Positions 1-50,395 of a stretch of 50,395 bases of DNA are shown here, piece by piece. The notes beneath the pieces are model-generated. The model saw only the letters and a list, made by a program, of their open reading frames with translations, made no database searches and had not been told where the DNA came from. Numbering within the stretch: the stretch's first letter is position 1; each line of letters opens with the position of its first letter. The stretch comes from a virus. Its lineage: Duplodnaviria > Caudoviricetes. Where the stretch lies: the IMG/VR virus record IMGVR_UViG_3300030107_000806, positions 1 through 50,395 of that record; one strand, given 5' to 3'. Made by a program: the position numbers and the translations under genes.

Positions 1-1839
1 TTTATTCTTACATGGAATAAAGCTTTTGGTGAAACAGTAACAACAGGAAACTTACTTCCTAATTCTGGAGATGGTGTAGACTGGAACTCTAGTAGTACAG
101 ACCAAATTAATTCTGCTAATTCTTCTGGATATGTAAGTAATGGTAGTACAGTAAATGGATTTGATGTTACTTGTTCTACTTCTCAATCTAACTGTGGTTA
201 TAGATATAGTGTAGGTGGAGATTTTGAAGTTACTGGTACAGCAACAGTAAGCGTAGATGATATAGCATTAACAAATAATTCTATTACTCAATCAATGCTT
301 GATAATGGTATAACATTAAATAGTTATATTGATGTTGCTAACTGTGAAAGTACAGAAGGTAATTGTGAATCTAAAGGTGGTGCTAATGATTCTCATACAA
401 CTACAGTACAATTAGAAGATTCTAGTGGAAATGTATTAAGTACAACAACACAAACAAGAACAGAAGTTACAGGATTTCAAGGTAATTGTAATGGTTACCC
501 CGGCACAACTACAACTGGTATAACAACAGGATGTGGTCAGTACAATGATAGAATTATTTATCTTGGTGTAGGTGCAAATAGAGTAGATTGGTCTTGGTCT
601 GGTACAGATAGTAATTACACAAATCAATCTAGGCAAGGTCCAAATTTATTAGGGTCATCTTTAACAATGACTTATAATAATACTGAGTTTAGTCCTATTG
701 ATGATGACTCTCAAGAAGTTATTGATGATATAGATGAAACAATTGATGATGCTATTGATGATATAGATTGGGAAAATGATTATACTTGGGATGATAACTG
801 GTATGAAGACGAGTATACTTGGGAAGAAGATTTTTATTTTGAAGAAGAATATGTTATGGATGAAGACATATACTTTGAAGAATTTGAAATGGAAGAATTT
901 GACATAGGTGAATTTGAGCAACCACCAATGTTGGAAGAGTTTGACGAAATAGATTTTGAAGAAATGCCTACAATGGAAGAGGTATTTTTTGAAGAAGATT
1001 ATATAGAACCTCCAATGATGACAGAGGAACTATTTACAGAAGAATTTGAAGAAGACTTTACAGATTTTTTAGAAGAGACTGGCATGGAAGAAGAGTTCAT
1101 GGAGTTTCTGGAAGAGGAAGGAATAACAGCAGAAGAATTTTTTGAAGAGATAACCGAGGAGGAGTTTAATGATGAACTTACTGAGGAATCTTTTGAGGAG
1201 TTTGAGGAGCCATTGGAAGAAGTCTCAACAGAGGAAGAAAGCATACCAGAGACTGTTGGAACTAAAGAAGAAACAATGGAAGTTAAATCTGAATCAGAAT
1301 TAAAAGAAGAAAAAGAAGTAGCCCAAAATGAATCAAATGAACAGGAGGAAGAAGTTCAAGAAGAAGAATCCGATAGCACAGGAACTGAGGAGTCCGAAGT
1401 ACAGACAGCAGAAAGTGAAGAGCAAGAAGATATACAATCGGAAGACAGAGAAATGGACACCAACACAGGGATTACTACAGATGTTGCAAAAGTAGAAAGT
1501 AAACTAAAAAAGAATTTAAAAGCTATAGCAAAACAGATAGCAAAAGTAACAAAGATTAACACTCAAAACTTATCAAAAGAGGATTTATTTTTTAAAAGTA
1601 ATACATTAGACGCCTATAATAAAGTACAGTTTTATAAATCAAAAGAAATTTATACTGACCAAAACTTAGATTTGTTTAATCAAATTGATTTAGGCGTCTA
1701 TAGTAAAGATATTTACACAACTGTAACTCTTGCCAGTTATGTAAATAACGACCCTGTAGAAATACATAAGAAAAAATTACAGGATATTCAAGCAAGAAAA
1801 AATAAAATACTAATGGAATTGGAGGTTCTTAAACAATGA
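1..1839 (+). CDS. Probably secreted/envelope protein with a very long Asp/Glu-rich central region (5'-truncated by window)
   Basis: Frame is open from base 1 (FILTWNKAFG|ETVTTGNLLPN..., like the end of a signal peptide), so the ORF-track start at 295 is internal. Cys-containing N-domain, long acidic tract, coiled-coil C-terminus. Confidence 0.75.
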   Translation, partial: FILTWNKAFGETVTTGNLLPNSGDGVDWNSSSTDQINSANSSGYVSNGSTVNGFDVTCSTSQSNCGYRYSVGGDFEVTGTATVSVDDIALTNNSITQSMLDNGITLNSYIDVANCESTEGNCESKGGANDSHTTTVQLEDSSGNVLSTTTQTRTEVTGFQGNCNGYPGTTTTGITTGCGQYNDRIIYLGVGANRVDWSWSGTDSNYTNQSRQGPNLLGSSLTMTYNNTEFSPIDDDSQEVIDDIDETIDDAIDDIDWENDYTWDDNWYEDEYTWEEDFYFEEEYVMDEDIYFEEFEMEEFDIGEFEQPPMLEEFDEIDFEEMPTMEEVFFEEDYIEPPMMTEELFTEEFEEDFTDFLEETGMEEEFMEFLEEEGITAEEFFEEITEEEFNDELTEESFEEFEEPLEEVSTEEESIPETVGTKEETMEVKSESELKEEKEVAQNESNEQEEEVQEEESDSTGTEESEVQTAESEEQEDIQSEDREMDTNTGITTDVAKVESKLKKNLKAIAKQIAKVTKINTQNLSKEDLFFKSNTLDAYNKVQFYKSKEIYTDQNLDLFNQIDLGVYSKDIYTTVTLASYVNNDPVEIHKKKLQDIQARKNKILMELEVLKQ

Positions 1840-2324
1840 AGATAATGGATAAACTTAGTACATATGCTGCCCTTATAGGCGTTATAGGAGCTATAGGTGG
1901 AGGTTTTTATGCATGGGGAGAATTTAATAATCGTCTTTCTGTTTTAGAAAATGAACCACCAGTTAATTTACAACCCTTAGTAGAAAAAGATAAAGAACTA
2001 GCAAAACAATTTGATGAAGTATTATTATACGCTAATGAATATAAAGTAGATTTAATAGACAGAATTAAAAAGGTTGATGATAAAATACAACCTGTAGATT
2101 TAACTATTGTATTTAAAGAAATAGCAAAAATTAGAGAACAAATAGCTATGATTGATATACCAGAACCAGTTATTTTAGACCCTTTATATCAATCTATTAA
2201 AGCACTTGAAACAATAATAGCAGAAGTTTCTAAACAAATTGCAATAGCTTTAAAAGAAAATGAATTACAAGATGTTCAAATAGAAGAAATTAAAGCTAAA
2301 TCAAATAATCCTTTAAGTAATTAA
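1836..2324 (+). CDS. Membrane-anchored coiled-coil protein
   Basis: N-terminal TM helix (YAALIGVIGAIGGGFYAW) then heptad-rich sequence; ATGA overlap with the upstream gene. Confidence 0.8.
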   Translation: MKIMDKLSTYAALIGVIGAIGGGFYAWGEFNNRLSVLENEPPVNLQPLVEKDKELAKQFDEVLLYANEYKVDLIDRIKKVDDKIQPVDLTIVFKEIAKIREQIAMIDIPEPVILDPLYQSIKALETIIAEVSKQIAIALKENELQDVQIEEIKAKSNNPLSN

Positions 2325-2325
2325 T

Positions 2326-2541
2326 ATGAATATAAAAGATACAGTTTGGGTGGTTGGTATTATTCTTGCTCTTGGTGTAACTTGGGGCATGACATCGCAA
2401 AGAATTTCTGCTATGGAAAGCGACATGGACAGATTAGAGTCTGCTTTAATAACTTTTACTAAAATGGAAACTAGACTAGCAGTTATTGAAACAGAGGTAA
2501 AAAATATGAATAAGAAATTAGATAACATAGGAATAAAATAA
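2326..2541 (+). CDS. Small TM + coiled-coil protein
   Basis: TM helix (VWVVGIILALGVTWGM) followed by coiled coil; tightly packed in the operon. Confidence 0.8.
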   Translation: MNIKDTVWVVGIILALGVTWGMTSQRISAMESDMDRLESALITFTKMETRLAVIETEVKNMNKKLDNIGIK

Positions 2542-4598
2542 TGGCAAAAAGAGACTTTAAAGAAATTCCAAAGGCAGCTCAACCGGGTCAAGTTCCTGTA
2601 GGAACAGCTCAAGTAGATATTGATAAATATATTACTGACCAAGTTAAAGACCCAAAGGTTGCTCAAGCTGCTAAACAAGCTTATACAACACAAACTGTAC
2701 AACAAAATGAATTATTACAAGGTGCTACGCAAACAGCTCCGACAGCAGTAGGAGCAAGAACTTTAACAGCACCTACTATAACTGGAGCAACTCCTGCAAG
2801 TGCTACAACAATTACAGGACCAACAGCTATATCCGCACCAACAACTACTGCGGCAACTGGAACAGCTCAAACTGGAACAGCAGCTACTGGTACTCTTGGA
2901 ACACAAGCACAGGTAGCAGCACAAACAGGAACTTTATCTACTGGTGCAACTCCAGCAGGTCAAACAGCAATACCGACAGGTCAAGCAATTGCACAGGCAG
3001 CAAGTGGAACTTTATCTACTGGTGCTTTAGCACAATCTATTACAGGAACTGCGGCAACTGTAGCAGCACAAACACAAAATTTACCGACAGCTATTCAAGC
3101 AGCAGTAGGAAATAATCCTGCTTCTGTAACTGCGGCAGTTGTTAATCAACCTACAGCAGTTAATGCACAAATTGCAGCGTTACCTACAACAACTTTAGTT
3201 TCATCACAATTACAAACTTTATTACAAGGAATTGATACAGGTACTATTCCACCTTGGGCAAGAAGTGCAGTCGATGCAGTTGACGCACAGTTAGCACAAA
3301 GAGGAATGAGTCGTTCTTCTGTTGGAAGAGACGCATTGATTAATTCTATTATTCAATCTGCTGTTCCTATTGCACAAGCGAATGCTTCTATGCTTCAACA
3401 AACTGCAATGGCTAACTTAAATAACCAACAACAAGCAGAAGTTTTAACAAAGCAACAACAGTTTCAAAGAGATTTAACTAACGCTGAAAATCAAATGAGA
3501 GCAGGTACAGCAACTGCTGGATTTGAACAACAAATGGGATTAGCTAATTTACAAAATGCACAAGATGCAGTAATGGCTACAGCAAATCAACAGCAACAAG
3601 TTCGTTTACAAAACTTAGCTAACTTACAATCAACATCTCTTAATAATGCTCAGTTACAACAGCAAATGAGTTTAGCTGGAATGAATAATCAGCAATCAGT
3701 AGCATTAGCAAATGCTCAACAAGTTGCTGGTATGGATGTTTTAAATTTAAATAATCAACAACAAGCAGTTATATCTAATTCAAATTTATTTAGAACTTTT
3801 GAACAACAAAATTTAAGTAATGAACAACAATCAACTTTAGCAAATGCAGCAAAGTTAGCAGCATTAGATATGGCTAACTTAAATAACAGACAACAAGCTC
3901 AAGTAATAAATGCTCAATCATTTTTAAATATGGATATGACTAATCTTAGTAATAGTCAACAAATAGCGGTGCTTAATGCACAACAAAAACAACAAGCTAT
4001 GTTATCTAATCAAGCAGCAACAAATGCTTCATCACAGTTTAACGCAACAAGTCAAGCTCAGACTGACCAGTTTATGGCTAACTTAACTAATACAGTTGCT
4101 CAAAGTAATGCACAGCGTAATGATGCTATGTCACAGTTTAATACAACCAATGCTAATAGAATTGCAGAAGTTAATGCAGGTAATACTTTAGAAGCTGATA
4201 GATTAGAAGAACAACTTAATTCACAAATTGCTCAGTATAATTCTAATCTTAATTTTCAACGAGACCAATTCAATACACAAAATGCTTTAGCAGTTGAGCA
4301 ATCAAATGTTCAATGGAGAAGACAAACTAATACTGCTAATACAGCAGGACAGAATGCAGTTAATCAAGCTAATGCAATGAATGCTTTTAATCTTAGTAAT
4401 CAAGGATTATCTTTTCTTTGGCAAGAGATGAGAGATGCAGCTAAGTGGGAATACGAAGCTTCAGAGAATGATGAAGAAAGAGCAGCAAGTTTAGCAGTTG
4501 CGGCATTACAAAACGAAGCGGCAAGTGATGCATCAAAGGCAGACCTTATTAAAAAAATTGGTGGTTTTGCTTTAGATATATGGAAAAATAGACCATAA
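2541..4598 (+). CDS. Gln/Ala/Asn-rich internal virion (ejection) protein
   Basis: Thr/Ala-rich N-part, quasi-repeats like NLNNQQQA, position at the start of the internal-virion block. Confidence 0.7.
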   Translation: MAKRDFKEIPKAAQPGQVPVGTAQVDIDKYITDQVKDPKVAQAAKQAYTTQTVQQNELLQGATQTAPTAVGARTLTAPTITGATPASATTITGPTAISAPTTTAATGTAQTGTAATGTLGTQAQVAAQTGTLSTGATPAGQTAIPTGQAIAQAASGTLSTGALAQSITGTAATVAAQTQNLPTAIQAAVGNNPASVTAAVVNQPTAVNAQIAALPTTTLVSSQLQTLLQGIDTGTIPPWARSAVDAVDAQLAQRGMSRSSVGRDALINSIIQSAVPIAQANASMLQQTAMANLNNQQQAEVLTKQQQFQRDLTNAENQMRAGTATAGFEQQMGLANLQNAQDAVMATANQQQQVRLQNLANLQSTSLNNAQLQQQMSLAGMNNQQSVALANAQQVAGMDVLNLNNQQQAVISNSNLFRTFEQQNLSNEQQSTLANAAKLAALDMANLNNRQQAQVINAQSFLNMDMTNLSNSQQIAVLNAQQKQQAMLSNQAATNASSQFNATSQAQTDQFMANLTNTVAQSNAQRNDAMSQFNTTNANRIAEVNAGNTLEADRLEEQLNSQIAQYNSNLNFQRDQFNTQNALAVEQSNVQWRRQTNTANTAGQNAVNQANAMNAFNLSNQGLSFLWQEMRDAAKWEYEASENDEERAASLAVAALQNEAASDASKADLIKKIGGFALDIWKNRP

Positions 4599-4607
4599 TA
4601 ATAAATA

Positions 4608-5051
4608 ATGAACGATATTGAAGCAACTATAAATTTACTTTTAGATGCTAAAAATTATAAAGATATGTTTAATAAAGATGTTTCATCTGTTGTTGAATAT
4701 ATTTTACCAGCTATAAAACTTAATCAATATAGAGTTTTTAGAAGAGGTGATAAACCTTATGCATATACAAGTTGGGCATATATGAATAAAGATTCATCAG
4801 AAAAATTTCAACAAACTGGTGTAATAGAACATGAGTCTTGGTGGAATAATGGTAATGAAGTTTGGCATATTGATACAGTTGTCGAAGAAGGTAATGATGT
4901 TCTTCCTATTCATAGGTGGACATCAAATAATATTGCTGAATTAAAAGGTGATAAAACAAAAATAAATTGGATAAGAATAGGAATGAAAAATAATAATTTT
5001 TATGTTAAAAAAACTGGACACGCATTTGCAAGGAGTGAAATAAATGGGTAG
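4608..5051 (+). CDS. HlyC/RtxC-like toxin-activating lysine acyltransferase family protein
   Basis: ILPAIKLNQY...PYAYTSWAYM...WNNGNEVWHID matches the HlyC pattern (LPAI..GQ...P.AYCSWA...W.SG.R.W.ID); 147 aa. Confidence 0.75.
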   Translation: MNDIEATINLLLDAKNYKDMFNKDVSSVVEYILPAIKLNQYRVFRRGDKPYAYTSWAYMNKDSSEKFQQTGVIEHESWWNNGNEVWHIDTVVEEGNDVLPIHRWTSNNIAELKGDKTKINWIRIGMKNNNFYVKKTGHAFARSEING

Positions 5052-6300
5052 TATATTTAGAAAAATAAAACGAATCGTTAAAAAAAATCCTTTAACTCGA
5101 ATAATTAAAAGAGTAGGTAAAGGAATTGCTGATGTTGGTAAAAAAACTTGGCAAGGTATTAAACGAATTGGTGGTAAAGCTATGGCAGCTTATGGTAAAA
5201 TAAGTAAGAAGCTTGGACCTATAGGTATGATAGGTCTGTCAATGGCTATGCCTTATTTACTTGGTGGCTTTAGTGGAGCTGCTGGTGGACTCTGGACAAA
5301 TTTTGGAACTAAAATGGGTGGAGTAATTGGTAAAGGCGGAACTGTTTTACAAAAAGGTTTAATGCATAGTCAAAATCCATTTTTAAAAGTTATGGGTTAT
5401 GCTGGTAAAGGAATGTATAATACTGCTAACTTTATTGGTGGAACTACTCGAGGTATTTCTCAAACTATTTCTAAAACTTTCGGACAATTTGCACAAGGAA
5501 ATGTATCACAAGGATTTGCAAATCTTTATCAGGGAACAACAGAAGTTTTATCTGGTAAAGCTGGTATGGGTACAATGAAATATATTGATTCTTCTATGTT
5601 CGCAAAAGCTATAGGAGTTCCGGGAAAACATATGACAGGTGTAAACTTAGCAACACAAAATTTAGGAACACTTGTTCAAACAGGTGGTGTTAATTTAGGT
5701 AATATGAATATAGGAAATAAATTTGCTTATGAAGCTATAAATAAATCTATGTTAAAAAATGAAGCATTTAAAAGATTAAGTGGTGAAGGATTAAAATATC
5801 ATAATACACTTGTTAATAATGTTGGCTTAGATGACCAAACAGCTTTCCAATATATTAGTAATAATGGTTATGACTCAGCAACAGGTATATTAGATAAGAC
5901 TGCATCAATGGATTTTAAAGCTGGTCTTAAACCAAATGAGTATGCTTGGACTGGTCAAAATATAAATAAAACTGTTGACGCTTATAAGTTACAAACTGGT
6001 GGTGGTTTTCATTATAAAGCAAAAAAAGATGGTGATGTATTTCAAACTGAAGAAAGTATCTTATCTAAAAAGAAATCATGGAAAGATGCCGCAGCAGCAG
6101 CAGCAAAAAATTTATTCTCAAATGACCAAGAAGAAACACCAGTATATGCACCTAATGCATATGAACAACTTAATTCTGTTCATCCTAATTATGCTGGTAC
6201 AGACATAACTGGTTCAGCAGATGCAGGATTTATAAGTACAGATATGAAAAAATGGTACGCATTGATGAATAAAAAAATGAATATAACGGGGAGTAATTAA
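5044..6300 (+). CDS. Gly-rich internal virion/ejection protein with basic amphipathic N-terminus
   Basis: MGSIFRKIKRIVKK... amphipathic helix, hydrophobic Gly-rich segment; overlaps the acyltransferase stop by 8 nt. Confidence 0.7.
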   Translation: MGSIFRKIKRIVKKNPLTRIIKRVGKGIADVGKKTWQGIKRIGGKAMAAYGKISKKLGPIGMIGLSMAMPYLLGGFSGAAGGLWTNFGTKMGGVIGKGGTVLQKGLMHSQNPFLKVMGYAGKGMYNTANFIGGTTRGISQTISKTFGQFAQGNVSQGFANLYQGTTEVLSGKAGMGTMKYIDSSMFAKAIGVPGKHMTGVNLATQNLGTLVQTGGVNLGNMNIGNKFAYEAINKSMLKNEAFKRLSGEGLKYHNTLVNNVGLDDQTAFQYISNNGYDSATGILDKTASMDFKAGLKPNEYAWTGQNINKTVDAYKLQTGGGFHYKAKKDGDVFQTEESILSKKKSWKDAAAAAAKNLFSNDQEETPVYAPNAYEQLNSVHPNYAGTDITGSADAGFISTDMKKWYALMNKKMNITGSN

Positions 6301-6345
6301 TAGTAGCTCAGAGAAGGGGGCGAGGAAAACTAGAAAAGGAAAACA

Positions 6346-6885
6346 ATGGCAGAAATAAATAAAACAGAACCAAATAAGTTTGAACAAGTAGGAATGAATC
6401 CTTTTAATTCTCCTACACCGGGAGAATCATTGACTGTTTCTCCAGAAACTCGTCATTCATGGGAGAGTCCTCCACAACAAACAAATATTCAACCTGTTAT
6501 GGAACAGTTATTTTTACAATTAACTGAAAAAGAAACTTATATTGAATTACTTAATCTTTTAAATAATGGCACACCAATAGACCAATTAACACAAGTTATT
6601 CTTTATAGAGGAATGACAGAAGGTATCTATAATGTTGACTTAATGTTATTATTAATTGAACCAACTATGTATTTATTAATTGCTATTGCAGAAGAAAATG
6701 AAATTGAACCAGTTATCTATGAAGAACAAGATGATGATTTAGCAGAAACTGAAACTGTTCAAAAACAAATTAGAAATAAAAAACAATCTGAAATTAGAAA
6801 AGATAGTGTACCTTCATCTATTTTACAACGAGTAAAAACTCTACCAAAGTTAGATGAATTACAAACAGAAGAAGAGGTAGGATAA
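6346..6885 (+). CDS. Hypothetical virion-associated protein
   Basis: 179-aa ORF, AAGGA RBS, PxPGESLT...WExPP motif seen in podophage structural blocks. Confidence 0.7.
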   Translation: MAEINKTEPNKFEQVGMNPFNSPTPGESLTVSPETRHSWESPPQQTNIQPVMEQLFLQLTEKETYIELLNLLNNGTPIDQLTQVILYRGMTEGIYNVDLMLLLIEPTMYLLIAIAEENEIEPVIYEEQDDDLAETETVQKQIRNKKQSEIRKDSVPSSILQRVKTLPKLDELQTEEEVG

Positions 6886-6886
6886 T

Positions 6887-8689
6887 ATGGCATTAAATTT
6901 TGGTGATGTAGCATTAAACTTAGCAGCAGGTGCAATTGATAAAGATGAGAAGTATCGTCAAGATGCTTTAGAACAACGCTATAAAGAACTCGCAGATAAT
7001 AAAGAACTATACAGAGCTTTAGCAACTACTCGTTATTCAAAAGATTTAGAAAAATATTATGCAGAGACAGAAAAGTATGATGCTTTAAAAAGTGCCTACA
7101 AAGAAATTCAAGATAAAAATTTATCTAAGAGAGAAGCGGCAATGAAAATTATTGGTGCTACTCCAGAGTATGCATTCCAATATCAAAATGCTAAAGATGA
7201 AACTGTGCAAGAAAATTTAATTCAAACTGTAATGTCCGGATTTAAAGATAAAACTAGAACAGAAACAGTCGGTGGTGGAGCAGGGTCTCCGGAAACAACT
7301 AAAGAAGTTGCAGATGGATTTACTTTTACTCACTCTGGTTTAAATATACAAGCACCAGACCCAGAAGATTATTTTCAAGACCCTAACTATTGGGGCAAAC
7401 TTGCTAAAGAAATTGAATCTGGAACTGTTGGTCCTCTTTCAAAACAAATTTATAAATTAATGGGTAAACAACCAGCAGAAGTAGACCTTGACCAACTAGA
7501 ACAAAAAGCTGGTACAACAATTCGAGAAGATATAGACCCAATTCCTTATAGTTCTGGTAATACAGATGCTGATATTCCGGGAATGATAACTAATCCAGAT
7601 AATTCTGCATTTGCAAATGATAGTAAAGCATTAGGTGTTCTTAATACAAAGTATCAAACTTACGCAGGTGAAGCACAAACTGGTAATAAAGCATCTATTC
7701 TTTCTGGAATAGCTGTTCTAGGTAATGGTGTTAAAGATATGGTTGCTAAAAAAGAAGGTGATGATTGGGTTATTACTGATGAAGGACAAGTTTTATTTAA
7801 TCAATCTCGACAAATTTATAATCAAGTTGTTAATGATTTATACTTTGGTATTGTTAAAGCTGATGGTAAATATGCAGGAAGAGATGATTTATTTACAGAT
7901 GAAATTATTCAAAGTATGTATTTAAATGAAGTTAGACGAAGAACTTTTACTTTAAATAATAAAAATGTATTTGGAGCTATAGGTTTAGATACAGGTGATA
8001 TTAAAGGAACATTTATGATACCAACAAGTGTTCTTCCAATCAATACAGTATTACCTGCCGGAGTAAAAGATGGATTACAAGCTCATTTAAATGAAGTATT
8101 TGCAGATTCTGAAGAAAATTTATTTCAGCTTTATCCGCAATTAATTGCTGAGTCAAAAGCATATCTTAATTCTGAAGGAATAACAACAAAAGATACTGAT
8201 GGTGGTACTGAAGGTACTGGTGAAAAAGTTGCAAGTGAAACAACTATTACAGATTTATGGAAAAATAATAGAAATAAATCACAAAAAGAAATTATAGAAA
8301 TGTTAGAATCTTTAGGTTGGAAAGTTCCAGATGAATTAAAAAATAAAAAAATAACTTTAGCACCTTCAGATTCTAATGAAGTTATTGAAAATGAAGATAC
8401 TGTACAAGATGAATTAATAGATGGTGACAATCCAAATAAAAATAATAATAAAAAAGAAAATAAAAATAAAAAATCTACAAGTAGTGGTGTAGGTGATAAA
8501 CCTTGGTTATTTTCTGATGGAACTTTTAATCCTAACTATGACCCCGGTAAAAAGAATACAAAACCCGGACAAAATTCTTATGGAAATTTAGATGGTAATG
8601 AATATACAGTAGGAACAGAAGCAAATGAATATCTTAAAGCAAAAAATTTATACGAAAGAGAACAACGAAAAAATAAATCTTGGTGGTAA
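6887..8689 (+). CDS. Internal virion protein
   Basis: 600-aa ORF, GAGGT RBS, sits just before the largest virion gene (T7 gp15-like position). Confidence 0.65.
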   Translation: MALNFGDVALNLAAGAIDKDEKYRQDALEQRYKELADNKELYRALATTRYSKDLEKYYAETEKYDALKSAYKEIQDKNLSKREAAMKIIGATPEYAFQYQNAKDETVQENLIQTVMSGFKDKTRTETVGGGAGSPETTKEVADGFTFTHSGLNIQAPDPEDYFQDPNYWGKLAKEIESGTVGPLSKQIYKLMGKQPAEVDLDQLEQKAGTTIREDIDPIPYSSGNTDADIPGMITNPDNSAFANDSKALGVLNTKYQTYAGEAQTGNKASILSGIAVLGNGVKDMVAKKEGDDWVITDEGQVLFNQSRQIYNQVVNDLYFGIVKADGKYAGRDDLFTDEIIQSMYLNEVRRRTFTLNNKNVFGAIGLDTGDIKGTFMIPTSVLPINTVLPAGVKDGLQAHLNEVFADSEENLFQLYPQLIAESKAYLNSEGITTKDTDGGTEGTGEKVASETTITDLWKNNRNKSQKEIIEMLESLGWKVPDELKNKKITLAPSDSNEVIENEDTVQDELIDGDNPNKNNNKKENKNKKSTSSGVGDKPWLFSDGTFNPNYDPGKKNTKPGQNSYGNLDGNEYTVGTEANEYLKAKNLYEREQRKNKSWW

Positions 8690-8694
8690 AATAA

Positions 8695-11600
8695 ATGGCT
8701 ACTTCAAATCTTAATAAAGAAGATTGGGATTTATCTTCTTTAGAATCAGCTACACAAATCCCTTCTAATATTGATAACAACCAGAGTTCTACTTCTAATG
8801 TAGCAACTAATACTATTGATACATCTGGTTGGAATATTCCCGATTATATACAAAACTATGACGACCCTACTACTATTCGTAAGATTAAGTATGGTGCGGC
8901 ACAAGAAACCTATTTGTTAGGTGATGTATGGCGATTAACTAAATCGGCATTTGAAGCTGCTATAGGTCCAGATAGTTTTGCGGAAGAAAGAGAAGAGACT
9001 GAAGAAGAAAGACTACAAAAAATTTATGATAATTTTCCAGAATTTAAATCTGGAAGATTTGATAATGATATGGCAGTATGGGGTGGAAGAAGTTTAATTA
9101 TGTTGACTGACCCTGTATATATGTTAATGCCTTGGAGTAGAGCTGCTCAAGCTGGAAAACTTTATAAAGGTTGGAAAAAATATGGAGCTGCTACAGGAGC
9201 TTTAGCTGGATTAGGTGGTACTGTTGGTGCAGCAGATATGGCAATAAGGGAATTTGCAAGAACTGGTAAAGTTACGCCAAGAAATGTAGCAATAGGTGCT
9301 ACTGCTGGTGCAGTTTTATCTCCTGCTTTTTTAGGTATACAAAAAGTTGGAGCTATGGGTTTAAATAAACTTTTTCCACAGCTTTTTAAAAATAAACAAA
9401 TGCAAAAAGAAGTTACAGATATTCTTCATGGTATCCATAAAAATAAATATAATTTAAATGATAAACAATTACAAAATGTTTATAATATTTCTAAAGATAA
9501 AAATATAATAAAATTATTTCAAGATATAGATGGAGCTGAAAATGTTTATAAAAATTATCTTAAACCAAAAGAAGAACTAACTGCTTTAGTACAAGGAATA
9601 AGAGAAGCCAGTAAAAAAGGAATTAAAATTAGATTAAAAACTTTTAAGTTTCAAGGTAAAAAATATAATGTTCGTAATTATAAAGAAAGAAAAATTCTTA
9701 GTAAAGAAATTAATAAGAAAATGGGTGAATCTCTTAAAGACCAAGCTCGTAAAGAATCAAAACTTCAAATAGAAATTGTTAAACAATTACATAGTGCGGG
9801 TGGTTTAACTTCAAGAACAACTCGTCAAATTGCTAGAATGATGACAACAAATTTAGCAAGACCAGCTTTTGGTGGAGCAGGTGGAGCAGTTTATGGTACA
9901 TTATTTACTGATAGTGATGAAGGATTTTGGAAAGCAGTTGGTGCAGGTGTAGGTATTGGTATGACACATAAAGTTTTAATGCGTGGTGGTATTAAAGGTG
10001 TACCTACAGCAGTACAAAAAGAATTAGGACAAGGCATAGTTAAAAATTATTTAAGTAATCTTGATAGATTTACAAGAATAACAATGGCTATGACACAACA
10101 AAGTAAACTTACACAACGAGGACCTATCCTTGATGAGTTTTCTAATCTTTTCTTTGCACGACCAACTGATACAGTAAGATTAAATATGTGGGGTAAGGTT
10201 GCTAAAAATCAAGATGAATCACTTGGATTAATTGGTAGTGGTAATTCTGTTGAAGAATTAGCAGAAAGAAGATTTGCATTATTAGCTGATGATATTTATA
10301 CTAAGGTTGTAGCAGGAGCAAGTCGAGATGTACAAGCAGATGCTATTAAAATTGTTAGAGGATTTAAAGGAAAGACTTCTTCTGAAGCTAAAGATTTATC
10401 AAAAAGAATTAAAAATTTTTTAGGAGATTTTAGGTCATATTATAAAGATGTAGGATTTTCTGAAAAAGAAATGTTAATAAATTATTTCCCAAGAAAATTT
10501 AACTTTAAACTTATTGCTAACAATAGAGAAGAATTTCAAAAAGATATAGTTAAAATTATTGATAATTTAAAAAGAGATAAGAAAAGTAAATACTTTAAAG
10601 ATAAAAGAAAGAGTGATGATATTGCAGAAGAATATATAAATAGTGTTCAACGAACTCATACTGACCCAATTATAGATTTTAAAAAAGCTACCGGTGGGGT
10701 AGAATATTCTAATACTTATAATTTTAAATTACCAATGAGTCAACACATTGAATTAGAAAGAGCTTTACAAGGTTCATACAAAGATGTTGAAAGTATTTTA
10801 GGTAAGTGGACAGTTAATGAAGCCGATAAAGTTTTATTAGATGTAGTACGAACAAGTGTAAAATCAATTGAATTTGCAAGAGTGTTTGGAAAACATGGTC
10901 AAGGTTTCAAAACTTTTCTTGATAGATTAAACGACCAGTATGCAAAGTCTGGGTTTAAAAAGGTTCGTGGTTTTTATGGTACTAATCCCGAAGGTGCTGG
11001 AAGTCCACATCGAAATGATGTTGAAGCAATGCATAATGCTGTTAATTCTTTTTTTAATAGGTACGGAAGAAAAGGAACAGAGGGAGAAAAATTAACTGCG
11101 GCTTGGTTATCTACAATGGCTAACTTTAGTATGATGGATAAAGTTACTATTGCAAACCTTGGTGATTTAATTCAACCATTTCAAAACAGTAGACATTGGT
11201 TATCAGCTATTCAAGGTATATTTGGTGGTCAAGGAATTAGTAGACAAATGGCACAAAAATTTACACAAGGTACAAAACAAAGTTTTAAAGATGCGTATTA
11301 CTCCGATACAACTGGTTCAACACCTTATGCTATAGGTAATAAAGGAGGTAGTGTTAGGTCTTTACTTGGTATTGCTAATGAAAAGTTTTTTAAATTTATT
11401 GGATTAGAAGCAGTTACAAATATGGCAAGACGATATGCTTATAATGTTGGGGCTATAGATACATTTAAAACAGCTAAAAGATTAGCTTTACGATTACAAA
11501 AAACTGGAGGTAAAAGTTTAAATGATTTAACAGATTCAACTTCATTAAAAGATATTAACCATCTTATAAAAACTGGTGCATTAAAAGTTGGAAAAGATGG

Positions 11601-13764
11601 AAAGACTATTTTAAATCAATCAGATATTATTAATTTTGGAAGAGTAAAAAATTTTGACGAAGCAATGCAACAGTCTTCTCTTGCTAATCTTATTGATAGA
11701 GTAGGAACAAAGACAGCTAATAGAGATGCTATTATACCAACAGTAGGAAATAGATTATTATTTACACAAACAAGAAATCCTCTTGTTCGTCTTATTGGAC
11801 AATTCTCATCATGGGCTATGGCAAAATCTGCACAAACAAATGCTATGATGACAAGAGTAGAGAGTGGTGATTTACGAACAGCAATTGGTATGCTAAGTGC
11901 ATTAACTGCTTTTGGAGCTGTTAAAGATTTACGAGACTATGTAAAGTGGGGAGAATGGGATACTGTTGATAACCTTGAAGATGACCCTCAAACATGGTGG
12001 TCAGAAGCGGCAATGCTTTCTGGTAATTTAGGTTGGCTTTCTCAAACAATGGTTAATTCTTTTGTTAGATTTAAAGGTGGTTCACCTATAGAATTTTTTC
12101 CAGCAATAAGTTATGCTAGTGATGTAGCTTCTGGAGGAAAGAATGCTGTTATGGCAGGATTAAATATGCAAGACTGGGATAAAGCTGTAAGAGATTTTTA
12201 TAGAATTATGCCTGTTCCAACATTAAGAGCTATTCTTGATAGAATGGGTGTACCTTATATGGCATATCATAAAGACTTTAATATTAATCAAGACTACGAT
12301 AAAAAGAAAATATTAAAACCAAATATGTTTGCAGAGGGTGGACTTGCTACACAATCAAGAAAACTATTTGCGACTGGTGATATTGTTAAAGAAGAAAAAG
12401 AAAATAAAGAAGAAGTTTCTTTTGTAAATGCTTTTGATGAAGCAAGAAATAATAGACAAGAATTATTTATGTGGAATGGTAATCCTCATACAACAAGAAA
12501 AGCTGATGAGTCGGATGAACAATATAAAAATTTTTTAGGTGTTGACAAATTAGATAAGGATGTTGTTCTTAAAACTAATCACACACCGATAGAAGAAAAA
12601 GTATTTGAAGAAGTTACAGAAGATGCTCCAGAAAATAAACCAGTTAAAGTTATAGTAAAACAAAAACCAATTAGTATTTTTAATAATCCTTTAAACTTAG
12701 AACGAACTCAAAATTGGGCTGGTTCATTAGAAAAAGGGTATGGTGAGAATGAAAGATTTGCTATTTTTGATAATCCTATTATGGGAATTAGAGCAGGAAT
12801 TAGAGATATTAATACAAAAGTTGATAGATTAGATGGGGATGTTTCAAAAATTATAACATCGTTTGCTCCTAAAAAAGAAAATAAATACTTAAATAATTAT
12901 ATTAATTTTGTAAAAAATAAAATAGGAAAAGATATAATTACAAAAGCAGATGTTCCTAATGTAGTAAAAGCTATGATAGAATTTGAAAATAAACCTTCAG
13001 TTGCTAGATATTATTTAGATAATCCGGAATGGTTTGATGAAGCTATTCGTTTAGAAAAATTTGATTTAGATAAATCTTATAAATATGTAGATGAAAATAG
13101 AAAAGAATTTCATAGTGGTGGTATGGCACACACACATGGACCAAAGAAACCAAAGAAGACTAGCAGTTGGAAATCTTTGTTTACTTCTAATGCGGCTTAT
13201 GGCGGAGATAGTTCTAGTAGTGGAAGTAGTTCTAGTTCTTCTAGTAATACTGCTTTTAATGATAGCAAAGAAAAATATCTAGCTAGTACACAAGGTGGAA
13301 CTAATACTAATAATAATGTTACTGTTAATAGTAATAATAATAATGATAGTAATAATAACAATACATTTCTAACTGGTACAGATATTACAATTCCACTTCC
13401 GGGTGAGGATAAAGAAGTTGTTAAAGAAAAAATGAAAAGAGTTTGGGAAGACAAAGAAATGAAAGCAGGAGCTTGGAAAAAGTTTGATGCATTTGGTGGT
13501 GAAGCTAATATTGGTGGAGAATTATTTTTACAATCAGCAGGAACAGGTTTAGAAATAGATACAGGAATAAGAGCCGATGCTACTTGGCAAAGAGGTGATA
13601 CATTTATACAAGGACAATATGACGATGGCGACTGGTCTGTAATAGGTAAGAAGGGTATTCTTGAAGCCGGTGTAAAAGGTGATGAAGACCACACATCTGG
13701 CTATATAGGAGCAAACATATCCTTTAAAAGTGGCGGATTACTTGACAGAAAAAGACTTAAATAA
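8695..13764 (+). CDS. Large internal virion protein with a C-terminal lysozyme-like domain
   Basis: 1689 aa; Gly/Ala hydrophobic helices; NNPLNL...FAIFDNPIMGIRA...FAPKKEN...YINFV resembles the NNPGNI-type muralytic domain; T7 gp16-like position. Confidence 0.75.
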   Translation: MATSNLNKEDWDLSSLESATQIPSNIDNNQSSTSNVATNTIDTSGWNIPDYIQNYDDPTTIRKIKYGAAQETYLLGDVWRLTKSAFEAAIGPDSFAEEREETEEERLQKIYDNFPEFKSGRFDNDMAVWGGRSLIMLTDPVYMLMPWSRAAQAGKLYKGWKKYGAATGALAGLGGTVGAADMAIREFARTGKVTPRNVAIGATAGAVLSPAFLGIQKVGAMGLNKLFPQLFKNKQMQKEVTDILHGIHKNKYNLNDKQLQNVYNISKDKNIIKLFQDIDGAENVYKNYLKPKEELTALVQGIREASKKGIKIRLKTFKFQGKKYNVRNYKERKILSKEINKKMGESLKDQARKESKLQIEIVKQLHSAGGLTSRTTRQIARMMTTNLARPAFGGAGGAVYGTLFTDSDEGFWKAVGAGVGIGMTHKVLMRGGIKGVPTAVQKELGQGIVKNYLSNLDRFTRITMAMTQQSKLTQRGPILDEFSNLFFARPTDTVRLNMWGKVAKNQDESLGLIGSGNSVEELAERRFALLADDIYTKVVAGASRDVQADAIKIVRGFKGKTSSEAKDLSKRIKNFLGDFRSYYKDVGFSEKEMLINYFPRKFNFKLIANNREEFQKDIVKIIDNLKRDKKSKYFKDKRKSDDIAEEYINSVQRTHTDPIIDFKKATGGVEYSNTYNFKLPMSQHIELERALQGSYKDVESILGKWTVNEADKVLLDVVRTSVKSIEFARVFGKHGQGFKTFLDRLNDQYAKSGFKKVRGFYGTNPEGAGSPHRNDVEAMHNAVNSFFNRYGRKGTEGEKLTAAWLSTMANFSMMDKVTIANLGDLIQPFQNSRHWLSAIQGIFGGQGISRQMAQKFTQGTKQSFKDAYYSDTTGSTPYAIGNKGGSVRSLLGIANEKFFKFIGLEAVTNMARRYAYNVGAIDTFKTAKRLALRLQKTGGKSLNDLTDSTSLKDINHLIKTGALKVGKDGKTILNQSDIINFGRVKNFDEAMQQSSLANLIDRVGTKTANRDAIIPTVGNRLLFTQTRNPLVRLIGQFSSWAMAKSAQTNAMMTRVESGDLRTAIGMLSALTAFGAVKDLRDYVKWGEWDTVDNLEDDPQTWWSEAAMLSGNLGWLSQTMVNSFVRFKGGSPIEFFPAISYASDVASGGKNAVMAGLNMQDWDKAVRDFYRIMPVPTLRAILDRMGVPYMAYHKDFNINQDYDKKKILKPNMFAEGGLATQSRKLFATGDIVKEEKENKEEVSFVNAFDEARNNRQELFMWNGNPHTTRKADESDEQYKNFLGVDKLDKDVVLKTNHTPIEEKVFEEVTEDAPENKPVKVIVKQKPISIFNNPLNLERTQNWAGSLEKGYGENERFAIFDNPIMGIRAGIRDINTKVDRLDGDVSKIITSFAPKKENKYLNNYINFVKNKIGKDIITKADVPNVVKAMIEFENKPSVARYYLDNPEWFDEAIRLEKFDLDKSYKYVDENRKEFHSGGMAHTHGPKKPKKTSSWKSLFTSNAAYGGDSSSSGSSSSSSSNTAFNDSKEKYLASTQGGTNTNNNVTVNSNNNNDSNNNNTFLTGTDITIPLPGEDKEVVKEKMKRVWEDKEMKAGAWKKFDAFGGEANIGGELFLQSAGTGLEIDTGIRADATWQRGDTFIQGQYDDGDWSVIGKKGILEAGVKGDEDHTSGYIGANISFKSGGLLDRKRLK

Positions 13765-13767
13765 GTC

Positions 13768-13796
13768 TTGACAAAAGCACCATAGAGGTGTATAAT
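13768..13796 (+). promoter_or_regulatory. sigma70 promoter for hsp20
   Basis: TTGACA-17-TATAAT perfect consensus. Confidence 0.85.
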
Positions 13797-13803
13797 ATAA
13801 TAA

Positions 13804-13867
13804 TACAGGATAGCTACAGGTAGTATTCTGTATAATAACAACTCGCTTAATGAAAGGAGCAAATATG
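13804..13867 (+). promoter_or_regulatory. ROSE-like RNA thermometer in hsp20 5' UTR
   Basis: Upstream hairpin (13804-13832) plus CUC(G)CUU (13842-13848) pairing with SD AAGGAG (13854-13859) with a bulged G. Confidence 0.65.
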
Positions 13868-14281
13868 AACCTACCTACTAGGGTCTTTGACCCATTTAAA
13901 AATATGACTGTTGGCTTTGATAATATCTTTGACCAACTCTCAACTCTATCGGACTTTGATATTCCGAACTATCCACCCTACAACATAAAGAAAATTGATA
14001 AAGAAAATTATCAATTAGAAATGGCATTGGCAGGGTTTACAAAAGCAGATGTTATTGTAGAGGTAAAAGAAAATACTTTAACAATATCTGGTAAGTCTTC
14101 TGATAAAGAAGAAGATAGTTTTGTTCATCAAGGTATAGCTCGAAGAGCATTTAAAAGACGATGGACTTTAGCAGAACATCTTGAAGTAGATGAAGCTAAA
14201 TTAAAAGATGGTATTCTTATTGTGAAGATGAAATTAAATCTTCCAGAAGAAAAGAAACCAAAAACAATCACAATAAAATAA
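13865..14281 (+). CDS. hsp20: Small heat-shock protein Hsp20 (IbpA-like)
   Basis: NYPPYNI, LEMALAGF, HQGIARRAFKR, AKLKDGIL, PEEKKP motifs; start moved to 13865 behind AAGGAG. Confidence 0.95.
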   Translation: MNLPTRVFDPFKNMTVGFDNIFDQLSTLSDFDIPNYPPYNIKKIDKENYQLEMALAGFTKADVIVEVKENTLTISGKSSDKEEDSFVHQGIARRAFKRRWTLAEHLEVDEAKLKDGILIVKMKLNLPEEKKPKTITIK

Positions 14282-14284
14282 AAG

Positions 14285-14310
14285 GTAGGGGGTATAAAAG
14301 CCCCCACTTA
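14285..14310 (+). terminator. Hairpin after hsp20, possible terminator
   Basis: GGGGG/CCCCC stem right after the stop; weak U tail. Confidence 0.45.
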
Positions 14311-14311
14311 A

Positions 14312-14542
14312 ATGAGATACTTATTAATATTAATAATAATACTAACATTAACAGGAGAAGTTATGGCAGGACCAAAAAAGAAAAAGAAACTGGAAAAGAA
14401 ATGGACTCCAGTTGATACGACAGAGCCAGTTTATACTGAACCTGTTAATAAAACAATACAATGGAAAGGAATTGAAGTAGGTAATGTGTATGGAAAAAGA
14501 CCTAACTTCAGTAAATTAATAAAAAATTTTTTAAAAAACTAA
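14312..14542 (+). CDS. Hypothetical basic protein (alternative start ATG 14363)
   Basis: ORF; AGGAG precedes the internal ATG (MAGPKKKKK), while the longer form has a signal-like N-terminus. Confidence 0.6.
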   Translation: MRYLLILIIILTLTGEVMAGPKKKKKLEKKWTPVDTTEPVYTEPVNKTIQWKGIEVGNVYGKRPNFSKLIKNFLKN

Positions 14543-14552
14543 GGAGGAAACT

Positions 14553-14648
14553 ATGAAGTATTGGAAAGATTTAAGCAAAAAAGGTAAGATTGCAGCAGGA
14601 ATAGGTGCTGTTGTTGTTCTTTTTATTGCGTGGACTATAATAGTTTAA
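14553..14648 (+). CDS. 31-aa single-TM peptide (not in ORF track)
   Basis: AAGGAGG RBS; MKYWKDLSKKGKIAAGIGAVVVLFIAWTIIV. Confidence 0.75.
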   Translation: MKYWKDLSKKGKIAAGIGAVVVLFIAWTIIV

Positions 14649-14665
14649 ACTAAAAGGAGATTAAT

Positions 14666-15103
14666 ATGTTAGGCGGATTGCCTGTAGAAATGATAACAAT
14701 GCTAGGTTCTAGCTTACTGGGTGGGTTTATGTCTATCTGGGGTCAGAGCATTAAGGCAAAACAAGCAGAACAAAAGATGTTACTTGCTCGTGGTAAGTTT
14801 CAAATGGAGGAAATTGATAAAGCGAGAAGGTATGAGAACAAAGGATTTCAATGGACAAGAAGAATAATTGCTTTAACAGCAGTCTTCTTTATCATTGCGT
14901 ATCCTAAAATAGTTCCAGTCTTTTTTGATACAAGTGTCTTTCTAACATGGACAGAATTTACTAGAGGATTTTTATTCCTCATAGAAAAGAAAGAAATTGT
15001 AATGGACAAAGAGTTCTTTGGTGTAGTAATAACACCACTTGACACTCACTTAATGTCTGCTATAATAGGATTATATTTTGGTGGTAGTTTAGTTAAGAAG
15101 TAA
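14666..15103 (+). CDS. Putative holin / multi-TM membrane protein
   Basis: Three hydrophobic segments, WTRR motif, C-terminal IIGLYFG; last gene of the + block; AAGGAG RBS. Confidence 0.65.
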   Translation: MLGGLPVEMITMLGSSLLGGFMSIWGQSIKAKQAEQKMLLARGKFQMEEIDKARRYENKGFQWTRRIIALTAVFFIIAYPKIVPVFFDTSVFLTWTEFTRGFLFLIEKKEIVMDKEFFGVVITPLDTHLMSAIIGLYFGGSLVKK

Positions 15104-15326
15104 ATTTACAATACTGTTCTAACCATTCATGTACAACTAAAAATTTTCGTTTTGCTTCGGCAACAACATTAATAAAAAAATTTCGTTCCTCCCGAATTTT
15201 AAAACACTTATACATAACCTCTTTATCCTCAATGGGTAGAGAGGTTATTTCAGTTATAAGCTTACCTTCTCTATCTAGGAGAAGCTTGTACGAAAATATC
15301 GTAGTCTCTTGTATTTTTTTCGGCAT
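15093..15326 (-). CDS. Hypothetical protein
   Basis: 77-aa ORF at the end of the replication operon. Confidence 0.65.
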   Translation of the reverse strand: MPKKIQETTIFSYKLLLDREGKLITEITSLPIEDKEVMYKCFKIREERNFFINVVAEAKRKFLVVHEWLEQYCKFTS

Positions 15327-15335
15327 ACAATACCA

Positions 15336-16337
15336 CTAACTATTTTCTACATCATCAAAAACATTTGACCAATTTCCTTTGACACTTGCTTTAGTGTAAG
15401 CAGAAGCTCTGCCTTCAAAGAAGTTTTGGTGTTCAACACCTATTACTTCATCCCACCAAGTTAAAGGATTATCACTCACTCCAAAATTAGGTTTCAATCC
15501 TAATTGTAATAAGCGTCTATCAGCAATATATCTATTGTATTGTTTCATCTCTTCTAATGTTAGACCTTGTATATCCCCCATCTCAAAAACTAATTCAATA
15601 AATTTATCTTCATGTGCAACCATTTCTCTACATATCTGATAGATTTCTTTCTTGAAATCATCTGTCCATATGTCTAGGTTCTCTTTAATAAGAGTACGAA
15701 ATATCTTTGTCATACCCTCAACATGAAGTGACTCATCCCTAATAGAATAATCAACTATCTTACACATCCCTTTCATTTTTCCAAATCGTTGGAAGTTAAT
15801 TAGTATTGCAAAGCTAGAAAATAATTGTAGTCCTTCTGTAAATCCAGAATAAACTGCAAGAGCTTTAGCTAAATCTTTTAATTGTTTCTTTGATTTTATT
15901 TCTGATGTTTCAAACTGTTGAATGTAATCATGTTTGGCTGACATCTCTTCATACTTTGCAAATGCTTTGTACTCTGACTCTGGCATACCAACAGTATCAA
16001 GCAACAATGAGTAAGCGTGTTGATGTACTGACTCAATGTTTGCAAATGAACCCATCATCATTCTTAATTCTGGTTTCTTAAATAGTGGTATATACTTATC
16101 AAAATATCCTGCACCTACATCTACATCTGATTGAGTAAACAATCTAAATATTTGTATAAGTAAATTTTTTTCTGCCGGTGATAACTTTTGATTCCAGTCT
16201 TTAACATCTTCATGCATTGGTACATCTTCTGGCAACCAATGTAATTGATTTTGTAATTGGTAATAATCAAATGCCCATGGGTATTCGAATGGTTTATAAT
16301 AAGTTCTTTCTTTAAATAATTGACTTACGCTTGACAT
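15336..16337 (-). CDS. nrdB: Ribonucleotide reductase class I beta subunit
   Basis: YKPFEYPWA, FTQSDVDV, ESVHQHAY (radical Tyr), EGLQLFSSF, RDESLH di-iron motifs; ATG 16337 follows GAGGAGG. Confidence 0.96.
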   Translation of the reverse strand: MSSVSQLFKERTYYKPFEYPWAFDYYQLQNQLHWLPEDVPMHEDVKDWNQKLSPAEKNLLIQIFRLFTQSDVDVGAGYFDKYIPLFKKPELRMMMGSFANIESVHQHAYSLLLDTVGMPESEYKAFAKYEEMSAKHDYIQQFETSEIKSKKQLKDLAKALAVYSGFTEGLQLFSSFAILINFQRFGKMKGMCKIVDYSIRDESLHVEGMTKIFRTLIKENLDIWTDDFKKEIYQICREMVAHEDKFIELVFEMGDIQGLTLEEMKQYNRYIADRRLLQLGLKPNFGVSDNPLTWWDEVIGVEHQNFFEGRASAYTKASVKGNWSNVFDDVENS

Positions 16338-18229
16338 GATAAACAAACCTCCTCTTCATTGTCTTGTTCTAGTCGTACTCTCTTAACCTTTAAGTTAATA
16401 TTCTCTGCACTTTTTGCTTCCCTACTTCTTAGGTAATACAAACTTTTTAATCCTTGTTTCCATGCTTGATAATGTACTTTGTTAGTATAACGCAAGAAAT
16501 TATCATGCTCTTCTTGTGGAGCTTGTATGCGTGGAGCAACAAAAAATAAATTAACTGATTGAGCTTGACAGATATACTGTTGTCGCTTTGATGCGTGTTC
16601 GACAATCCAATTCTGGTCTATCTCATTCGCTGTTTTAAATACATCCTTTTCCATATCAGTTAAAAAGTCAAGGTGTTTTACTGAACCATCTTGTTCACTA
16701 ATGCTTTGCCATATCTTATCTTTAAATAAGGTATAATCACTATCATATTCTTTTTGTAGTTCTTCGTCTGCATTCCATTTAAGTTTAAGTAAGTTATGTA
16801 ATTGTCCATTTCTTACTTGGAATGTACCACTTAAAGTTTTATGTGTGTAAACATTTGCTCTTATTGGTTCTATCGAAGGACTTGTACCACCACAAATAAT
16901 ACTTGATGTAGCATTTGGAGCAATAGCAAGTAGGTGTGCATTACGCATACCAGTACCTTCCATGTCTGGTGCTTCTCCTCTTTCAATAGCTAACTCTTTA
17001 GAAGTTTCAACTGCTAATTCTTTTATCTGTTTAAAGATTTTTATATTCTGACCTGTAGCAATAGGACTATCAAAAGGAACATTTAATTTTTGTAAGTAAG
17101 TATGAAATCCCATAGCCCCTAGCCCAACACTTCGTTCTCTGTATGCACTATAACCAGATTTTTCAAACCCAGACATATCATCTTTAACTTTCATGTCTAA
17201 AATTTTTCCCTCATAATCATAAGAAAAATCATAAGTTGCCATGATAAAATGTTCTAAAACATTATCTAACATTCGTATCATGTCCGGAATAAATGTAGCT
17301 GATGTAGACCATTCATCATACTGTGCTAAATTAACACTAGACAAACAACATACAGCAGTTCTATCCTCATTGGTAGGTAAAGTTATTTCACTACATAAAT
17401 TAGATTGATTAACTTTTAATCCTAACTTTTGTTGTGACTCTGGTAAATGTTTATTAGATGTATCAATGAAATGTAAATAAGGTTCACCTGTTTCATGTCT
17501 TGTTTCTAATATTAATCTCCATAATTCTCTTGCATTAATAGACTTAGAAACTTTATTAGAGTGTGGGTCAATTAATTTCCAATCAATATTTTTAGATACT
17601 GCATTCATAAAGTCATCAGTAATATTAATTCCATGATGAAGGTTAAGACATTTTCTATTAATGTCACCGCCAGAAGACTTACGCATAAATAAAAACTCTT
17701 CTATCTCTGGATGAGACACACTCATATAACAAGCATAACTTCCTCGTCTTGTAGTTCCTTGATTGAATGCTAACATTTGACTATCAACCACTCTCATAAA
17801 AGGAATTGAACCTGTTGACATAGAGCCATGTGAGGTTGATGTTCCGTCACTTCTTATGTCGCCCCAATAACCACCAATACCACCACCATTACTTGCTAAC
17901 CAAATGTTCTCATCATAATGGTCACTTAATCCCCTTCTACTATCGTGTACATAATTAAGAAAACAAGATATAGGTAATCCTTTTTTTGTACCGGCATTAG
18001 AAAGTATCGGAGAAGAAAAACCAAACCAAGTTTTACTTGCATAATCATATATTCTTTGTGCCATATCCCAATCAGTCTTACCTCTATAAGTAGAGACATA
18101 CTTAGATGCTCTAGCAAAGGCGTGTTGAGGGGATGTTTCATTCTTATCTAGGTATCTATCTTGTATTGTAGCTATACCAAATGGTGTTAAATTTTTATCT
18201 CGTTCTAAATCTATTTTAATTTTACTCAT
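16325..18229 (-). CDS. nrdA: Ribonucleotide reductase class I alpha subunit (compact, no evident ATP cone)
   Basis: PISCF, SNLCSEI, AIAPNATSS, KSLYYLR, C-terminal CLSC. Confidence 0.96.
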   Translation of the reverse strand: MSKIKIDLERDKNLTPFGIATIQDRYLDKNETSPQHAFARASKYVSTYRGKTDWDMAQRIYDYASKTWFGFSSPILSNAGTKKGLPISCFLNYVHDSRRGLSDHYDENIWLASNGGGIGGYWGDIRSDGTSTSHGSMSTGSIPFMRVVDSQMLAFNQGTTRRGSYACYMSVSHPEIEEFLFMRKSSGGDINRKCLNLHHGINITDDFMNAVSKNIDWKLIDPHSNKVSKSINARELWRLILETRHETGEPYLHFIDTSNKHLPESQQKLGLKVNQSNLCSEITLPTNEDRTAVCCLSSVNLAQYDEWSTSATFIPDMIRMLDNVLEHFIMATYDFSYDYEGKILDMKVKDDMSGFEKSGYSAYRERSVGLGAMGFHTYLQKLNVPFDSPIATGQNIKIFKQIKELAVETSKELAIERGEAPDMEGTGMRNAHLLAIAPNATSSIICGGTSPSIEPIRANVYTHKTLSGTFQVRNGQLHNLLKLKWNADEELQKEYDSDYTLFKDKIWQSISEQDGSVKHLDFLTDMEKDVFKTANEIDQNWIVEHASKRQQYICQAQSVNLFFVAPRIQAPQEEHDNFLRYTNKVHYQAWKQGLKSLYYLRSREAKSAENINLKVKRVRLEQDNEEEVCLSCQA

Positions 18230-18497
18230 GTGATTTACACTCCCCTGCTATTGACATATAAGCAGACCCATCAATGTATGTATCACTACTAACTGCTCCT
18301 AGTTTTGTTCTTGCTATCTTTAATAAACACATCATAATTGCTACATCGTGTGGTGTTATCTCAACATCTTTATATGCTGACCATAACTTTGCAATGTTAT
18401 TATGGTTCTTAACTTTATCTCCATAGTCCTTATGTCTGTCGCCACCAACCAATTGTATAGCAGTTGTTAATAAATCTTTAGTGTTTAACTGGTCCAT
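18222..18497 (-). CDS. DUF6378-like phage protein
   Basis: GDRHKDYGD...IAKLWSAY...DVAIMMCLLKIAR...DTYIDGSAY pattern. Confidence 0.75.
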   Translation of the reverse strand: MDQLNTKDLLTTAIQLVGGDRHKDYGDKVKNHNNIAKLWSAYKDVEITPHDVAIMMCLLKIARTKLGAVSSDTYIDGSAYMSIAGECKSHE

Positions 18498-18714
18498 TAT
18501 CTTTTCCTTTCTTCCCTAGTATAACCTTTTCCATTTCTCTCATGCCAATGTACTGACACAAAGCATTATTGTTTTCACAAAACCAATGTAGTCCTGTACC
18601 TGTCATCATTATGCCTGTATCATCAGACATATTAATAAATTCTATATGCATCTTTTTTGTTTTACCAATACCTGTTGTTGATAATACAATATAAGCTTTA
18701 CCTTCTTCTAACAT
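18478..18714 (-). CDS. Hypothetical protein
   Basis: Start taken at internal ATG (MLEEGKAY) to avoid a long overlap with the endonuclease. Confidence 0.6.
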   Translation of the reverse strand: MLEEGKAYIVLSTTGIGKTKKMHIEFINMSDDTGIMMTGTGLHWFCENNNALCQYIGMREMEKVILGKKGKDNGPVKH

Positions 18715-19072
18715 TTTTAACCATCCATTCTTTTGGTATATCTTTATCACACCATTTAAAATTATTTTTCTCACACCACATAGCATAAGTTGTTTTAGAT
18801 TTCTTACTTAACTTAACATTAGGATTTTGAAAACAAAAACGAATATCACAATTCGTACTCTCTCTAATCCAAATATGTTTCTTTCTATCGTCAACTTTAA
18901 ATCTACCTTTTATTTCTACATATACATTAGTGCTAGGAAAATAAAGGTCGGGAAGATAAGAACGATGAATGACCGGTTGAACATACTTTATTTTTTCTCG
19001 TTCATAAAAGAACTTAATCTTCTTTGACTTTAATTTTTTTATTACTGTAGCTTCAAACTTAGAACGATACAT
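18698..19072 (-). CDS. Endonuclease I / Holliday junction resolvase (T7 gp3-like)
   Basis: YRSKFE, YLPDL, VEIKGRF, DRKKH, DIRFCF, TTYAMWC motifs. Confidence 0.92.
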   Translation of the reverse strand: MYRSKFEATVIKKLKSKKIKFFYEREKIKYVQPVIHRSYLPDLYFPSTNVYVEIKGRFKVDDRKKHIWIRESTNCDIRFCFQNPNVKLSKKSKTTYAMWCEKNNFKWCDKDIPKEWMVKNVRRR

Positions 19073-19335
19073 TATTTTTTATTATATATTATATCATATA
19101 ATTCTTGGAATGTCAAGTCTGGATTTTGTTTTAACTTTTTAATTACCCACTTGTATGACCACGCACTTAATTGAATTTGATTTTGAAACCAGTAATGAGT
19201 TTGTTCTGGCATCATTTCAAATAAATTTTTTTCATTAATCTTTTCTTTCTCTGGTCCTTCGACTAATGATTGCAACCATTCAACAAGAATACCTCGAGCT
19301 TTCTTTCGTATCTTTTTTATTTTCTTTCTATTCAT
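19072..19335 (-). CDS. Hypothetical protein
   Basis: 87-aa ORF coupled to its neighbours. Confidence 0.7.
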   Translation of the reverse strand: MNRKKIKKIRKKARGILVEWLQSLVEGPEKEKINEKNLFEMMPEQTHYWFQNQIQLSAWSYKWVIKKLKQNPDLTFQELYDIIYNKK

Positions 19336-19573
19336 CTTTACATTTCTCTGTGTTCTTTACTTTACTACAATAAAATTCTTTTGCTCTTTCATTCTGTGAT
19401 TTTATTTTTTCATTTTTATTTTTTAAAATCTTTTTCTTTTTATCTGGGTTAGGTTCTTCTTCCAATACTATCTCTACTACCTTTGCGGTTTCTTTAGCTA
19501 CAAATAAAGCACAACCTGTACAAGTAAATAATAATATTAATACTAATAAAAACATTACAAAAAATTTATACAT
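19328..19573 (-). CDS. Putative lipoprotein
   Basis: Hydrophobic signal ending in a CTGC lipobox-like motif. Confidence 0.65.
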   Translation of the reverse strand: MYKFFVMFLLVLILLFTCTGCALFVAKETAKVVEIVLEEEPNPDKKKKILKNKNEKIKSQNERAKEFYCSKVKNTEKCKDE

Positions 19574-20453
19574 TTACTTTTAGCTCCTCAACATTAGGTT
19601 CTTTAACAATCTTTGTCATATATACATTACTCTTTGCATACTTAAATAATCTTAAACCTTTACCTTCGTTAGCGTCAGAATGACATTCAACTTTATGTTG
19701 ACAATAAAAACAACCTAAAGGTAATTTCATGTTACCACCTTTCTCGTGTGGTATAGGTTCGTAACATTTTGCAGGTGGTTTATCATCTGCTAATTTTTCT
19801 TTAACATCTTTAATTAAATGTTTAACATTTGGTTTCATTAAATCATCTGGTCTAAACAAAGCTAACTCTCCTGTCGCTTTATTCAATGCAAGGAAGCCAC
19901 CCTTATCACTATCTTCATTCTCTTCATAACCGGATAGCTGTGCGACATAACCAAATGGGTCGTCACCATATAACGAACCATCCTTAAACTTTTTAAAACT
20001 ATACGATGAAGCAGTCTTAACATCAACAACTTCTCCATCAATTTTACTATCCATGTGTCCTACAATTCCATCAACAGTCACTTTCTTTTGTTGGTCTGTC
20101 ACTTCATGTCCTGCTAATTCTGCAAGAAATAAAATAAGATGTTCCATAAAATGCCCTGTTAAAAATTTTAATTGTAGTGCAGGGTCTGGTGTAGTTTTCT
20201 TAAATGGTCTATGTCTATCATACCATAACTGTCTTGCTGGTCTTCCAAGTATAGACATTCGTAAAACTTTTTTATCTGCTTTCATAGGATTTGTAAAATC
20301 CATTACGACTTCTTTTATATTATTTAAAAATTTAGATAGCTGTTCTTCACTAACATTTATTTTCTTTTTATAAGTAAGATTAACAAGTAACTTATTTATA
20401 TCTGGAACTAATGTATCTAAACTTTTAGTGTGTTTCTTTCCAGTTGTTTCCAA
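19566..20453 (-). CDS. PD-(D/E)XK (Cas4-like) exonuclease
   Basis: LRMSILGRP.RQLWY, GHMD...DVKTAS, YVAQLSGY, CFYC...C. Confidence 0.88.
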   Translation of the reverse strand: METTGKKHTKSLDTLVPDINKLLVNLTYKKKINVSEEQLSKFLNNIKEVVMDFTNPMKADKKVLRMSILGRPARQLWYDRHRPFKKTTPDPALQLKFLTGHFMEHLILFLAELAGHEVTDQQKKVTVDGIVGHMDSKIDGEVVDVKTASSYSFKKFKDGSLYGDDPFGYVAQLSGYEENEDSDKGGFLALNKATGELALFRPDDLMKPNVKHLIKDVKEKLADDKPPAKCYEPIPHEKGGNMKLPLGCFYCQHKVECHSDANEGKGLRLFKYAKSNVYMTKIVKEPNVEELKVNV

Positions 20454-22119
20454 TTTTATATTCTCCTGTTAGTGAACAACGAAGACCTAACTGGTCTCCT
20501 GCATCCACGATTGATTGTACTGCAAGTTTACCTAAACTTTCAGCGTGTTCTTCTTTAACTTGATATTGAAACTCATCATGTACATTTGCTACAGGTATAG
20601 CAACAATACTTTTTTCTTGTATATATTTTTCTAATAAGACAAGAGCTTTCTTCATAGCAATAGCTCCACCACCTTGTATTAAAGTGTTAAGGGCGGAATG
20701 CCTTTGTCTGATGATGAGCTTTCTTTGGTCGAGTCCTTTGAGGAAACCCTTTCGAGTAGCAATGTCCACTCTTTCTCGTAATCTTGCAAGACTTGGGAGA
20801 CGCTTAAGAAATCTTTCTTTAATCTGTCTTCCATAACCTTCAGACCTTCCGCAGATAGCTCCGAGTTTTTTGTTACCTGCCCCATAAATGAACGCATAGA
20901 TAAATGTCTTTGCAATATCTCTGCTTTCCAACCCTGCAAGAGTTTGATTTGTAGTGTGTATATCTCCATTAATGACTTCATTTATATATTCCTTATCATT
21001 CATATAGTGGGATAATATTCTTAACTCAAGTCCACTTGCGTCAATCCCCACTAACTTATATCCGTTTGGTACTACCCATAGTTCCCTGCATTCCTTACCA
21101 TAAGGAGAGTACACGGCAGGGATTTGAGCCATATTGGGCGACTGGTGGCTCATGCGTGATGTTATAGCCCCATTGGTTATAACTTTTCCATGCACTCTCC
21201 CATCTTCTTTTACTGCGTCAATCCATGACTCTATCATAGCCACTCGTTTTTGTAGTAAAAGAAACTCGTTAATCAATTCAGCTTCTGGTATATCTTTTAT
21301 CTCTGATAAAACTTTTTCATCTACAATTACATGACCCTTATCTGTTTTCTTTTTAGGTTTCCATCCTAGATTAATTAATCGTTGTCCTATCTGTTGTCTT
21401 GAACCAAGATTAAATTCTTGATACTTAACTTTAATAAAAGGTACACCCTTGACATATCCTCTAGCTTTATTGTTTGACTTTGGTATAAAAGTTTCTTCAA
21501 TCTTTAAAGGTTTAAATGTTTCTCTAACCTTTGTCTGTACTTCATCTATCTTTTGTTGTAGTCTAGCAAGAAGAAGATGTGCTTTCTCTATATCAATTTT
21601 AAATCCATAAGAAATTTGTCGTTCAATAATTGTTGCAACCTCATGCTCTAAATCAATTGACTCTTTAGAAAAATTTGCACTCTGTCTCTTTAATAAAGTA
21701 TAAACTTGTATTAATAATTTAACATCACGAATACAATACCTTAACATTTCTTGACTGAACTTTGTAAAGTCATCGAAGTCAAACTTCTTGTATCCAAACT
21801 TTAAACCAAATGCTTTTAAACTATGTCCTCCTTCTCTTACTGGATTAAATAATCTTGATAGAACTAATGTATCAATTACTTTACCAAGTTTAAATAAGTC
21901 AACGCCAAGTACATTCTTAATAACTGGTGCGTCAAAACCTATTATGTTGTGTCCAATAAACTCCGAATAATTACTCGCAACATCCTTAAATTTATGAATA
22001 TCATCCTCAGTATAATGTACAGTATTGCCCTTATCACAAATAGTGACCAAGCAAAAAATCTTATTAGGTAATGAACCTTTGAATAGTGGGGTCTCAATGT
22101 CGAGAAATAATTTAGCCAT
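20425..22119 (-). CDS. polA: DNA polymerase family A (T7-like, Tyr762 type)
   Basis: Exo motifs LDIET, GHNIIGFD, YCIRDV; pol motifs DASGLELR, RDIAKTFIYAFIYG, NVHDE. Confidence 0.96.
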   Translation of the reverse strand: MAKLFLDIETPLFKGSLPNKIFCLVTICDKGNTVHYTEDDIHKFKDVASNYSEFIGHNIIGFDAPVIKNVLGVDLFKLGKVIDTLVLSRLFNPVREGGHSLKAFGLKFGYKKFDFDDFTKFSQEMLRYCIRDVKLLIQVYTLLKRQSANFSKESIDLEHEVATIIERQISYGFKIDIEKAHLLLARLQQKIDEVQTKVRETFKPLKIEETFIPKSNNKARGYVKGVPFIKVKYQEFNLGSRQQIGQRLINLGWKPKKKTDKGHVIVDEKVLSEIKDIPEAELINEFLLLQKRVAMIESWIDAVKEDGRVHGKVITNGAITSRMSHQSPNMAQIPAVYSPYGKECRELWVVPNGYKLVGIDASGLELRILSHYMNDKEYINEVINGDIHTTNQTLAGLESRDIAKTFIYAFIYGAGNKKLGAICGRSEGYGRQIKERFLKRLPSLARLRERVDIATRKGFLKGLDQRKLIIRQRHSALNTLIQGGGAIAMKKALVLLEKYIQEKSIVAIPVANVHDEFQYQVKEEHAESLGKLAVQSIVDAGDQLGLRCSLTGEYKIGNNWKETH

Positions 22120-22128
22120 TGTTTACTC

Positions 22129-23805
22129 CTAAAATTTATCGTCTGCATCATCGTTATCCGTAGGTTTTTCTGTTTCGTGTAGTCTTCCTGTGTCCTTATC
22201 ATAATATAAATAAGTTGCAGGTCCAGTCATTCCTACAAATCTATTCTTTAATACTCTTAGTGATGTCGTATTACGAATAACCTCATTGTCATTCTGTGCG
22301 TCTCTCTCTAATCCAAGCACCATATCAGATAGTTGAGCAATAGAACCACTACCTCTTAGTTGAGATAGGGATGTGACTGCTCCCTCTTCATGTCCTTTTC
22401 CATCCGGTCTTTTAAGATGTGATACAATAATCAAAGCACAATCTGTTTCTTGTACAAGTGTACGAAGCTTTGTCATAATTTCATCGAGTCCTTTTCTTTC
22501 ATCACCAAACTCTTGGGATGATACAACCATACTGATATGGTCAAGTACAATGAACTTACATTCTAAAGCTTTCGCCATGTATCTAACTCTCGATACAATA
22601 TTATCTACAGAATTAGAACCGAAATGATTATAGAAATAAAATCTACCAGAGCCAATAGTCTTGTTAAAATATTCTATCTTATCATCTTTACTTAATGATA
22701 TGTCTGGTCTTCTAAGTGGTAGGTTTGCTTCAACACCCATGATGTCAAGTGCTGTTATCTTTGGGCTTTCCTCAAGCATAATCATACCTATGTTTTGTTC
22801 AGTAGTTTTATAGATATGATAAACTAATTCTTTAATGACTGATGTCTTACCTAATCCAGTACCTGCTGTGATAGTCACTAACTCTCCACTACGAATACCA
22901 TAGGTTAATTCATCTAAACCTTTCCAACCATAGTCTGTTCGTGATTTAACTACAGGTTCTAATACCTCATCAAGTAATGATGAACCTTTTATAATTCCGT
23001 CTGGTGCATGGACAGGTGCATTCCACCAACACTTCATATACTCTTCATACTTTCTAGCACGAAGCATATCATTTGCGTCTTTGAAATTTTCTGGTAGCTT
23101 AACTATCTTTGCTTTTGCAGGGGCAAATAATTCTGCAACCTTTTTACTTTTCTCTCTACCTATCTCATCATTATCAAAGTTAATAACTATATTCTCAAAC
23201 TTATCAAGCCATGTATAACTTTTCTTAATGTCTTTAATAGCAGAAGCAACACCATTCTTAATACTAACAACAGGATATTTTGAACCGAGTAATTGATACA
23301 CACTCATAGCGTCAATCTCTCCTTCAGTTATGGTCACATACTTACCTCCATTGAATAGATGTTGTCCAAACAATCCAGCATTACTTGTTGAACCATTGAC
23401 AGAAAATTGTTTATCTTTTACAAACCTATTCTTATACCCTATGATAGTACCTTGCTCATCATAGTATGGATAGATATGTTTTGATATTAAACCTTGACCA
23501 TTATAAGAAACTTTAACTCCATATTTCTTAACAGTCTCTTCATTTATTCCTCTATCTTTTATAGCATGGAAACCACCTGCTACATTAGAAGAATAACTAC
23601 TTAAAATATTACTTGGTAATTCTTTTACTAACTCCATATTGTCGCCCTTCTCTTTAATTAATTGTATGTCCTCGCTGTCTGGTGGGAAGTAGTTCTCACA
23701 AGCAAAGCAATAACTACTACCATCTTCGTTAATACTTCTTGCGTCACTACTTCCGCACTTATCACAAGGTACATGGTATTCTACAAAATTTGATTTGTCT
23801 TCCAT
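22129..23805 (-). CDS. Primase-helicase (T7 gp4-like)
   Basis: Zn finger CDKC...CFAC, TOPRIM EGEIDA/FDND, Walker A AGTGLGKT, LDHI, VSHL, LRGSGSIAQLSD, KNRF; acidic tail ending in Phe. Confidence 0.96.
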   Translation of the reverse strand: MEDKSNFVEYHVPCDKCGSSDARSINEDGSSYCFACENYFPPDSEDIQLIKEKGDNMELVKELPSNILSSYSSNVAGGFHAIKDRGINEETVKKYGVKVSYNGQGLISKHIYPYYDEQGTIIGYKNRFVKDKQFSVNGSTSNAGLFGQHLFNGGKYVTITEGEIDAMSVYQLLGSKYPVVSIKNGVASAIKDIKKSYTWLDKFENIVINFDNDEIGREKSKKVAELFAPAKAKIVKLPENFKDANDMLRARKYEEYMKCWWNAPVHAPDGIIKGSSLLDEVLEPVVKSRTDYGWKGLDELTYGIRSGELVTITAGTGLGKTSVIKELVYHIYKTTEQNIGMIMLEESPKITALDIMGVEANLPLRRPDISLSKDDKIEYFNKTIGSGRFYFYNHFGSNSVDNIVSRVRYMAKALECKFIVLDHISMVVSSQEFGDERKGLDEIMTKLRTLVQETDCALIIVSHLKRPDGKGHEEGAVTSLSQLRGSGSIAQLSDMVLGLERDAQNDNEVIRNTTSLRVLKNRFVGMTGPATYLYYDKDTGRLHETEKPTDNDDADDKF

Positions 23806-23824
23806 GTGTCGCCCTCTCTATATA

Positions 23825-24256
23825 TTAAAAGTCTTCTCCGTTTTCTTTGTCAGAGGTAAAGCCCTCTGCTACATCAAAGTCCTCGCCATAAGGCACGAGG
23901 TCTAAGACTTGTACTGCTTGTAGGTCTAAGCTTTTACCACTCTTACCTGCAAAGTTCCACTCAAATTCTTTGTAAAGAACTTTGATTTGTGAACCATTAC
24001 CTACCAATACATCAATAGGATTTTTCTTTGCGTCAACAAGTCTTGGCACAGGATTTTTTGTACCATCATTTCTTTCGACTTTTCTTTTAAGCTTAATGAT
24101 ATTACCTCTATCATCAGTCTTAACTGTTATCCCTCTGCTTTTAAATTCATCAGCAGTCTTATCATCAATGGCTAAATCCACTTGATAAACTGGGTCGAAT
24201 GTTGTATTGGGTCTAGTAATAGCACACCAATATGCTTTTCCTTCTACTGTTGGCAT
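23825..24256 (-). CDS. ssb: Single-stranded DNA-binding protein (T7 gp2.5-like)
   Basis: GKAYW, VGNGS, LQAVQVLDLVPY, acidic C-terminus ending in Phe; AAGGAGG RBS. Confidence 0.85.
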   Translation of the reverse strand: MPTVEGKAYWCAITRPNTTFDPVYQVDLAIDDKTADEFKSRGITVKTDDRGNIIKLKRKVERNDGTKNPVPRLVDAKKNPIDVLVGNGSQIKVLYKEFEWNFAGKSGKSLDLQAVQVLDLVPYGEDFDVAEGFTSDKENGEDF

Positions 24257-24292
24257 AATGCCCTCCTTTATTTAATCTATTTAATTACCTAT

Positions 24293-24321
24293 ATTATATC
24301 ATACTTCTTGCTTCAAGTCAA
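24293..24321 (-). promoter_or_regulatory. sigma70 promoter for the ssb-primase-pol-RNR operon
   Basis: TTGACT-17-TATAAT with extended -10 (TGa). Confidence 0.85.
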
Positions 24322-24338
24322 GAAGAAAGTTTATTTTA

Positions 24339-25020
24339 TTTGGGCGGTGGTTTCGCTGACAACCATATAACCACGCATTAAGTTAATTAAACTAGTATTG
24401 CGAGTCAACACCCAAAATTCTTAAACTTTCGTAAGGAGTGTGACAGGATTATCTTTTCTTCACAATCATTCTACTCGTCAGTAGACCCTTCTCCTTACGG
24501 AAATTTAAGTGGGTAGTTTTACGCAACGCATGTGTTCAGATGGCACTACCCAAACCTTTTGTTTAGTCAGTCTGGATTTTGGTTATGCCACTATGCTTTT
24601 TAAGATAACTTTTATGTGCGTTCTTTTTCAAACTTTTTATTGTGTTACCCCATAGCAGTAGAACTTAATCTTTCCCAAGCACCTACGCACTAAACAATCT
24701 ATTAACTTGGGTGTGTTTTATACTCACGATGTTAATTCACCGAGACTGGAACTTAATTACTGACCCATATCCAGTAGTGTCATTTAAGACTTTTCATTAG
24801 TAGTCAACCAAGTTAATTCTTTTTCGGATTTCTACGGAGGACTTATGGATTTACCTCCAACCTTTCACGAGCTATCCACCTATGAGATAACGCTACTCAG
24901 TACATACCTTCAACCCCTCATGCATTTGCACATCAAGATTAAAACCACTACCTTACAACTAGCTTACTGTTGTTCAGTCAGTAGAAACATATGTCTTGCA
25001 AAAACATATGTCCGAAACCT
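24339..25020 (-). ncRNA. Large structured non-coding RNA (or cluster of structured RNAs); 5' domain recalls the manA motif
   Basis: No credible ORF on -; many nested helices; most imperfect pairs checked are G-U on the - strand; upstream consensus promoter. Confidence 0.7.
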
Positions 25021-25073
25021 TTATTATATTATTAATTATATTATTAATATTATAATTAATATTATAATAATAA
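25020..25073. other. Pure A/T tract with 12-bp periodicity (possible unwinding element)
   Basis: 54 nt without G or C; TTAA at 25032, 25044, 25056. Confidence 0.55.
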
Positions 25074-25120
25074 CTATTAATAACTTTAACATAGTTATTT
25101 ATTTTATATATAATAGATAT

Positions 25121-25149
25121 ATTATATCATAGTTTGTTTCCAAAGTCAA
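25121..25149 (-). promoter_or_regulatory. sigma70 promoter driving the non-coding region
   Basis: TTGACT-17-TATAAT with TATGA before the -10, same layout as the ssb promoter. Confidence 0.85.
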
Positions 25150-25168
25150 TAACTATTTTAATTTTTTT

Positions 25169-25567
25169 TTATACCTGCGACACTTGGTCGCTATAAAACT
25201 CCTTGTTAAACATTTCTTTTATAGGAATAAGCACACATTTACTTGCCTTATTATCGCCTACATTCTTTGTCAACTTATCTTTATACTTATCCACAATTTT
25301 CTTTAGTGTTGATGTTTTAAATACAAGTGTACAAAATTCTTCCTTATCTTCTTCCAATCTATGAAACCAATAGTCAGATTTAGTAGCATAAATACCACTA
25401 GGTTTCCCTCTATATTCATACTCAATGGCTATGTTTCCAGTCTTCTTCCACCAATTTCTCTCTGACTTAACTTCAATGGTGCAGTTATTAAACATATCTT
25501 TTACTTTCTGTTCTTTAATCTGACCATACTTTAAATCAATATCAAAGTCTTTAAATCCCTTCTTCAT
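25169..25567 (-). CDS. Marine-phage protein with probable PD-(D/E)XK-like fold
   Basis: FDIDL..G...E...IEVKSE...TGNIAIEY...GKPSGI motif. Confidence 0.7.
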   Translation of the reverse strand: MKKGFKDFDIDLKYGQIKEQKVKDMFNNCTIEVKSERNWWKKTGNIAIEYEYRGKPSGIYATKSDYWFHRLEEDKEEFCTLVFKTSTLKKIVDKYKDKLTKNVGDNKASKCVLIPIKEMFNKEFYSDQVSQV

Positions 25568-25683
25568 TATTTACCTCTTCTAATTTTAAGTTTAAGTCTA
25601 ATGCGTCTGCGATTGCGTCTCTTACGAGAACCTATCTTGCGTCTGCCCTTATGCTTTTTTCTTTTTAAGTTTGCTCTACTCAT
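25567..25683 (-). CDS. 38-aa extremely basic peptide (not in ORF track)
   Basis: MSRANLKRKKHKGRRKIGSRKRRNRRRIRLKLKIRRGK; ATGA and TAATG coupling to both neighbours. Confidence 0.75.
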   Translation of the reverse strand: MSRANLKRKKHKGRRKIGSRKRRNRRRIRLKLKIRRGK

Positions 25684-25835
25684 TTCTTTTTATCATCTGT
25701 AGCTAACAACCATTCTTTCTCTGCTCTACTCAATCTATTCTCAATGTCTGCTTGTTGTTGTTCTTTATATAATTGTATAGCTTCATTTAATAGTTTAGCA
25801 ATCTTTGTTAATTGCTGTAAAATTTTTTCTTCCAT
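25680..25835 (-). CDS. 51-aa hypothetical protein (not in ORF track)
   Basis: GAGGAG RBS; MEEKILQQLTKIAKLL... Confidence 0.7.
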   Translation of the reverse strand: MEEKILQQLTKIAKLLNEAIQLYKEQQQADIENRLSRAEKEWLLATDDKKK

Positions 25836-25845
25836 ATAATACTCC

Positions 25846-26085
25846 TCATATTGTCATTAGTATTCCGGTTAAGAATATAGCAAAGGCAACTGAATTAATA
25901 AATATCAATGCTCTATCATGCCATAAATAACCTACTACTAACCAACCAAATACACCTACCATGTGAAAGTATAAATTGATTGGTGTTATTTCTACTGCTG
26001 TTAATACCATACCAACAAGCAATATAAAACTACTGCACCATTTAATATACCAACTTAAATCATGTGTAGGTGTAATCTTTTTCAT
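25846..26085 (-). CDS. Small multi-TM membrane protein (DUF6552-like)
   Basis: WYIKW...GWLVVGYLWHDRALIFIN pattern. Confidence 0.75.
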   Translation of the reverse strand: MKKITPTHDLSWYIKWCSSFILLVGMVLTAVEITPINLYFHMVGVFGWLVVGYLWHDRALIFINSVAFAIFLTGILMTI

Positions 26086-26111
26086 AACATACTCTTTCTA
26101 TTATAACATAT

Positions 26112-26387
26112 TTATTCTGTTTTGTCAAGCAATTCTCTAGCAGAATAAGTATCAGTTAATATACTATCTAACTTTTCTCTTAAAGTATCTCTATTGTATC
26201 TACCTGCACCAACCATTATACATTTAGAATAACTTCTAATCAAATGAATTAAATCCATATCTAATATATTTATATACTCATCTTTAGATGTTGAGTAGTG
26301 GTCTGCTATATCATCATTATGCATATCACTAGGTGTTGCTCTCTTAGTAATAACTTGTTGTAGTTCTAATAGTTCTCTTACTTTCAT
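26112..26387 (-). CDS. Hypothetical protein
   Basis: 91-aa ORF, AGGA RBS. Confidence 0.7.
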   Translation of the reverse strand: MKVRELLELQQVITKRATPSDMHNDDIADHYSTSKDEYINILDMDLIHLIRSYSKCIMVGAGRYNRDTLREKLDSILTDTYSARELLDKTE

Positions 26388-26388
26388 T

Positions 26389-26580
26389 TTACTTTCCTTT
26401 CTTTACATACTCAGATACAATCTGCTCATCAGAATAACTATCTAAATATTTATCTGTATCTACATCTAAGATACTGTCGTCTTCTACTGGCACAAGAATT
26501 TCTTCGCCTTCCCAACCAATAGTAATCCAATAGTCTATATTGTTTTTCTTTTTCTTTTTAAATGTATTAAACTTTATCAT
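26389..26580 (-). CDS. Hypothetical protein
   Basis: 63-aa ORF, GGGAG RBS, coupled. Confidence 0.65.
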   Translation of the reverse strand: MIKFNTFKKKKKNNIDYWITIGWEGEEILVPVEDDSILDVDTDKYLDSYSDEQIVSEYVKKGK

Positions 26581-26876
26581 TTACTCCCCCTTAGTTGTTG
26601 TAGTATTTCTTTCATCAGTTTTGTTTTCCTTATACCTTTCCATAATTTATTATGAAACTTATAAGTCTTTTTATTTATGATACATTTTGCTGTATCTAAA
26701 TTCCAATTCTTTAAGTAAGCATACCTCATCTTTTCATTACTTAAATATAATCCTTTTCTAATTGCATTCAATTTTATTTTCTTATACTCCCCATCAATAT
26801 GATAGACACAATGAAAATATTTTTTGGATGACTTAACAAACCAAAGGTAAGTTCCACAATCAATTAGTTTCCACAT
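26577..26876 (-). CDS. Hypothetical basic protein
   Basis: 99-aa ORF, AAGGA RBS. Confidence 0.65.
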   Translation of the reverse strand: MWKLIDCGTYLWFVKSSKKYFHCVYHIDGEYKKIKLNAIRKGLYLSNEKMRYAYLKNWNLDTAKCIINKKTYKFHNKLWKGIRKTKLMKEILQQLRGSK

Positions 26877-27068
26877 TTATTTTTTCCTTTCATAATATTC
26901 TAATGCTTTATTAAAGTCTTCATCATAATCTTTTATAACATCTTTAACTCTAGCAGTAATAAAATCTAATCTCTGTTGTGGTAAATGATAATTTTTTTTA
27001 TTTCCCATTTCATCATTACTCTTAACAATCACTCGTAGTCTATCAATATATTTATCTGCATTTAACAT
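26877..27068 (-). CDS. Hypothetical protein
   Basis: 63-aa ORF, GAGGAG RBS. Confidence 0.7.
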   Translation of the reverse strand: MLNADKYIDRLRVIVKSNDEMGNKKNYHLPQQRLDFITARVKDVIKDYDEDFNKALEYYERKK

Positions 27069-27071
27069 TCA

Positions 27072-27215
27072 TTACTCCTCTTTAAATAATTTTTTAACAA
27101 ATTCTATTAACTCTAAAAATTCTTGGTTAGGTGTCAGCTCTGCACTATCCCAATCAACATTAGAATTAATTTCTAAAGCATTAATAATTTCTCGTTCCAT
27201 ATCTTTATTGTTCAT
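27072..27215 (-). CDS. 47-aa acidic hypothetical protein (not in ORF track)
   Basis: AAGGA RBS; MNNKDMEREIINALE... Confidence 0.65.
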   Translation of the reverse strand: MNNKDMEREIINALEINSNVDWDSAELTPNQEFLELIEFVKKLFKEE

Positions 27216-27237
27216 AATAATTATCCTTATATATCAA

Positions 27238-27513
27238 TTAGTTAAAGCGATACACACTACGAGTACCACTCCCCCCAACATACCCAATATCAAATTCTAA
27301 TCTACCAAGTATGCCTTCGTCAGTCGTCACATCAAACTCTGGGTGCATAGGTAAGTCTTCATCATTAAAAAATTCATCAAACTTTTCTTTCAATGCGTCA
27401 ACACCTACATTACCTCGTATGATTTCATAAATTATTTCTTGTTCTTCTTCAGAAAAATATTCGTTGTAAAATTCTGCAACATTTTCTCTCCAATTATATA
27501 ATGCGTCATCCAT
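27238..27513 (-). CDS. Acidic hypothetical early protein
   Basis: 91-aa ORF, GGGAG RBS. Confidence 0.7.
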   Translation of the reverse strand: MDDALYNWRENVAEFYNEYFSEEEQEIIYEIIRGNVGVDALKEKFDEFFNDEDLPMHPEFDVTTDEGILGRLEFDIGYVGGSGTRSVYRFN

Positions 27514-27715
27514 TTTTATGCTCCCTTATTATATCATCAACATGAACACCGCCCATTTCATCAAAGAAACCTGCGTCTGTTCCTCGTACATCCATGAGAA
27601 CGATTGTCTTATACCCTCGCCCTTGTCTTGCACTCTCAATTAACTTTGCTCTTATATCATAACCAAAATTATTTATGATATACCAACTGTCTTTAACTAA
27701 TTCACTTGCTTTCAT
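27506..27715 (-). CDS. Hypothetical early protein
   Basis: 69-aa ORF overlapping its neighbours. Confidence 0.7.
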   Translation of the reverse strand: MKASELVKDSWYIINNFGYDIRAKLIESARQGRGYKTIVLMDVRGTDAGFFDEMGGVHVDDIIREHKNG

Positions 27716-27857
27716 TTTCTTCTCTCCATTTCTCTATGTGTTGCTCGTTTGTTGAATCGTCAATGTAATAAGTGTACCCATTTAAATTAATATAGACAGC
27801 ATTATCATCAACAACATCTATTTTCATATTTCCAATACCTATTTCAGTTCGTTCCAT
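27702..27857 (-). CDS. 51-aa hypothetical protein (not in ORF track)
   Basis: AGGAG RBS; MERTEIGIGNMKIDVVDDNAVYINLNGYTYYIDDST... Confidence 0.7.
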   Translation of the reverse strand: MERTEIGIGNMKIDVVDDNAVYINLNGYTYYIDDSTNEQHIEKWREENESK

Positions 27858-27868
27858 ATTATTTACTC

Positions 27869-28075
27869 CTATCTAAACAAATCATTAACTTGTTCGATTG
27901 CTAAGTTTGTTCTACATTCTTGGTTATAATAATCTGTTATATCTTTTTCAGATACAATATAATCATAACCTCTTATATTTATTTTAGTTCCAACATTCTC
28001 TTTAATGTTTTCTTCTAAAGTTCCCTCGAATATTAACTCTCTAATACTCAAGTCTAAATCACTCATAGCACCCAT
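27869..28075 (-). CDS. Hypothetical early protein
   Basis: Start moved to ATG 28075 (MGAMSDL) behind AGGAG; the track's upstream extension lies in the promoter. Confidence 0.7.
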   Translation of the reverse strand: MGAMSDLDLSIRELIFEGTLEENIKENVGTKINIRGYDYIVSEKDITDYYNQECRTNLAIEQVNDLFR

Positions 28076-28102
28076 AATTTTTTCTCCTGTTAGTTTATAT
28101 AT

Positions 28103-28139
28103 ACTATAACATTGTGTCAACATTATGTCAACACAATGT
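28103..28139 (-). promoter_or_regulatory. sigma70 promoter embedded in an inverted repeat
   Basis: TTGACA-17-TATAGT with extended -10; ACATTGTGT...ACACAATGT palindrome. Confidence 0.75.
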
Positions 28140-28166
28140 TTATAGTATGATTTATTTTTTTTATAG

Positions 28167-28232
28167 TGCAGTCGTTTTACTAAACACTAACCTCACGACT
28201 TTCCCTCGCAGTATTTCTACTGGGTGTTTGGG
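28167..28232 (-). ncRNA. Small two-hairpin structured element with GAAA tetraloop
   Basis: CAGUA-GAAA-UACUG and AGUCGU/ACGACU stems; AAACAC/GUGUUU could form a pseudoknot. Confidence 0.4.
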
Positions 28233-28949
28233 TTATACACTTTCCAAGACAAAGCCACTATAATCTTTTATAGCTTTTCCCTTTGCCTTTAGTCCACAGA
28301 TAACATTACTATCATCTGTAAATCTTAAATCACTTTCATCTGCATTGATAACTTTATAACTCTTATAAGTATCCGGTAATTCATGCCTAAATACAGCACT
28401 TATATTTCCACCTTTACTTAATATATCAAATGCTTCTCTTATATTATCCTCATTTAAACTATATGTCAAGTGATAATTGCTAGGTAATTGTCCATTAACA
28501 TACTTAACAGCCCTCTTATAGACCTTAGTATAATCATAGAATTGTATGTGAGGAAACTCCTCAAATATTCCTGTTGTTTCCCATGCAATATCAGATGTGC
28601 CATTTAGTCGCACACATGGTATTAGTTCTTTTTTCTTAGCATAATTAATAAAGTTATTTATTTCTCTTTTTAATTGTGTCAAGAATGTGTCTCTCTCCTG
28701 TATAAACCACCTTGTTTTATTGATACGCCCTAACTGTACATTACTAAATGCACCATGACCGGCTGTATTTAAACAAGAACTTTTACAACCATTACTTGCC
28801 ATTGGACATACATTAAACCCAGACAAATCACTAGGAGCAAGGTATAAAATCGCTGTCATATACCCATATTTCTGACCCTTAATTGTCTTAGCGTTCTTGT
28901 CAATGTTTAATAACTTTTTAGATTTAATAAACTCTAATTGTTTTACCAT
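28233..28949 (-). CDS. GP88-like protein (Cys triad, radical-SAM-like)
   Basis: LYLAP...NVCPMASNGCKSSCLNTAG.G, VRLNGTSDI, QFYDYTK, NYHLTYS, D.SDLRF, GLKAKG. Confidence 0.85.
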   Translation of the reverse strand: MVKQLEFIKSKKLLNIDKNAKTIKGQKYGYMTAILYLAPSDLSGFNVCPMASNGCKSSCLNTAGHGAFSNVQLGRINKTRWFIQERDTFLTQLKREINNFINYAKKKELIPCVRLNGTSDIAWETTGIFEEFPHIQFYDYTKVYKRAVKYVNGQLPSNYHLTYSLNEDNIREAFDILSKGGNISAVFRHELPDTYKSYKVINADESDLRFTDDSNVICGLKAKGKAIKDYSGFVLESV

Positions 28950-28973
28950 ATTATTAACTCCTTGTCAAGTAAA

Positions 28974-29014
28974 ATATAGCAAGTCATAACCCATTCATAA
29001 CTTGCTATATCTTT
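28974..29014 (-). terminator. 16-bp hairpin (terminator or RNase III site)
   Basis: ATATAGCAAGT/ACTTGCTATAT perfect 11 bp plus 5 bp with G-U on -; short U run follows. Confidence 0.55.
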
Positions 29015-29021
29015 TTATATA

Positions 29022-29276
29022 TTATATCTTATTGTTGTATAAGTCAAGCGAATAATCGTTTATTCTTATACCACTTCGTCTATAATAGTTAGGATAGTAC
29101 CAAGTTTTTAAACCCTTACTAACTCTTATAAAACCCTCATTAGATTTACCACCACTTGTAATGTCTATTGAGTACCCATTATTCTTTTCTAAATTTTCTC
29201 TATATCTTGTAGGTTTAATTCCTTTTAATTGAAAATCTACAAAATGATAGAAATATACTTTAATAAAATTCCACAT
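29022..29276 (-). CDS. Hypothetical early protein
   Basis: 84-aa ORF, AAGGAG RBS, own promoter. Confidence 0.7.
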   Translation of the reverse strand: MWNFIKVYFYHFVDFQLKGIKPTRYRENLEKNNGYSIDITSGGKSNEGFIRVSKGLKTWYYPNYYRRSGIRINDYSLDLYNNKI

Positions 29277-29296
29277 AATTTTACTCCTTTTATTAT

Positions 29297-29325
29297 GTTA
29301 TATCATATTCCTAACACCATGTCAA
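29297..29325 (-). promoter_or_regulatory. sigma70 early promoter
   Basis: TTGACA-17-TATAAC with extended TG. Confidence 0.7.
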
Positions 29326-29328
29326 GAA

Positions 29329-29556
29329 TTATAATCTCGTAAATAGTTTTAAATGTGCATTGTTTGTTTGTTCAGCATATAATTTTATTGTTTTTCTTAT
29401 CTCTTTATTAAGATATTTTACTATGTCAATATCTTTTTTAGGATATATAATACATATATCTCTACCGGTTAATTTACACCAATAATCCAAACACTTTTCT
29501 TGCTCTTTTATATCGTAAAATTCAACTAATCTTTTTTCAAATTCTTTTTTATTCAT
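29329..29556 (-). CDS. Hypothetical early protein
   Basis: 75-aa ORF, AAGGA RBS. Confidence 0.65.
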   Translation of the reverse strand: MNKKEFEKRLVEFYDIKEQEKCLDYWCKLTGRDICIIYPKKDIDIVKYLNKEIRKTIKLYAEQTNNAHLKLFTRL

Positions 29557-29573
29557 ATTATTTTATCCTTTAT

Positions 29574-29759
29574 TTAAAGTTTTTTTAAACCAAATTCTAT
29601 TCTTGGATTATCACTATAAATCATAGATGTATCTATTTCACCTATCCATTTAATAGGAATATCCTTATTACTGTCATAATTATTATTTACTAACATAAAT
29701 AAACATTCTAAATTTTCGTCATAATTTTTTAAATCTTTTATTAATTTTTTAATTTTCAT
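29574..29759 (-). CDS. Hypothetical early protein
   Basis: 61-aa ORF, AGGAG RBS, MKIKKLI..L..YD start typical of small phage proteins. Confidence 0.7.
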   Translation of the reverse strand: MKIKKLIKDLKNYDENLECLFMLVNNNYDSNKDIPIKWIGEIDTSMIYSDNPRIEFGLKKL

Positions 29760-29977
29760 ATTATTTTAACTCCTACTATTTTATACTCTATTTTCTTAAA
29801 ATTGTCAAGTATTTTTACATAACTAATTTTATGTAATTTCTTGGCGGTCTTATTAAATCTTGCTATCCAATTTCTAGCGTCATACTCATTATTAAATCTT
29901 TTAATATAAGTATTTGATTTGTCTATATATTCTACTTTGTTTTTAGGTTCAGTCCATAATTCATAATCATAATTCAT
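29756..29977 (-). CDS. Hypothetical early protein
   Basis: 73-aa ORF, GGAG RBS. Confidence 0.65.
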   Translation of the reverse strand: MNYDYELWTEPKNKVEYIDKSNTYIKRFNNEYDARNWIARFNKTAKKLHKISYVKILDNFKKIEYKIVGVKII

Positions 29978-30003
29978 AATTTTACTCCATTTATTATAAT
30001 TCC

Positions 30004-30032
30004 TTTATAACATAACTTATTTACATTGTCAA
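30004..30032 (-). promoter_or_regulatory. sigma70 early promoter
   Basis: TTGACA-17-TATAAA with extended TG. Confidence 0.7.
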
Positions 30033-30049
30033 GAATTATTTTTAATTAT

Positions 30050-30268
30050 TTATGCATACATAGTTTTTTTAGTTTTTCCACCTCTAAAAGAAAATCCATT
30101 ATACGCACTTGAAATTCCATAAGAGCTATTTAGCTGTAATTTTGTCAAGTTTTCAAATTCTTTTAGTAATTTGCTTTTTGGTTTAAATATAACTTTTTTA
30201 TATGGTATTGTTGCTTTTATATAAGTTATTTTAAAATCTTTATGTTTTACAGTTCTATTATATTTCAT
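30050..30268 (-). CDS. Hypothetical basic early protein
   Basis: 72-aa ORF, AAGGA RBS. Confidence 0.65.
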   Translation of the reverse strand: MKYNRTVKHKDFKITYIKATIPYKKVIFKPKSKLLKEFENLTKLQLNSSYGISSAYNGFSFRGGKTKKTMYA

Positions 30269-30290
30269 AATTTAATTCCTTTTTATATAA

Positions 30291-30323
30291 ACCCTTTATA
30301 CCATATTATATAAAGGGTGTCAA
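30291..30323 (-). promoter_or_regulatory. sigma70 early promoter overlapped by a 10-bp inverted repeat
   Basis: TTGACA-17-TATAAA; ACCCTTTATA (30291-30300) / TATAAAGGGT (30309-30318). Confidence 0.75.
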
Positions 30324-30334
30324 GTTTTTTTTAT

Positions 30335-30526
30335 TTATATTGCTCTTTTTTTATCGTGGGTATTTCTAACATATTGTCTAAATTTAAATTCATCAAATCT
30401 TGAATTGTCATTTATAAATATATCAATTAATCCATTTAATAAGTTATTTGGTGTAAATTGCTCATTATCATTTTTTTCTAATTTTATTAATAAATCAGCA
30501 AATTTAATATAATCTTTTTTAGTCAT
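30335..30526 (-). CDS. First early gene, small phage protein
   Basis: MTKKDYIKFA...F..DN.RFD..KF family pattern; AAGGA RBS. Confidence 0.75.
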   Translation of the reverse strand: MTKKDYIKFADLLIKLEKNDNEQFTPNNLLNGLIDIFINDNSRFDEFKFRQYVRNTHDKKRAI

Positions 30527-30554
30527 AATATTTTTTCCTTTTGTTTATAAGCCC

Positions 30555-30590
30555 ATTATACCACAGATTTTATTTGAATTATGTTCAAAT
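30555..30590 (-). promoter_or_regulatory. Extended -10 promoter with upstream palindrome
   Basis: TGgTATAAT without a consensus -35; ATTTGAA-N5-TTCAAAT occupies the -35 position. Confidence 0.55.
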
Positions 30591-30703
30591 TGTGATTTAT
30601 TTGAAAATAATTTTAAATATAAATAAATTTAAATAATTAATTAAATTTTGTTAGATATAGCAAGGAATTTTTAAACTGTCAGATTGTGTAAGATATATTT
30701 ATT

Positions 30704-30793
30704 AATCTTTACAAATCTTTACAAGCTGTCAACTAGAATTATGTAAATCTGTAAAGTCTGTAAAGTTCTGTAAAGTTTGTAATATTCTGTAAT
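30704..30793. repeat. Array of short TGTAA(AG) repeats
   Basis: Two inverted copies (AATCTTTACA x2), then six direct copies at 30742, 30750, 30759, 30769, 30778, 30788. Confidence 0.75.
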
Positions 30794-30917
30794 GTTATAA
30801 TATAACATATTAAGGGCTGGGCAGGTGGCATGGCGGGTGGGATGGCGTTATATATCTTACTCATACAAAATTAGCCAATTAGAGTGTCAACCAGATAGGT
30901 CGGGGGTAAATAGAAAT

Positions 30918-30949
30918 AAAAAAAGCCCTGTCGGATTATGACAGAGCTT
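30918..30949 (-). terminator. Rho-independent terminator
   Basis: - strand AAGCUCUGUC-loop-GACAGGGC followed by a U7 run. Confidence 0.8.
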
Positions 30950-31033
30950 GTAAAAACTATATAGTAATAAAATAAATATAAATAAATCTATACCTGTGTA
31001 TTAGGTGTTAGAACCCCCGGAGGGTATACTTAT

Positions 31034-31061
31034 ATTATACACCTCTATGCAGATTTGTCAA
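31034..31061 (-). promoter_or_regulatory. Leftward sigma70 promoter (divergent pair)
   Basis: TTGACA-16-TATAAT with AGGTG before the -10. Confidence 0.75.
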
Positions 31062-31074
31062 TAGAAAAAACTAC

Positions 31075-31103
31075 TTGACAAAAGTGTCAACTAGGTGTAT
31101 AAT
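31075..31103 (+). promoter_or_regulatory. Promoter of the packaging/morphogenesis operon
   Basis: TTGACA-17-TATAAT with AGGTG before the -10. Confidence 0.85.
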
Positions 31104-31121
31104 AGTATTAGGGAGGAAAAA

Positions 31122-31211
31122 ATGAAAACTATCTTTAAAAAACTAAAAAAACTATTGAAACATTATTTTAAATATAAACCAGAGAAAAAATATCTCAGAG
31201 GTAAGGATTAA
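31122..31211 (+). CDS. 29-aa basic peptide (not in ORF track)
   Basis: GGAGG RBS; MKTIFKKLKKLLKHYFKYKPEKKYLRGKD. Confidence 0.7.
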   Translation: MKTIFKKLKKLLKHYFKYKPEKKYLRGKD

Positions 31212-31213
31212 CT

Positions 31214-31645
31214 ATGAGTTTTTTAAAGACAGTAGAACCAAATCAAAATAGAAAACTTACAGCAAAACAAGAAAAGTTTTTAGATACCCTAGGCGGTGAA
31301 GCAAAGGGCGACTTAAAAGAAGCTCTTAGACTTGCTGGATATGAGGAAACAAGCTACTATGCGGTTGTTAAAGCCCTAAAAGAACAGATAGTGGATGTTG
31401 CCAATACAATACTAGCACACTCTGCTCCCAAGGCGGCACAGAGTTTAGTAGAAGTATTGGAGAGTGATAGACCAATTCCTCAAGCTAATGTTAAATTACA
31501 AGCAGCTCAAACTTTATTAGATAGGGTTGGTGTTTCAAAGAAAGAACATTTGAATGTAAATCATAATGTAACTGGCGGAATCTTTCTATTGCCTGATAAA
31601 AAAGAAGTTGTAATAGAAGGAGAGTATACGGATGACGACAATTAA
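31214..31645 (+). CDS. terS: Terminase small subunit
   Basis: LTAKQEKFL...ALRLAGY HTH, AAQTLLDRVG, GGIFLLP.K; upstream of terL. Confidence 0.8.
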   Translation: MSFLKTVEPNQNRKLTAKQEKFLDTLGGEAKGDLKEALRLAGYEETSYYAVVKALKEQIVDVANTILAHSAPKAAQSLVEVLESDRPIPQANVKLQAAQTLLDRVGVSKKEHLNVNHNVTGGIFLLPDKKEVVIEGEYTDDDN

Positions 31646-31877
31646 TATATGGTTTATGTTGGTATTAATATCAATGCCCAACGCACCATCAGTTAAATAT
31701 AATGGATTTATATATCCAAACCAAGAAGAATGTCAAACAGCAAGATATGAATTACTAGAAGTATATGATAGTAAACCACAAGATTACAGGGATGCAGTTA
31801 TAATGGATGCATACTGTGTTGAATTTGAAAGCTTTAAAATTCCCGGAATGAGAGGAATAGATGACATTAAAGCGTAA
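31632..31877 (+). CDS. Hypothetical protein with hydrophobic N-terminus and two Cys
   Basis: 81-aa ORF, GGAG RBS. Confidence 0.65.
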   Translation: MTTINIWFMLVLISMPNAPSVKYNGFIYPNQEECQTARYELLEVYDSKPQDYRDAVIMDAYCVEFESFKIPGMRGIDDIKA

Positions 31878-32124
31878 AACAAGTTCAACAATTCCTTTTG
31901 GCTACAGGGAGTCAGATGTGGAAGGTTTCCTAGAACCCATCGAGAATGAAATACAAGCTCTATCGGAAACAAAGGAACACATTATGAATGGCTCTCTGTC
32001 GCTAAGAGGAGCAGCAGAACAATTAGAATATGATACAGGTAGAAAAATATCAGCAGAAGGACTGCGTAAACTTGTTAACAAAGATAAAAATAAAATAAAA
32101 GGTTTACTAGACAGACAGGAATAA
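31861..32124 (+). CDS. Small DNA-binding protein (PFGY + HTH, recombinase-domain-like)
   Basis: STIPFGY, SLRGAAEQL...TGRKIS..GLRK. Confidence 0.7.
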   Translation: MTLKRKTSSTIPFGYRESDVEGFLEPIENEIQALSETKEHIMNGSLSLRGAAEQLEYDTGRKISAEGLRKLVNKDKNKIKGLLDRQE

Positions 32125-32126
32125 GT

Positions 32127-33746
32127 ATGGCGGGAAGACCAAAAGGAACTACTGGTATACCTAGGCGTTCAAGTGTAGCTACAAAAGCAAAGATACAAGC
32201 ACGAAAAGAATTAGCTGATAAAGAACGAGAGATTAGAAAGCTTGAGAATAAACTTTCAAGAATTAAAGGTAGCTATAAAGGTAAAAAAGAAGTTTTAGAG
32301 AAAGTTGAATTAGCTGTTGACCCAGTAAAAGTAGATAAGACAACAAAGAATACAGTTATAACTGAGGAAGAATTTGATAAAGCTCCGAAGAAAGTAAGAG
32401 ACTTTATAAAAGAAAACAAAGAGTCTATTGTTTTTAAACCAAACGAAGGACCTCAAACAGATTTCTTAGCAGCTTCAGAACAAGATGTTCTCTATGGAGG
32501 TGCAGCAGGAGGTGGTAAATCATATGCCATGCTTGTTGACCCACTTAGATTTATGCATAGACCTAGCCATAGGGCGTTGCTTCTTAGAAGAAGTATGCCA
32601 GAGTTAAGGGAACTTATAGATAAATCAAGAGAATTATATACTAAAGCATTTCCCGGAGCTAAGTTTAGAGAAGTAGAAAAAGTTTGGAAGTTTCCTTCTG
32701 GAGCTACATTAGAGTTTGGTTATCTTGATAGAGACGCAGATGTCTATAGATACCAAGGTCAAGCTTACAGTTGGATAGGTATTGATGAATTAACTCAATA
32801 CCCTACAGAGTTTCCACTCCAATATTTGCAATCACGATTAAGAACAACCGATTCAGAAATAAAGACTTATATTAGGTGTACTGCAAACCCGGGTGGAGTC
32901 GGTGGACATTGGGTAAAGAAACGATACCTTGACGCTAGTCCTCCTAATACTTCCTTTGAAGGTAAAGATGGATTAACAAGAAAGTTTATTCCAGCACGAT
33001 TAGATGATAACCCTTATCTATCAGAAGATGGTAGATATGAAGCAATGTTAGCATCGCTACCTCCAACACAAAGAAAACAATTACTTGAAGGTAACTGGGA
33101 TGTTTCAGAAGGTGCAGCATTTACAGAATTTGATGCAGAGATTCATGTTATACCACCTTTTAAAATTCCACTTCATTGGATGAGAGTAAAAGGTGTTGAC
33201 TATGGTTATGCAGCAGAATCAGCTTGTGTTTGGGCAACAATAGACCCAGATGATGAAACTTTAATTATATATAAAGAATTATATAAAAAAGGTTTGACAG
33301 GTGAAGACTTATCTAATATGATGATTGAATACGAAAAAGAAGAACGAAGAAGTATTCAAGGTGTACTAGACTATGCAGCATGGAATAGAACAGGAGCTGG
33401 AGGACCAACAGTAGGTGAAACTTTAGTTCGAGCAGGACATAAGCTTCGACCAGCAGATAAAAATAGAATACAAGGTAAGATACAAGTTCACGAAAGATTA
33501 AAACAAAACAAGACAACAGGTAGACCAAGACTACAAATATTTAGCACTTGCGTAAATCTTATTAGAGAATTACAAAGTATACCTATTGACCCTAATAAAC
33601 CAGAAGATGTAGATACAAAAGCGTCAGACCACGCATATGATGCACTTCGTTATCTAATTATGTCAAGACCACAAACTCCTTCGGCATATACAGAAATGAG
33701 AGATATAAAACGATTTGCACCTTCAGACCCTACATTTGGATATTAA
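32127..33746 (+). CDS. terL: Terminase large subunit
   Basis: YGGAAGGGKS Walker A, IGIDEL Walker B, TANPGG, DNPYL, GVDYGY, DHAYDALRY. Confidence 0.96.
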   Translation: MAGRPKGTTGIPRRSSVATKAKIQARKELADKEREIRKLENKLSRIKGSYKGKKEVLEKVELAVDPVKVDKTTKNTVITEEEFDKAPKKVRDFIKENKESIVFKPNEGPQTDFLAASEQDVLYGGAAGGGKSYAMLVDPLRFMHRPSHRALLLRRSMPELRELIDKSRELYTKAFPGAKFREVEKVWKFPSGATLEFGYLDRDADVYRYQGQAYSWIGIDELTQYPTEFPLQYLQSRLRTTDSEIKTYIRCTANPGGVGGHWVKKRYLDASPPNTSFEGKDGLTRKFIPARLDDNPYLSEDGRYEAMLASLPPTQRKQLLEGNWDVSEGAAFTEFDAEIHVIPPFKIPLHWMRVKGVDYGYAAESACVWATIDPDDETLIIYKELYKKGLTGEDLSNMMIEYEKEERRSIQGVLDYAAWNRTGAGGPTVGETLVRAGHKLRPADKNRIQGKIQVHERLKQNKTTGRPRLQIFSTCVNLIRELQSIPIDPNKPEDVDTKASDHAYDALRYLIMSRPQTPSAYTEMRDIKRFAPSDPTFGY

Positions 33747-33749
33747 AGA

Positions 33750-34019
33750 ATGCCAGTATATAGTTTTAGAAATACAAAAACAAATGAAGTATATGATTTA
33801 ATATTATCTTATGAAGAAATGTTAAAACATAAAAAGAAACGAAATGTAGAATATATTTTATCTGCACCAAAGATATTTCGTTTAAATGATATGGGCGGAC
33901 CAGAAAGTCAATTTAGAGAATGGGTAAAACAAGACCCAGATGATGTTGATATAAGTAAATCCCATAATTTTAGACAATCAAAGAAGGAGTATCTGTATGG
34001 TGACAAAGAAGATAAATAA
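33750..34019 (+). CDS. FmdB-like small protein lacking the Zn cysteines
   Basis: MPVYSFRNTKTNEV start resembles MPxYxYxC ribbons. Confidence 0.6.
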   Translation: MPVYSFRNTKTNEVYDLILSYEEMLKHKKKRNVEYILSAPKIFRLNDMGGPESQFREWVKQDPDDVDISKSHNFRQSKKEYLYGDKEDK

Positions 34020-34368
34020 TAAAGTAATTAAAATAGGATATACAGATGTTACAATAGATGTAACTTCTCCTAATTTTAAAAAAGATAATTTAACTGACTG
34101 TTATGGGCAGTATTTACAAAGAGAAAATAAGATTGAGATACAACCTAATCTTACAAATATAGAAGAAGCTAATACTTTACTCCATGAAATACTTCATGCA
34201 ATAGCTTATACTTCGGGAGAAACCCTAGAAGGTGGGAGATTAAATGGAGATACAAACGAAGAAAGTGTAGTAAATAATTTTGCAAATTACTTGACACAGG
34301 TATTCCGAGATAATAAATGGATTTTACCATATTTTATTGAGAAATTACTTGACAAACCTCATAAGTAG
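33997..34368 (+). CDS. HExxH metallopeptidase-like protein
   Basis: NTLLHEILHAI with a downstream EE third ligand. Confidence 0.75.
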   Translation: MVTKKINNKVIKIGYTDVTIDVTSPNFKKDNLTDCYGQYLQRENKIEIQPNLTNIEEANTLLHEILHAIAYTSGETLEGGRLNGDTNEESVVNNFANYLTQVFRDNKWILPYFIEKLLDKPHK

Positions 34369-34377
34369 GTGTATAAT
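34349..34377 (+). promoter_or_regulatory. Promoter upstream of portal
   Basis: TTGACA-17-TATAAT with AGGTG before the -10. Confidence 0.85.
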
Positions 34378-34391
34378 ATAAATAAGGGGAA

Positions 34392-36611
34392 ATGATGGCA
34401 GAACAAGAACAACCACAAAAAGATGACGAACAAAAGCAAGACGACACTCGTCTAGCTGGTTTTGTCTATAATAAATTTGAAGGATGTGAAAGGTCTCGTA
34501 GAAATGACGAGGAACGATGGCTACAGGCGTTTCATAACTATAGAGGAAAATACTATAAGAATGTTAATTTTAGAGAACATGAAAAGTCAAAAGTTTTTGT
34601 AAAGGTTACAAAGACTAAAGTATTAGCAGCGTATGGACAGATTATTGATGTTCTATTCTCTGCAAATAAGTTTCCCATCTCAGTTGAAGAAACTAAAGTA
34701 CCCGAAGGTGTAGCAACATACGCACACCTCAATCCCCTAAAGGAGCAAATGGGTGACAATCTTCAAGAGTCATCCCCATCTATAGAAGGTAATTTAAACT
34801 ATAGACCCGGTAATGGTCTTTCCTCGACCCCCTTCTCAGAACAACCGGAACAGTCTCCACTTGGTTTTGAAGGAGATGGGAAATCTCTTAAACCGGGAAC
34901 AACATTTAATGATTTAACTGGTAAGAAAGATATACTTGGTTCATTAGATAAAGAACTAGGTGATGATGCAATTCAAGAAGGTCCAGCACCAATGCCGGAT
35001 ATGGCACAGATTAAACCTGCTTCAAAGATTGCAAGACGCATGGAAAAATTAATCCATGATGAAATAGATGAATCAAATGGTTCACAAGAATTAAGAAGTT
35101 CTGTTTTTGAATCAGTTCTTCTTGGTACAGGTATTATTAAAGGTCCTTTTACTTTTAATAAAACTTTACACAAATGGAATAAAGAAGAAGGAAGTGACGA
35201 AAGAAATTATAGTCCAGAAACAACAAGAGTTCCTAGAATTGAATTTGTAAGTTGTTGGGATTTTTACCCAGACCCAAATTCTAAAAGTTTAGATGATGCT
35301 GAATATGTAATTCATAGACATAAATTAAATAGAAACCAATTACGAGATTTAGCTGACAGACCATTTTTTAATAAAGAAGAAATTCTTGAAACATTAAACG
35401 ATGGTCCTAACTATAAGAAAAGAACTTTTGAATCTCAAATAGAATTAGAAGATAGTGACTATCAAGCAGACAATGCTCGTTATGAAGTATTAGAATACTG
35501 GGGTATTGTTGATAGAAAAATTTTAGAAGACTCACAATTAAAAATTCCAGAAGGAATGGAAGAAGAAAGTGAGTTTCAAATTAATGCATGGGTAACTGCG
35601 GATAGAGTTCTTAGAATGGTAATGAATCCATTTAAACCTTATCGTTTACCTTATCAAGCATTCCCTTACGAAAAAAATCCATATAGTTTCTTTGGTATTG
35701 GTGTACCAGAAAATATGGATGACGCACAACAAATTATGAATGGTCATGCAAGAATGGCTATTGATAACTTAGCTTTATCTGGTTCACTTGTATTTGATGT
35801 TGACGAGTCAGCATTAGTTGCAGGACAAAGCATGGACATATATCCGGGAAAAATATTTAGGCGACAAGCTGGAATGCCCGGACAAGCTATACACGGATTA
35901 AAGTTTCCAAACACATCAACAGAAAACATGATGATGTTTGATAAGTTTAGACAGTTGGCAGATGAGTCAACAGGTATACCATCATACTCACATGGACAGA
36001 CAGGTGTTCAAAGTATGACACGAACAGCTTCTGGTATGTCAATGTTACTTAGTGCTGCTAATTTAAATATTAAAACTGTTATAAAGAATTTAGATGATTT
36101 CTTGTTGAGACCTCTAGGCGAAGCATACTTCCAATGGAATATGCAGTTTTATCAAGGTGATTTAAATATTGAAGGTGACTTAGAAGTTAAAGCAACTGGA
36201 ACTTCTTCTCTCATGCAGAAAGAAGTAAGGTCGCAAAGACTAACTATGTTCTTGCAGAGTGTACAAAACCCTGCTATAGCCCCATTTGTTAAAATACCAG
36301 AACTAATAAAAGAACTTGCTTATACATTAGACCTTGACCCAGAAGCAATAATCAATGACCCTAATGAAGCAGAAATTTACGCAAAGATAATAGGATTACA
36401 AAATGCTAGACAACAAGGACCTACAGAAACTACAGACCTTGGTGGTGAAGCCGGAATGGCAGGACCTCAAGGAGTACCTAATCAAACTCCAGCAGTTGAC
36501 GGCTCGGGAGTTGGCGATGGCACAATCGGAACAGGAGGTGTTCCGCAAACAGGGGAAATGGAATTTACTGGAGCAGTTAATCCATCTGCCGGAAACAATC
36601 AAGTCATATAG
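34392..36611 (+). CDS. Portal protein
   Basis: 739 aa between terL and capsid; LGTGIIK, WDFYPDP, PYSFFGIG, RTASGMSML motifs of podophage portals. Confidence 0.9.
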   Translation: MMAEQEQPQKDDEQKQDDTRLAGFVYNKFEGCERSRRNDEERWLQAFHNYRGKYYKNVNFREHEKSKVFVKVTKTKVLAAYGQIIDVLFSANKFPISVEETKVPEGVATYAHLNPLKEQMGDNLQESSPSIEGNLNYRPGNGLSSTPFSEQPEQSPLGFEGDGKSLKPGTTFNDLTGKKDILGSLDKELGDDAIQEGPAPMPDMAQIKPASKIARRMEKLIHDEIDESNGSQELRSSVFESVLLGTGIIKGPFTFNKTLHKWNKEEGSDERNYSPETTRVPRIEFVSCWDFYPDPNSKSLDDAEYVIHRHKLNRNQLRDLADRPFFNKEEILETLNDGPNYKKRTFESQIELEDSDYQADNARYEVLEYWGIVDRKILEDSQLKIPEGMEEESEFQINAWVTADRVLRMVMNPFKPYRLPYQAFPYEKNPYSFFGIGVPENMDDAQQIMNGHARMAIDNLALSGSLVFDVDESALVAGQSMDIYPGKIFRRQAGMPGQAIHGLKFPNTSTENMMMFDKFRQLADESTGIPSYSHGQTGVQSMTRTASGMSMLLSAANLNIKTVIKNLDDFLLRPLGEAYFQWNMQFYQGDLNIEGDLEVKATGTSSLMQKEVRSQRLTMFLQSVQNPAIAPFVKIPELIKELAYTLDLDPEAIINDPNEAEIYAKIIGLQNARQQGPTETTDLGGEAGMAGPQGVPNQTPAVDGSGVGDGTIGTGGVPQTGEMEFTGAVNPSAGNNQVI

Positions 36612-36621
36612 GGAGAAGTAA
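36403..36621 (+). CDS. Small helical head protein overlapping the portal 3' end in another frame
   Basis: AGGA RBS; LV..PEW..LKEYL...EVFRKQG...L..L pattern of post-portal proteins; stop abuts the next ATG. Confidence 0.7.
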   Translation: MLDNKDLQKLQTLVVKPEWQDLKEYLIKLQQLTARELAMAQSEQEVFRKQGKWNLLEQLIHLPETIKSYREK

Positions 36622-36819
36622 ATGGGCGATAAAGTAAAACCGATAGATAATTTCGTTTGGGTTAAACGAGGAGATGTATGGGTTAAAAAATATCCTACAT
36701 CTTGGAAAGGTTATAAAGAACCTATTACAAGAGGTAAAACAACATCTGCTAGAATACAAGAGTTATCTTTTAAAGATGGCGGTTATGTTTACAAAGATAA
36801 ACACGGAAAGGAAGTTTAA
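36622..36819 (+). CDS. Small protein with FKDGG motif
   Basis: 65-aa ORF, GGGAG RBS. Confidence 0.7.
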   Translation: MGDKVKPIDNFVWVKRGDVWVKKYPTSWKGYKEPITRGKTTSARIQELSFKDGGYVYKDKHGKEV

Positions 36820-36821
36820 TT

Positions 36822-37001
36822 ATGAGCGGTTACAAAAAAATAGAAGTTAAAACAATTAATATACCGGGATTTGGTAGCTATACTGGTCCTATTAAAATAT
36901 TAGAATCAAAATTACCAAGTGGCAAACAAGTTACTAAAAGTAATAAAGCACCTAGACCTAGAAGAGCTAAAGGTGGATACATGAAAAAGAGAGGAAGATA
37001 A
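36822..37001 (+). CDS. 59-aa basic protein with RAKGGYM motif (not in ORF track)
   Basis: AAGGA RBS; MSGYKKIEVK...RRAKGGYMKKRGR. Confidence 0.7.
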   Translation: MSGYKKIEVKTINIPGFGSYTGPIKILESKLPSGKQVTKSNKAPRPRRAKGGYMKKRGR

Positions 37002-37118
37002 TTGTCTCTTTGTGTAATATGTGGACATGAGTGTCATTGTTCTAATGGTGGTTCTTGCTGTGGTGGGAATTGCTCTTGTGGTAGTTGTCAGCATGAAATA
37101 AAATCAGAGGTCGATTAA
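37002..37118 (+). CDS. 38-aa Cys/His-rich metallothionein-like peptide (TTG start; not in ORF track)
   Basis: GAGGA RBS; MSLCVICGHECHCSNGGSCCGGNCSCGSCQHEIKSEVD, 9 Cys and 3 His. Confidence 0.65.
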   Translation: MSLCVICGHECHCSNGGSCCGGNCSCGSCQHEIKSEVD

Positions 37119-37120
37119 AA

Positions 37121-37282
37121 ATGAAAAAAGAAAAAGAATTAAATTGTATTGGCTATCCACATGATGACCCTTATGGATTAGTAGCAGCATGGTGGAAAAT
37201 ATTTACTAAACCAGAAGTTAAAAAAGAAAAACCAAAAAAAGATTTACCTAAAAAGAAATCTAGTTCAAAGGATTTTTATTAA
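37121..37282 (+). CDS. 53-aa hypothetical protein (not in ORF track)
   Basis: GAGGT RBS; MKKEKELNCIGYPHDDPYGL...; TAATG coupling to the next gene. Confidence 0.65.
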   Translation: MKKEKELNCIGYPHDDPYGLVAAWWKIFTKPEVKKEKPKKDLPKKKSSSKDFY

Positions 37283-38184
37283 TGGCGACAGGAAACTTAT
37301 ATAAAAAACAAGGAGACTTTTTAACTCCAGCTTCTGATACTGTACCAACACTTAGTCCTTATGATGTTAATACACCTCAAGCAGCTAGAGAAGGATTACC
37401 TCTTAGAATGTTTGACCCAACAAGGTCAAGGTATAAACATGGTGAAGTTGTTGATGCAGATACTAAACAATACAATCAAGCATTAAATATTTATCATTTG
37501 ATGGTAAGAGAAGGAAAAAAACCATCAGAAATTAAAACTAGAATAGGGGAAAATATGTATAATAAAATTACTATGAATAAACAAAATATTAGACAGAAAG
37601 CAGCAACAGGTGGTATTATGCCAACTGACCCTTTGCTTGACCCTAGATTTAGTAGATACTATGAGCAACCAGAATACAGAGCATATCAAGAAGGTGGACC
37701 TGTAGAAGAAGAAGCTCCAATGGAAATTCCAGAATTAAAAGAAGATGTTAATATGCAAGTAGAGTCTATGATGACTCCAAGTGAAGTTGAAGGTGAAGAA
37801 CCAGAAATGGAAGTTGAAGCAAACATAGATACTTCCGTATTAACTTCAGATGAAGAACAAGTTTTAGAAGCAGCAGTAGAACAATATCCACAATTAATAG
37901 ATATTATTTCTAAGATGACTATGAAAGAATTTACCGGTGAAGGCGAAGTCGATGGACCGGGAACAGGAACTTCAGATTCGATTCCAGCTATGTTATCAGA
38001 TGGTGAGTTTGTCTTTACAGCTAAAGCAGTTAAGCAATTAGGTGTAGATAAACTTCGTAACATGATGGCAAAAGCAGAATCGGATTATGATAATGGTATG
38101 GGTATTCAAGAACAAAATCAAATGATGAATGAACCCATGATGGCTAAAGGTGGACTTATGTCTGCTAGTCATTATAAAAAGTAG
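37282..38184 (+). CDS. Head-associated protein with GPGTGTSDSIPAMLSDGEFV module
   Basis: Motif familiar from tape-measure C-termini; several xxGG motifs; acidic middle. Confidence 0.75.
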   Translation: MATGNLYKKQGDFLTPASDTVPTLSPYDVNTPQAAREGLPLRMFDPTRSRYKHGEVVDADTKQYNQALNIYHLMVREGKKPSEIKTRIGENMYNKITMNKQNIRQKAATGGIMPTDPLLDPRFSRYYEQPEYRAYQEGGPVEEEAPMEIPELKEDVNMQVESMMTPSEVEGEEPEMEVEANIDTSVLTSDEEQVLEAAVEQYPQLIDIISKMTMKEFTGEGEVDGPGTGTSDSIPAMLSDGEFVFTAKAVKQLGVDKLRNMMAKAESDYDNGMGIQEQNQMMNEPMMAKGGLMSASHYKK

Positions 38185-38245
38185 AGCCACCCGGGCAATC
38201 ACCTAGGCACTCTACTCGGCTACTCTTGCAATTAAGCAAGACCCC
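38181..38245 (+). promoter_or_regulatory. Tandem hairpins in the scaffold leader
   Basis: GTAGAG/CTCTAC stem enclosing GCCAC...GCAC, then GGCTAC-TCTTGC/GCAAGA-CCCC. Confidence 0.55.
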
Positions 38246-38267
38246 AATAACAAGAAAGGTGATAAAA

Positions 38268-39227
38268 ATGGTAGATAGTAATGAGAACACTTTACTAGGA
38301 AGTAAAGCCACTTCTCAGAAAACAAAAGAGCAAGAGCCAAATCCATACAACATGAAAAAAGATTATCTTGATTATGATGCAATGGATGAAGCAGCAAAGA
38401 AGCCGTTTGCTGATGCAAACACAATGGCGGTTAAGAAAGACCCTCCTAAAGTTGTAGTAGATACAATGGAAAAACAAGAGGACACTCCAGAAGAACCAGC
38501 CCCAGAAGACAAACCTTATACAAAGGTTGATTACAAAAAAAGATATGATGACCTCAAGAAACATTATGATGGTCGTGTTAATTCTTTTAAAGCAAGAGAA
38601 GAAGAACTTTTAGCTGAAGTTAAGTCGAATAGACCTAAATATAAAGCTCCAAAAAGTCCGGAAGAAATTGCTGCATTTAAAAAAGAATATCCCGATGTTT
38701 ATGGTGTAGTTGAATCAGTCTCACATCTTCAAGCGTCTAAGGAAGCAGAAGATTTAAAAGAAGAGATTAACTCTCTTAAAAAATTAAATCAATCTATTTC
38801 TAAAGAAAAAGCTGAAGCACGATTAGCAAGAATGCATCCAGACTTTGAAGAAATTCGAGAGTCAGATGATTTTCATAATTGGGCTAATAGTCAACCGGAA
38901 GATATTAAGAAGTGGGTCTATGGAAACAATGCTGACGCAGAATTAGCGTCTCGAGCAATTGACCTTTTCAAACAGGATACCGGCAAGTCTAAAAATAAAT
39001 CAGAAGTATCTGGTGATACTGTACCTGCATCAGAAATGGTAAAGGTAACTAACAGTAAAGACATTGGATATGGTACGAGGAAAATTTGGACTCGTTCTCA
39101 AATAGCAGCTATGTCTCAATCAGAGTTTGCAAAGAACGAGAAAGCCATTGAAGAAGCGGCTAGGGAAGGTCGTGTCGTAAATGACATGGGCAAAAACTAT
39201 GGCGGTTCGGGCAATCCGACAATTTAA
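38268..39227 (+). CDS. Capsid scaffolding protein
   Basis: YKKRYDDLKKH, F...YPDVY, L...HPDF, AAREGRV; directly upstream of the capsid gene; ATG 38268 behind AAGGTGA. Confidence 0.8.
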   Translation: MVDSNENTLLGSKATSQKTKEQEPNPYNMKKDYLDYDAMDEAAKKPFADANTMAVKKDPPKVVVDTMEKQEDTPEEPAPEDKPYTKVDYKKRYDDLKKHYDGRVNSFKAREEELLAEVKSNRPKYKAPKSPEEIAAFKKEYPDVYGVVESVSHLQASKEAEDLKEEINSLKKLNQSISKEKAEARLARMHPDFEEIRESDDFHNWANSQPEDIKKWVYGNNADAELASRAIDLFKQDTGKSKNKSEVSGDTVPASEMVKVTNSKDIGYGTRKIWTRSQIAAMSQSEFAKNEKAIEEAAREGRVVNDMGKNYGGSGNPTI

Positions 39228-39293
39228 AAACAACGATAAAAGATAGAAGCTGTATCACATTAAACAACTAACTTTAACTACAAGGAGGAAGTA

Positions 39294-40265
39294 ATGGGAA
39301 CATTACAAAATGCTGGTGGTGCGGGTAGTTCGAACTTTAATGTCGGAACTTCGGGTCAAACCAATGAATTTTGGGTCCCGGAAATTTTTTCGAAGAAGAT
39401 ACAAAACTTCTTTAGAAAAACATCTGTCATTGAAGCGATAACTAATACAGATTATGCTGGTGAAATTAGTGCTTTTGGCGATACTGTTAAAATCATTAAA
39501 GAACCAAGTGTAACTGTTGCAGCATATACTCGTGCAGCTTCAACAACTAAGCAGTACCTTGGAGACCAAGAAGTTTCTCTTGTTATTGATAAAGCAAACT
39601 CATTCAAGTTTATTATCGATGACATTGAGGAAAAAATGTCACACATTAATTGGGCTTCAGTAGGTGCGTCAAGTGCGGCTTACACACTTAAAGACACTAT
39701 GGATTCAGAAGTAATTGCGGCTATGTTTAGCGGCACTTCATCTTCTGGACCAGACCATGTAATCGGTTCAGACAGTTCAACTGCTGACTCAACTTTAGGT
39801 CATGCAACTAACTCAGTTGACTTAGGATACGGCTCTGGAGAAATTACTCCATTAGCTCTTATGTCAAGATATGCAAGACTTTTAGATGAGCAAAATATAC
39901 CGGAAGAAGGTCGTTGGATGTTAGCTGACCCTAGATTCTATGAAGAACTAGCGGCAGAAGACTCTAAACTTATGACATCAGACTATAACCAAGGTGATGG
40001 TGGAGTAAGAAATGGTCTAGTAGCAAGTGGAATGATTAGAGGTTTTAAAATGTATAAAACTAATAACATTGCATCTACTTCTAACGCAACTGGTAAATGT
40101 ATGGCTGGTCATATCAGCTCTACAGCAACTGCACAATCTATTCTTAACATTGAAACTCTTAGAGACCATGACACTTTTGGTGACATCGTTAGAGGGCTTC
40201 ATGTATATGGAAGACAAGTTCTTAGAGATACTGCATTAATTAATGCATTCTATCTAATTGACTAA
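39294..40265 (+). CDS. Major capsid protein
   Basis: PEIFSKK, TNTDYAGEI...GDTVKI, IDDIE, P.EGRW, FGDIVRGLHVYG; AAGGAGG RBS. Confidence 0.93.
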   Translation: MGTLQNAGGAGSSNFNVGTSGQTNEFWVPEIFSKKIQNFFRKTSVIEAITNTDYAGEISAFGDTVKIIKEPSVTVAAYTRAASTTKQYLGDQEVSLVIDKANSFKFIIDDIEEKMSHINWASVGASSAAYTLKDTMDSEVIAAMFSGTSSSGPDHVIGSDSSTADSTLGHATNSVDLGYGSGEITPLALMSRYARLLDEQNIPEEGRWMLADPRFYEELAAEDSKLMTSDYNQGDGGVRNGLVASGMIRGFKMYKTNNIASTSNATGKCMAGHISSTATAQSILNIETLRDHDTFGDIVRGLHVYGRQVLRDTALINAFYLID

Positions 40266-40274
40266 TACTAACTA

Positions 40275-40303
40275 AAAGGGGGCGGCATTGAGTTCGCCCC
40301 TTT
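40275..40303 (+). terminator. Terminator after the capsid gene
   Basis: GGGGCG/CGCCCC stem flanked by A and U runs. Confidence 0.75.
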
Positions 40304-40326
40304 AACATATAAACGAGGAAAATAAA

Positions 40327-40566
40327 ATGCCAAATGTAAAAAAAGGATTTAGTGCCGAAGATGTAATCACTAGACATCAACCAAGTGTTATAGAAGGTGA
40401 TAATGTTGCATCTGTCGACCATGGAAAAGACAAATATCCAAGAAGTTATTATAAAGCAGATTTAAGAAGAGCTTGTGATAAAGCAGATATGGGAACTCCG
40501 GGTGATACTAAACTATACCCAGACAGTACAGTACCTAATCTTAAAACAGCAGCTCAAGGTAATTAA
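40327..40566 (+). CDS. Hypothetical small structural protein
   Basis: 79-aa ORF, GAGGA RBS. Confidence 0.7.
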   Translation: MPNVKKGFSAEDVITRHQPSVIEGDNVASVDHGKDKYPRSYYKADLRRACDKADMGTPGDTKLYPDSTVPNLKTAAQGN

Positions 40567-40581
40567 TAAAAGAGTTTAAAA

Positions 40582-41358
40582 ATGGCAGCACCATTCCGTA
40601 CATATTTAGATTTAACTAATACTATTATTAGAGAATTAAATGAAGTTGAATTAACTACAAGTAATTTTGCTAGTGGTGCTACAGGTGTACAAAAATTAAT
40701 TAAAGACCAAATTAACAGAGCTTATTTTGATATTTGTAATGCAGAAGATAAGTGGAGTTTCTTAGCAGTAGGAGACCCATCAAATGATTATTATGGTAAT
40801 GCTTATATTGAAACCACATCTGGAACTAGATGGTATAATTTTAGAAGTGGAACAAGTAATGCAACAACATGGTATGGTCATATTGATTTTAATAATATAA
40901 CATTAACCGAAGAAGGTGTAAGTGGAAAATCTTCACCATATGAAATTAGAAAGTTACATCCAGTAACAGTAGAATATTGGAATAAACATTTTGCTATATC
41001 AGAAGCAACAGATAAAAGTGATGCTCAAAGTTATGGTATACCATTAAGAATAATTCGTAGTCCAAAGAATGATAAGTTCGGATTATCTCCAATACCAGAT
41101 GGTGTGTACAGAATTTATTTCTTTGCTTATAGTCAACCAACAGAATTAACAGCTCATGGCGATACAGTAGTATTTCCACAACAATATTCAACAGTTTTAT
41201 TAGCAAGAGCAAGATATTATATACATCAATTTAAAGATAATATTTCTCAAGCACAATTAGCAGACCAAGAATATAAAAAAGGTTTGAGAACTATGAGAGA
41301 ACAATTAATTGAACCATTCCCAGATACAATGGGGGATGATAGAACAGCAGTAGTTTAA
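40582..41358 (+). CDS. Head-tail adaptor / tail tubular protein A
   Basis: TYLDLTN..IRELNE, INRAY.DI...W.F, LSPIPD.VY.I pattern; position after the capsid gene. Confidence 0.8.
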   Translation: MAAPFRTYLDLTNTIIRELNEVELTTSNFASGATGVQKLIKDQINRAYFDICNAEDKWSFLAVGDPSNDYYGNAYIETTSGTRWYNFRSGTSNATTWYGHIDFNNITLTEEGVSGKSSPYEIRKLHPVTVEYWNKHFAISEATDKSDAQSYGIPLRIIRSPKNDKFGLSPIPDGVYRIYFFAYSQPTELTAHGDTVVFPQQYSTVLLARARYYIHQFKDNISQAQLADQEYKKGLRTMREQLIEPFPDTMGDDRTAVV

Positions 41359-43157
41359 TGGCAGAACAAGGCGTATCAGTTATATGCGAAGGTGGATTAG
41401 ATAAAGTAGGAACAACGCATACTTTATTTAGAAGTCCGGGTGTTGCAACAGTTTTACAAAACTTTGAATCATCTATTCATGGCGGTTACAGACGAGTAAG
41501 TGGTTTTACAAAATTTGGAAGTAATCAACCTAATGGTAGTGCAGATGATATTGAAGGTATCTATAGATATGCAAAAGGTGTTGTAGCTTGTCAAGGTGCA
41601 AACATATATTATAGTACAGATGGTTCAACATGGACACAAGTAAATAAAAATACTTATATTGCTAAGACAGGAACAGTAGCAGTATCATCCGGTTCAGCAA
41701 CAATAACAGGAACAAGTACATCCTTTAGTTCAGAGTTTTCAGCAGGTGATGATATTAGAGTTAATGGAGAAGAATATAATGTTCTTTCTGTAGCAAGTAA
41801 CACATCAATGACAGTTGATGAAAACTTTGCAGCAACAGCTTCAAGTCAAACAATTTATAAAAATGGTGCAAGTGCAGCACAATTATCTAGTGCATCAGCA
41901 GTAGCAAGAACAAGTCAAAGTAATGTTCAGTTTGCTTTATACGAAGGTGAATCACAATACGGAGAATTATTTATTACTGATGGTGTGAATGAAATTGCAC
42001 AACTTAAAATTACAATTTCTGGAAGTACATATACTTATGCATTTAAAGAAATTGAAGCAAGGTCAGCTCCTTCCGACCCATCACTTTGTACAATCTTTGG
42101 AGAAAGATTAATAGTAGCAGGACAATCTGATAATCCACAAGTAGTTGCATATAGCACAAGATTAATACCAGAAGATTTTACTGGGTCAAGTGCAGGAACA
42201 ATTGATGTTGGAGACCAGATAAGAGCAATAAAACCTTTTCGTAATAAATTAATTATTTTTTGTAAAGATAGTATTTATCAATTATCTGGATTAGATAGTA
42301 CAGTAGTTTTATCATCTGTTACAAAAAATATAGGAACATTAGATGGTAATACAGTTCAAGAGATTGGTGGTGACTTAGTATTCTTAGCACCAGATGGTTT
42401 AAGAACTATTGCAGGTACAGCTCGTATTGATGATATTGAATTAAGTTCTATTAGTAGAAAAATTTTACCTATCTTTAGAGATGATGTATTACCAAATTTA
42501 GCTAATATTGTTTTTTCAAGTATGGTAATAAAAGAAAAAAGTCAATATAGATTATATTACTACAATACAACAAAAGCATCTGCTTTACAAAAAGGATTAA
42601 TAGGAACATTTAAAATATCTTCAACTGGTGCAGCAGTTTATGAGTGGAGTGAAACAAAAGGTATTCCAGCTCGTAGAGTTCACGCAGGTACAGATGAAAA
42701 TGATTCAGAAGTTTTATATCATGCTTCAGATGATGGTTATGTATATAACCATGATACAGGAAATAATTTTGCTGGAAGTAATATAGAAGCAATGTATAAA
42801 ACTCCAGATATGGATTATGGAGATGCAGGTGTTCGTAAAACTTTGTACTATATTAAAACAAGTATAAGGTCAGAAGGAACAAATAATAATTTAAAACTTC
42901 TTTGTCGTTATGACTTTGAAGATAATAATGTACCACAACCAGCAGAAATAGATATAGGTTCATTATCAAATCCAGCAGTATTCGGAACAGCAGTTTTTGG
43001 TACGGCAGTTTTTGGAGCAACACTATTTCCACAACAAAAAACAAATTTAACAGGTAGTGGTTTTACAAGTAATTTTAAAATTAGAAGTAATGGTACAAGT
43101 TCGGGGTATACTGTATCGGGCTTCTATATAGATTTTATACCGGGAGGGCGAATATAA
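41358..43157 (+). CDS. Tail nozzle / tail tubular protein B
   Basis: GGL...NFE....GGYRR, propeller-like repeats, IGGDLVFLAPDGLR. Confidence 0.8.
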   Translation: MAEQGVSVICEGGLDKVGTTHTLFRSPGVATVLQNFESSIHGGYRRVSGFTKFGSNQPNGSADDIEGIYRYAKGVVACQGANIYYSTDGSTWTQVNKNTYIAKTGTVAVSSGSATITGTSTSFSSEFSAGDDIRVNGEEYNVLSVASNTSMTVDENFAATASSQTIYKNGASAAQLSSASAVARTSQSNVQFALYEGESQYGELFITDGVNEIAQLKITISGSTYTYAFKEIEARSAPSDPSLCTIFGERLIVAGQSDNPQVVAYSTRLIPEDFTGSSAGTIDVGDQIRAIKPFRNKLIIFCKDSIYQLSGLDSTVVLSSVTKNIGTLDGNTVQEIGGDLVFLAPDGLRTIAGTARIDDIELSSISRKILPIFRDDVLPNLANIVFSSMVIKEKSQYRLYYYNTTKASALQKGLIGTFKISSTGAAVYEWSETKGIPARRVHAGTDENDSEVLYHASDDGYVYNHDTGNNFAGSNIEAMYKTPDMDYGDAGVRKTLYYIKTSIRSEGTNNNLKLLCRYDFEDNNVPQPAEIDIGSLSNPAVFGTAVFGTAVFGATLFPQQKTNLTGSGFTSNFKIRSNGTSSGYTVSGFYIDFIPGGRI

Positions 43158-45887
43158 ATGGCAGGTTATACTAGACAGAGTTCATTTTCTGATGGCGATA
43201 CTATTGCAGCATCATTATTAAATAATGAATACGACCAATTACTATCAGCATTTAATGTCTCAAGTGGTCATACTCACGATGGTTCGACTACTGGTGATGG
43301 AGGACCTTTATCAACACTTTATAGTAATGCTATAAGTTTTGGTACTGGAGCAGATACTGATATAGTTGTTACATTTAATGCTAATACAGCAGATGGTGTT
43401 TTAACATGGATGGAAGATGAGGATTATTTTAAATTCTCAGATGATATTTTAATTAATAGTACAGAAAAATTACAATTTAGAGATACAGCATTATATCTTT
43501 ATTCATCAGCAGATGGACAATTAGATTTAGTAGCGGATACAGAAATACAAATAGCAGCAACAACAATTGATATTAATGGTGCTGTTGATATATCTGGTAA
43601 TACAACTATAGGTGGAAGTCTTATTGTTGGTGGTAATACAATATCATCAGCAGAACTTGCATTCTTAGATGGTGTAACCGCAGGAACAGTTACAGCTTCA
43701 AAAGCTCTTGTTGTAGATTCAAATAAAGATATAGCTTCACTTCGTAATATTACTTTAACAGGTGAATTAGATGCAGGTTCTTTAGATGTATCTGGAGATG
43801 TAGATATAGATGGAACATTAGAAGCAGATGCAATTACAATAGATGGTGTAACATTATCAGAAACAATTGCTGATACTGTCGGTGCTATGGTATCTTCAAA
43901 TACTGAAACAGGTATTGGTGTTACCTATGATGACTCAGATAATACATTAGATTTTGTTATAGGTTCAACTTCTATTACAAATGCAATGTTAGCAGGTTCA
44001 ATTGCTGACTCAAAACTTTCAACAATATCTACAGCAGATAAAATTGATATTGGTGCATTAGATATAGATGGAGCTACAGATATTGGAGCAGCATTAGCTG
44101 ACGCTGATTTAATTATTGTTGATGATGGAGCTGGTGGAACAGAACGAAAATCAGCAATGTCAAGAGTTTCAACTTATGTTGAAAGTAAAATTAGTGGTGA
44201 CATAACTATCTCTGGTGGTACGGCTGCTATAGGAAGTGGTGTTATTGTTAATGCAGATATTAATGCAAGTGCGGCAATAGCTGATTCTAAACTAGCAACA
44301 ATTTCTACAGCCGATAAAGTTTCTGGTGCAGCAATTCAAGTTGATGGAGCTACTGATGGTACTTCAATAACATTAGCTGACTCAGATAAATTTTTAGTAG
44401 ACGATGGTGGCACAACAAAATATATTAATGCATCACAACTTAATACTTATACAAGTGCAAGTGTTGCATTAGATGATGTTTCAACAGGTGATGCAGCAGT
44501 AACATTAGCTACATCTGCTGGTAATATTACTATAGATGCTCAAGGTAGTGATACTGATATTATTTTTAAAGGAACTGATGGAAGTTCCGATACAACTTTT
44601 TTAACAATTGATGGTAGTGAAGCAGGTGCGGCAACATTTAATAATAAAATTGTAGCAACTGAATTAGATATATCTGGTGATGTAGATATTGATGGTACTC
44701 TGGAAACAGATGCTTTAACAATTAATGGTACATCTTTATCAGAAACTATAGCTGATACAGTAGGAGCTATGGTCTCTTCTAATACTGAGACAGGTATTGC
44801 AGTAACTTACGAAGATGGAGATAATACTTTAGACTTTGCATTAGGTGCAGCTCAAACAACAATTACATCTTTACTGGCAACAGATATTAAAATTGGTGAA
44901 GATGACCAAACAAAAATAGATTTTGAAACAGCAGATGAAATACATTTCTATGCAGCAAACGCTGAACAAGTTTATGTTGCAGATGGTATCTTTGGTCCAC
45001 AAACAGATAGTGATGTTGACTTAGGTTCATCAAGTGTTAGATGGAAAGATGCTTATATTGATTCAGTCACAACAACTGGTAATTTAACTGTAGGTGGAAA
45101 CTTTACAGTTAACGGAACAACAACAACTGTAAATAGTACAACAACTACAGTTGATGACCCTATAATGACATTAGGTGGAGATTCAGCTCCGGGTTCAGAT
45201 GATAATAAAGATAGAGGTCTTGAATTTAGATGGCATAATGGAAGTGCTGCTAAGTTAGGTTTCTTTGGATATGATGATAGTGCTTCTGCATTTACATTTA
45301 TTCCAGATGCTTCAAATAGTTCAGAAGTATTTAGTGGTACAGTTGGTAACGCAATTTTTGGTGATATAACAGGTACACTTCAAACTGCGGCTCAAGCAAA
45401 CATTACATCACTTGGAACACTTACAGCTTTAACAGTTGATAATGTTTCTGTTAATGGAGCAACAATTGGACATACAAGTGATACAGATTTAATTACACTA
45501 GCAGATGGTGTTGTTACTGTTGCAGGAGAAGTTTCAGCTACTACTTTAGATATAGGTGGAACAAATATTACAGCAACTGCTGCAGAACTAAACATTATGG
45601 ATGGCGTAACAGCTACAGCATCCGAACTTAATATTATGGATGGTGTGACTGCTACGACAGCAGAACTAAACATAATGGATGGTGTTACTTCAACTGCTAC
45701 TGAATTAAATATAATGGATGGAGATACAAGTGCAACATCCACAACATTAGCAGATGCTGATAGAGTAGTTGTTAATGATGCAGGAACAATGAAACAAGTT
45801 GCAATGACTGATGTAACAACTTATATCAATTCAAATGCAAGTTTTGCGTCACAAGGTTTTAGCATAGCAATGTCTGTGGCGTTATAG
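43158..45887 (+). CDS. Tail fibre protein with internal repeats
   Basis: MAGYTRQSS...GHTHDG N-terminal anchor; Asp/Thr/Gly-rich repeats; ends SIAMSVAL. Confidence 0.85.
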   Translation: MAGYTRQSSFSDGDTIAASLLNNEYDQLLSAFNVSSGHTHDGSTTGDGGPLSTLYSNAISFGTGADTDIVVTFNANTADGVLTWMEDEDYFKFSDDILINSTEKLQFRDTALYLYSSADGQLDLVADTEIQIAATTIDINGAVDISGNTTIGGSLIVGGNTISSAELAFLDGVTAGTVTASKALVVDSNKDIASLRNITLTGELDAGSLDVSGDVDIDGTLEADAITIDGVTLSETIADTVGAMVSSNTETGIGVTYDDSDNTLDFVIGSTSITNAMLAGSIADSKLSTISTADKIDIGALDIDGATDIGAALADADLIIVDDGAGGTERKSAMSRVSTYVESKISGDITISGGTAAIGSGVIVNADINASAAIADSKLATISTADKVSGAAIQVDGATDGTSITLADSDKFLVDDGGTTKYINASQLNTYTSASVALDDVSTGDAAVTLATSAGNITIDAQGSDTDIIFKGTDGSSDTTFLTIDGSEAGAATFNNKIVATELDISGDVDIDGTLETDALTINGTSLSETIADTVGAMVSSNTETGIAVTYEDGDNTLDFALGAAQTTITSLLATDIKIGEDDQTKIDFETADEIHFYAANAEQVYVADGIFGPQTDSDVDLGSSSVRWKDAYIDSVTTTGNLTVGGNFTVNGTTTTVNSTTTTVDDPIMTLGGDSAPGSDDNKDRGLEFRWHNGSAAKLGFFGYDDSASAFTFIPDASNSSEVFSGTVGNAIFGDITGTLQTAAQANITSLGTLTALTVDNVSVNGATIGHTSDTDLITLADGVVTVAGEVSATTLDIGGTNITATAAELNIMDGVTATASELNIMDGVTATTAELNIMDGVTSTATELNIMDGDTSATSTTLADADRVVVNDAGTMKQVAMTDVTTYINSNASFASQGFSIAMSVAL
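45573..45728 (+). repeat. Four 39-nt (13-aa) tandem repeats ATAAELNIMDGVT
   Basis: Units start at 45573, 45612, 45651, 45690. Confidence 0.9.
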
Positions 45888-45902
45888 TATAAGGAGGAAT
45901 AG

Positions 45903-46241
45903 ATGGCTCAAGATTTTAGAAATGTTTTACAAGATGATTTACCAACATCTCATAATGATACCAATTCATTACTATGGACTGGTGGAAATTATGATGCTAT
46001 TATTGGTATCAGATGTGTAAACATTAGTTCGTCAGCAGTTACTGTTGATGTCTACATTAGAAAATCGAGTACAGACTATTACATTGCAAAGGGGTCAAGC
46101 ATACCACCGGGAGGTTCGTTAGAACTAATTCAAGGTGGAGCTAAAATTGTTTTAGCAAGTGGTGATGTTCTTTACGGGATAGCAAGTGCTGCTAACTCAG
46201 TAGATGTAATCGTATCTGGTATTGATACAATAAGTTCGTAG
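45903..46241 (+). CDS. Tail fibre-associated small beta protein
   Basis: MAQDF...IPPGGSLE....KIVL..GD pattern; AAGGAGG RBS. Confidence 0.75.
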   Translation: MAQDFRNVLQDDLPTSHNDTNSLLWTGGNYDAIIGIRCVNISSSAVTVDVYIRKSSTDYYIAKGSSIPPGGSLELIQGGAKIVLASGDVLYGIASAANSVDVIVSGIDTISS

Positions 46242-46250
46242 GAGGATTAA

Positions 46251-46430
46251 ATGGCAAAAATTGAACAAGTTGGTGGAATGTTATATATTGGTGATGCTCC
46301 ATCTGCGGAGAATGTACCAGAACATGACTCACAAATAGATGAAACACAAACAATTAGTAATGCTGTTCTTGCAGGTCCGGTAACATTTGCCGCAACAATA
46401 ACAGTAACAGGAAATTTAGTGGTAGTATAA
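46251..46430 (+). CDS. 59-aa tail fibre connector-like protein (not in ORF track)
   Basis: AGGAGG RBS; ends NAVLAGPVTFAATITVTGNLVVV. Confidence 0.8.
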   Translation: MAKIEQVGGMLYIGDAPSAENVPEHDSQIDETQTISNAVLAGPVTFAATITVTGNLVVV

Positions 46431-46431
46431 T

Positions 46432-47910
46432 ATGGCAAATATAGAATTAGATGGTGCAAATAAAAAGATAAAGGTTGACTCTGGTGATTTAACACTAGAT
46501 GTACCGGGTGATATTATTTTAGATGCTGATGGTGGGGATATAACATTTGCAGATGGTGGAACTAATCTTTTAAAGATAACTAACAGTTCTTCAGATGTAG
46601 TATTTCAACCACAAGTAGATGCTAAAGATATTATCTTTAAACAATATGATGGAACAAATCTTTTAGAAATTAATGATGGTGGTTATGTTGCTATTGCAAA
46701 TGGTGCAACTGGTCCGGGTCAATTAAGACTATATGAAGATACGGATAATGGAACAAATTATTCAGCATTTCAAGTTGGAACACAATCTGGTGATATAACT
46801 TATACATTACCTACAGCCGATGGCTCTAATGGTCATGCTTTAACTACAAATGGTAGTGGTACTTTAAGTTGGGCTTCAGCAGGAACAACTTATGCAGGTA
46901 TTGACGACCAATCATCTTCCAATGATGACCAAATTACAATTTCGGATACAGCAGTTATAATAAATGAAGATTCTGATGATTTAGATTTTAGAGTAGAATC
47001 AAATGGTAACACTCATATGTTATTTGTTGATGGTGGTAATGATAAAGTTGGAATAGGGGAAAGTGGTGCTGCACCTTTAGGAACTCTTCATGTTTATGCA
47101 GGAAATAGTACAGCTACTAGTGTTCAATCAAATTCTACAGCTTTAGTTGTAGAAGGTGCTGCTAATGCAGGAATACAACTTCTATCTACTAATGATGAAT
47201 ATAACACAATAAACTTTGGTGACCCACAAGACCCTAATATTGGAGGTATTCAATATTATCATACTAACAATGATATGACTTTTACTTGTAATACAGGTAC
47301 AGCTTTTAAAATAACAGATGGTACAGCAAAATTTTTTACTACAACAGATTTTGGTGGCACAAGATGTCATATTAAAGGTTCATTTTATGCTAATAGAGGA
47401 TTAGGTTTAAATTCTTCTGATGGTGCAAGTAGTGGTGGACAAGTTAATATGGTTTATTTTGGTGTTGAAAATTCAGCACAAGGTAGCATTACAGCAGGAG
47501 CTGGTAGTGTTGTTTATAACACTTCATCTGATTACAGAAGAAAAGAAAATGTTTCAAATTTAACAGGTGCTATTGATAGAGTTAAACAATTTAAACCTTA
47601 CAGATTTAATTTTACAGACGACCCAAGTAAAAAAGTAAGAGATGGGTTTTTTGCACATGAAGTGACATCTATTGTACCAGAATCAGTTACAGGAGAAAAA
47701 GATGCAGTAGAAAAATATAGAGATGGTCAAGATATACCAGAAGGTAAAAGTGTTGGAGATAACATTTTAGATGGCTCTGGAAATACAATTCCAGACTATC
47801 AAGGTATAGACCATTCAAAGTTAGTTCCGTTATTAACTGCAGCTTTAAAAGAAGCAATTACAAAAATAGAAACTTTAGAAACTAAAGTTAAGGCATTGGA
47901 GGAGGCATAA
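46432..47910 (+). CDS. Tail fibre with C-terminal intramolecular chaperone (peptidase S74)
   Basis: TSSDYRRKENV...GFFAHEV....PESV...IDHSKLVPLLT.AL.E coiled coil. Confidence 0.9.
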   Translation: MANIELDGANKKIKVDSGDLTLDVPGDIILDADGGDITFADGGTNLLKITNSSSDVVFQPQVDAKDIIFKQYDGTNLLEINDGGYVAIANGATGPGQLRLYEDTDNGTNYSAFQVGTQSGDITYTLPTADGSNGHALTTNGSGTLSWASAGTTYAGIDDQSSSNDDQITISDTAVIINEDSDDLDFRVESNGNTHMLFVDGGNDKVGIGESGAAPLGTLHVYAGNSTATSVQSNSTALVVEGAANAGIQLLSTNDEYNTINFGDPQDPNIGGIQYYHTNNDMTFTCNTGTAFKITDGTAKFFTTTDFGGTRCHIKGSFYANRGLGLNSSDGASSGGQVNMVYFGVENSAQGSITAGAGSVVYNTSSDYRRKENVSNLTGAIDRVKQFKPYRFNFTDDPSKKVRDGFFAHEVTSIVPESVTGEKDAVEKYRDGQDIPEGKSVGDNILDGSGNTIPDYQGIDHSKLVPLLTAALKEAITKIETLETKVKALEEA

Positions 47911-49088
47911 TGGCAGAGATAAGAGTAAACTCAACTGGAGCTTTAAAGTTATATGATTCTGATGATTCAAATTATGTAGCATTACAATCAGCAGGTACAG
48001 TTAGTTCTGATATTACTTGGACTTTACCAAGTGCTGATGGAAGTAATGGACAAGTATTAACTACTAATGGTAGTGGTACATTATCATGGGCGACAGCTAG
48101 TAGTGCTGACCCAACTTCTGCTGATGGAGATTCTTTAGGTACAGCTTCTGCTGAATGGTCAGATTTATATTTAGCAGATGGTGGTATAGTTTACTTTGGT
48201 AATGACCAAGATATTAGATTAACACATAATGCTGATAAAGGATTAATATTAAAACACTCAGCTACGGCTGATGATAAACCTGTTATATTAACATTACAAA
48301 CTGGTGAAACTGATATGGCAGCAGATGATGTCATAGGTAAAATAGAATTTCAAGCACCAGATGAAGGAACAGGCACAGATGCAGTATTAGTATCTGGAGC
48401 AATTCAAGCAGTTGCTGAAGGTGACCATAGTTCATCTAGTAATGCTACAAGATTAGAGTTTATGACTGGAGCTTCAGAAGCAGCAGCAACTAAGATGTGG
48501 CTAACAAGTGGTGGCAAATTAGGTCTTGGAACAGCACCAGATTTAGGAACACTTCATGTTAGAACTGCTGATAGTAGTGGAGGTTATATACAATATGGAC
48601 ATGATAATAATGATTTAACTATTGCTACTAATGATGCTAATGCAATGGTTATAGATGGAGCAGGTCATGTAACTAAACCTTTAAATCCTGCATTTATGAC
48701 ACAGCAAACAGGTGCTTTATCAGTAGCAAATGGGCATACAATATTTTCAACAAACACTACAGAAAGATACGATGTTAATTCAGATATAAGTGGTGCAACA
48801 TTTACTGCACCTGTAACTGGAAAATACCAACTTAATTTTTGTGTTCTTTATGAAAGTGTAAGTAGTGATACTACTTTTGAACCAAAACTTCAAACTTCAA
48901 ATCGTACATACGCTTCTCCTCCACAAACTAGAGCGGCAAATGGTGATGGTACTTATTTAGGAACAACAGGGTCTTATTTGTGTGATATGGATGCAAATGA
49001 TACCGCTATAGTTGTTCATGTAGGTCCAACAGCAGATGTTTCAGTTTCTGCAAACTGGAGTTGGTTTACAGGAACTTTATTAGGATAG
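47910..49088 (+). CDS. Tail fibre with C-terminal C1q-like domain
   Basis: PAF...FTAPVTGKYQLN...MDANDTA...WFTGTLL. Confidence 0.8.
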   Translation: MAEIRVNSTGALKLYDSDDSNYVALQSAGTVSSDITWTLPSADGSNGQVLTTNGSGTLSWATASSADPTSADGDSLGTASAEWSDLYLADGGIVYFGNDQDIRLTHNADKGLILKHSATADDKPVILTLQTGETDMAADDVIGKIEFQAPDEGTGTDAVLVSGAIQAVAEGDHSSSSNATRLEFMTGASEAAATKMWLTSGGKLGLGTAPDLGTLHVRTADSSGGYIQYGHDNNDLTIATNDANAMVIDGAGHVTKPLNPAFMTQQTGALSVANGHTIFSTNTTERYDVNSDISGATFTAPVTGKYQLNFCVLYESVSSDTTFEPKLQTSNRTYASPPQTRAANGDGTYLGTTGSYLCDMDANDTAIVVHVGPTADVSVSANWSWFTGTLLG

Positions 49089-49123
49089 TCAAAATGAAAC
49101 AATTAACTTTAAAGGAGGTTTAA

Positions 49124-49420
49124 ATGGCTAAAACAATTACAATAACAATATCAGATATTGATGAAAAAATTTTATATAATGATTTATTAACTACTGTTAC
49201 TAAAGATGGTGTTAGTAATGAAGGGATTAAAGATTGGCACGAACAAGCAAGTACAGGCAAAATTAATAATGCTTGGAAAAGATTTAGAACAGAATGGACA
49301 CAAAAGTTAATGGATGATAGTTCTTTTACAGATGCTATTCCAAGTAATAAAACAGATTTTGTAAATTTAGTTACAGCAAGAAGTGATTATAAAAATAGAA
49401 CACAAAGAGACGCTGATTAA
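49124..49420 (+). CDS. Tail fibre-associated small protein
   Basis: 98-aa ORF, AAGGAGGT RBS, follows the C1q fibre. Confidence 0.7.
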   Translation: MAKTITITISDIDEKILYNDLLTTVTKDGVSNEGIKDWHEQASTGKINNAWKRFRTEWTQKLMDDSSFTDAIPSNKTDFVNLVTARSDYKNRTQRDAD

Positions 49421-49446
49421 GACGCTGCTAACAATTAAAATAATAC

Positions 49447-49475
49447 TTGACATTTAACGAAATATATGATATAAT
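49447..49475 (+). promoter_or_regulatory. Internal sigma70 promoter in the tail region
   Basis: TTGACA-17-TATAAT with TATGA before the -10. Confidence 0.8.
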
Positions 49476-49504
49476 ATATAAACTAATTGGGCAGATAGGA
49501 ACTT

Positions 49505-49699
49505 ATGTTTAAAATAGAAAATAAAGAATATGACGAAACAAAATTAGAAGATAAAGGTAAAAGAGCTTTAGCTAATATTCAGTTACTAGCTAAAGAAAGA
49601 GATACCTTACTTCTACAATTAGAAAGAAATAAAGTTTTAACAGAACACTATACGAGTATTGTTAAAGAAAATTTACCTAAAGAAGAGGAGAAAAAATAA
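49505..49699 (+). CDS. Small coiled-coil protein
   Basis: I.NKEYD...L pattern; AGGA RBS. Confidence 0.7.
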   Translation: MFKIENKEYDETKLEDKGKRALANIQLLAKERDTLLLQLERNKVLTEHYTSIVKENLPKEEEKK

Positions 49700-50395
49700 T
49701 GGCATCAGAAATAAAAGTCGATACAGTATCAGAAAAAACTTCTGGTTCGGGTGTTACTATTGATGGTCTTTTAATTAAAGATGGTGGTATTAGTGGTGAT
49801 GTTTCCTTAATAGGAACTACTCCAACTTTTACTATTGGTGATGCAGGTGCAGAAGATGCGGCATTAGTATTTGATGGTAATGCTCAAGACTTTTATATTG
49901 GTCTTGATGATTCAGCAGATGATTTAATCATTGGTCATGGTAGTACAGTAGGAACAAACCCTGCTATTTCTATTAATTCTGATAGAGATGTAACTATATC
50001 TGATGGTGCAATTGATTTTGATATTGCTTCGCATGATACATCTAATGGATTAAAATTAGGTGGAACTTTAGTTACAGCAACTGCGGCTGAACTTAATATT
50101 ATGGATGGTGTTACATCAACTGCGGCAGAATTAAATATTATGGATGGTGTTACATCTACAACTGCTGAAATAAATTATTCAGATTTAGCAACATTAGGAA
50201 CAACAGCAGCATCGAAAGTATTTACAGCCGATGCTAATAATTTAACAAAAATAACAGGTGGTGTATATTTAGAAGAAGCTAACTTAACTTTTGATGCAAC
50301 ACAAGATTGGGATGTAAGAGCATCACCAGTTGCAAAAGTAACATTGACAAATAATGTAACCTTTGATGCACCGACAAATCCAACAACAGGACAAT
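49699..50395 (+). CDS. Tail fibre protein (3'-truncated by window; not in ORF track)
   Basis: GAGGAG RBS; MASEIKVDTVSEKTSGSGVTIDG..., open to the window end; carries the same ATAAELNIMDGVT repeat at 50077-50178. Confidence 0.85.
   Translation, partial: MASEIKVDTVSEKTSGSGVTIDGLLIKDGGISGDVSLIGTTPTFTIGDAGAEDAALVFDGNAQDFYIGLDDSADDLIIGHGSTVGTNPAISINSDRDVTISDGAIDFDIASHDTSNGLKLGGTLVTATAAELNIMDGVTSTAAELNIMDGVTSTTAEINYSDLATLGTTAASKVFTADANNLTKITGGVYLEEANLTFDATQDWDVRASPVAKVTLTNNVTFDAPTNPTTGQ

Follow-up and report, generated by a model that had tools for sequence, protein, structure and literature searches.

The window, by which we mean the whole 50,395-nucleotide stretch of DNA analyzed, represents an HTVC115P-like pelagiphage, an ocean phage whose hosts are SAR11 bacteria. 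It encodes a 147-aa acyltransferase of the TAAT/HlyC family in which Tyr occupies the position of the catalytic His, directly followed by an overlapping gene for a 418-aa Met-Gly protein of the virion module. The enzyme belongs to this family by profile and by fold, its active site is conserved, and its coupling to the partner gene recurs across viral loci. Judging from comparative sequence evidence, we lean slightly toward acyl-ACP-dependent lipidation of the partner's N-terminal module, at Gly2 or at a Lys residue, as the role of this gene pair. The phage-only Tyr subclade, the conserved pairing, and the Lys-less N-termini of some partners are new to this analysis. The gene itself is already labeled in the GenBank records of six Pelagibacter phages, and no study on the function of the pelagiphage acyltransferase gene was found in the literature.

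The locus and its surroundings comprise the following features:

2541..4598, + strand: upstream structural-module protein of 685 aa, its position conserved in HTVC115P, HTVC103P, and Slicky01
4608..5051, + strand: Tyr-variant acyltransferase (TAAT/HlyC family) of 147 aa with Tyr17, Tyr31, Asp89, and Arg123, identified by Pfam, AF2, Foldseek, and residue mapping
5031..5035, + strand: AGGAG, a Shine-Dalgarno-like element 8 nt upstream of the partner ATG, read from the sequence
5044..5051, + strand: 8-nt overlap of acyltransferase stop and partner start, ATGGGTAG, read from the sequence
5044..5079, + strand: N-terminal 12-residue module of the partner, from the position-wise composition of 86 distinct N-termini
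5044..6300, + strand: 418-aa virion-module protein of no known family, putative acyl acceptor
6346..13764, + strand: three downstream genes for proteins of 179, 600, and 1689 aa, candidates for internal-core/ejection roles judged only by their order and size

The initial annotation had placed a HlyC-like gene inside an internal-virion block lacking RTX toxin and type I secretion genes, with its stop overlapping the start of the 418-aa gene. The overlap is present and spans 8 nt, an arrangement that suggests translational coupling of enzyme and partner. Pfam and PHROGs searches of the 40 window proteins bore out the missing secretion context, returning no RTX, HlyB/HlyD, ABC exporter, or TolC family, and also found no ACP gene in the window. 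The block label holds as a description of gene order and size only, as the 418-, 179-, 600-, and 1689-aa proteins matched no Pfam or PHROG family; the upstream 685-aa protein had no family match in the same two resources. The order of the 179-, 600-, and 1689-aa genes is the same in HTVC115P and HTVC103P, and a language-model look-up connected the 1689-aa protein to gp16-like lysozyme/SLT giants as sub-threshold leads (0.81–0.88). By gene order, the 418-aa partner is a putative ejection protein.

Assignment of the 147-aa protein to the HlyC family was confirmed by an above-cut-off match to Pfam HlyC (PF02794; E 2e-16; score 60.5 bits, cut-off 25), covering profile positions 11–90 of 127. The protein matched the sequence of ApxC (4whn) with an E-value of 1.4e-6, and a profile built from the phage clade did so with an E-value of 2.6e-17; no NCBIfam model was matched by either the enzyme or the partner. 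The AF2 model of the enzyme (pLDDT 92.5) retrieved three ApxC chains of 4whn as its top Foldseek hits (E 1e-8, TM 0.71–0.73), followed by GNATs. For the comparison with ApxC and the HlyC Pfam that had been proposed initially, Foldseek, Pfam, and the clade profile agree on a TAAT/GNAT-like fold.

Related loci were collected with two alignments, keeping the best 80 loci per scan. By sequence, the enzyme falls into a phage-restricted subclade in which the catalytic His is replaced by Tyr and the Asp/Glu and Arg residues are kept. This subclade occurs on viral contigs and is hardly present in the 185,579 prokaryote genomes searched. Among cultured phages, two different queries recovered the enzyme in 6 of 50,697 records, all of them SAR11 phages. 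Two further candidates, P0073 and P0090, were rejected as relatives: both are surface proteins rich in repeats, and their match is to a short W-x-x-G...W-H-I-D-like word.

Both parts of the initial active-site reading, a retained catalytic Asp region (WHID, residues 86–89) and a replaced catalytic His (DAKNY, residues 13–17), stood up to residue mapping. In the clade profile alignment, Tyr17 aligns with His24 of ApxC, equivalent to the His23 position of HlyC, and Tyr31 lies at the Asn35 position of ApxC. Asp89 aligns with the FID of ApxC, i.e., its catalytic Asp93, and Arg123 with the Arg of AIRV, which would be Arg121 of ApxC given an 11-residue tag offset. Across 160 phage enzymes, position 17 is occupied by Tyr in 155 and by Phe in 4, position 31 by Tyr in 78 and His in 71, and position 89 by Asp in 85, Glu in 73, and Asn in 2, while Arg123 is kept in all 160; this pattern indicates that the active-site positions are under selection. 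Among 123 representatives, the catalytic-His position holds His in 63 and Tyr in 47. Because Tyr at this position is conserved clade-wide, we regard the change as a replacement rather than decay.

In classical GNATs, Tyr acts as the general acid, and by analogy Tyr17 could plausibly protonate the thiolate in place of His. His-to-Ala mutants of ApxC and CdiC are still active, and the direct-attack model leaves His no task other than protonating the thiolate (PMC8510554). The missing His nevertheless raises an unlikely alternative, in which a TAAT-fold protein without catalytic activity acts as an assembly factor or chaperone and, like T7 gp13, escorts the amphipathic N-terminus of its partner into the virion with no acyl transfer. 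Four enzymes have Phe instead of Tyr and two have Asn at the acid position, the phage proteins (126–155 aa) are shorter than bacterial TAATs (~170 aa), the window has no ACP gene, and the gene sits in a slot typical of small assembly proteins (T7 gene 13 before gene 14; lambda K and I before J). Against this, the near-invariance of Tyr (155/160), Asp/Glu (158/160), and Arg (160/160) is hard to square with a mere binder, and TAAT mutants lacking the His are still active. Homology to T7 gp13 itself was rejected at the sequence level, with clade-profile hhalign giving only 4.3% probability over 10 aligned columns and Pfam pointing to no other family. We know of no established enzymatic role for T7 gp13.

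The partner of the enzyme is recognizable across viral loci by its start. In 156 of 159 viral loci, the next ORF carries ATG-GGN within its first five codons; of 733 other ORFs with lengths of 100 aa or more, 8 do so. The loci are no independent sample: single linkage of the enzymes at 50% identity yields just 3 clusters. At 70% identity, 17 of 19 enzyme clusters have exclusively MG partners; three enzyme-bearing loci have partners starting with MS or MD. Gene overlaps of 1 to 19 nt between enzyme and partner are found in nearly all related loci.

A Met-Gly start followed by an amphipathic helix is shared by three unrelated partner families (137, 8, and 6 members), whose bodies have no BLAST links. 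In siphovirus pelagiphages, the partner is a gpJ-like tail-tip protein. All three families have the N-terminal motif M-G-[GS]-[VI]-V-x-x-[IV]-[VI]-x-x-V in common, and Gly2 is its sole invariant residue besides Met1 among 86 distinct N-termini that were chosen for their MG start. The enzyme tree requires at least three switches of partner family, so that closely related enzymes serve different families with only this 12-residue motif in common. Such a pairing suggests, from sequence comparison, that these phages may equip the protein in contact with the host membrane with a lipid anchor.

Conservation of the gene pair, on which the initial proposal depended, thus extends well beyond close relatives but is not universal. 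In HTVC103P and HTVC104P, the enzyme gene is part of the replication module and about 18 kb away from the partner gene, located among early/replication genes and adjoining the gene for an ssDNA-binding protein. These two phages, together with the confinement of the enzyme to SAR11 phages among cultured ones, which hints at a host-specific need, are the points in favor of a non-neighboring substrate: a host protein of envelope or regulatory function, or some other protein of the phage, with adjacency reflecting shared late expression only. We consider this quite improbable in view of the MG-amphipathic start that directly follows the enzyme in nearly all loci, through three families and repeated switches. 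Moreover, the HTVC103P enzyme nests in the tree among partner-linked enzymes, and the unlinked arrangement therefore looks derived.

For the 418-aa partner, the sequence confirmed the Met-Gly start, the basic amphipathic N-terminus, and the hydrophobic segment described initially. The protein begins MGSIF, residues 1–56 are basic, hydropathy reaches its maximum of about 1.1 at residues 56–79, and the protein has a conserved KLGPIGMI hydrophobic segment and a poorly ordered body; the AF2 model is poor (pLDDT 45.5), and an atlas look-up returned unnamed viral clusters only. Homologues number 317 at E≤0.001, and among the best 120, 116 start with MG and the other 4 are truncated sequences. The eight Gly-Lys dipeptides reported for the first 195 aa were counted correctly. 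Given the composition (19.5% Gly, 11.5% Lys), they hardly stand out: shuffled sequences average 4.5, and at least 8 occur in 5% of 10,000 shuffles, so the count is only marginally above chance and weak as evidence.

Two acceptors can be weighed. Acylation of the N-terminal Gly, which the initial annotation had raised as altered chemistry, gains support from sequence comparison, namely the invariant Gly2 and partner N-termini without Lys: in 41 of 141 tail-tip partners, the N-terminal extension before the conserved domain is free of Lys, and no Lys is common to the three partner families. That a Tyr-for-His TAAT fatty-acylates the Gly alpha-amine of a tail-tip or ejection protein in ocean phages is, in our estimate, a tentative proposition that falls well short of even odds. 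A Met-Gly start is not specific to enzyme-bearing loci, which counts against it. Two complete 65-kb viral genomes encode MG-start partner homologues and no TAAT, as judged from a whole-genome search with the clade profile in which positive controls were recovered; locus L198 has an MG start without a TAAT; and lambda J also starts with MG.

Classical TAAT chemistry on Lys epsilon-amines in Gly-Lys context, within about the first 60 residues of the 418-aa protein and with Gly2 kept for other reasons, is a rival reading that we hold to be rather unlikely. All characterized TAATs acylate Lys (PMC8510554). A 43-sequence partner alignment shows Lys56 in every sequence and Lys22, Lys33, and Lys52 with a conservation of 90% or more; Lys33 and Lys52 are each preceded by Gly, and a GKGIAKVGK-like stretch recurs among partner homologues. 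By our reading of the alignments, the enzyme-less CRP-701 has Ala where enzyme-linked tail-tip proteins have the Lys of a G-V-L-I-N-K motif, and the MG starts that exist without an enzyme fit acylation at Lys as well. The Lys-less tail-tip partners and the absence of a Lys common to the three families speak against this reading, as do the near-chance GK count and the sharing of only the 12-residue motif by the different partners of related enzymes. The conserved Lys residues are also present in the enzyme-less Slicky01 homologue, which as a query matched only itself among cultured phages, so that few enzyme-less sequences are available for comparison with the podovirus partner.

Some loci in which the enzyme is absent or altered also differ at the partner start. 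The 21 enzyme-less CRP-701-type tail-tip proteins begin with MP, MV, or MA and continue into a long run of Ala, Gly, and Val, and an NlpC/P60-like DUF6950 gene fills the exact slot that the TAAT occupies in siphovirus pelagiphages. In locus L042, the one such case identified among the 2 Asn enzymes, the acid position is Asn and the partner is non-MG.

In the mechanism that we infer, the 147-aa protein would be an active TAAT-fold acyltransferase, with Tyr probably serving as the general acid for the leaving thiolate and with the Asp/Glu base and Arg kept. In the infected cell, host acyl-ACP, the donor expected from the family, would supply the enzyme with a fatty acyl chain, which it would pass on to the amphipathic module at the N-terminus of the virion protein whose translation directly follows. 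The substrate would be the 418-aa protein in the source phage and the gpJ-like tail-tip protein in siphovirus pelagiphages. The acceptor would most likely be the Gly2 alpha-amine after Met removal, and otherwise Lys, e.g., the Gly-Lys sites Lys33 and Lys52. Upon virion opening, the lipid and the amphipathic helix would together anchor or insert the partner into the host envelope; relatives lacking the enzyme seem to rely for this on a long hydrophobic stretch at the N-terminus.

For non-model phages, little is known about the way in which tail tips and ejection proteins breach the envelope, and we found no report in the literature of a tailed-phage virion protein lipid-modified by a phage-encoded enzyme. 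Marine viral contigs carry the cassette by the hundreds, and among SAR11 phages it is present in two unrelated morphotypes. If correct, our proposal would describe a new entry mechanism in one of Earth's most abundant virus-host systems and widen the substrate range of TAATs past RTX toxins and CdiA. It also bears on whether Tyr can stand in for the catalytic His of TAATs.

Several known systems resemble the phage locus in part. HlyC, CyaC, and ApxC (PF02794; 4whn) share its Pfam family, fold, aligned Asp (D89) and Arg (R123), and the placement of a small enzyme gene directly before the presumed substrate gene. The phage enzyme differs from them in its Tyr for the catalytic His, in being ~25 residues shorter, and in belonging to a viral subclade hardly seen in prokaryote genomes. 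Its locus, unlike RTX systems, has neither an RTX protoxin nor type I secretion, and the partner is a Met-Gly virion protein. A small gene directly upstream of the first ejection or tail-tip protein is likewise found in T7 (gp13/gp14) and lambda (K and I before J), although T7 gp14 starts with Met-Cys.

Eukaryotic viruses possess N-myristoylated penetration proteins, and N-myristoyltransferase has a GNAT fold. The phage system would likewise combine a virion protein that begins Met-Gly and acts on membranes with a possible writer from the GNAT superfamily, and if the acceptor is Gly2, it would be a bacterial-virus counterpart employing a chemistry not known for TAATs. It differs from N-myristoyltransferase in having no sequence relation to it, in its putative acyl-ACP rather than acyl-CoA donor, and in being virus-encoded, with N-terminal acylation hypothetical here.

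A functional precedent comes from class IV contact-dependent inhibition, whose TAAT, CdiC, attaches a lipid to the receptor-binding domain of CdiA for binding to the outer membrane of the target cell (PMC8510554). Its gene lies directly before the substrate gene, and the enzyme has a His/Asp dyad and acylates Lys1467 with 3-hydroxydecanoate (PMC8510554). Both systems would have co-opted a TAAT for a non-RTX protein engaging the target outer membrane, with the enzyme gene preceding the substrate gene. CdiC is bacterial, keeps His/Asp, and modifies an internal Lys, whereas the phage enzyme has Tyr and a putative acceptor. CdiC loci without a working enzyme are described there as having lost the acceptor residue (PMC8510554), which parallels the partner changes in L042 and the CRP-701-type loci.

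The virus record of 50,395 bases is rated approximately 92% complete. Its minus strand encodes a T7-type replication set with family A DNA polymerase, primase-helicase, endonuclease I and ribonucleotide reductase, and its plus strand a podovirus structural module, comprising an SU10-like portal and adaptor, the major capsid protein and tail fibres. Its nearest cultured relative, Pelagibacter phage HTVC115P, has an identical gene order and shares 75% identity in the enzyme and 47% in the partner. In the window, these two are encoded as follows:

4608-5051, plus strand: 147-aa protein of the HlyC/toxin-activating acyltransferase (TAAT) family, the enzyme
5044-6300, plus strand: 418-aa protein encoded directly downstream, the partner

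The 147-aa ORF matches Pfam HlyC with 60.5 bits against a threshold of 25, and ApxC is matched as well. The initial annotation had reported a HlyC-like gene overlapping a 418-aa ORF in a window without RTX or type I secretion genes. This observation is confirmed, the 40 window proteins including no member of an RTX or type I secretion family, and the interpretation placed on it, lipidation of a Gly-Lys-rich ejection protein, is partly supported and sharpened. An AF2 model of the enzyme resting on 37 relatives (pLDDT 92.5, pTM 0.85) has ApxC chains as its top three PDB matches (E 1e-8, TM 0.71-0.73), followed by ordinary GNATs, in agreement with the TAAT/GNAT-like fold expected earlier. Sequence and model together identify the enzyme as a real TAAT-fold protein, a phage-specific Tyr variant with putative acyl-transfer chemistry. 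A candidate relationship to T7 gp13 failed at the sequence level.

HMMER was run exhaustively against 1.84 billion representatives and gave 255 matching proteins at E ≤ 0.001. When 123 of these (120-240 aa) are aligned, 63 have His and 47 have Tyr in the catalytic-His column, with a median length of 142 aa for Tyr forms versus 160 aa for His forms. Alignment of the Tyr-form profile with ApxC places the Tyr on the His of the S-P-L-H motif, the acid on the Asp of F-I-D and the Arg on that of A-I-R-V, bearing out the earlier reading that the catalytic Asp region is kept and the His replaced. Among 160 enzymes from the viral loci examined, 155 have Tyr and 4 have Phe at the His position, 85 have Asp, 73 Glu and 2 Asn at the acid position, and all 160 keep the Arg at position 123; at the ApxC Asn35 position, 78 have Tyr and 71 His. 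This pattern indicates a working, rewired site as opposed to decay. In classical GNATs, Tyr can act as a general acid. The Tyr-type site fits a direct-attack mechanism that leaves deprotonation of the amine to Asp and gives His only the protonation of the ACP thiolate, activity surviving a His-to-Ala change in both ApxC and CdiC (PMC8510554). Two composite proteins also came from the search of representatives. P0083 (412 aa) carries two TAAT domains fused in tandem, one with a canonical S-P-M-H motif, followed by one that, on visual comparison with the other and without an alignment, appears to have Gln at the His position. P0057 (276 aa) combines an unrelated Gly/Thr-rich N-terminal part with the C-terminal half of an enzyme like that of the window (79% identity, residues 73-147); recombination, a frameshift or mis-assembly may explain it.

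As far as these searches reach, their results mark the Tyr-type subclade as a phage gene. Two different queries against 50,697 cultured-phage records returned the same six, all Pelagibacter phages, and two IMG/VR scans gave at least 392 and at least 515 confirmed relatives, the best 80 from each scan being retained. A pattern scan of 185,579 prokaryote species, each represented by one genome, found only two loci, one on a 1.6-kb MAG contig and the other a weak match in an archaeon. In GenBank, the gene is labelled toxin-activating lysine-acyltransferase in six Pelagibacter phages, and a preprint on those phages names HlyC solely in a figure legend (10.1101/2019.12.14.876532). A full-text literature search found no publication on the enzyme's function in phages, although bioRxiv supplements may hold more.

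In the window, the enzyme stop overlaps the partner start by 8 nt, with AGGAG 8 nt upstream. The enzyme ORF was present in all 163 viral loci examined. In four of them the contig stops short of a downstream gene; for the remaining 159, the partner was taken as the longest ORF starting -60 to +200 nt from the enzyme stop. A Met-Gly start (MG), scored as ATG-GGN within the first five codons, occurs in 156/159 downstream ORFs versus 8/733 of the remaining ORFs (≥ 100 aa) in these loci, many of the loci being near-copies of each other. At 70% identity the enzymes form 19 clusters, 17 of them wholly MG, and at 60% identity 14, of which 12 are wholly MG; single linkage at 50% leaves just 3. Because the overlap geometry differs among loci (1, 4, 8, 10, 13 or 19 nt), the Gly codon is not imposed by the overlap. 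After residue 70, the partner bodies fall into three families that BLAST does not link at E ≤ 1e-3:

Partner families and their Met-Gly starts
gpJ-like tail-tip proteins of siphoviruses: n = 137, MG in 134
350-530-aa family: n = 8, all MG
418-aa protein family of the window: n = 6, all MG

Common to all three is a 12-residue start, M-G-[GS]-[VI]-V-x-x-[IV]-[VI]-x-x-V, followed by an amphipathic or hydrophobic stretch. On a maximum-likelihood tree of 29 enzymes, the 418-aa-family label requires 3 changes in all bootstrap trees and the gpJ label at least 3, and two enzymes with 418-aa-type partners nest within a clade of tail-tip-linked enzymes (97/94 support). The enzyme has therefore changed partner families, each time landing before an N-terminus of the shared type. 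Its coupling to a Met-Gly amphipathic N-terminus is among the strongest gene-neighbour signals obtainable from sequence.

The pairing, whose conservation the initial annotation had put up for checking, extends well beyond close relatives but is absent from HTVC103P and HTVC104P, where the enzyme lies in the replication module, adjoining an ssDNA-binding protein gene, and the partner homologue (MGSVF start) stays in the structural module, approximately 18 kb away. The unlinked HTVC103P enzyme nests among linked enzymes on the tree. A search with a partner-family alignment gave 30 loci and placed the enzyme directly upstream of the partner in 12, all MG; the other 18 comprise 16 MG, one truncated and one MF start.

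The 418-aa protein starts MGSIF, is strongly basic to approximately residue 56, and then becomes hydrophobic and Gly-rich. Of its 317 homologues at E ≤ 0.001, the best 120 include 116 with MG and 4 that are truncated. Eight Gly-Lys dipeptides occur in 195 aa (19.5% Gly, 11.5% Lys), a count offered previously as a signal; shuffled sequences average 4.5 and reach 8 in 5% of cases, so that it is weak evidence. The gene directly precedes those for 179-, 600- and 1689-aa proteins, an order resembling T7 genes 13-16. As the protein matches no known family, its model is poor (pLDDT 45.5, with residues 1-222 helical at low confidence), and the 1689-aa protein gives weak leads to gp16-like giants and nothing stronger, 'ejection protein' is a designation that we infer.

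For the acceptor, the sequences point both ways, to Gly2 and to Lys. Besides Met1, Gly2 is the sole invariant residue of the shared N-terminal module in 86 distinct N-termini chosen for an MG start, and 41/141 tail-tip partners have no Lys between Gly2 and a conserved G-[VI]-L-x-N-K motif (35-73 residues). The non-MG exceptions start M-S-F-V-V-D (L088, L089) or M-D-I-M-A-D (L042); the last, an IMG/VR contig locus (enzyme 992-1408, partner 1399-4440), has one of the two enzymes with Asn at the acid position and may be a decaying enzyme-substrate pair. On the Lys side, 43 sequences of the 418-aa family retain Lys22, Lys33 and Lys52 in at least 90% and Lys56 invariantly, Lys33 and Lys52 being preceded by Gly, and Lys is the acceptor for every known TAAT (PMC8510554).

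Relatives lacking the enzyme were also compared. In Roseobacter phage CRP-701, as in 21 related viral loci, a gpJ-like protein is homologous to the pelagiphage protein from its approximately residue 36 onward; no TAAT was found in 29/29 loci of the CRP-701-type scan. The 21 full-length N-termini of this type begin with MP, MV or MA, and a hydrophobic stretch of 50-70 residues, rich in Ala, Gly and Val, comes next. The enzyme's slot, flanked by minor tail protein L and the gpJ-like protein, is occupied by an NlpC/P60-like gene with an E-H-D-C motif:

L170 (Roseobacter phage CRP-701), 2802-3233: DUF6950 slot gene; likewise in L171-L194

This comparison suggests that the same task can be solved in two ways, by a lipid together with an amphipathic helix or by a plain hydrophobic segment. 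MG starts also occur in one locus without a TAAT (L198) and in lambda J, which K and I precede. In two IMG/VR viral genomes rated 100% complete (L201 and L202; 65 kb), the 418-aa protein has homologues with the N-termini MGWLSK and MGLLSK; no TAAT was found anywhere in either, the same run detecting the enzyme in the window and HTVC103P. The homologue in a cultured relative, Pseudoalteromonas phage Slicky01, likewise without a TAAT, starts MSFLSK. The enzyme therefore accompanies MG, yet MG exists without the enzyme.

We propose that, late in infection, the enzyme and partner genes would be translated as a coupled pair and Met would be taken off the partner, a removal established where residue 2 is Gly. 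The Tyr-type TAAT would move a host acyl-ACP chain onto the partner's N-terminal module, and the acylated amphipathic N-terminus would be packed in the particle; at infection, it would insert into the SAR11 envelope and help anchor the tail tip or form a DNA conduit. The closest proven analogue of such lipidation is CdiC-CdiA, in which the 3-hydroxydecanoyl group attached by a TAAT increases the affinity of binding to the target outer membrane (PMC8510554).

Several further features of the window were recorded. The portal and adaptor (34392-36611 and 40582-41358, plus strand) match the SU10-type Pfam families PF23899 and PF24175, matches that, at the level of sequence, tie the HMO-2011/HTVC103P-type podovirus group to a predicted SU10-like tail architecture. 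An Hsp20/alpha-crystallin small heat-shock protein (13850-14281, plus strand; Pfam E 4.8e-18, PHROG 432) is encoded directly 3' of the 1689-aa structural gene, an arrangement also present in HTVC103P. Two small proteins with hydrophobic N-terminal segments (1836-2541, plus strand) lie within the tail/structural block and may be lysis proteins or membrane-active virion parts; the 71-aa member has a weak, below-threshold XhlA/holin resemblance. Most structural genes of the window start Met-Ala, and the major capsid protein (39294-40265, plus strand; MGTLQ) is the sole other MG starter among the 40 listed ORFs.

Follow-up and report, generated by a model that had tools for sequence, protein, structure and literature searches.

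A predicted tandem array of structured RNA modules, including a divergent variant of the manA motif, ahead of a phage replisome operon

What occupies the longest gene-free stretch in the replication gene block of a marine phage, directly ahead of its single-stranded DNA-binding protein (SSB) gene? The window, that is, the whole stretch of DNA that was analyzed, is an entire IMG/VR virus record (IMGVR_UViG_3300030107_000806; 50,395 nt) with an estimated completeness of 92%. On its minus strand a gene for a 132-aa protein (phrog_13596) is followed by a gap, by ssb (phrog_112), and then by the genes for a T7-type primase-helicase and a family A DNA polymerase. The minus strand from 24257 to 25168 (912 nt) is without any open reading frame (ORF) of at least 40 aa, and the runner-up gap in the minus-strand gene block (15300 to 31500) is 212 nt, in agreement with the first-pass annotation, which had singled out this region as the longest gene-free stretch of the operon. 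Two plus-strand ORFs (48 and 95 aa) overlap the gap. A Pfam search of the two gave no match, and opposite-strand ORFs at the corresponding sites of relatives vary in length. No tRNA or tmRNA genes were found within the window. The stretch from 24339 to 25020 had also been described as more GC-rich than its flanks. Its GC content (0.380; window, 0.327) does exceed that of the upstream gene (0.313) but is hardly different from that of ssb (0.375). The GC content of 25021 to 25168, which includes the upstream promoter, is 0.088. The only cultured phage with DNA-level similarity to the window is Pelagibacter phage HTVC115P, which has the same gene order and a gap of 403 nt ahead of ssb. Twenty-three RNA runs from 16 studies share 11 to 27% of the sampled words, shares that are not evidence of a transcript. 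The features of the region, in minus-strand order, are as follows.

25121..25149, minus strand: promoter P1, sigma-70 type with extended -10 (11/12 consensus matches plus TG)
25024..25113, minus strand: spacer, nearly all A/T, from P1 to module A
24814..25023, minus strand: module A, predicted multi-helix junction RNA (closing helix 25011-25017/24822-24828)
24696..24822, minus strand: module B, predicted pseudoknotted RNA (closing helix 24808-24817/24701-24710)
24559..24697, minus strand: module C, domain with a variable inner hairpin (perfect 9-bp closing helix; z -1.94)
24511..24551, minus strand: module D, 7-bp hairpin around variable inserts (a recurring type)
24420..24509, minus strand: module E, domain closed by a 19-bp stem (18/19 positions pair) with an inner hairpin
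24339..24416, minus strand: module F, terminal domain (8-bp closing helix, 8/8 pair, one G-U)
24293..24321, minus strand: promoter P2, directly upstream of ssb (11/12 consensus matches plus TG)
24262-24268, minus strand: ribosome-binding site of ssb
23825..24256, minus strand: ssb, Gp2.5-like SSB (phrog_112, E 6e-10), the first gene past the array

Both promoters lie where the first-pass annotation had placed them. The predicted transcript start from P1 is near 25114. P1 is kept in relatives and in HTVC115P, with 81.3% identity to the latter over a segment that starts at the end of the upstream gene, includes P1, and reaches into the spacer. The regions of P1 and P2 are about 74% similar to each other. 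At P2 an inverted repeat covers the -35 box and the promoter spacer, and the resulting stem-loop was flagged as a terminator-like site on the plus strand (24304-24325). This inverted repeat (24293-24325) may represent an operator or a PeSL-type promoter/stem-loop cassette. The P2-type promoters of relatives likewise carry an inverted repeat over the -35 box and spacer. Because no terminator-like sites were found on the minus strand between P1 and P2, transcription from P1 would be expected to run across the whole array into the operon.

The A/T spacer was found in every relative examined from the clade of the window, and its fold (25024-25113) was not significant (z -1.07). It is kept in HTVC115P as well as in the window clade (window, 25024-25113; L328, 4060-4150), including a short block around an ATG. 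This ATG was considered as the start of a conserved peptide and rejected, since reading of the sequences revealed no conserved peptide behind it. The spacer might serve as an origin or a DNA unwinding element, or be a tract of RNA without structure. In or near the spacer of many promoter-like sites that precede modules A and B there is a C-rich motif (TCCCA or near variants), seen in L299, L312, L314, L270, L272, and L225, which suggests a phage-specific promoter element.

The first-pass annotation had proposed that the stretch between the promoters specifies a large structured RNA on the minus strand, built from a series of nested helices. All nine of the helices defined by coordinates are complementary (seven perfect, one pairing at 18/19 positions, and two with one G-U each), and both of the hairpins that had been noted are there. 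On the minus strand, 24339 to 25020 folds better than its shuffles, as had been anticipated (z = -4.73, 0/20 shuffles as good), and on the plus strand the value is z = -1.93. The modules were less informative one at a time. The folds of B, C, and D were not significant (z of -1.5, -1.9, and -1.3, respectively), E showed no strand preference (z of -4.89 on the minus strand and -6.08 on the plus strand), and F gave z of -2.27 (minus strand) and -0.91 (plus strand). Because singly folded B, C, D, and E are unconvincing, the case for structure rests on comparative evidence.

Relatives were fetched via SSB (67 loci) and via the upstream gene (80 of 179 confirmed). Among the fetched loci, the distance from the upstream gene to ssb varies from 337 to 1231 nt, and the gap exists in 71 distinct versions. 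In relatives whose SSBs are 96 to 100% identical, some segments of the gap are 90 to 100% identical and others are missing or replaced, and the breakpoints between such near-identical relatives fall at helix boundaries. For example, one close relative passes from the end of module B nearly straight to P2. Distant relatives (SSB 72 to 76% identical) have only P1, the A/T spacer, a structured element of about 205 nt, P2, and ssb; module A is the sole module in these minimal relatives. The independent loss of segments and the position of the breakpoints are therefore the basis for dividing the stretch into A to F, each with its own closing helix. These comparisons show that the predicted modules are gained and lost independently, and the stretch, judged in this way, consists of six or more RNA modules on the minus strand that fold independently and follow one another in tandem. 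Of the two forms that the first-pass annotation had offered, a polycistronic array of structured RNAs is thus the one that the relatives display, and a single RNA of about 680 nt in the size range of GOLLD and ROOL is contradicted by them. In addition, Rfam gave no match to GOLLD or ROOL, either in the window at the gathering cutoff or in 24200-25200 with E allowed to reach 10. The slot that separates the upstream gene from ssb is hypervariable and in other clades holds small ORFs.

Module A belongs to a large family. An alignment of 16 close relatives predicted 59 consensus pairs, with compensatory change in 24. The pattern of the conserved hairpin of A occurs in at least 119 viral stretches, and a model of the module (R1) was found at full length in 87 of the first 100 viral loci fetched with that pattern. 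On a second set of 100 sources R1 gave 97 matches in marine viral contigs, 78 of them distinct, and in the window it gave exactly one match, module A, with 233 bits. Among the 78 distinct sequences, the alignment of which was fitted to R1 and has one helix made invariant by ascertainment through the fetching pattern, 94.7% of the cells are paired, compared with 67.0% after shuffling (0/500 as high) and 38 to 46% when the partners are slid, and both sides change in 46 of the 59 pairs. The copy in the window has 47 Watson-Crick pairs, 11 G-U pairs, and 1 non-pair. Throughout the family, G-U accounts for 638 of 4161 cells and A-C or C-A for 28. The first-pass annotation had seen the same bias in the window, with most of the imperfect pairs inspected being G-U on the minus strand and A-C on the plus strand. 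The excess of G-U places the fold of module A only on the minus strand of the window, and the specificity of the structure for that strand is regarded as shown. A scan of family A for extra covarying column pairs gave no run of neighboring pairs.

R1 also detected 19 more copies in 68 loci that had been fetched for another reason, with scores down to 45 bits, and none in 32 syntenic loci that lack the pattern. As a control, the pattern of A was followed up in 100 bacterial and archaeal genome loci, and the full RNA was found in 1; the genome matches to the pattern were accordingly dismissed as chance. This sole cellular-genome match (L368, 4091-4300, minus strand) is on a 9.8-kb contig of a marine planctomycete metagenome-assembled genome (MAG), probably a viral contig inside the MAG bin. 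An apparent 65-aa ORF over A in relatives was rejected as a gene of its own since it is part of the longer upstream gene. Comparison of A and B by blastn with 50,697 phage records gave chance-level matches only, and the cultured carriers of both modules were located through relatives and the models R1 and R2.

To which known RNA, if any, is module A related? The first-pass annotation had noted a likeness of the first 200 nt or so to the marine manA motif. The manA model (RF01745) matches the window at 24826-25010 with 24.8 bits over positions 1-192/192 (E 8.9e-5 in a 231-nt search). In the loci of 15 relatives it was found at full length in 4, exactly at the R1 positions, with 26.7 to 41.9 bits and E of 2e-7 to 6e-3; the value of 2e-7 came from a 58.7-kb search, as opposed to the 231 nt searched for the window. 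L300 (40.2 bits) and the cultured phage HTVC008M (25.9 bits) also match. Thus, the likeness is full length (192/192) in the window and in all six matching relatives, at positions that coincide with those of the independent model R1, and is below threshold, since the gathering cutoff of 55.2 bits was reached neither in the window nor in the relatives (up to 41.9 bits). Rfam searches of the whole window at gathering, of 1001 nt at E <=10, and with RF01745 over the whole genome gave nothing real; the likeness surfaced only in narrow or multi-relative searches. By these matches, module A is a divergent variant of the manA motif and not a member by Rfam's rule, because every score falls below the gathering cutoff. 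The earlier description of the RNA as undescribed is therefore not upheld for module A, and it stands for B and the remaining modules, which have no Rfam counterpart.

In its original description manA is a candidate riboswitch of 5' untranslated regions, found almost only in marine metagenomes and T4-like cyanophages (Weinberg et al. 2010), and a recent preprint reports assemblies of 8, 10, and 60 manA RNA subunits that are formed in vitro via kissing loops (Ren et al. bioRxiv 2026 preprint). Module A and manA share the order of helices and conserved unpaired blocks over the whole 192-position model, and both are found in marine phages and in 5' untranslated regions. They differ in that the hairpin past the conserved junction block is shorter in A. 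The hosts also differ: A is found in SAR11 phages (HTVC008M and relatives of HTVC115P), whereas manA is found in cyanophages and Photobacterium. Downstream of A are genes for SSBs and small early proteins, and downstream of manA are mannose, nucleotide, and photosynthesis genes. Furthermore, unlike manA, module A in the window precedes further RNA modules.

The first hairpin loop of module A is self-complementary. A palindromic tetramer is present in 70 of 75 distinct sequences (UGCA in 62, GAUC in 5, and UCGA, UAUA, and CAUG in 1 each), and in the other five a palindromic hairpin apex was recognized by reading. Such a loop would fit a two-fold kissing contact. By analogy with the kissing-loop assemblies that the preprint describes for manA in vitro, module A probably self-associates via this loop.

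In other phages the orientation of module A is always that of most neighboring genes. The downstream gene is for a Gp2.5-like SSB in 8 distinct contexts, for a gp32-like SSB (PF08804, E 4e-44) in 11, and for a 288-aa protein followed by a Cas4-domain exonuclease in 7; in other contexts it is for a small unknown protein or a helix-turn-helix (HTH) protein. The 288-aa protein was examined as a candidate SSB, and BLASTP, a PDB sequence search, Pfam, and PHROGs gave nothing usable, with weak family leads from a protein atlas. A promoter-like (sigma-70) site ends 0 to 15 nt ahead of A in 37 of 73 distinct loci, compared with 1 in a control window 300 nt upstream. Past A, a ribosome-binding site plus ATG is present within 60 nt in 27 of 72 loci; terminator-like sites at up to 110 nt are seen in 2 of 72. 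In the window, A sits in the leader, and modules B to F and P2 separate it from ssb. HTVC008M, the context of which is 99.6% identical to one A-bearing locus, has module A at 5027-5235 (R1, 113.7 bits), 60 nt ahead of its SSB gene. In this phage an annotated 56-aa hypothetical protein (4993-5163; L450, 2577-2747) overlaps the manA-class RNA and is probably RNA annotated as a coding sequence. Similar short ORFs that overlap the RNA are present in 9 loci.

Module B is the second well-supported family. BLAST returned pieces of B at unrelated sites in other contigs, and a 23-nt pattern from B was found in 75 viral stretches. The predicted structure of the family consists of a closing helix (at least 9 different self-complementary versions), two hairpins, and a pseudoknot (4 covarying versions). 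A model built from 9 seed sequences (R2) gave 72 matches, 54 of them distinct, in 100 sources, and its sole match in the window is B (87.5 bits, E 3.5e-16, full model). In the alignment, which was fitted to R2 and in which the fetching pattern makes parts of two helices invariant, 97.2% of the cells are paired, compared with 82.6% after shuffling and 33 to 44% when slid, and both sides change in 21 of 30 pairs, including 4/4 in the pseudoknot. The window copy forms 28 of the 30 pairs, and the strand signal of the family is G-U 48 versus A-C 11. The alignments thus demonstrate conserved, covarying predicted structures for both A and B; covariation among homologues, which the first-pass annotation had left to be looked for, was found in each family (97 matches for A and 72 for B).

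As judged by reading the sequences, many copies of B are just past a promoter-like site and just ahead of a ribosome-binding site. One of the hairpins of B takes inserts of up to about 100 nt. In HTVC115P a full-length family B RNA (2734-2870; L449; 75.2 bits) is located in an unannotated gap. Rfam had no match for B in a 135-nt search or in 16 B-bearing loci, and the family was found neither in Rfam 15 nor in the article texts searched. Literature searches that covered noncoding RNAs and transcriptomes of pelagiphages as well as RNA motifs of phages turned up no description of the A and B RNAs. Within the scope of these searches, structured RNAs that are stacked and reassorted at a hypervariable slot are undescribed as well.

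The evidence for modules C to F comes from few, closely related copies and is thinner than that for A and B. C is 99% identical in L002/L274, and a shorter form of it is found in L288, inside the variable hairpin of a B RNA that serves as the insert site. Hairpins of the D type are present as 26 distinct variants in the fetched loci, with stems that covary and tolerate G-U and with inserts of 8 to 130 nt. D recurs up to several times per array (L261) and is also in HTVC115P. Copies of E that are 90 to 98% identical are found in the arrays of L003, L260, L261, L282, and L288, with two candidate compensatory changes among 6 variants. For F, L267 has a match of 82% identity across 83 nt and L111 one of 78% across 58 nt. 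L260, L261, L282, and L288 have ORF-poor arrays of about 700 to 1000 nt, composed of B, D, E, and other modules, ahead of a primase gene.

How might such an array function? We favor, with moderate confidence, the reading that A to F form an RNA module array in the P1-transcribed leader of the replisome operon and that A and B are cis-acting cassettes within it. Host RNA polymerase would transcribe A to F from P1 as the long leader of the operon for ssb, primase-helicase, and DNA polymerase, and P2 would provide a second, short-leader route to the same genes. As cis-acting cassettes, A and B might control how their own transcript is translated, how stable it is, or how it is elongated. The array could have been built by the stacking and swapping of cassettes, perhaps through recombination between the similar P1 and P2 regions. 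Since in most other phages A and, by reading, B are located directly between a sigma-70-like promoter and the ribosome-binding site of the gene that opens an early or replication operon, both most likely act as cis leader cassettes. The window itself does not conform to the simplest version of this idea. Some 97 nt separate module A from P1 and some 550 nt, with P2 in between, separate it from the ribosome-binding site of ssb, so that here A cannot work by simply occluding this site. The same distance problem is found in the 700- to 1000-nt arrays ahead of primase genes in other contigs. Also against a leader are the modest share of A loci with a strict ribosome-binding site and ATG nearby (27/72) and the 2 loci in which A is followed by a terminator-like hairpin, as expected of a free-standing RNA. 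No expression platform was identified for A in the scans of its flanks, in which a ribosome-binding site is adjacent in 27/72 loci and a terminator-like site follows in 2/72.

An alternative is that the modules are trans-acting RNA-only products that are excised or released from the leader and serve during infection as assemblies, sponges, or decoys, such as manA-type cages formed by A, with the 5' operon position simply a means of early expression. Modules lie at variable distance from any ribosome-binding site, both in this phage and in the L260, L261, L282, and L288 arrays; D hairpins recur along arrays in the manner of a processing signal; and the slot in which the array is found holds small ORFs in other clades, as accessory loci do. 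The palindromic loop of A and the 8-, 10-, and 60-mers that manA RNAs form in vitro, according to the preprint, would also be explained, as would the terminator-like site past the RNA in 2/72 A loci. However, the other 70 of the 72 A loci have no nearby terminator and many lead straight into a ribosome-binding site, processing sites and discrete RNA species would have to be postulated, and the oligomers are known only in vitro, for canonical manA, from one preprint. We consider release of trans-acting products unlikely on balance. A broader and similarly unlikely version is that abundant SAR11 phages carry reassorting "RNA islands", in which a promoter drives a series of independent structured RNAs. 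The islands would contain a manA-class RNA that forms cages, a new class with a pseudoknot, and modules closed by hairpins. Like accessory genes, but made of RNA, they would act in trans during infection, as RNA-only assemblies or as sponges or decoys against host factors or defenses, instead of as classical leaders.

Two further explanations fit the data much less well than a leader composed of cis-acting cassettes. One is a DNA-level role, with the RNA folds incidental: the features would be an origin of replication, or cassettes for mobility or recombination such as inverted-repeat elements or promoter/stem-loop cassettes. A near-pure A/T spacer downstream of a strong promoter and beside replisome genes, modules that are bounded by inverted repeats and move between contexts, an E domain that folds equally well on both strands, and similar repeats at P1 and P2 that could mediate swapping would suit such a role. 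Yet the ratio of G-U to A-C is 638:28 in A and 48:11 in B, an excess from which it follows that pairing is kept on one strand only, and an RNA tertiary fold is in keeping with the multi-helix junctions, with the covariation in the pseudoknot, and with the unpaired nucleotides that are conserved. A DNA-level role in the spacer or in the mobility of cassettes would, moreover, be compatible with RNA function, and as a full explanation it is very unlikely. The other is that the stretch is one large multi-domain RNA of about 680 nt, of the GOLLD/ROOL kind, with a single fold. The whole minus strand beats its shuffles, there is no terminator-like site between the promoters, and the size is within the range stated for such RNAs, but A is alone in minimal relatives, B is alone at other loci and in HTVC115P, C is found inside a B hairpin (L288), module content differs among relatives with nearly identical SSBs, and neither GOLLD nor ROOL is matched in Rfam. 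A single large RNA is, on this evidence, extremely improbable.

An array of leader cassettes, as we favor it, has partial precedents. In tandem riboswitch and leader arrangements, several independent cis-regulatory RNA domains are found in series before one operon. The array likewise consists of serial, independently folding RNA domains ahead of one operon, but no ligand, expression platform, or terminator was found per module, and there is a second promoter before the gene. The mRNA of phage T4 gene 32 has a translational operator in its leader. Module A resembles it as a structured leader RNA before a phage SSB gene (gp32-like in 11 contexts and Gp2.5-like in 8); it differs in that A also precedes unrelated small genes and has a far larger fold. 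GOLLD and ROOL are phage-associated RNAs. They are similar in length to the whole array, which in contrast is made up of separable modules rather than one conserved fold and has no Rfam match; they are reported as homo-oligomeric RNA-only assemblies of unknown function (Kretsch et al. Nature 2025). The P2 stem-loop over the -35 box and spacer and the similarity of P1 to P2 are PeSL-like in general features. PeSLs flank protein-coding ORFs, whereas the shuffled content of the array is structured RNA. Reports on T4-type phages describe PeSL cassettes as repeated early-promoter motifs on either side of variable content, for which a part in modular shuffling has been proposed (Arbiol et al. 2010; Comeau et al. 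2014).

The manA motif is an orphan RNA class that is reported, in the 2026 preprint, to form RNA-only cages. The present comparisons extend the class by a large subthreshold branch in SAR11 phages, including the cultured HTVC008M, and tie this branch to SSB, early, and replication operons. They add a second well-supported pseudoknotted family, B, which is present in the cultured HTVC115P, and show that structured RNAs can be combined in series and exchanged, in the way of gene cassettes, within a hypervariable slot. Because families A and B are present in phages with cultured hosts, the function of the manA class is open to phage genetics and RNA biochemistry.

The window contains a second ORF-poor stretch at 30527-31213 (687 nt, no ORF of at least 60 aa on either strand), in which the models R1 and R2 gave no match. 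Another type of structured RNA was encountered in the marine viral contig L213, in which a permuted tmRNA (4074-4289, minus strand; RF04321, 106.7 bits versus a cutoff of 47) is located about 2 kb from the manA-class RNA of the same contig.
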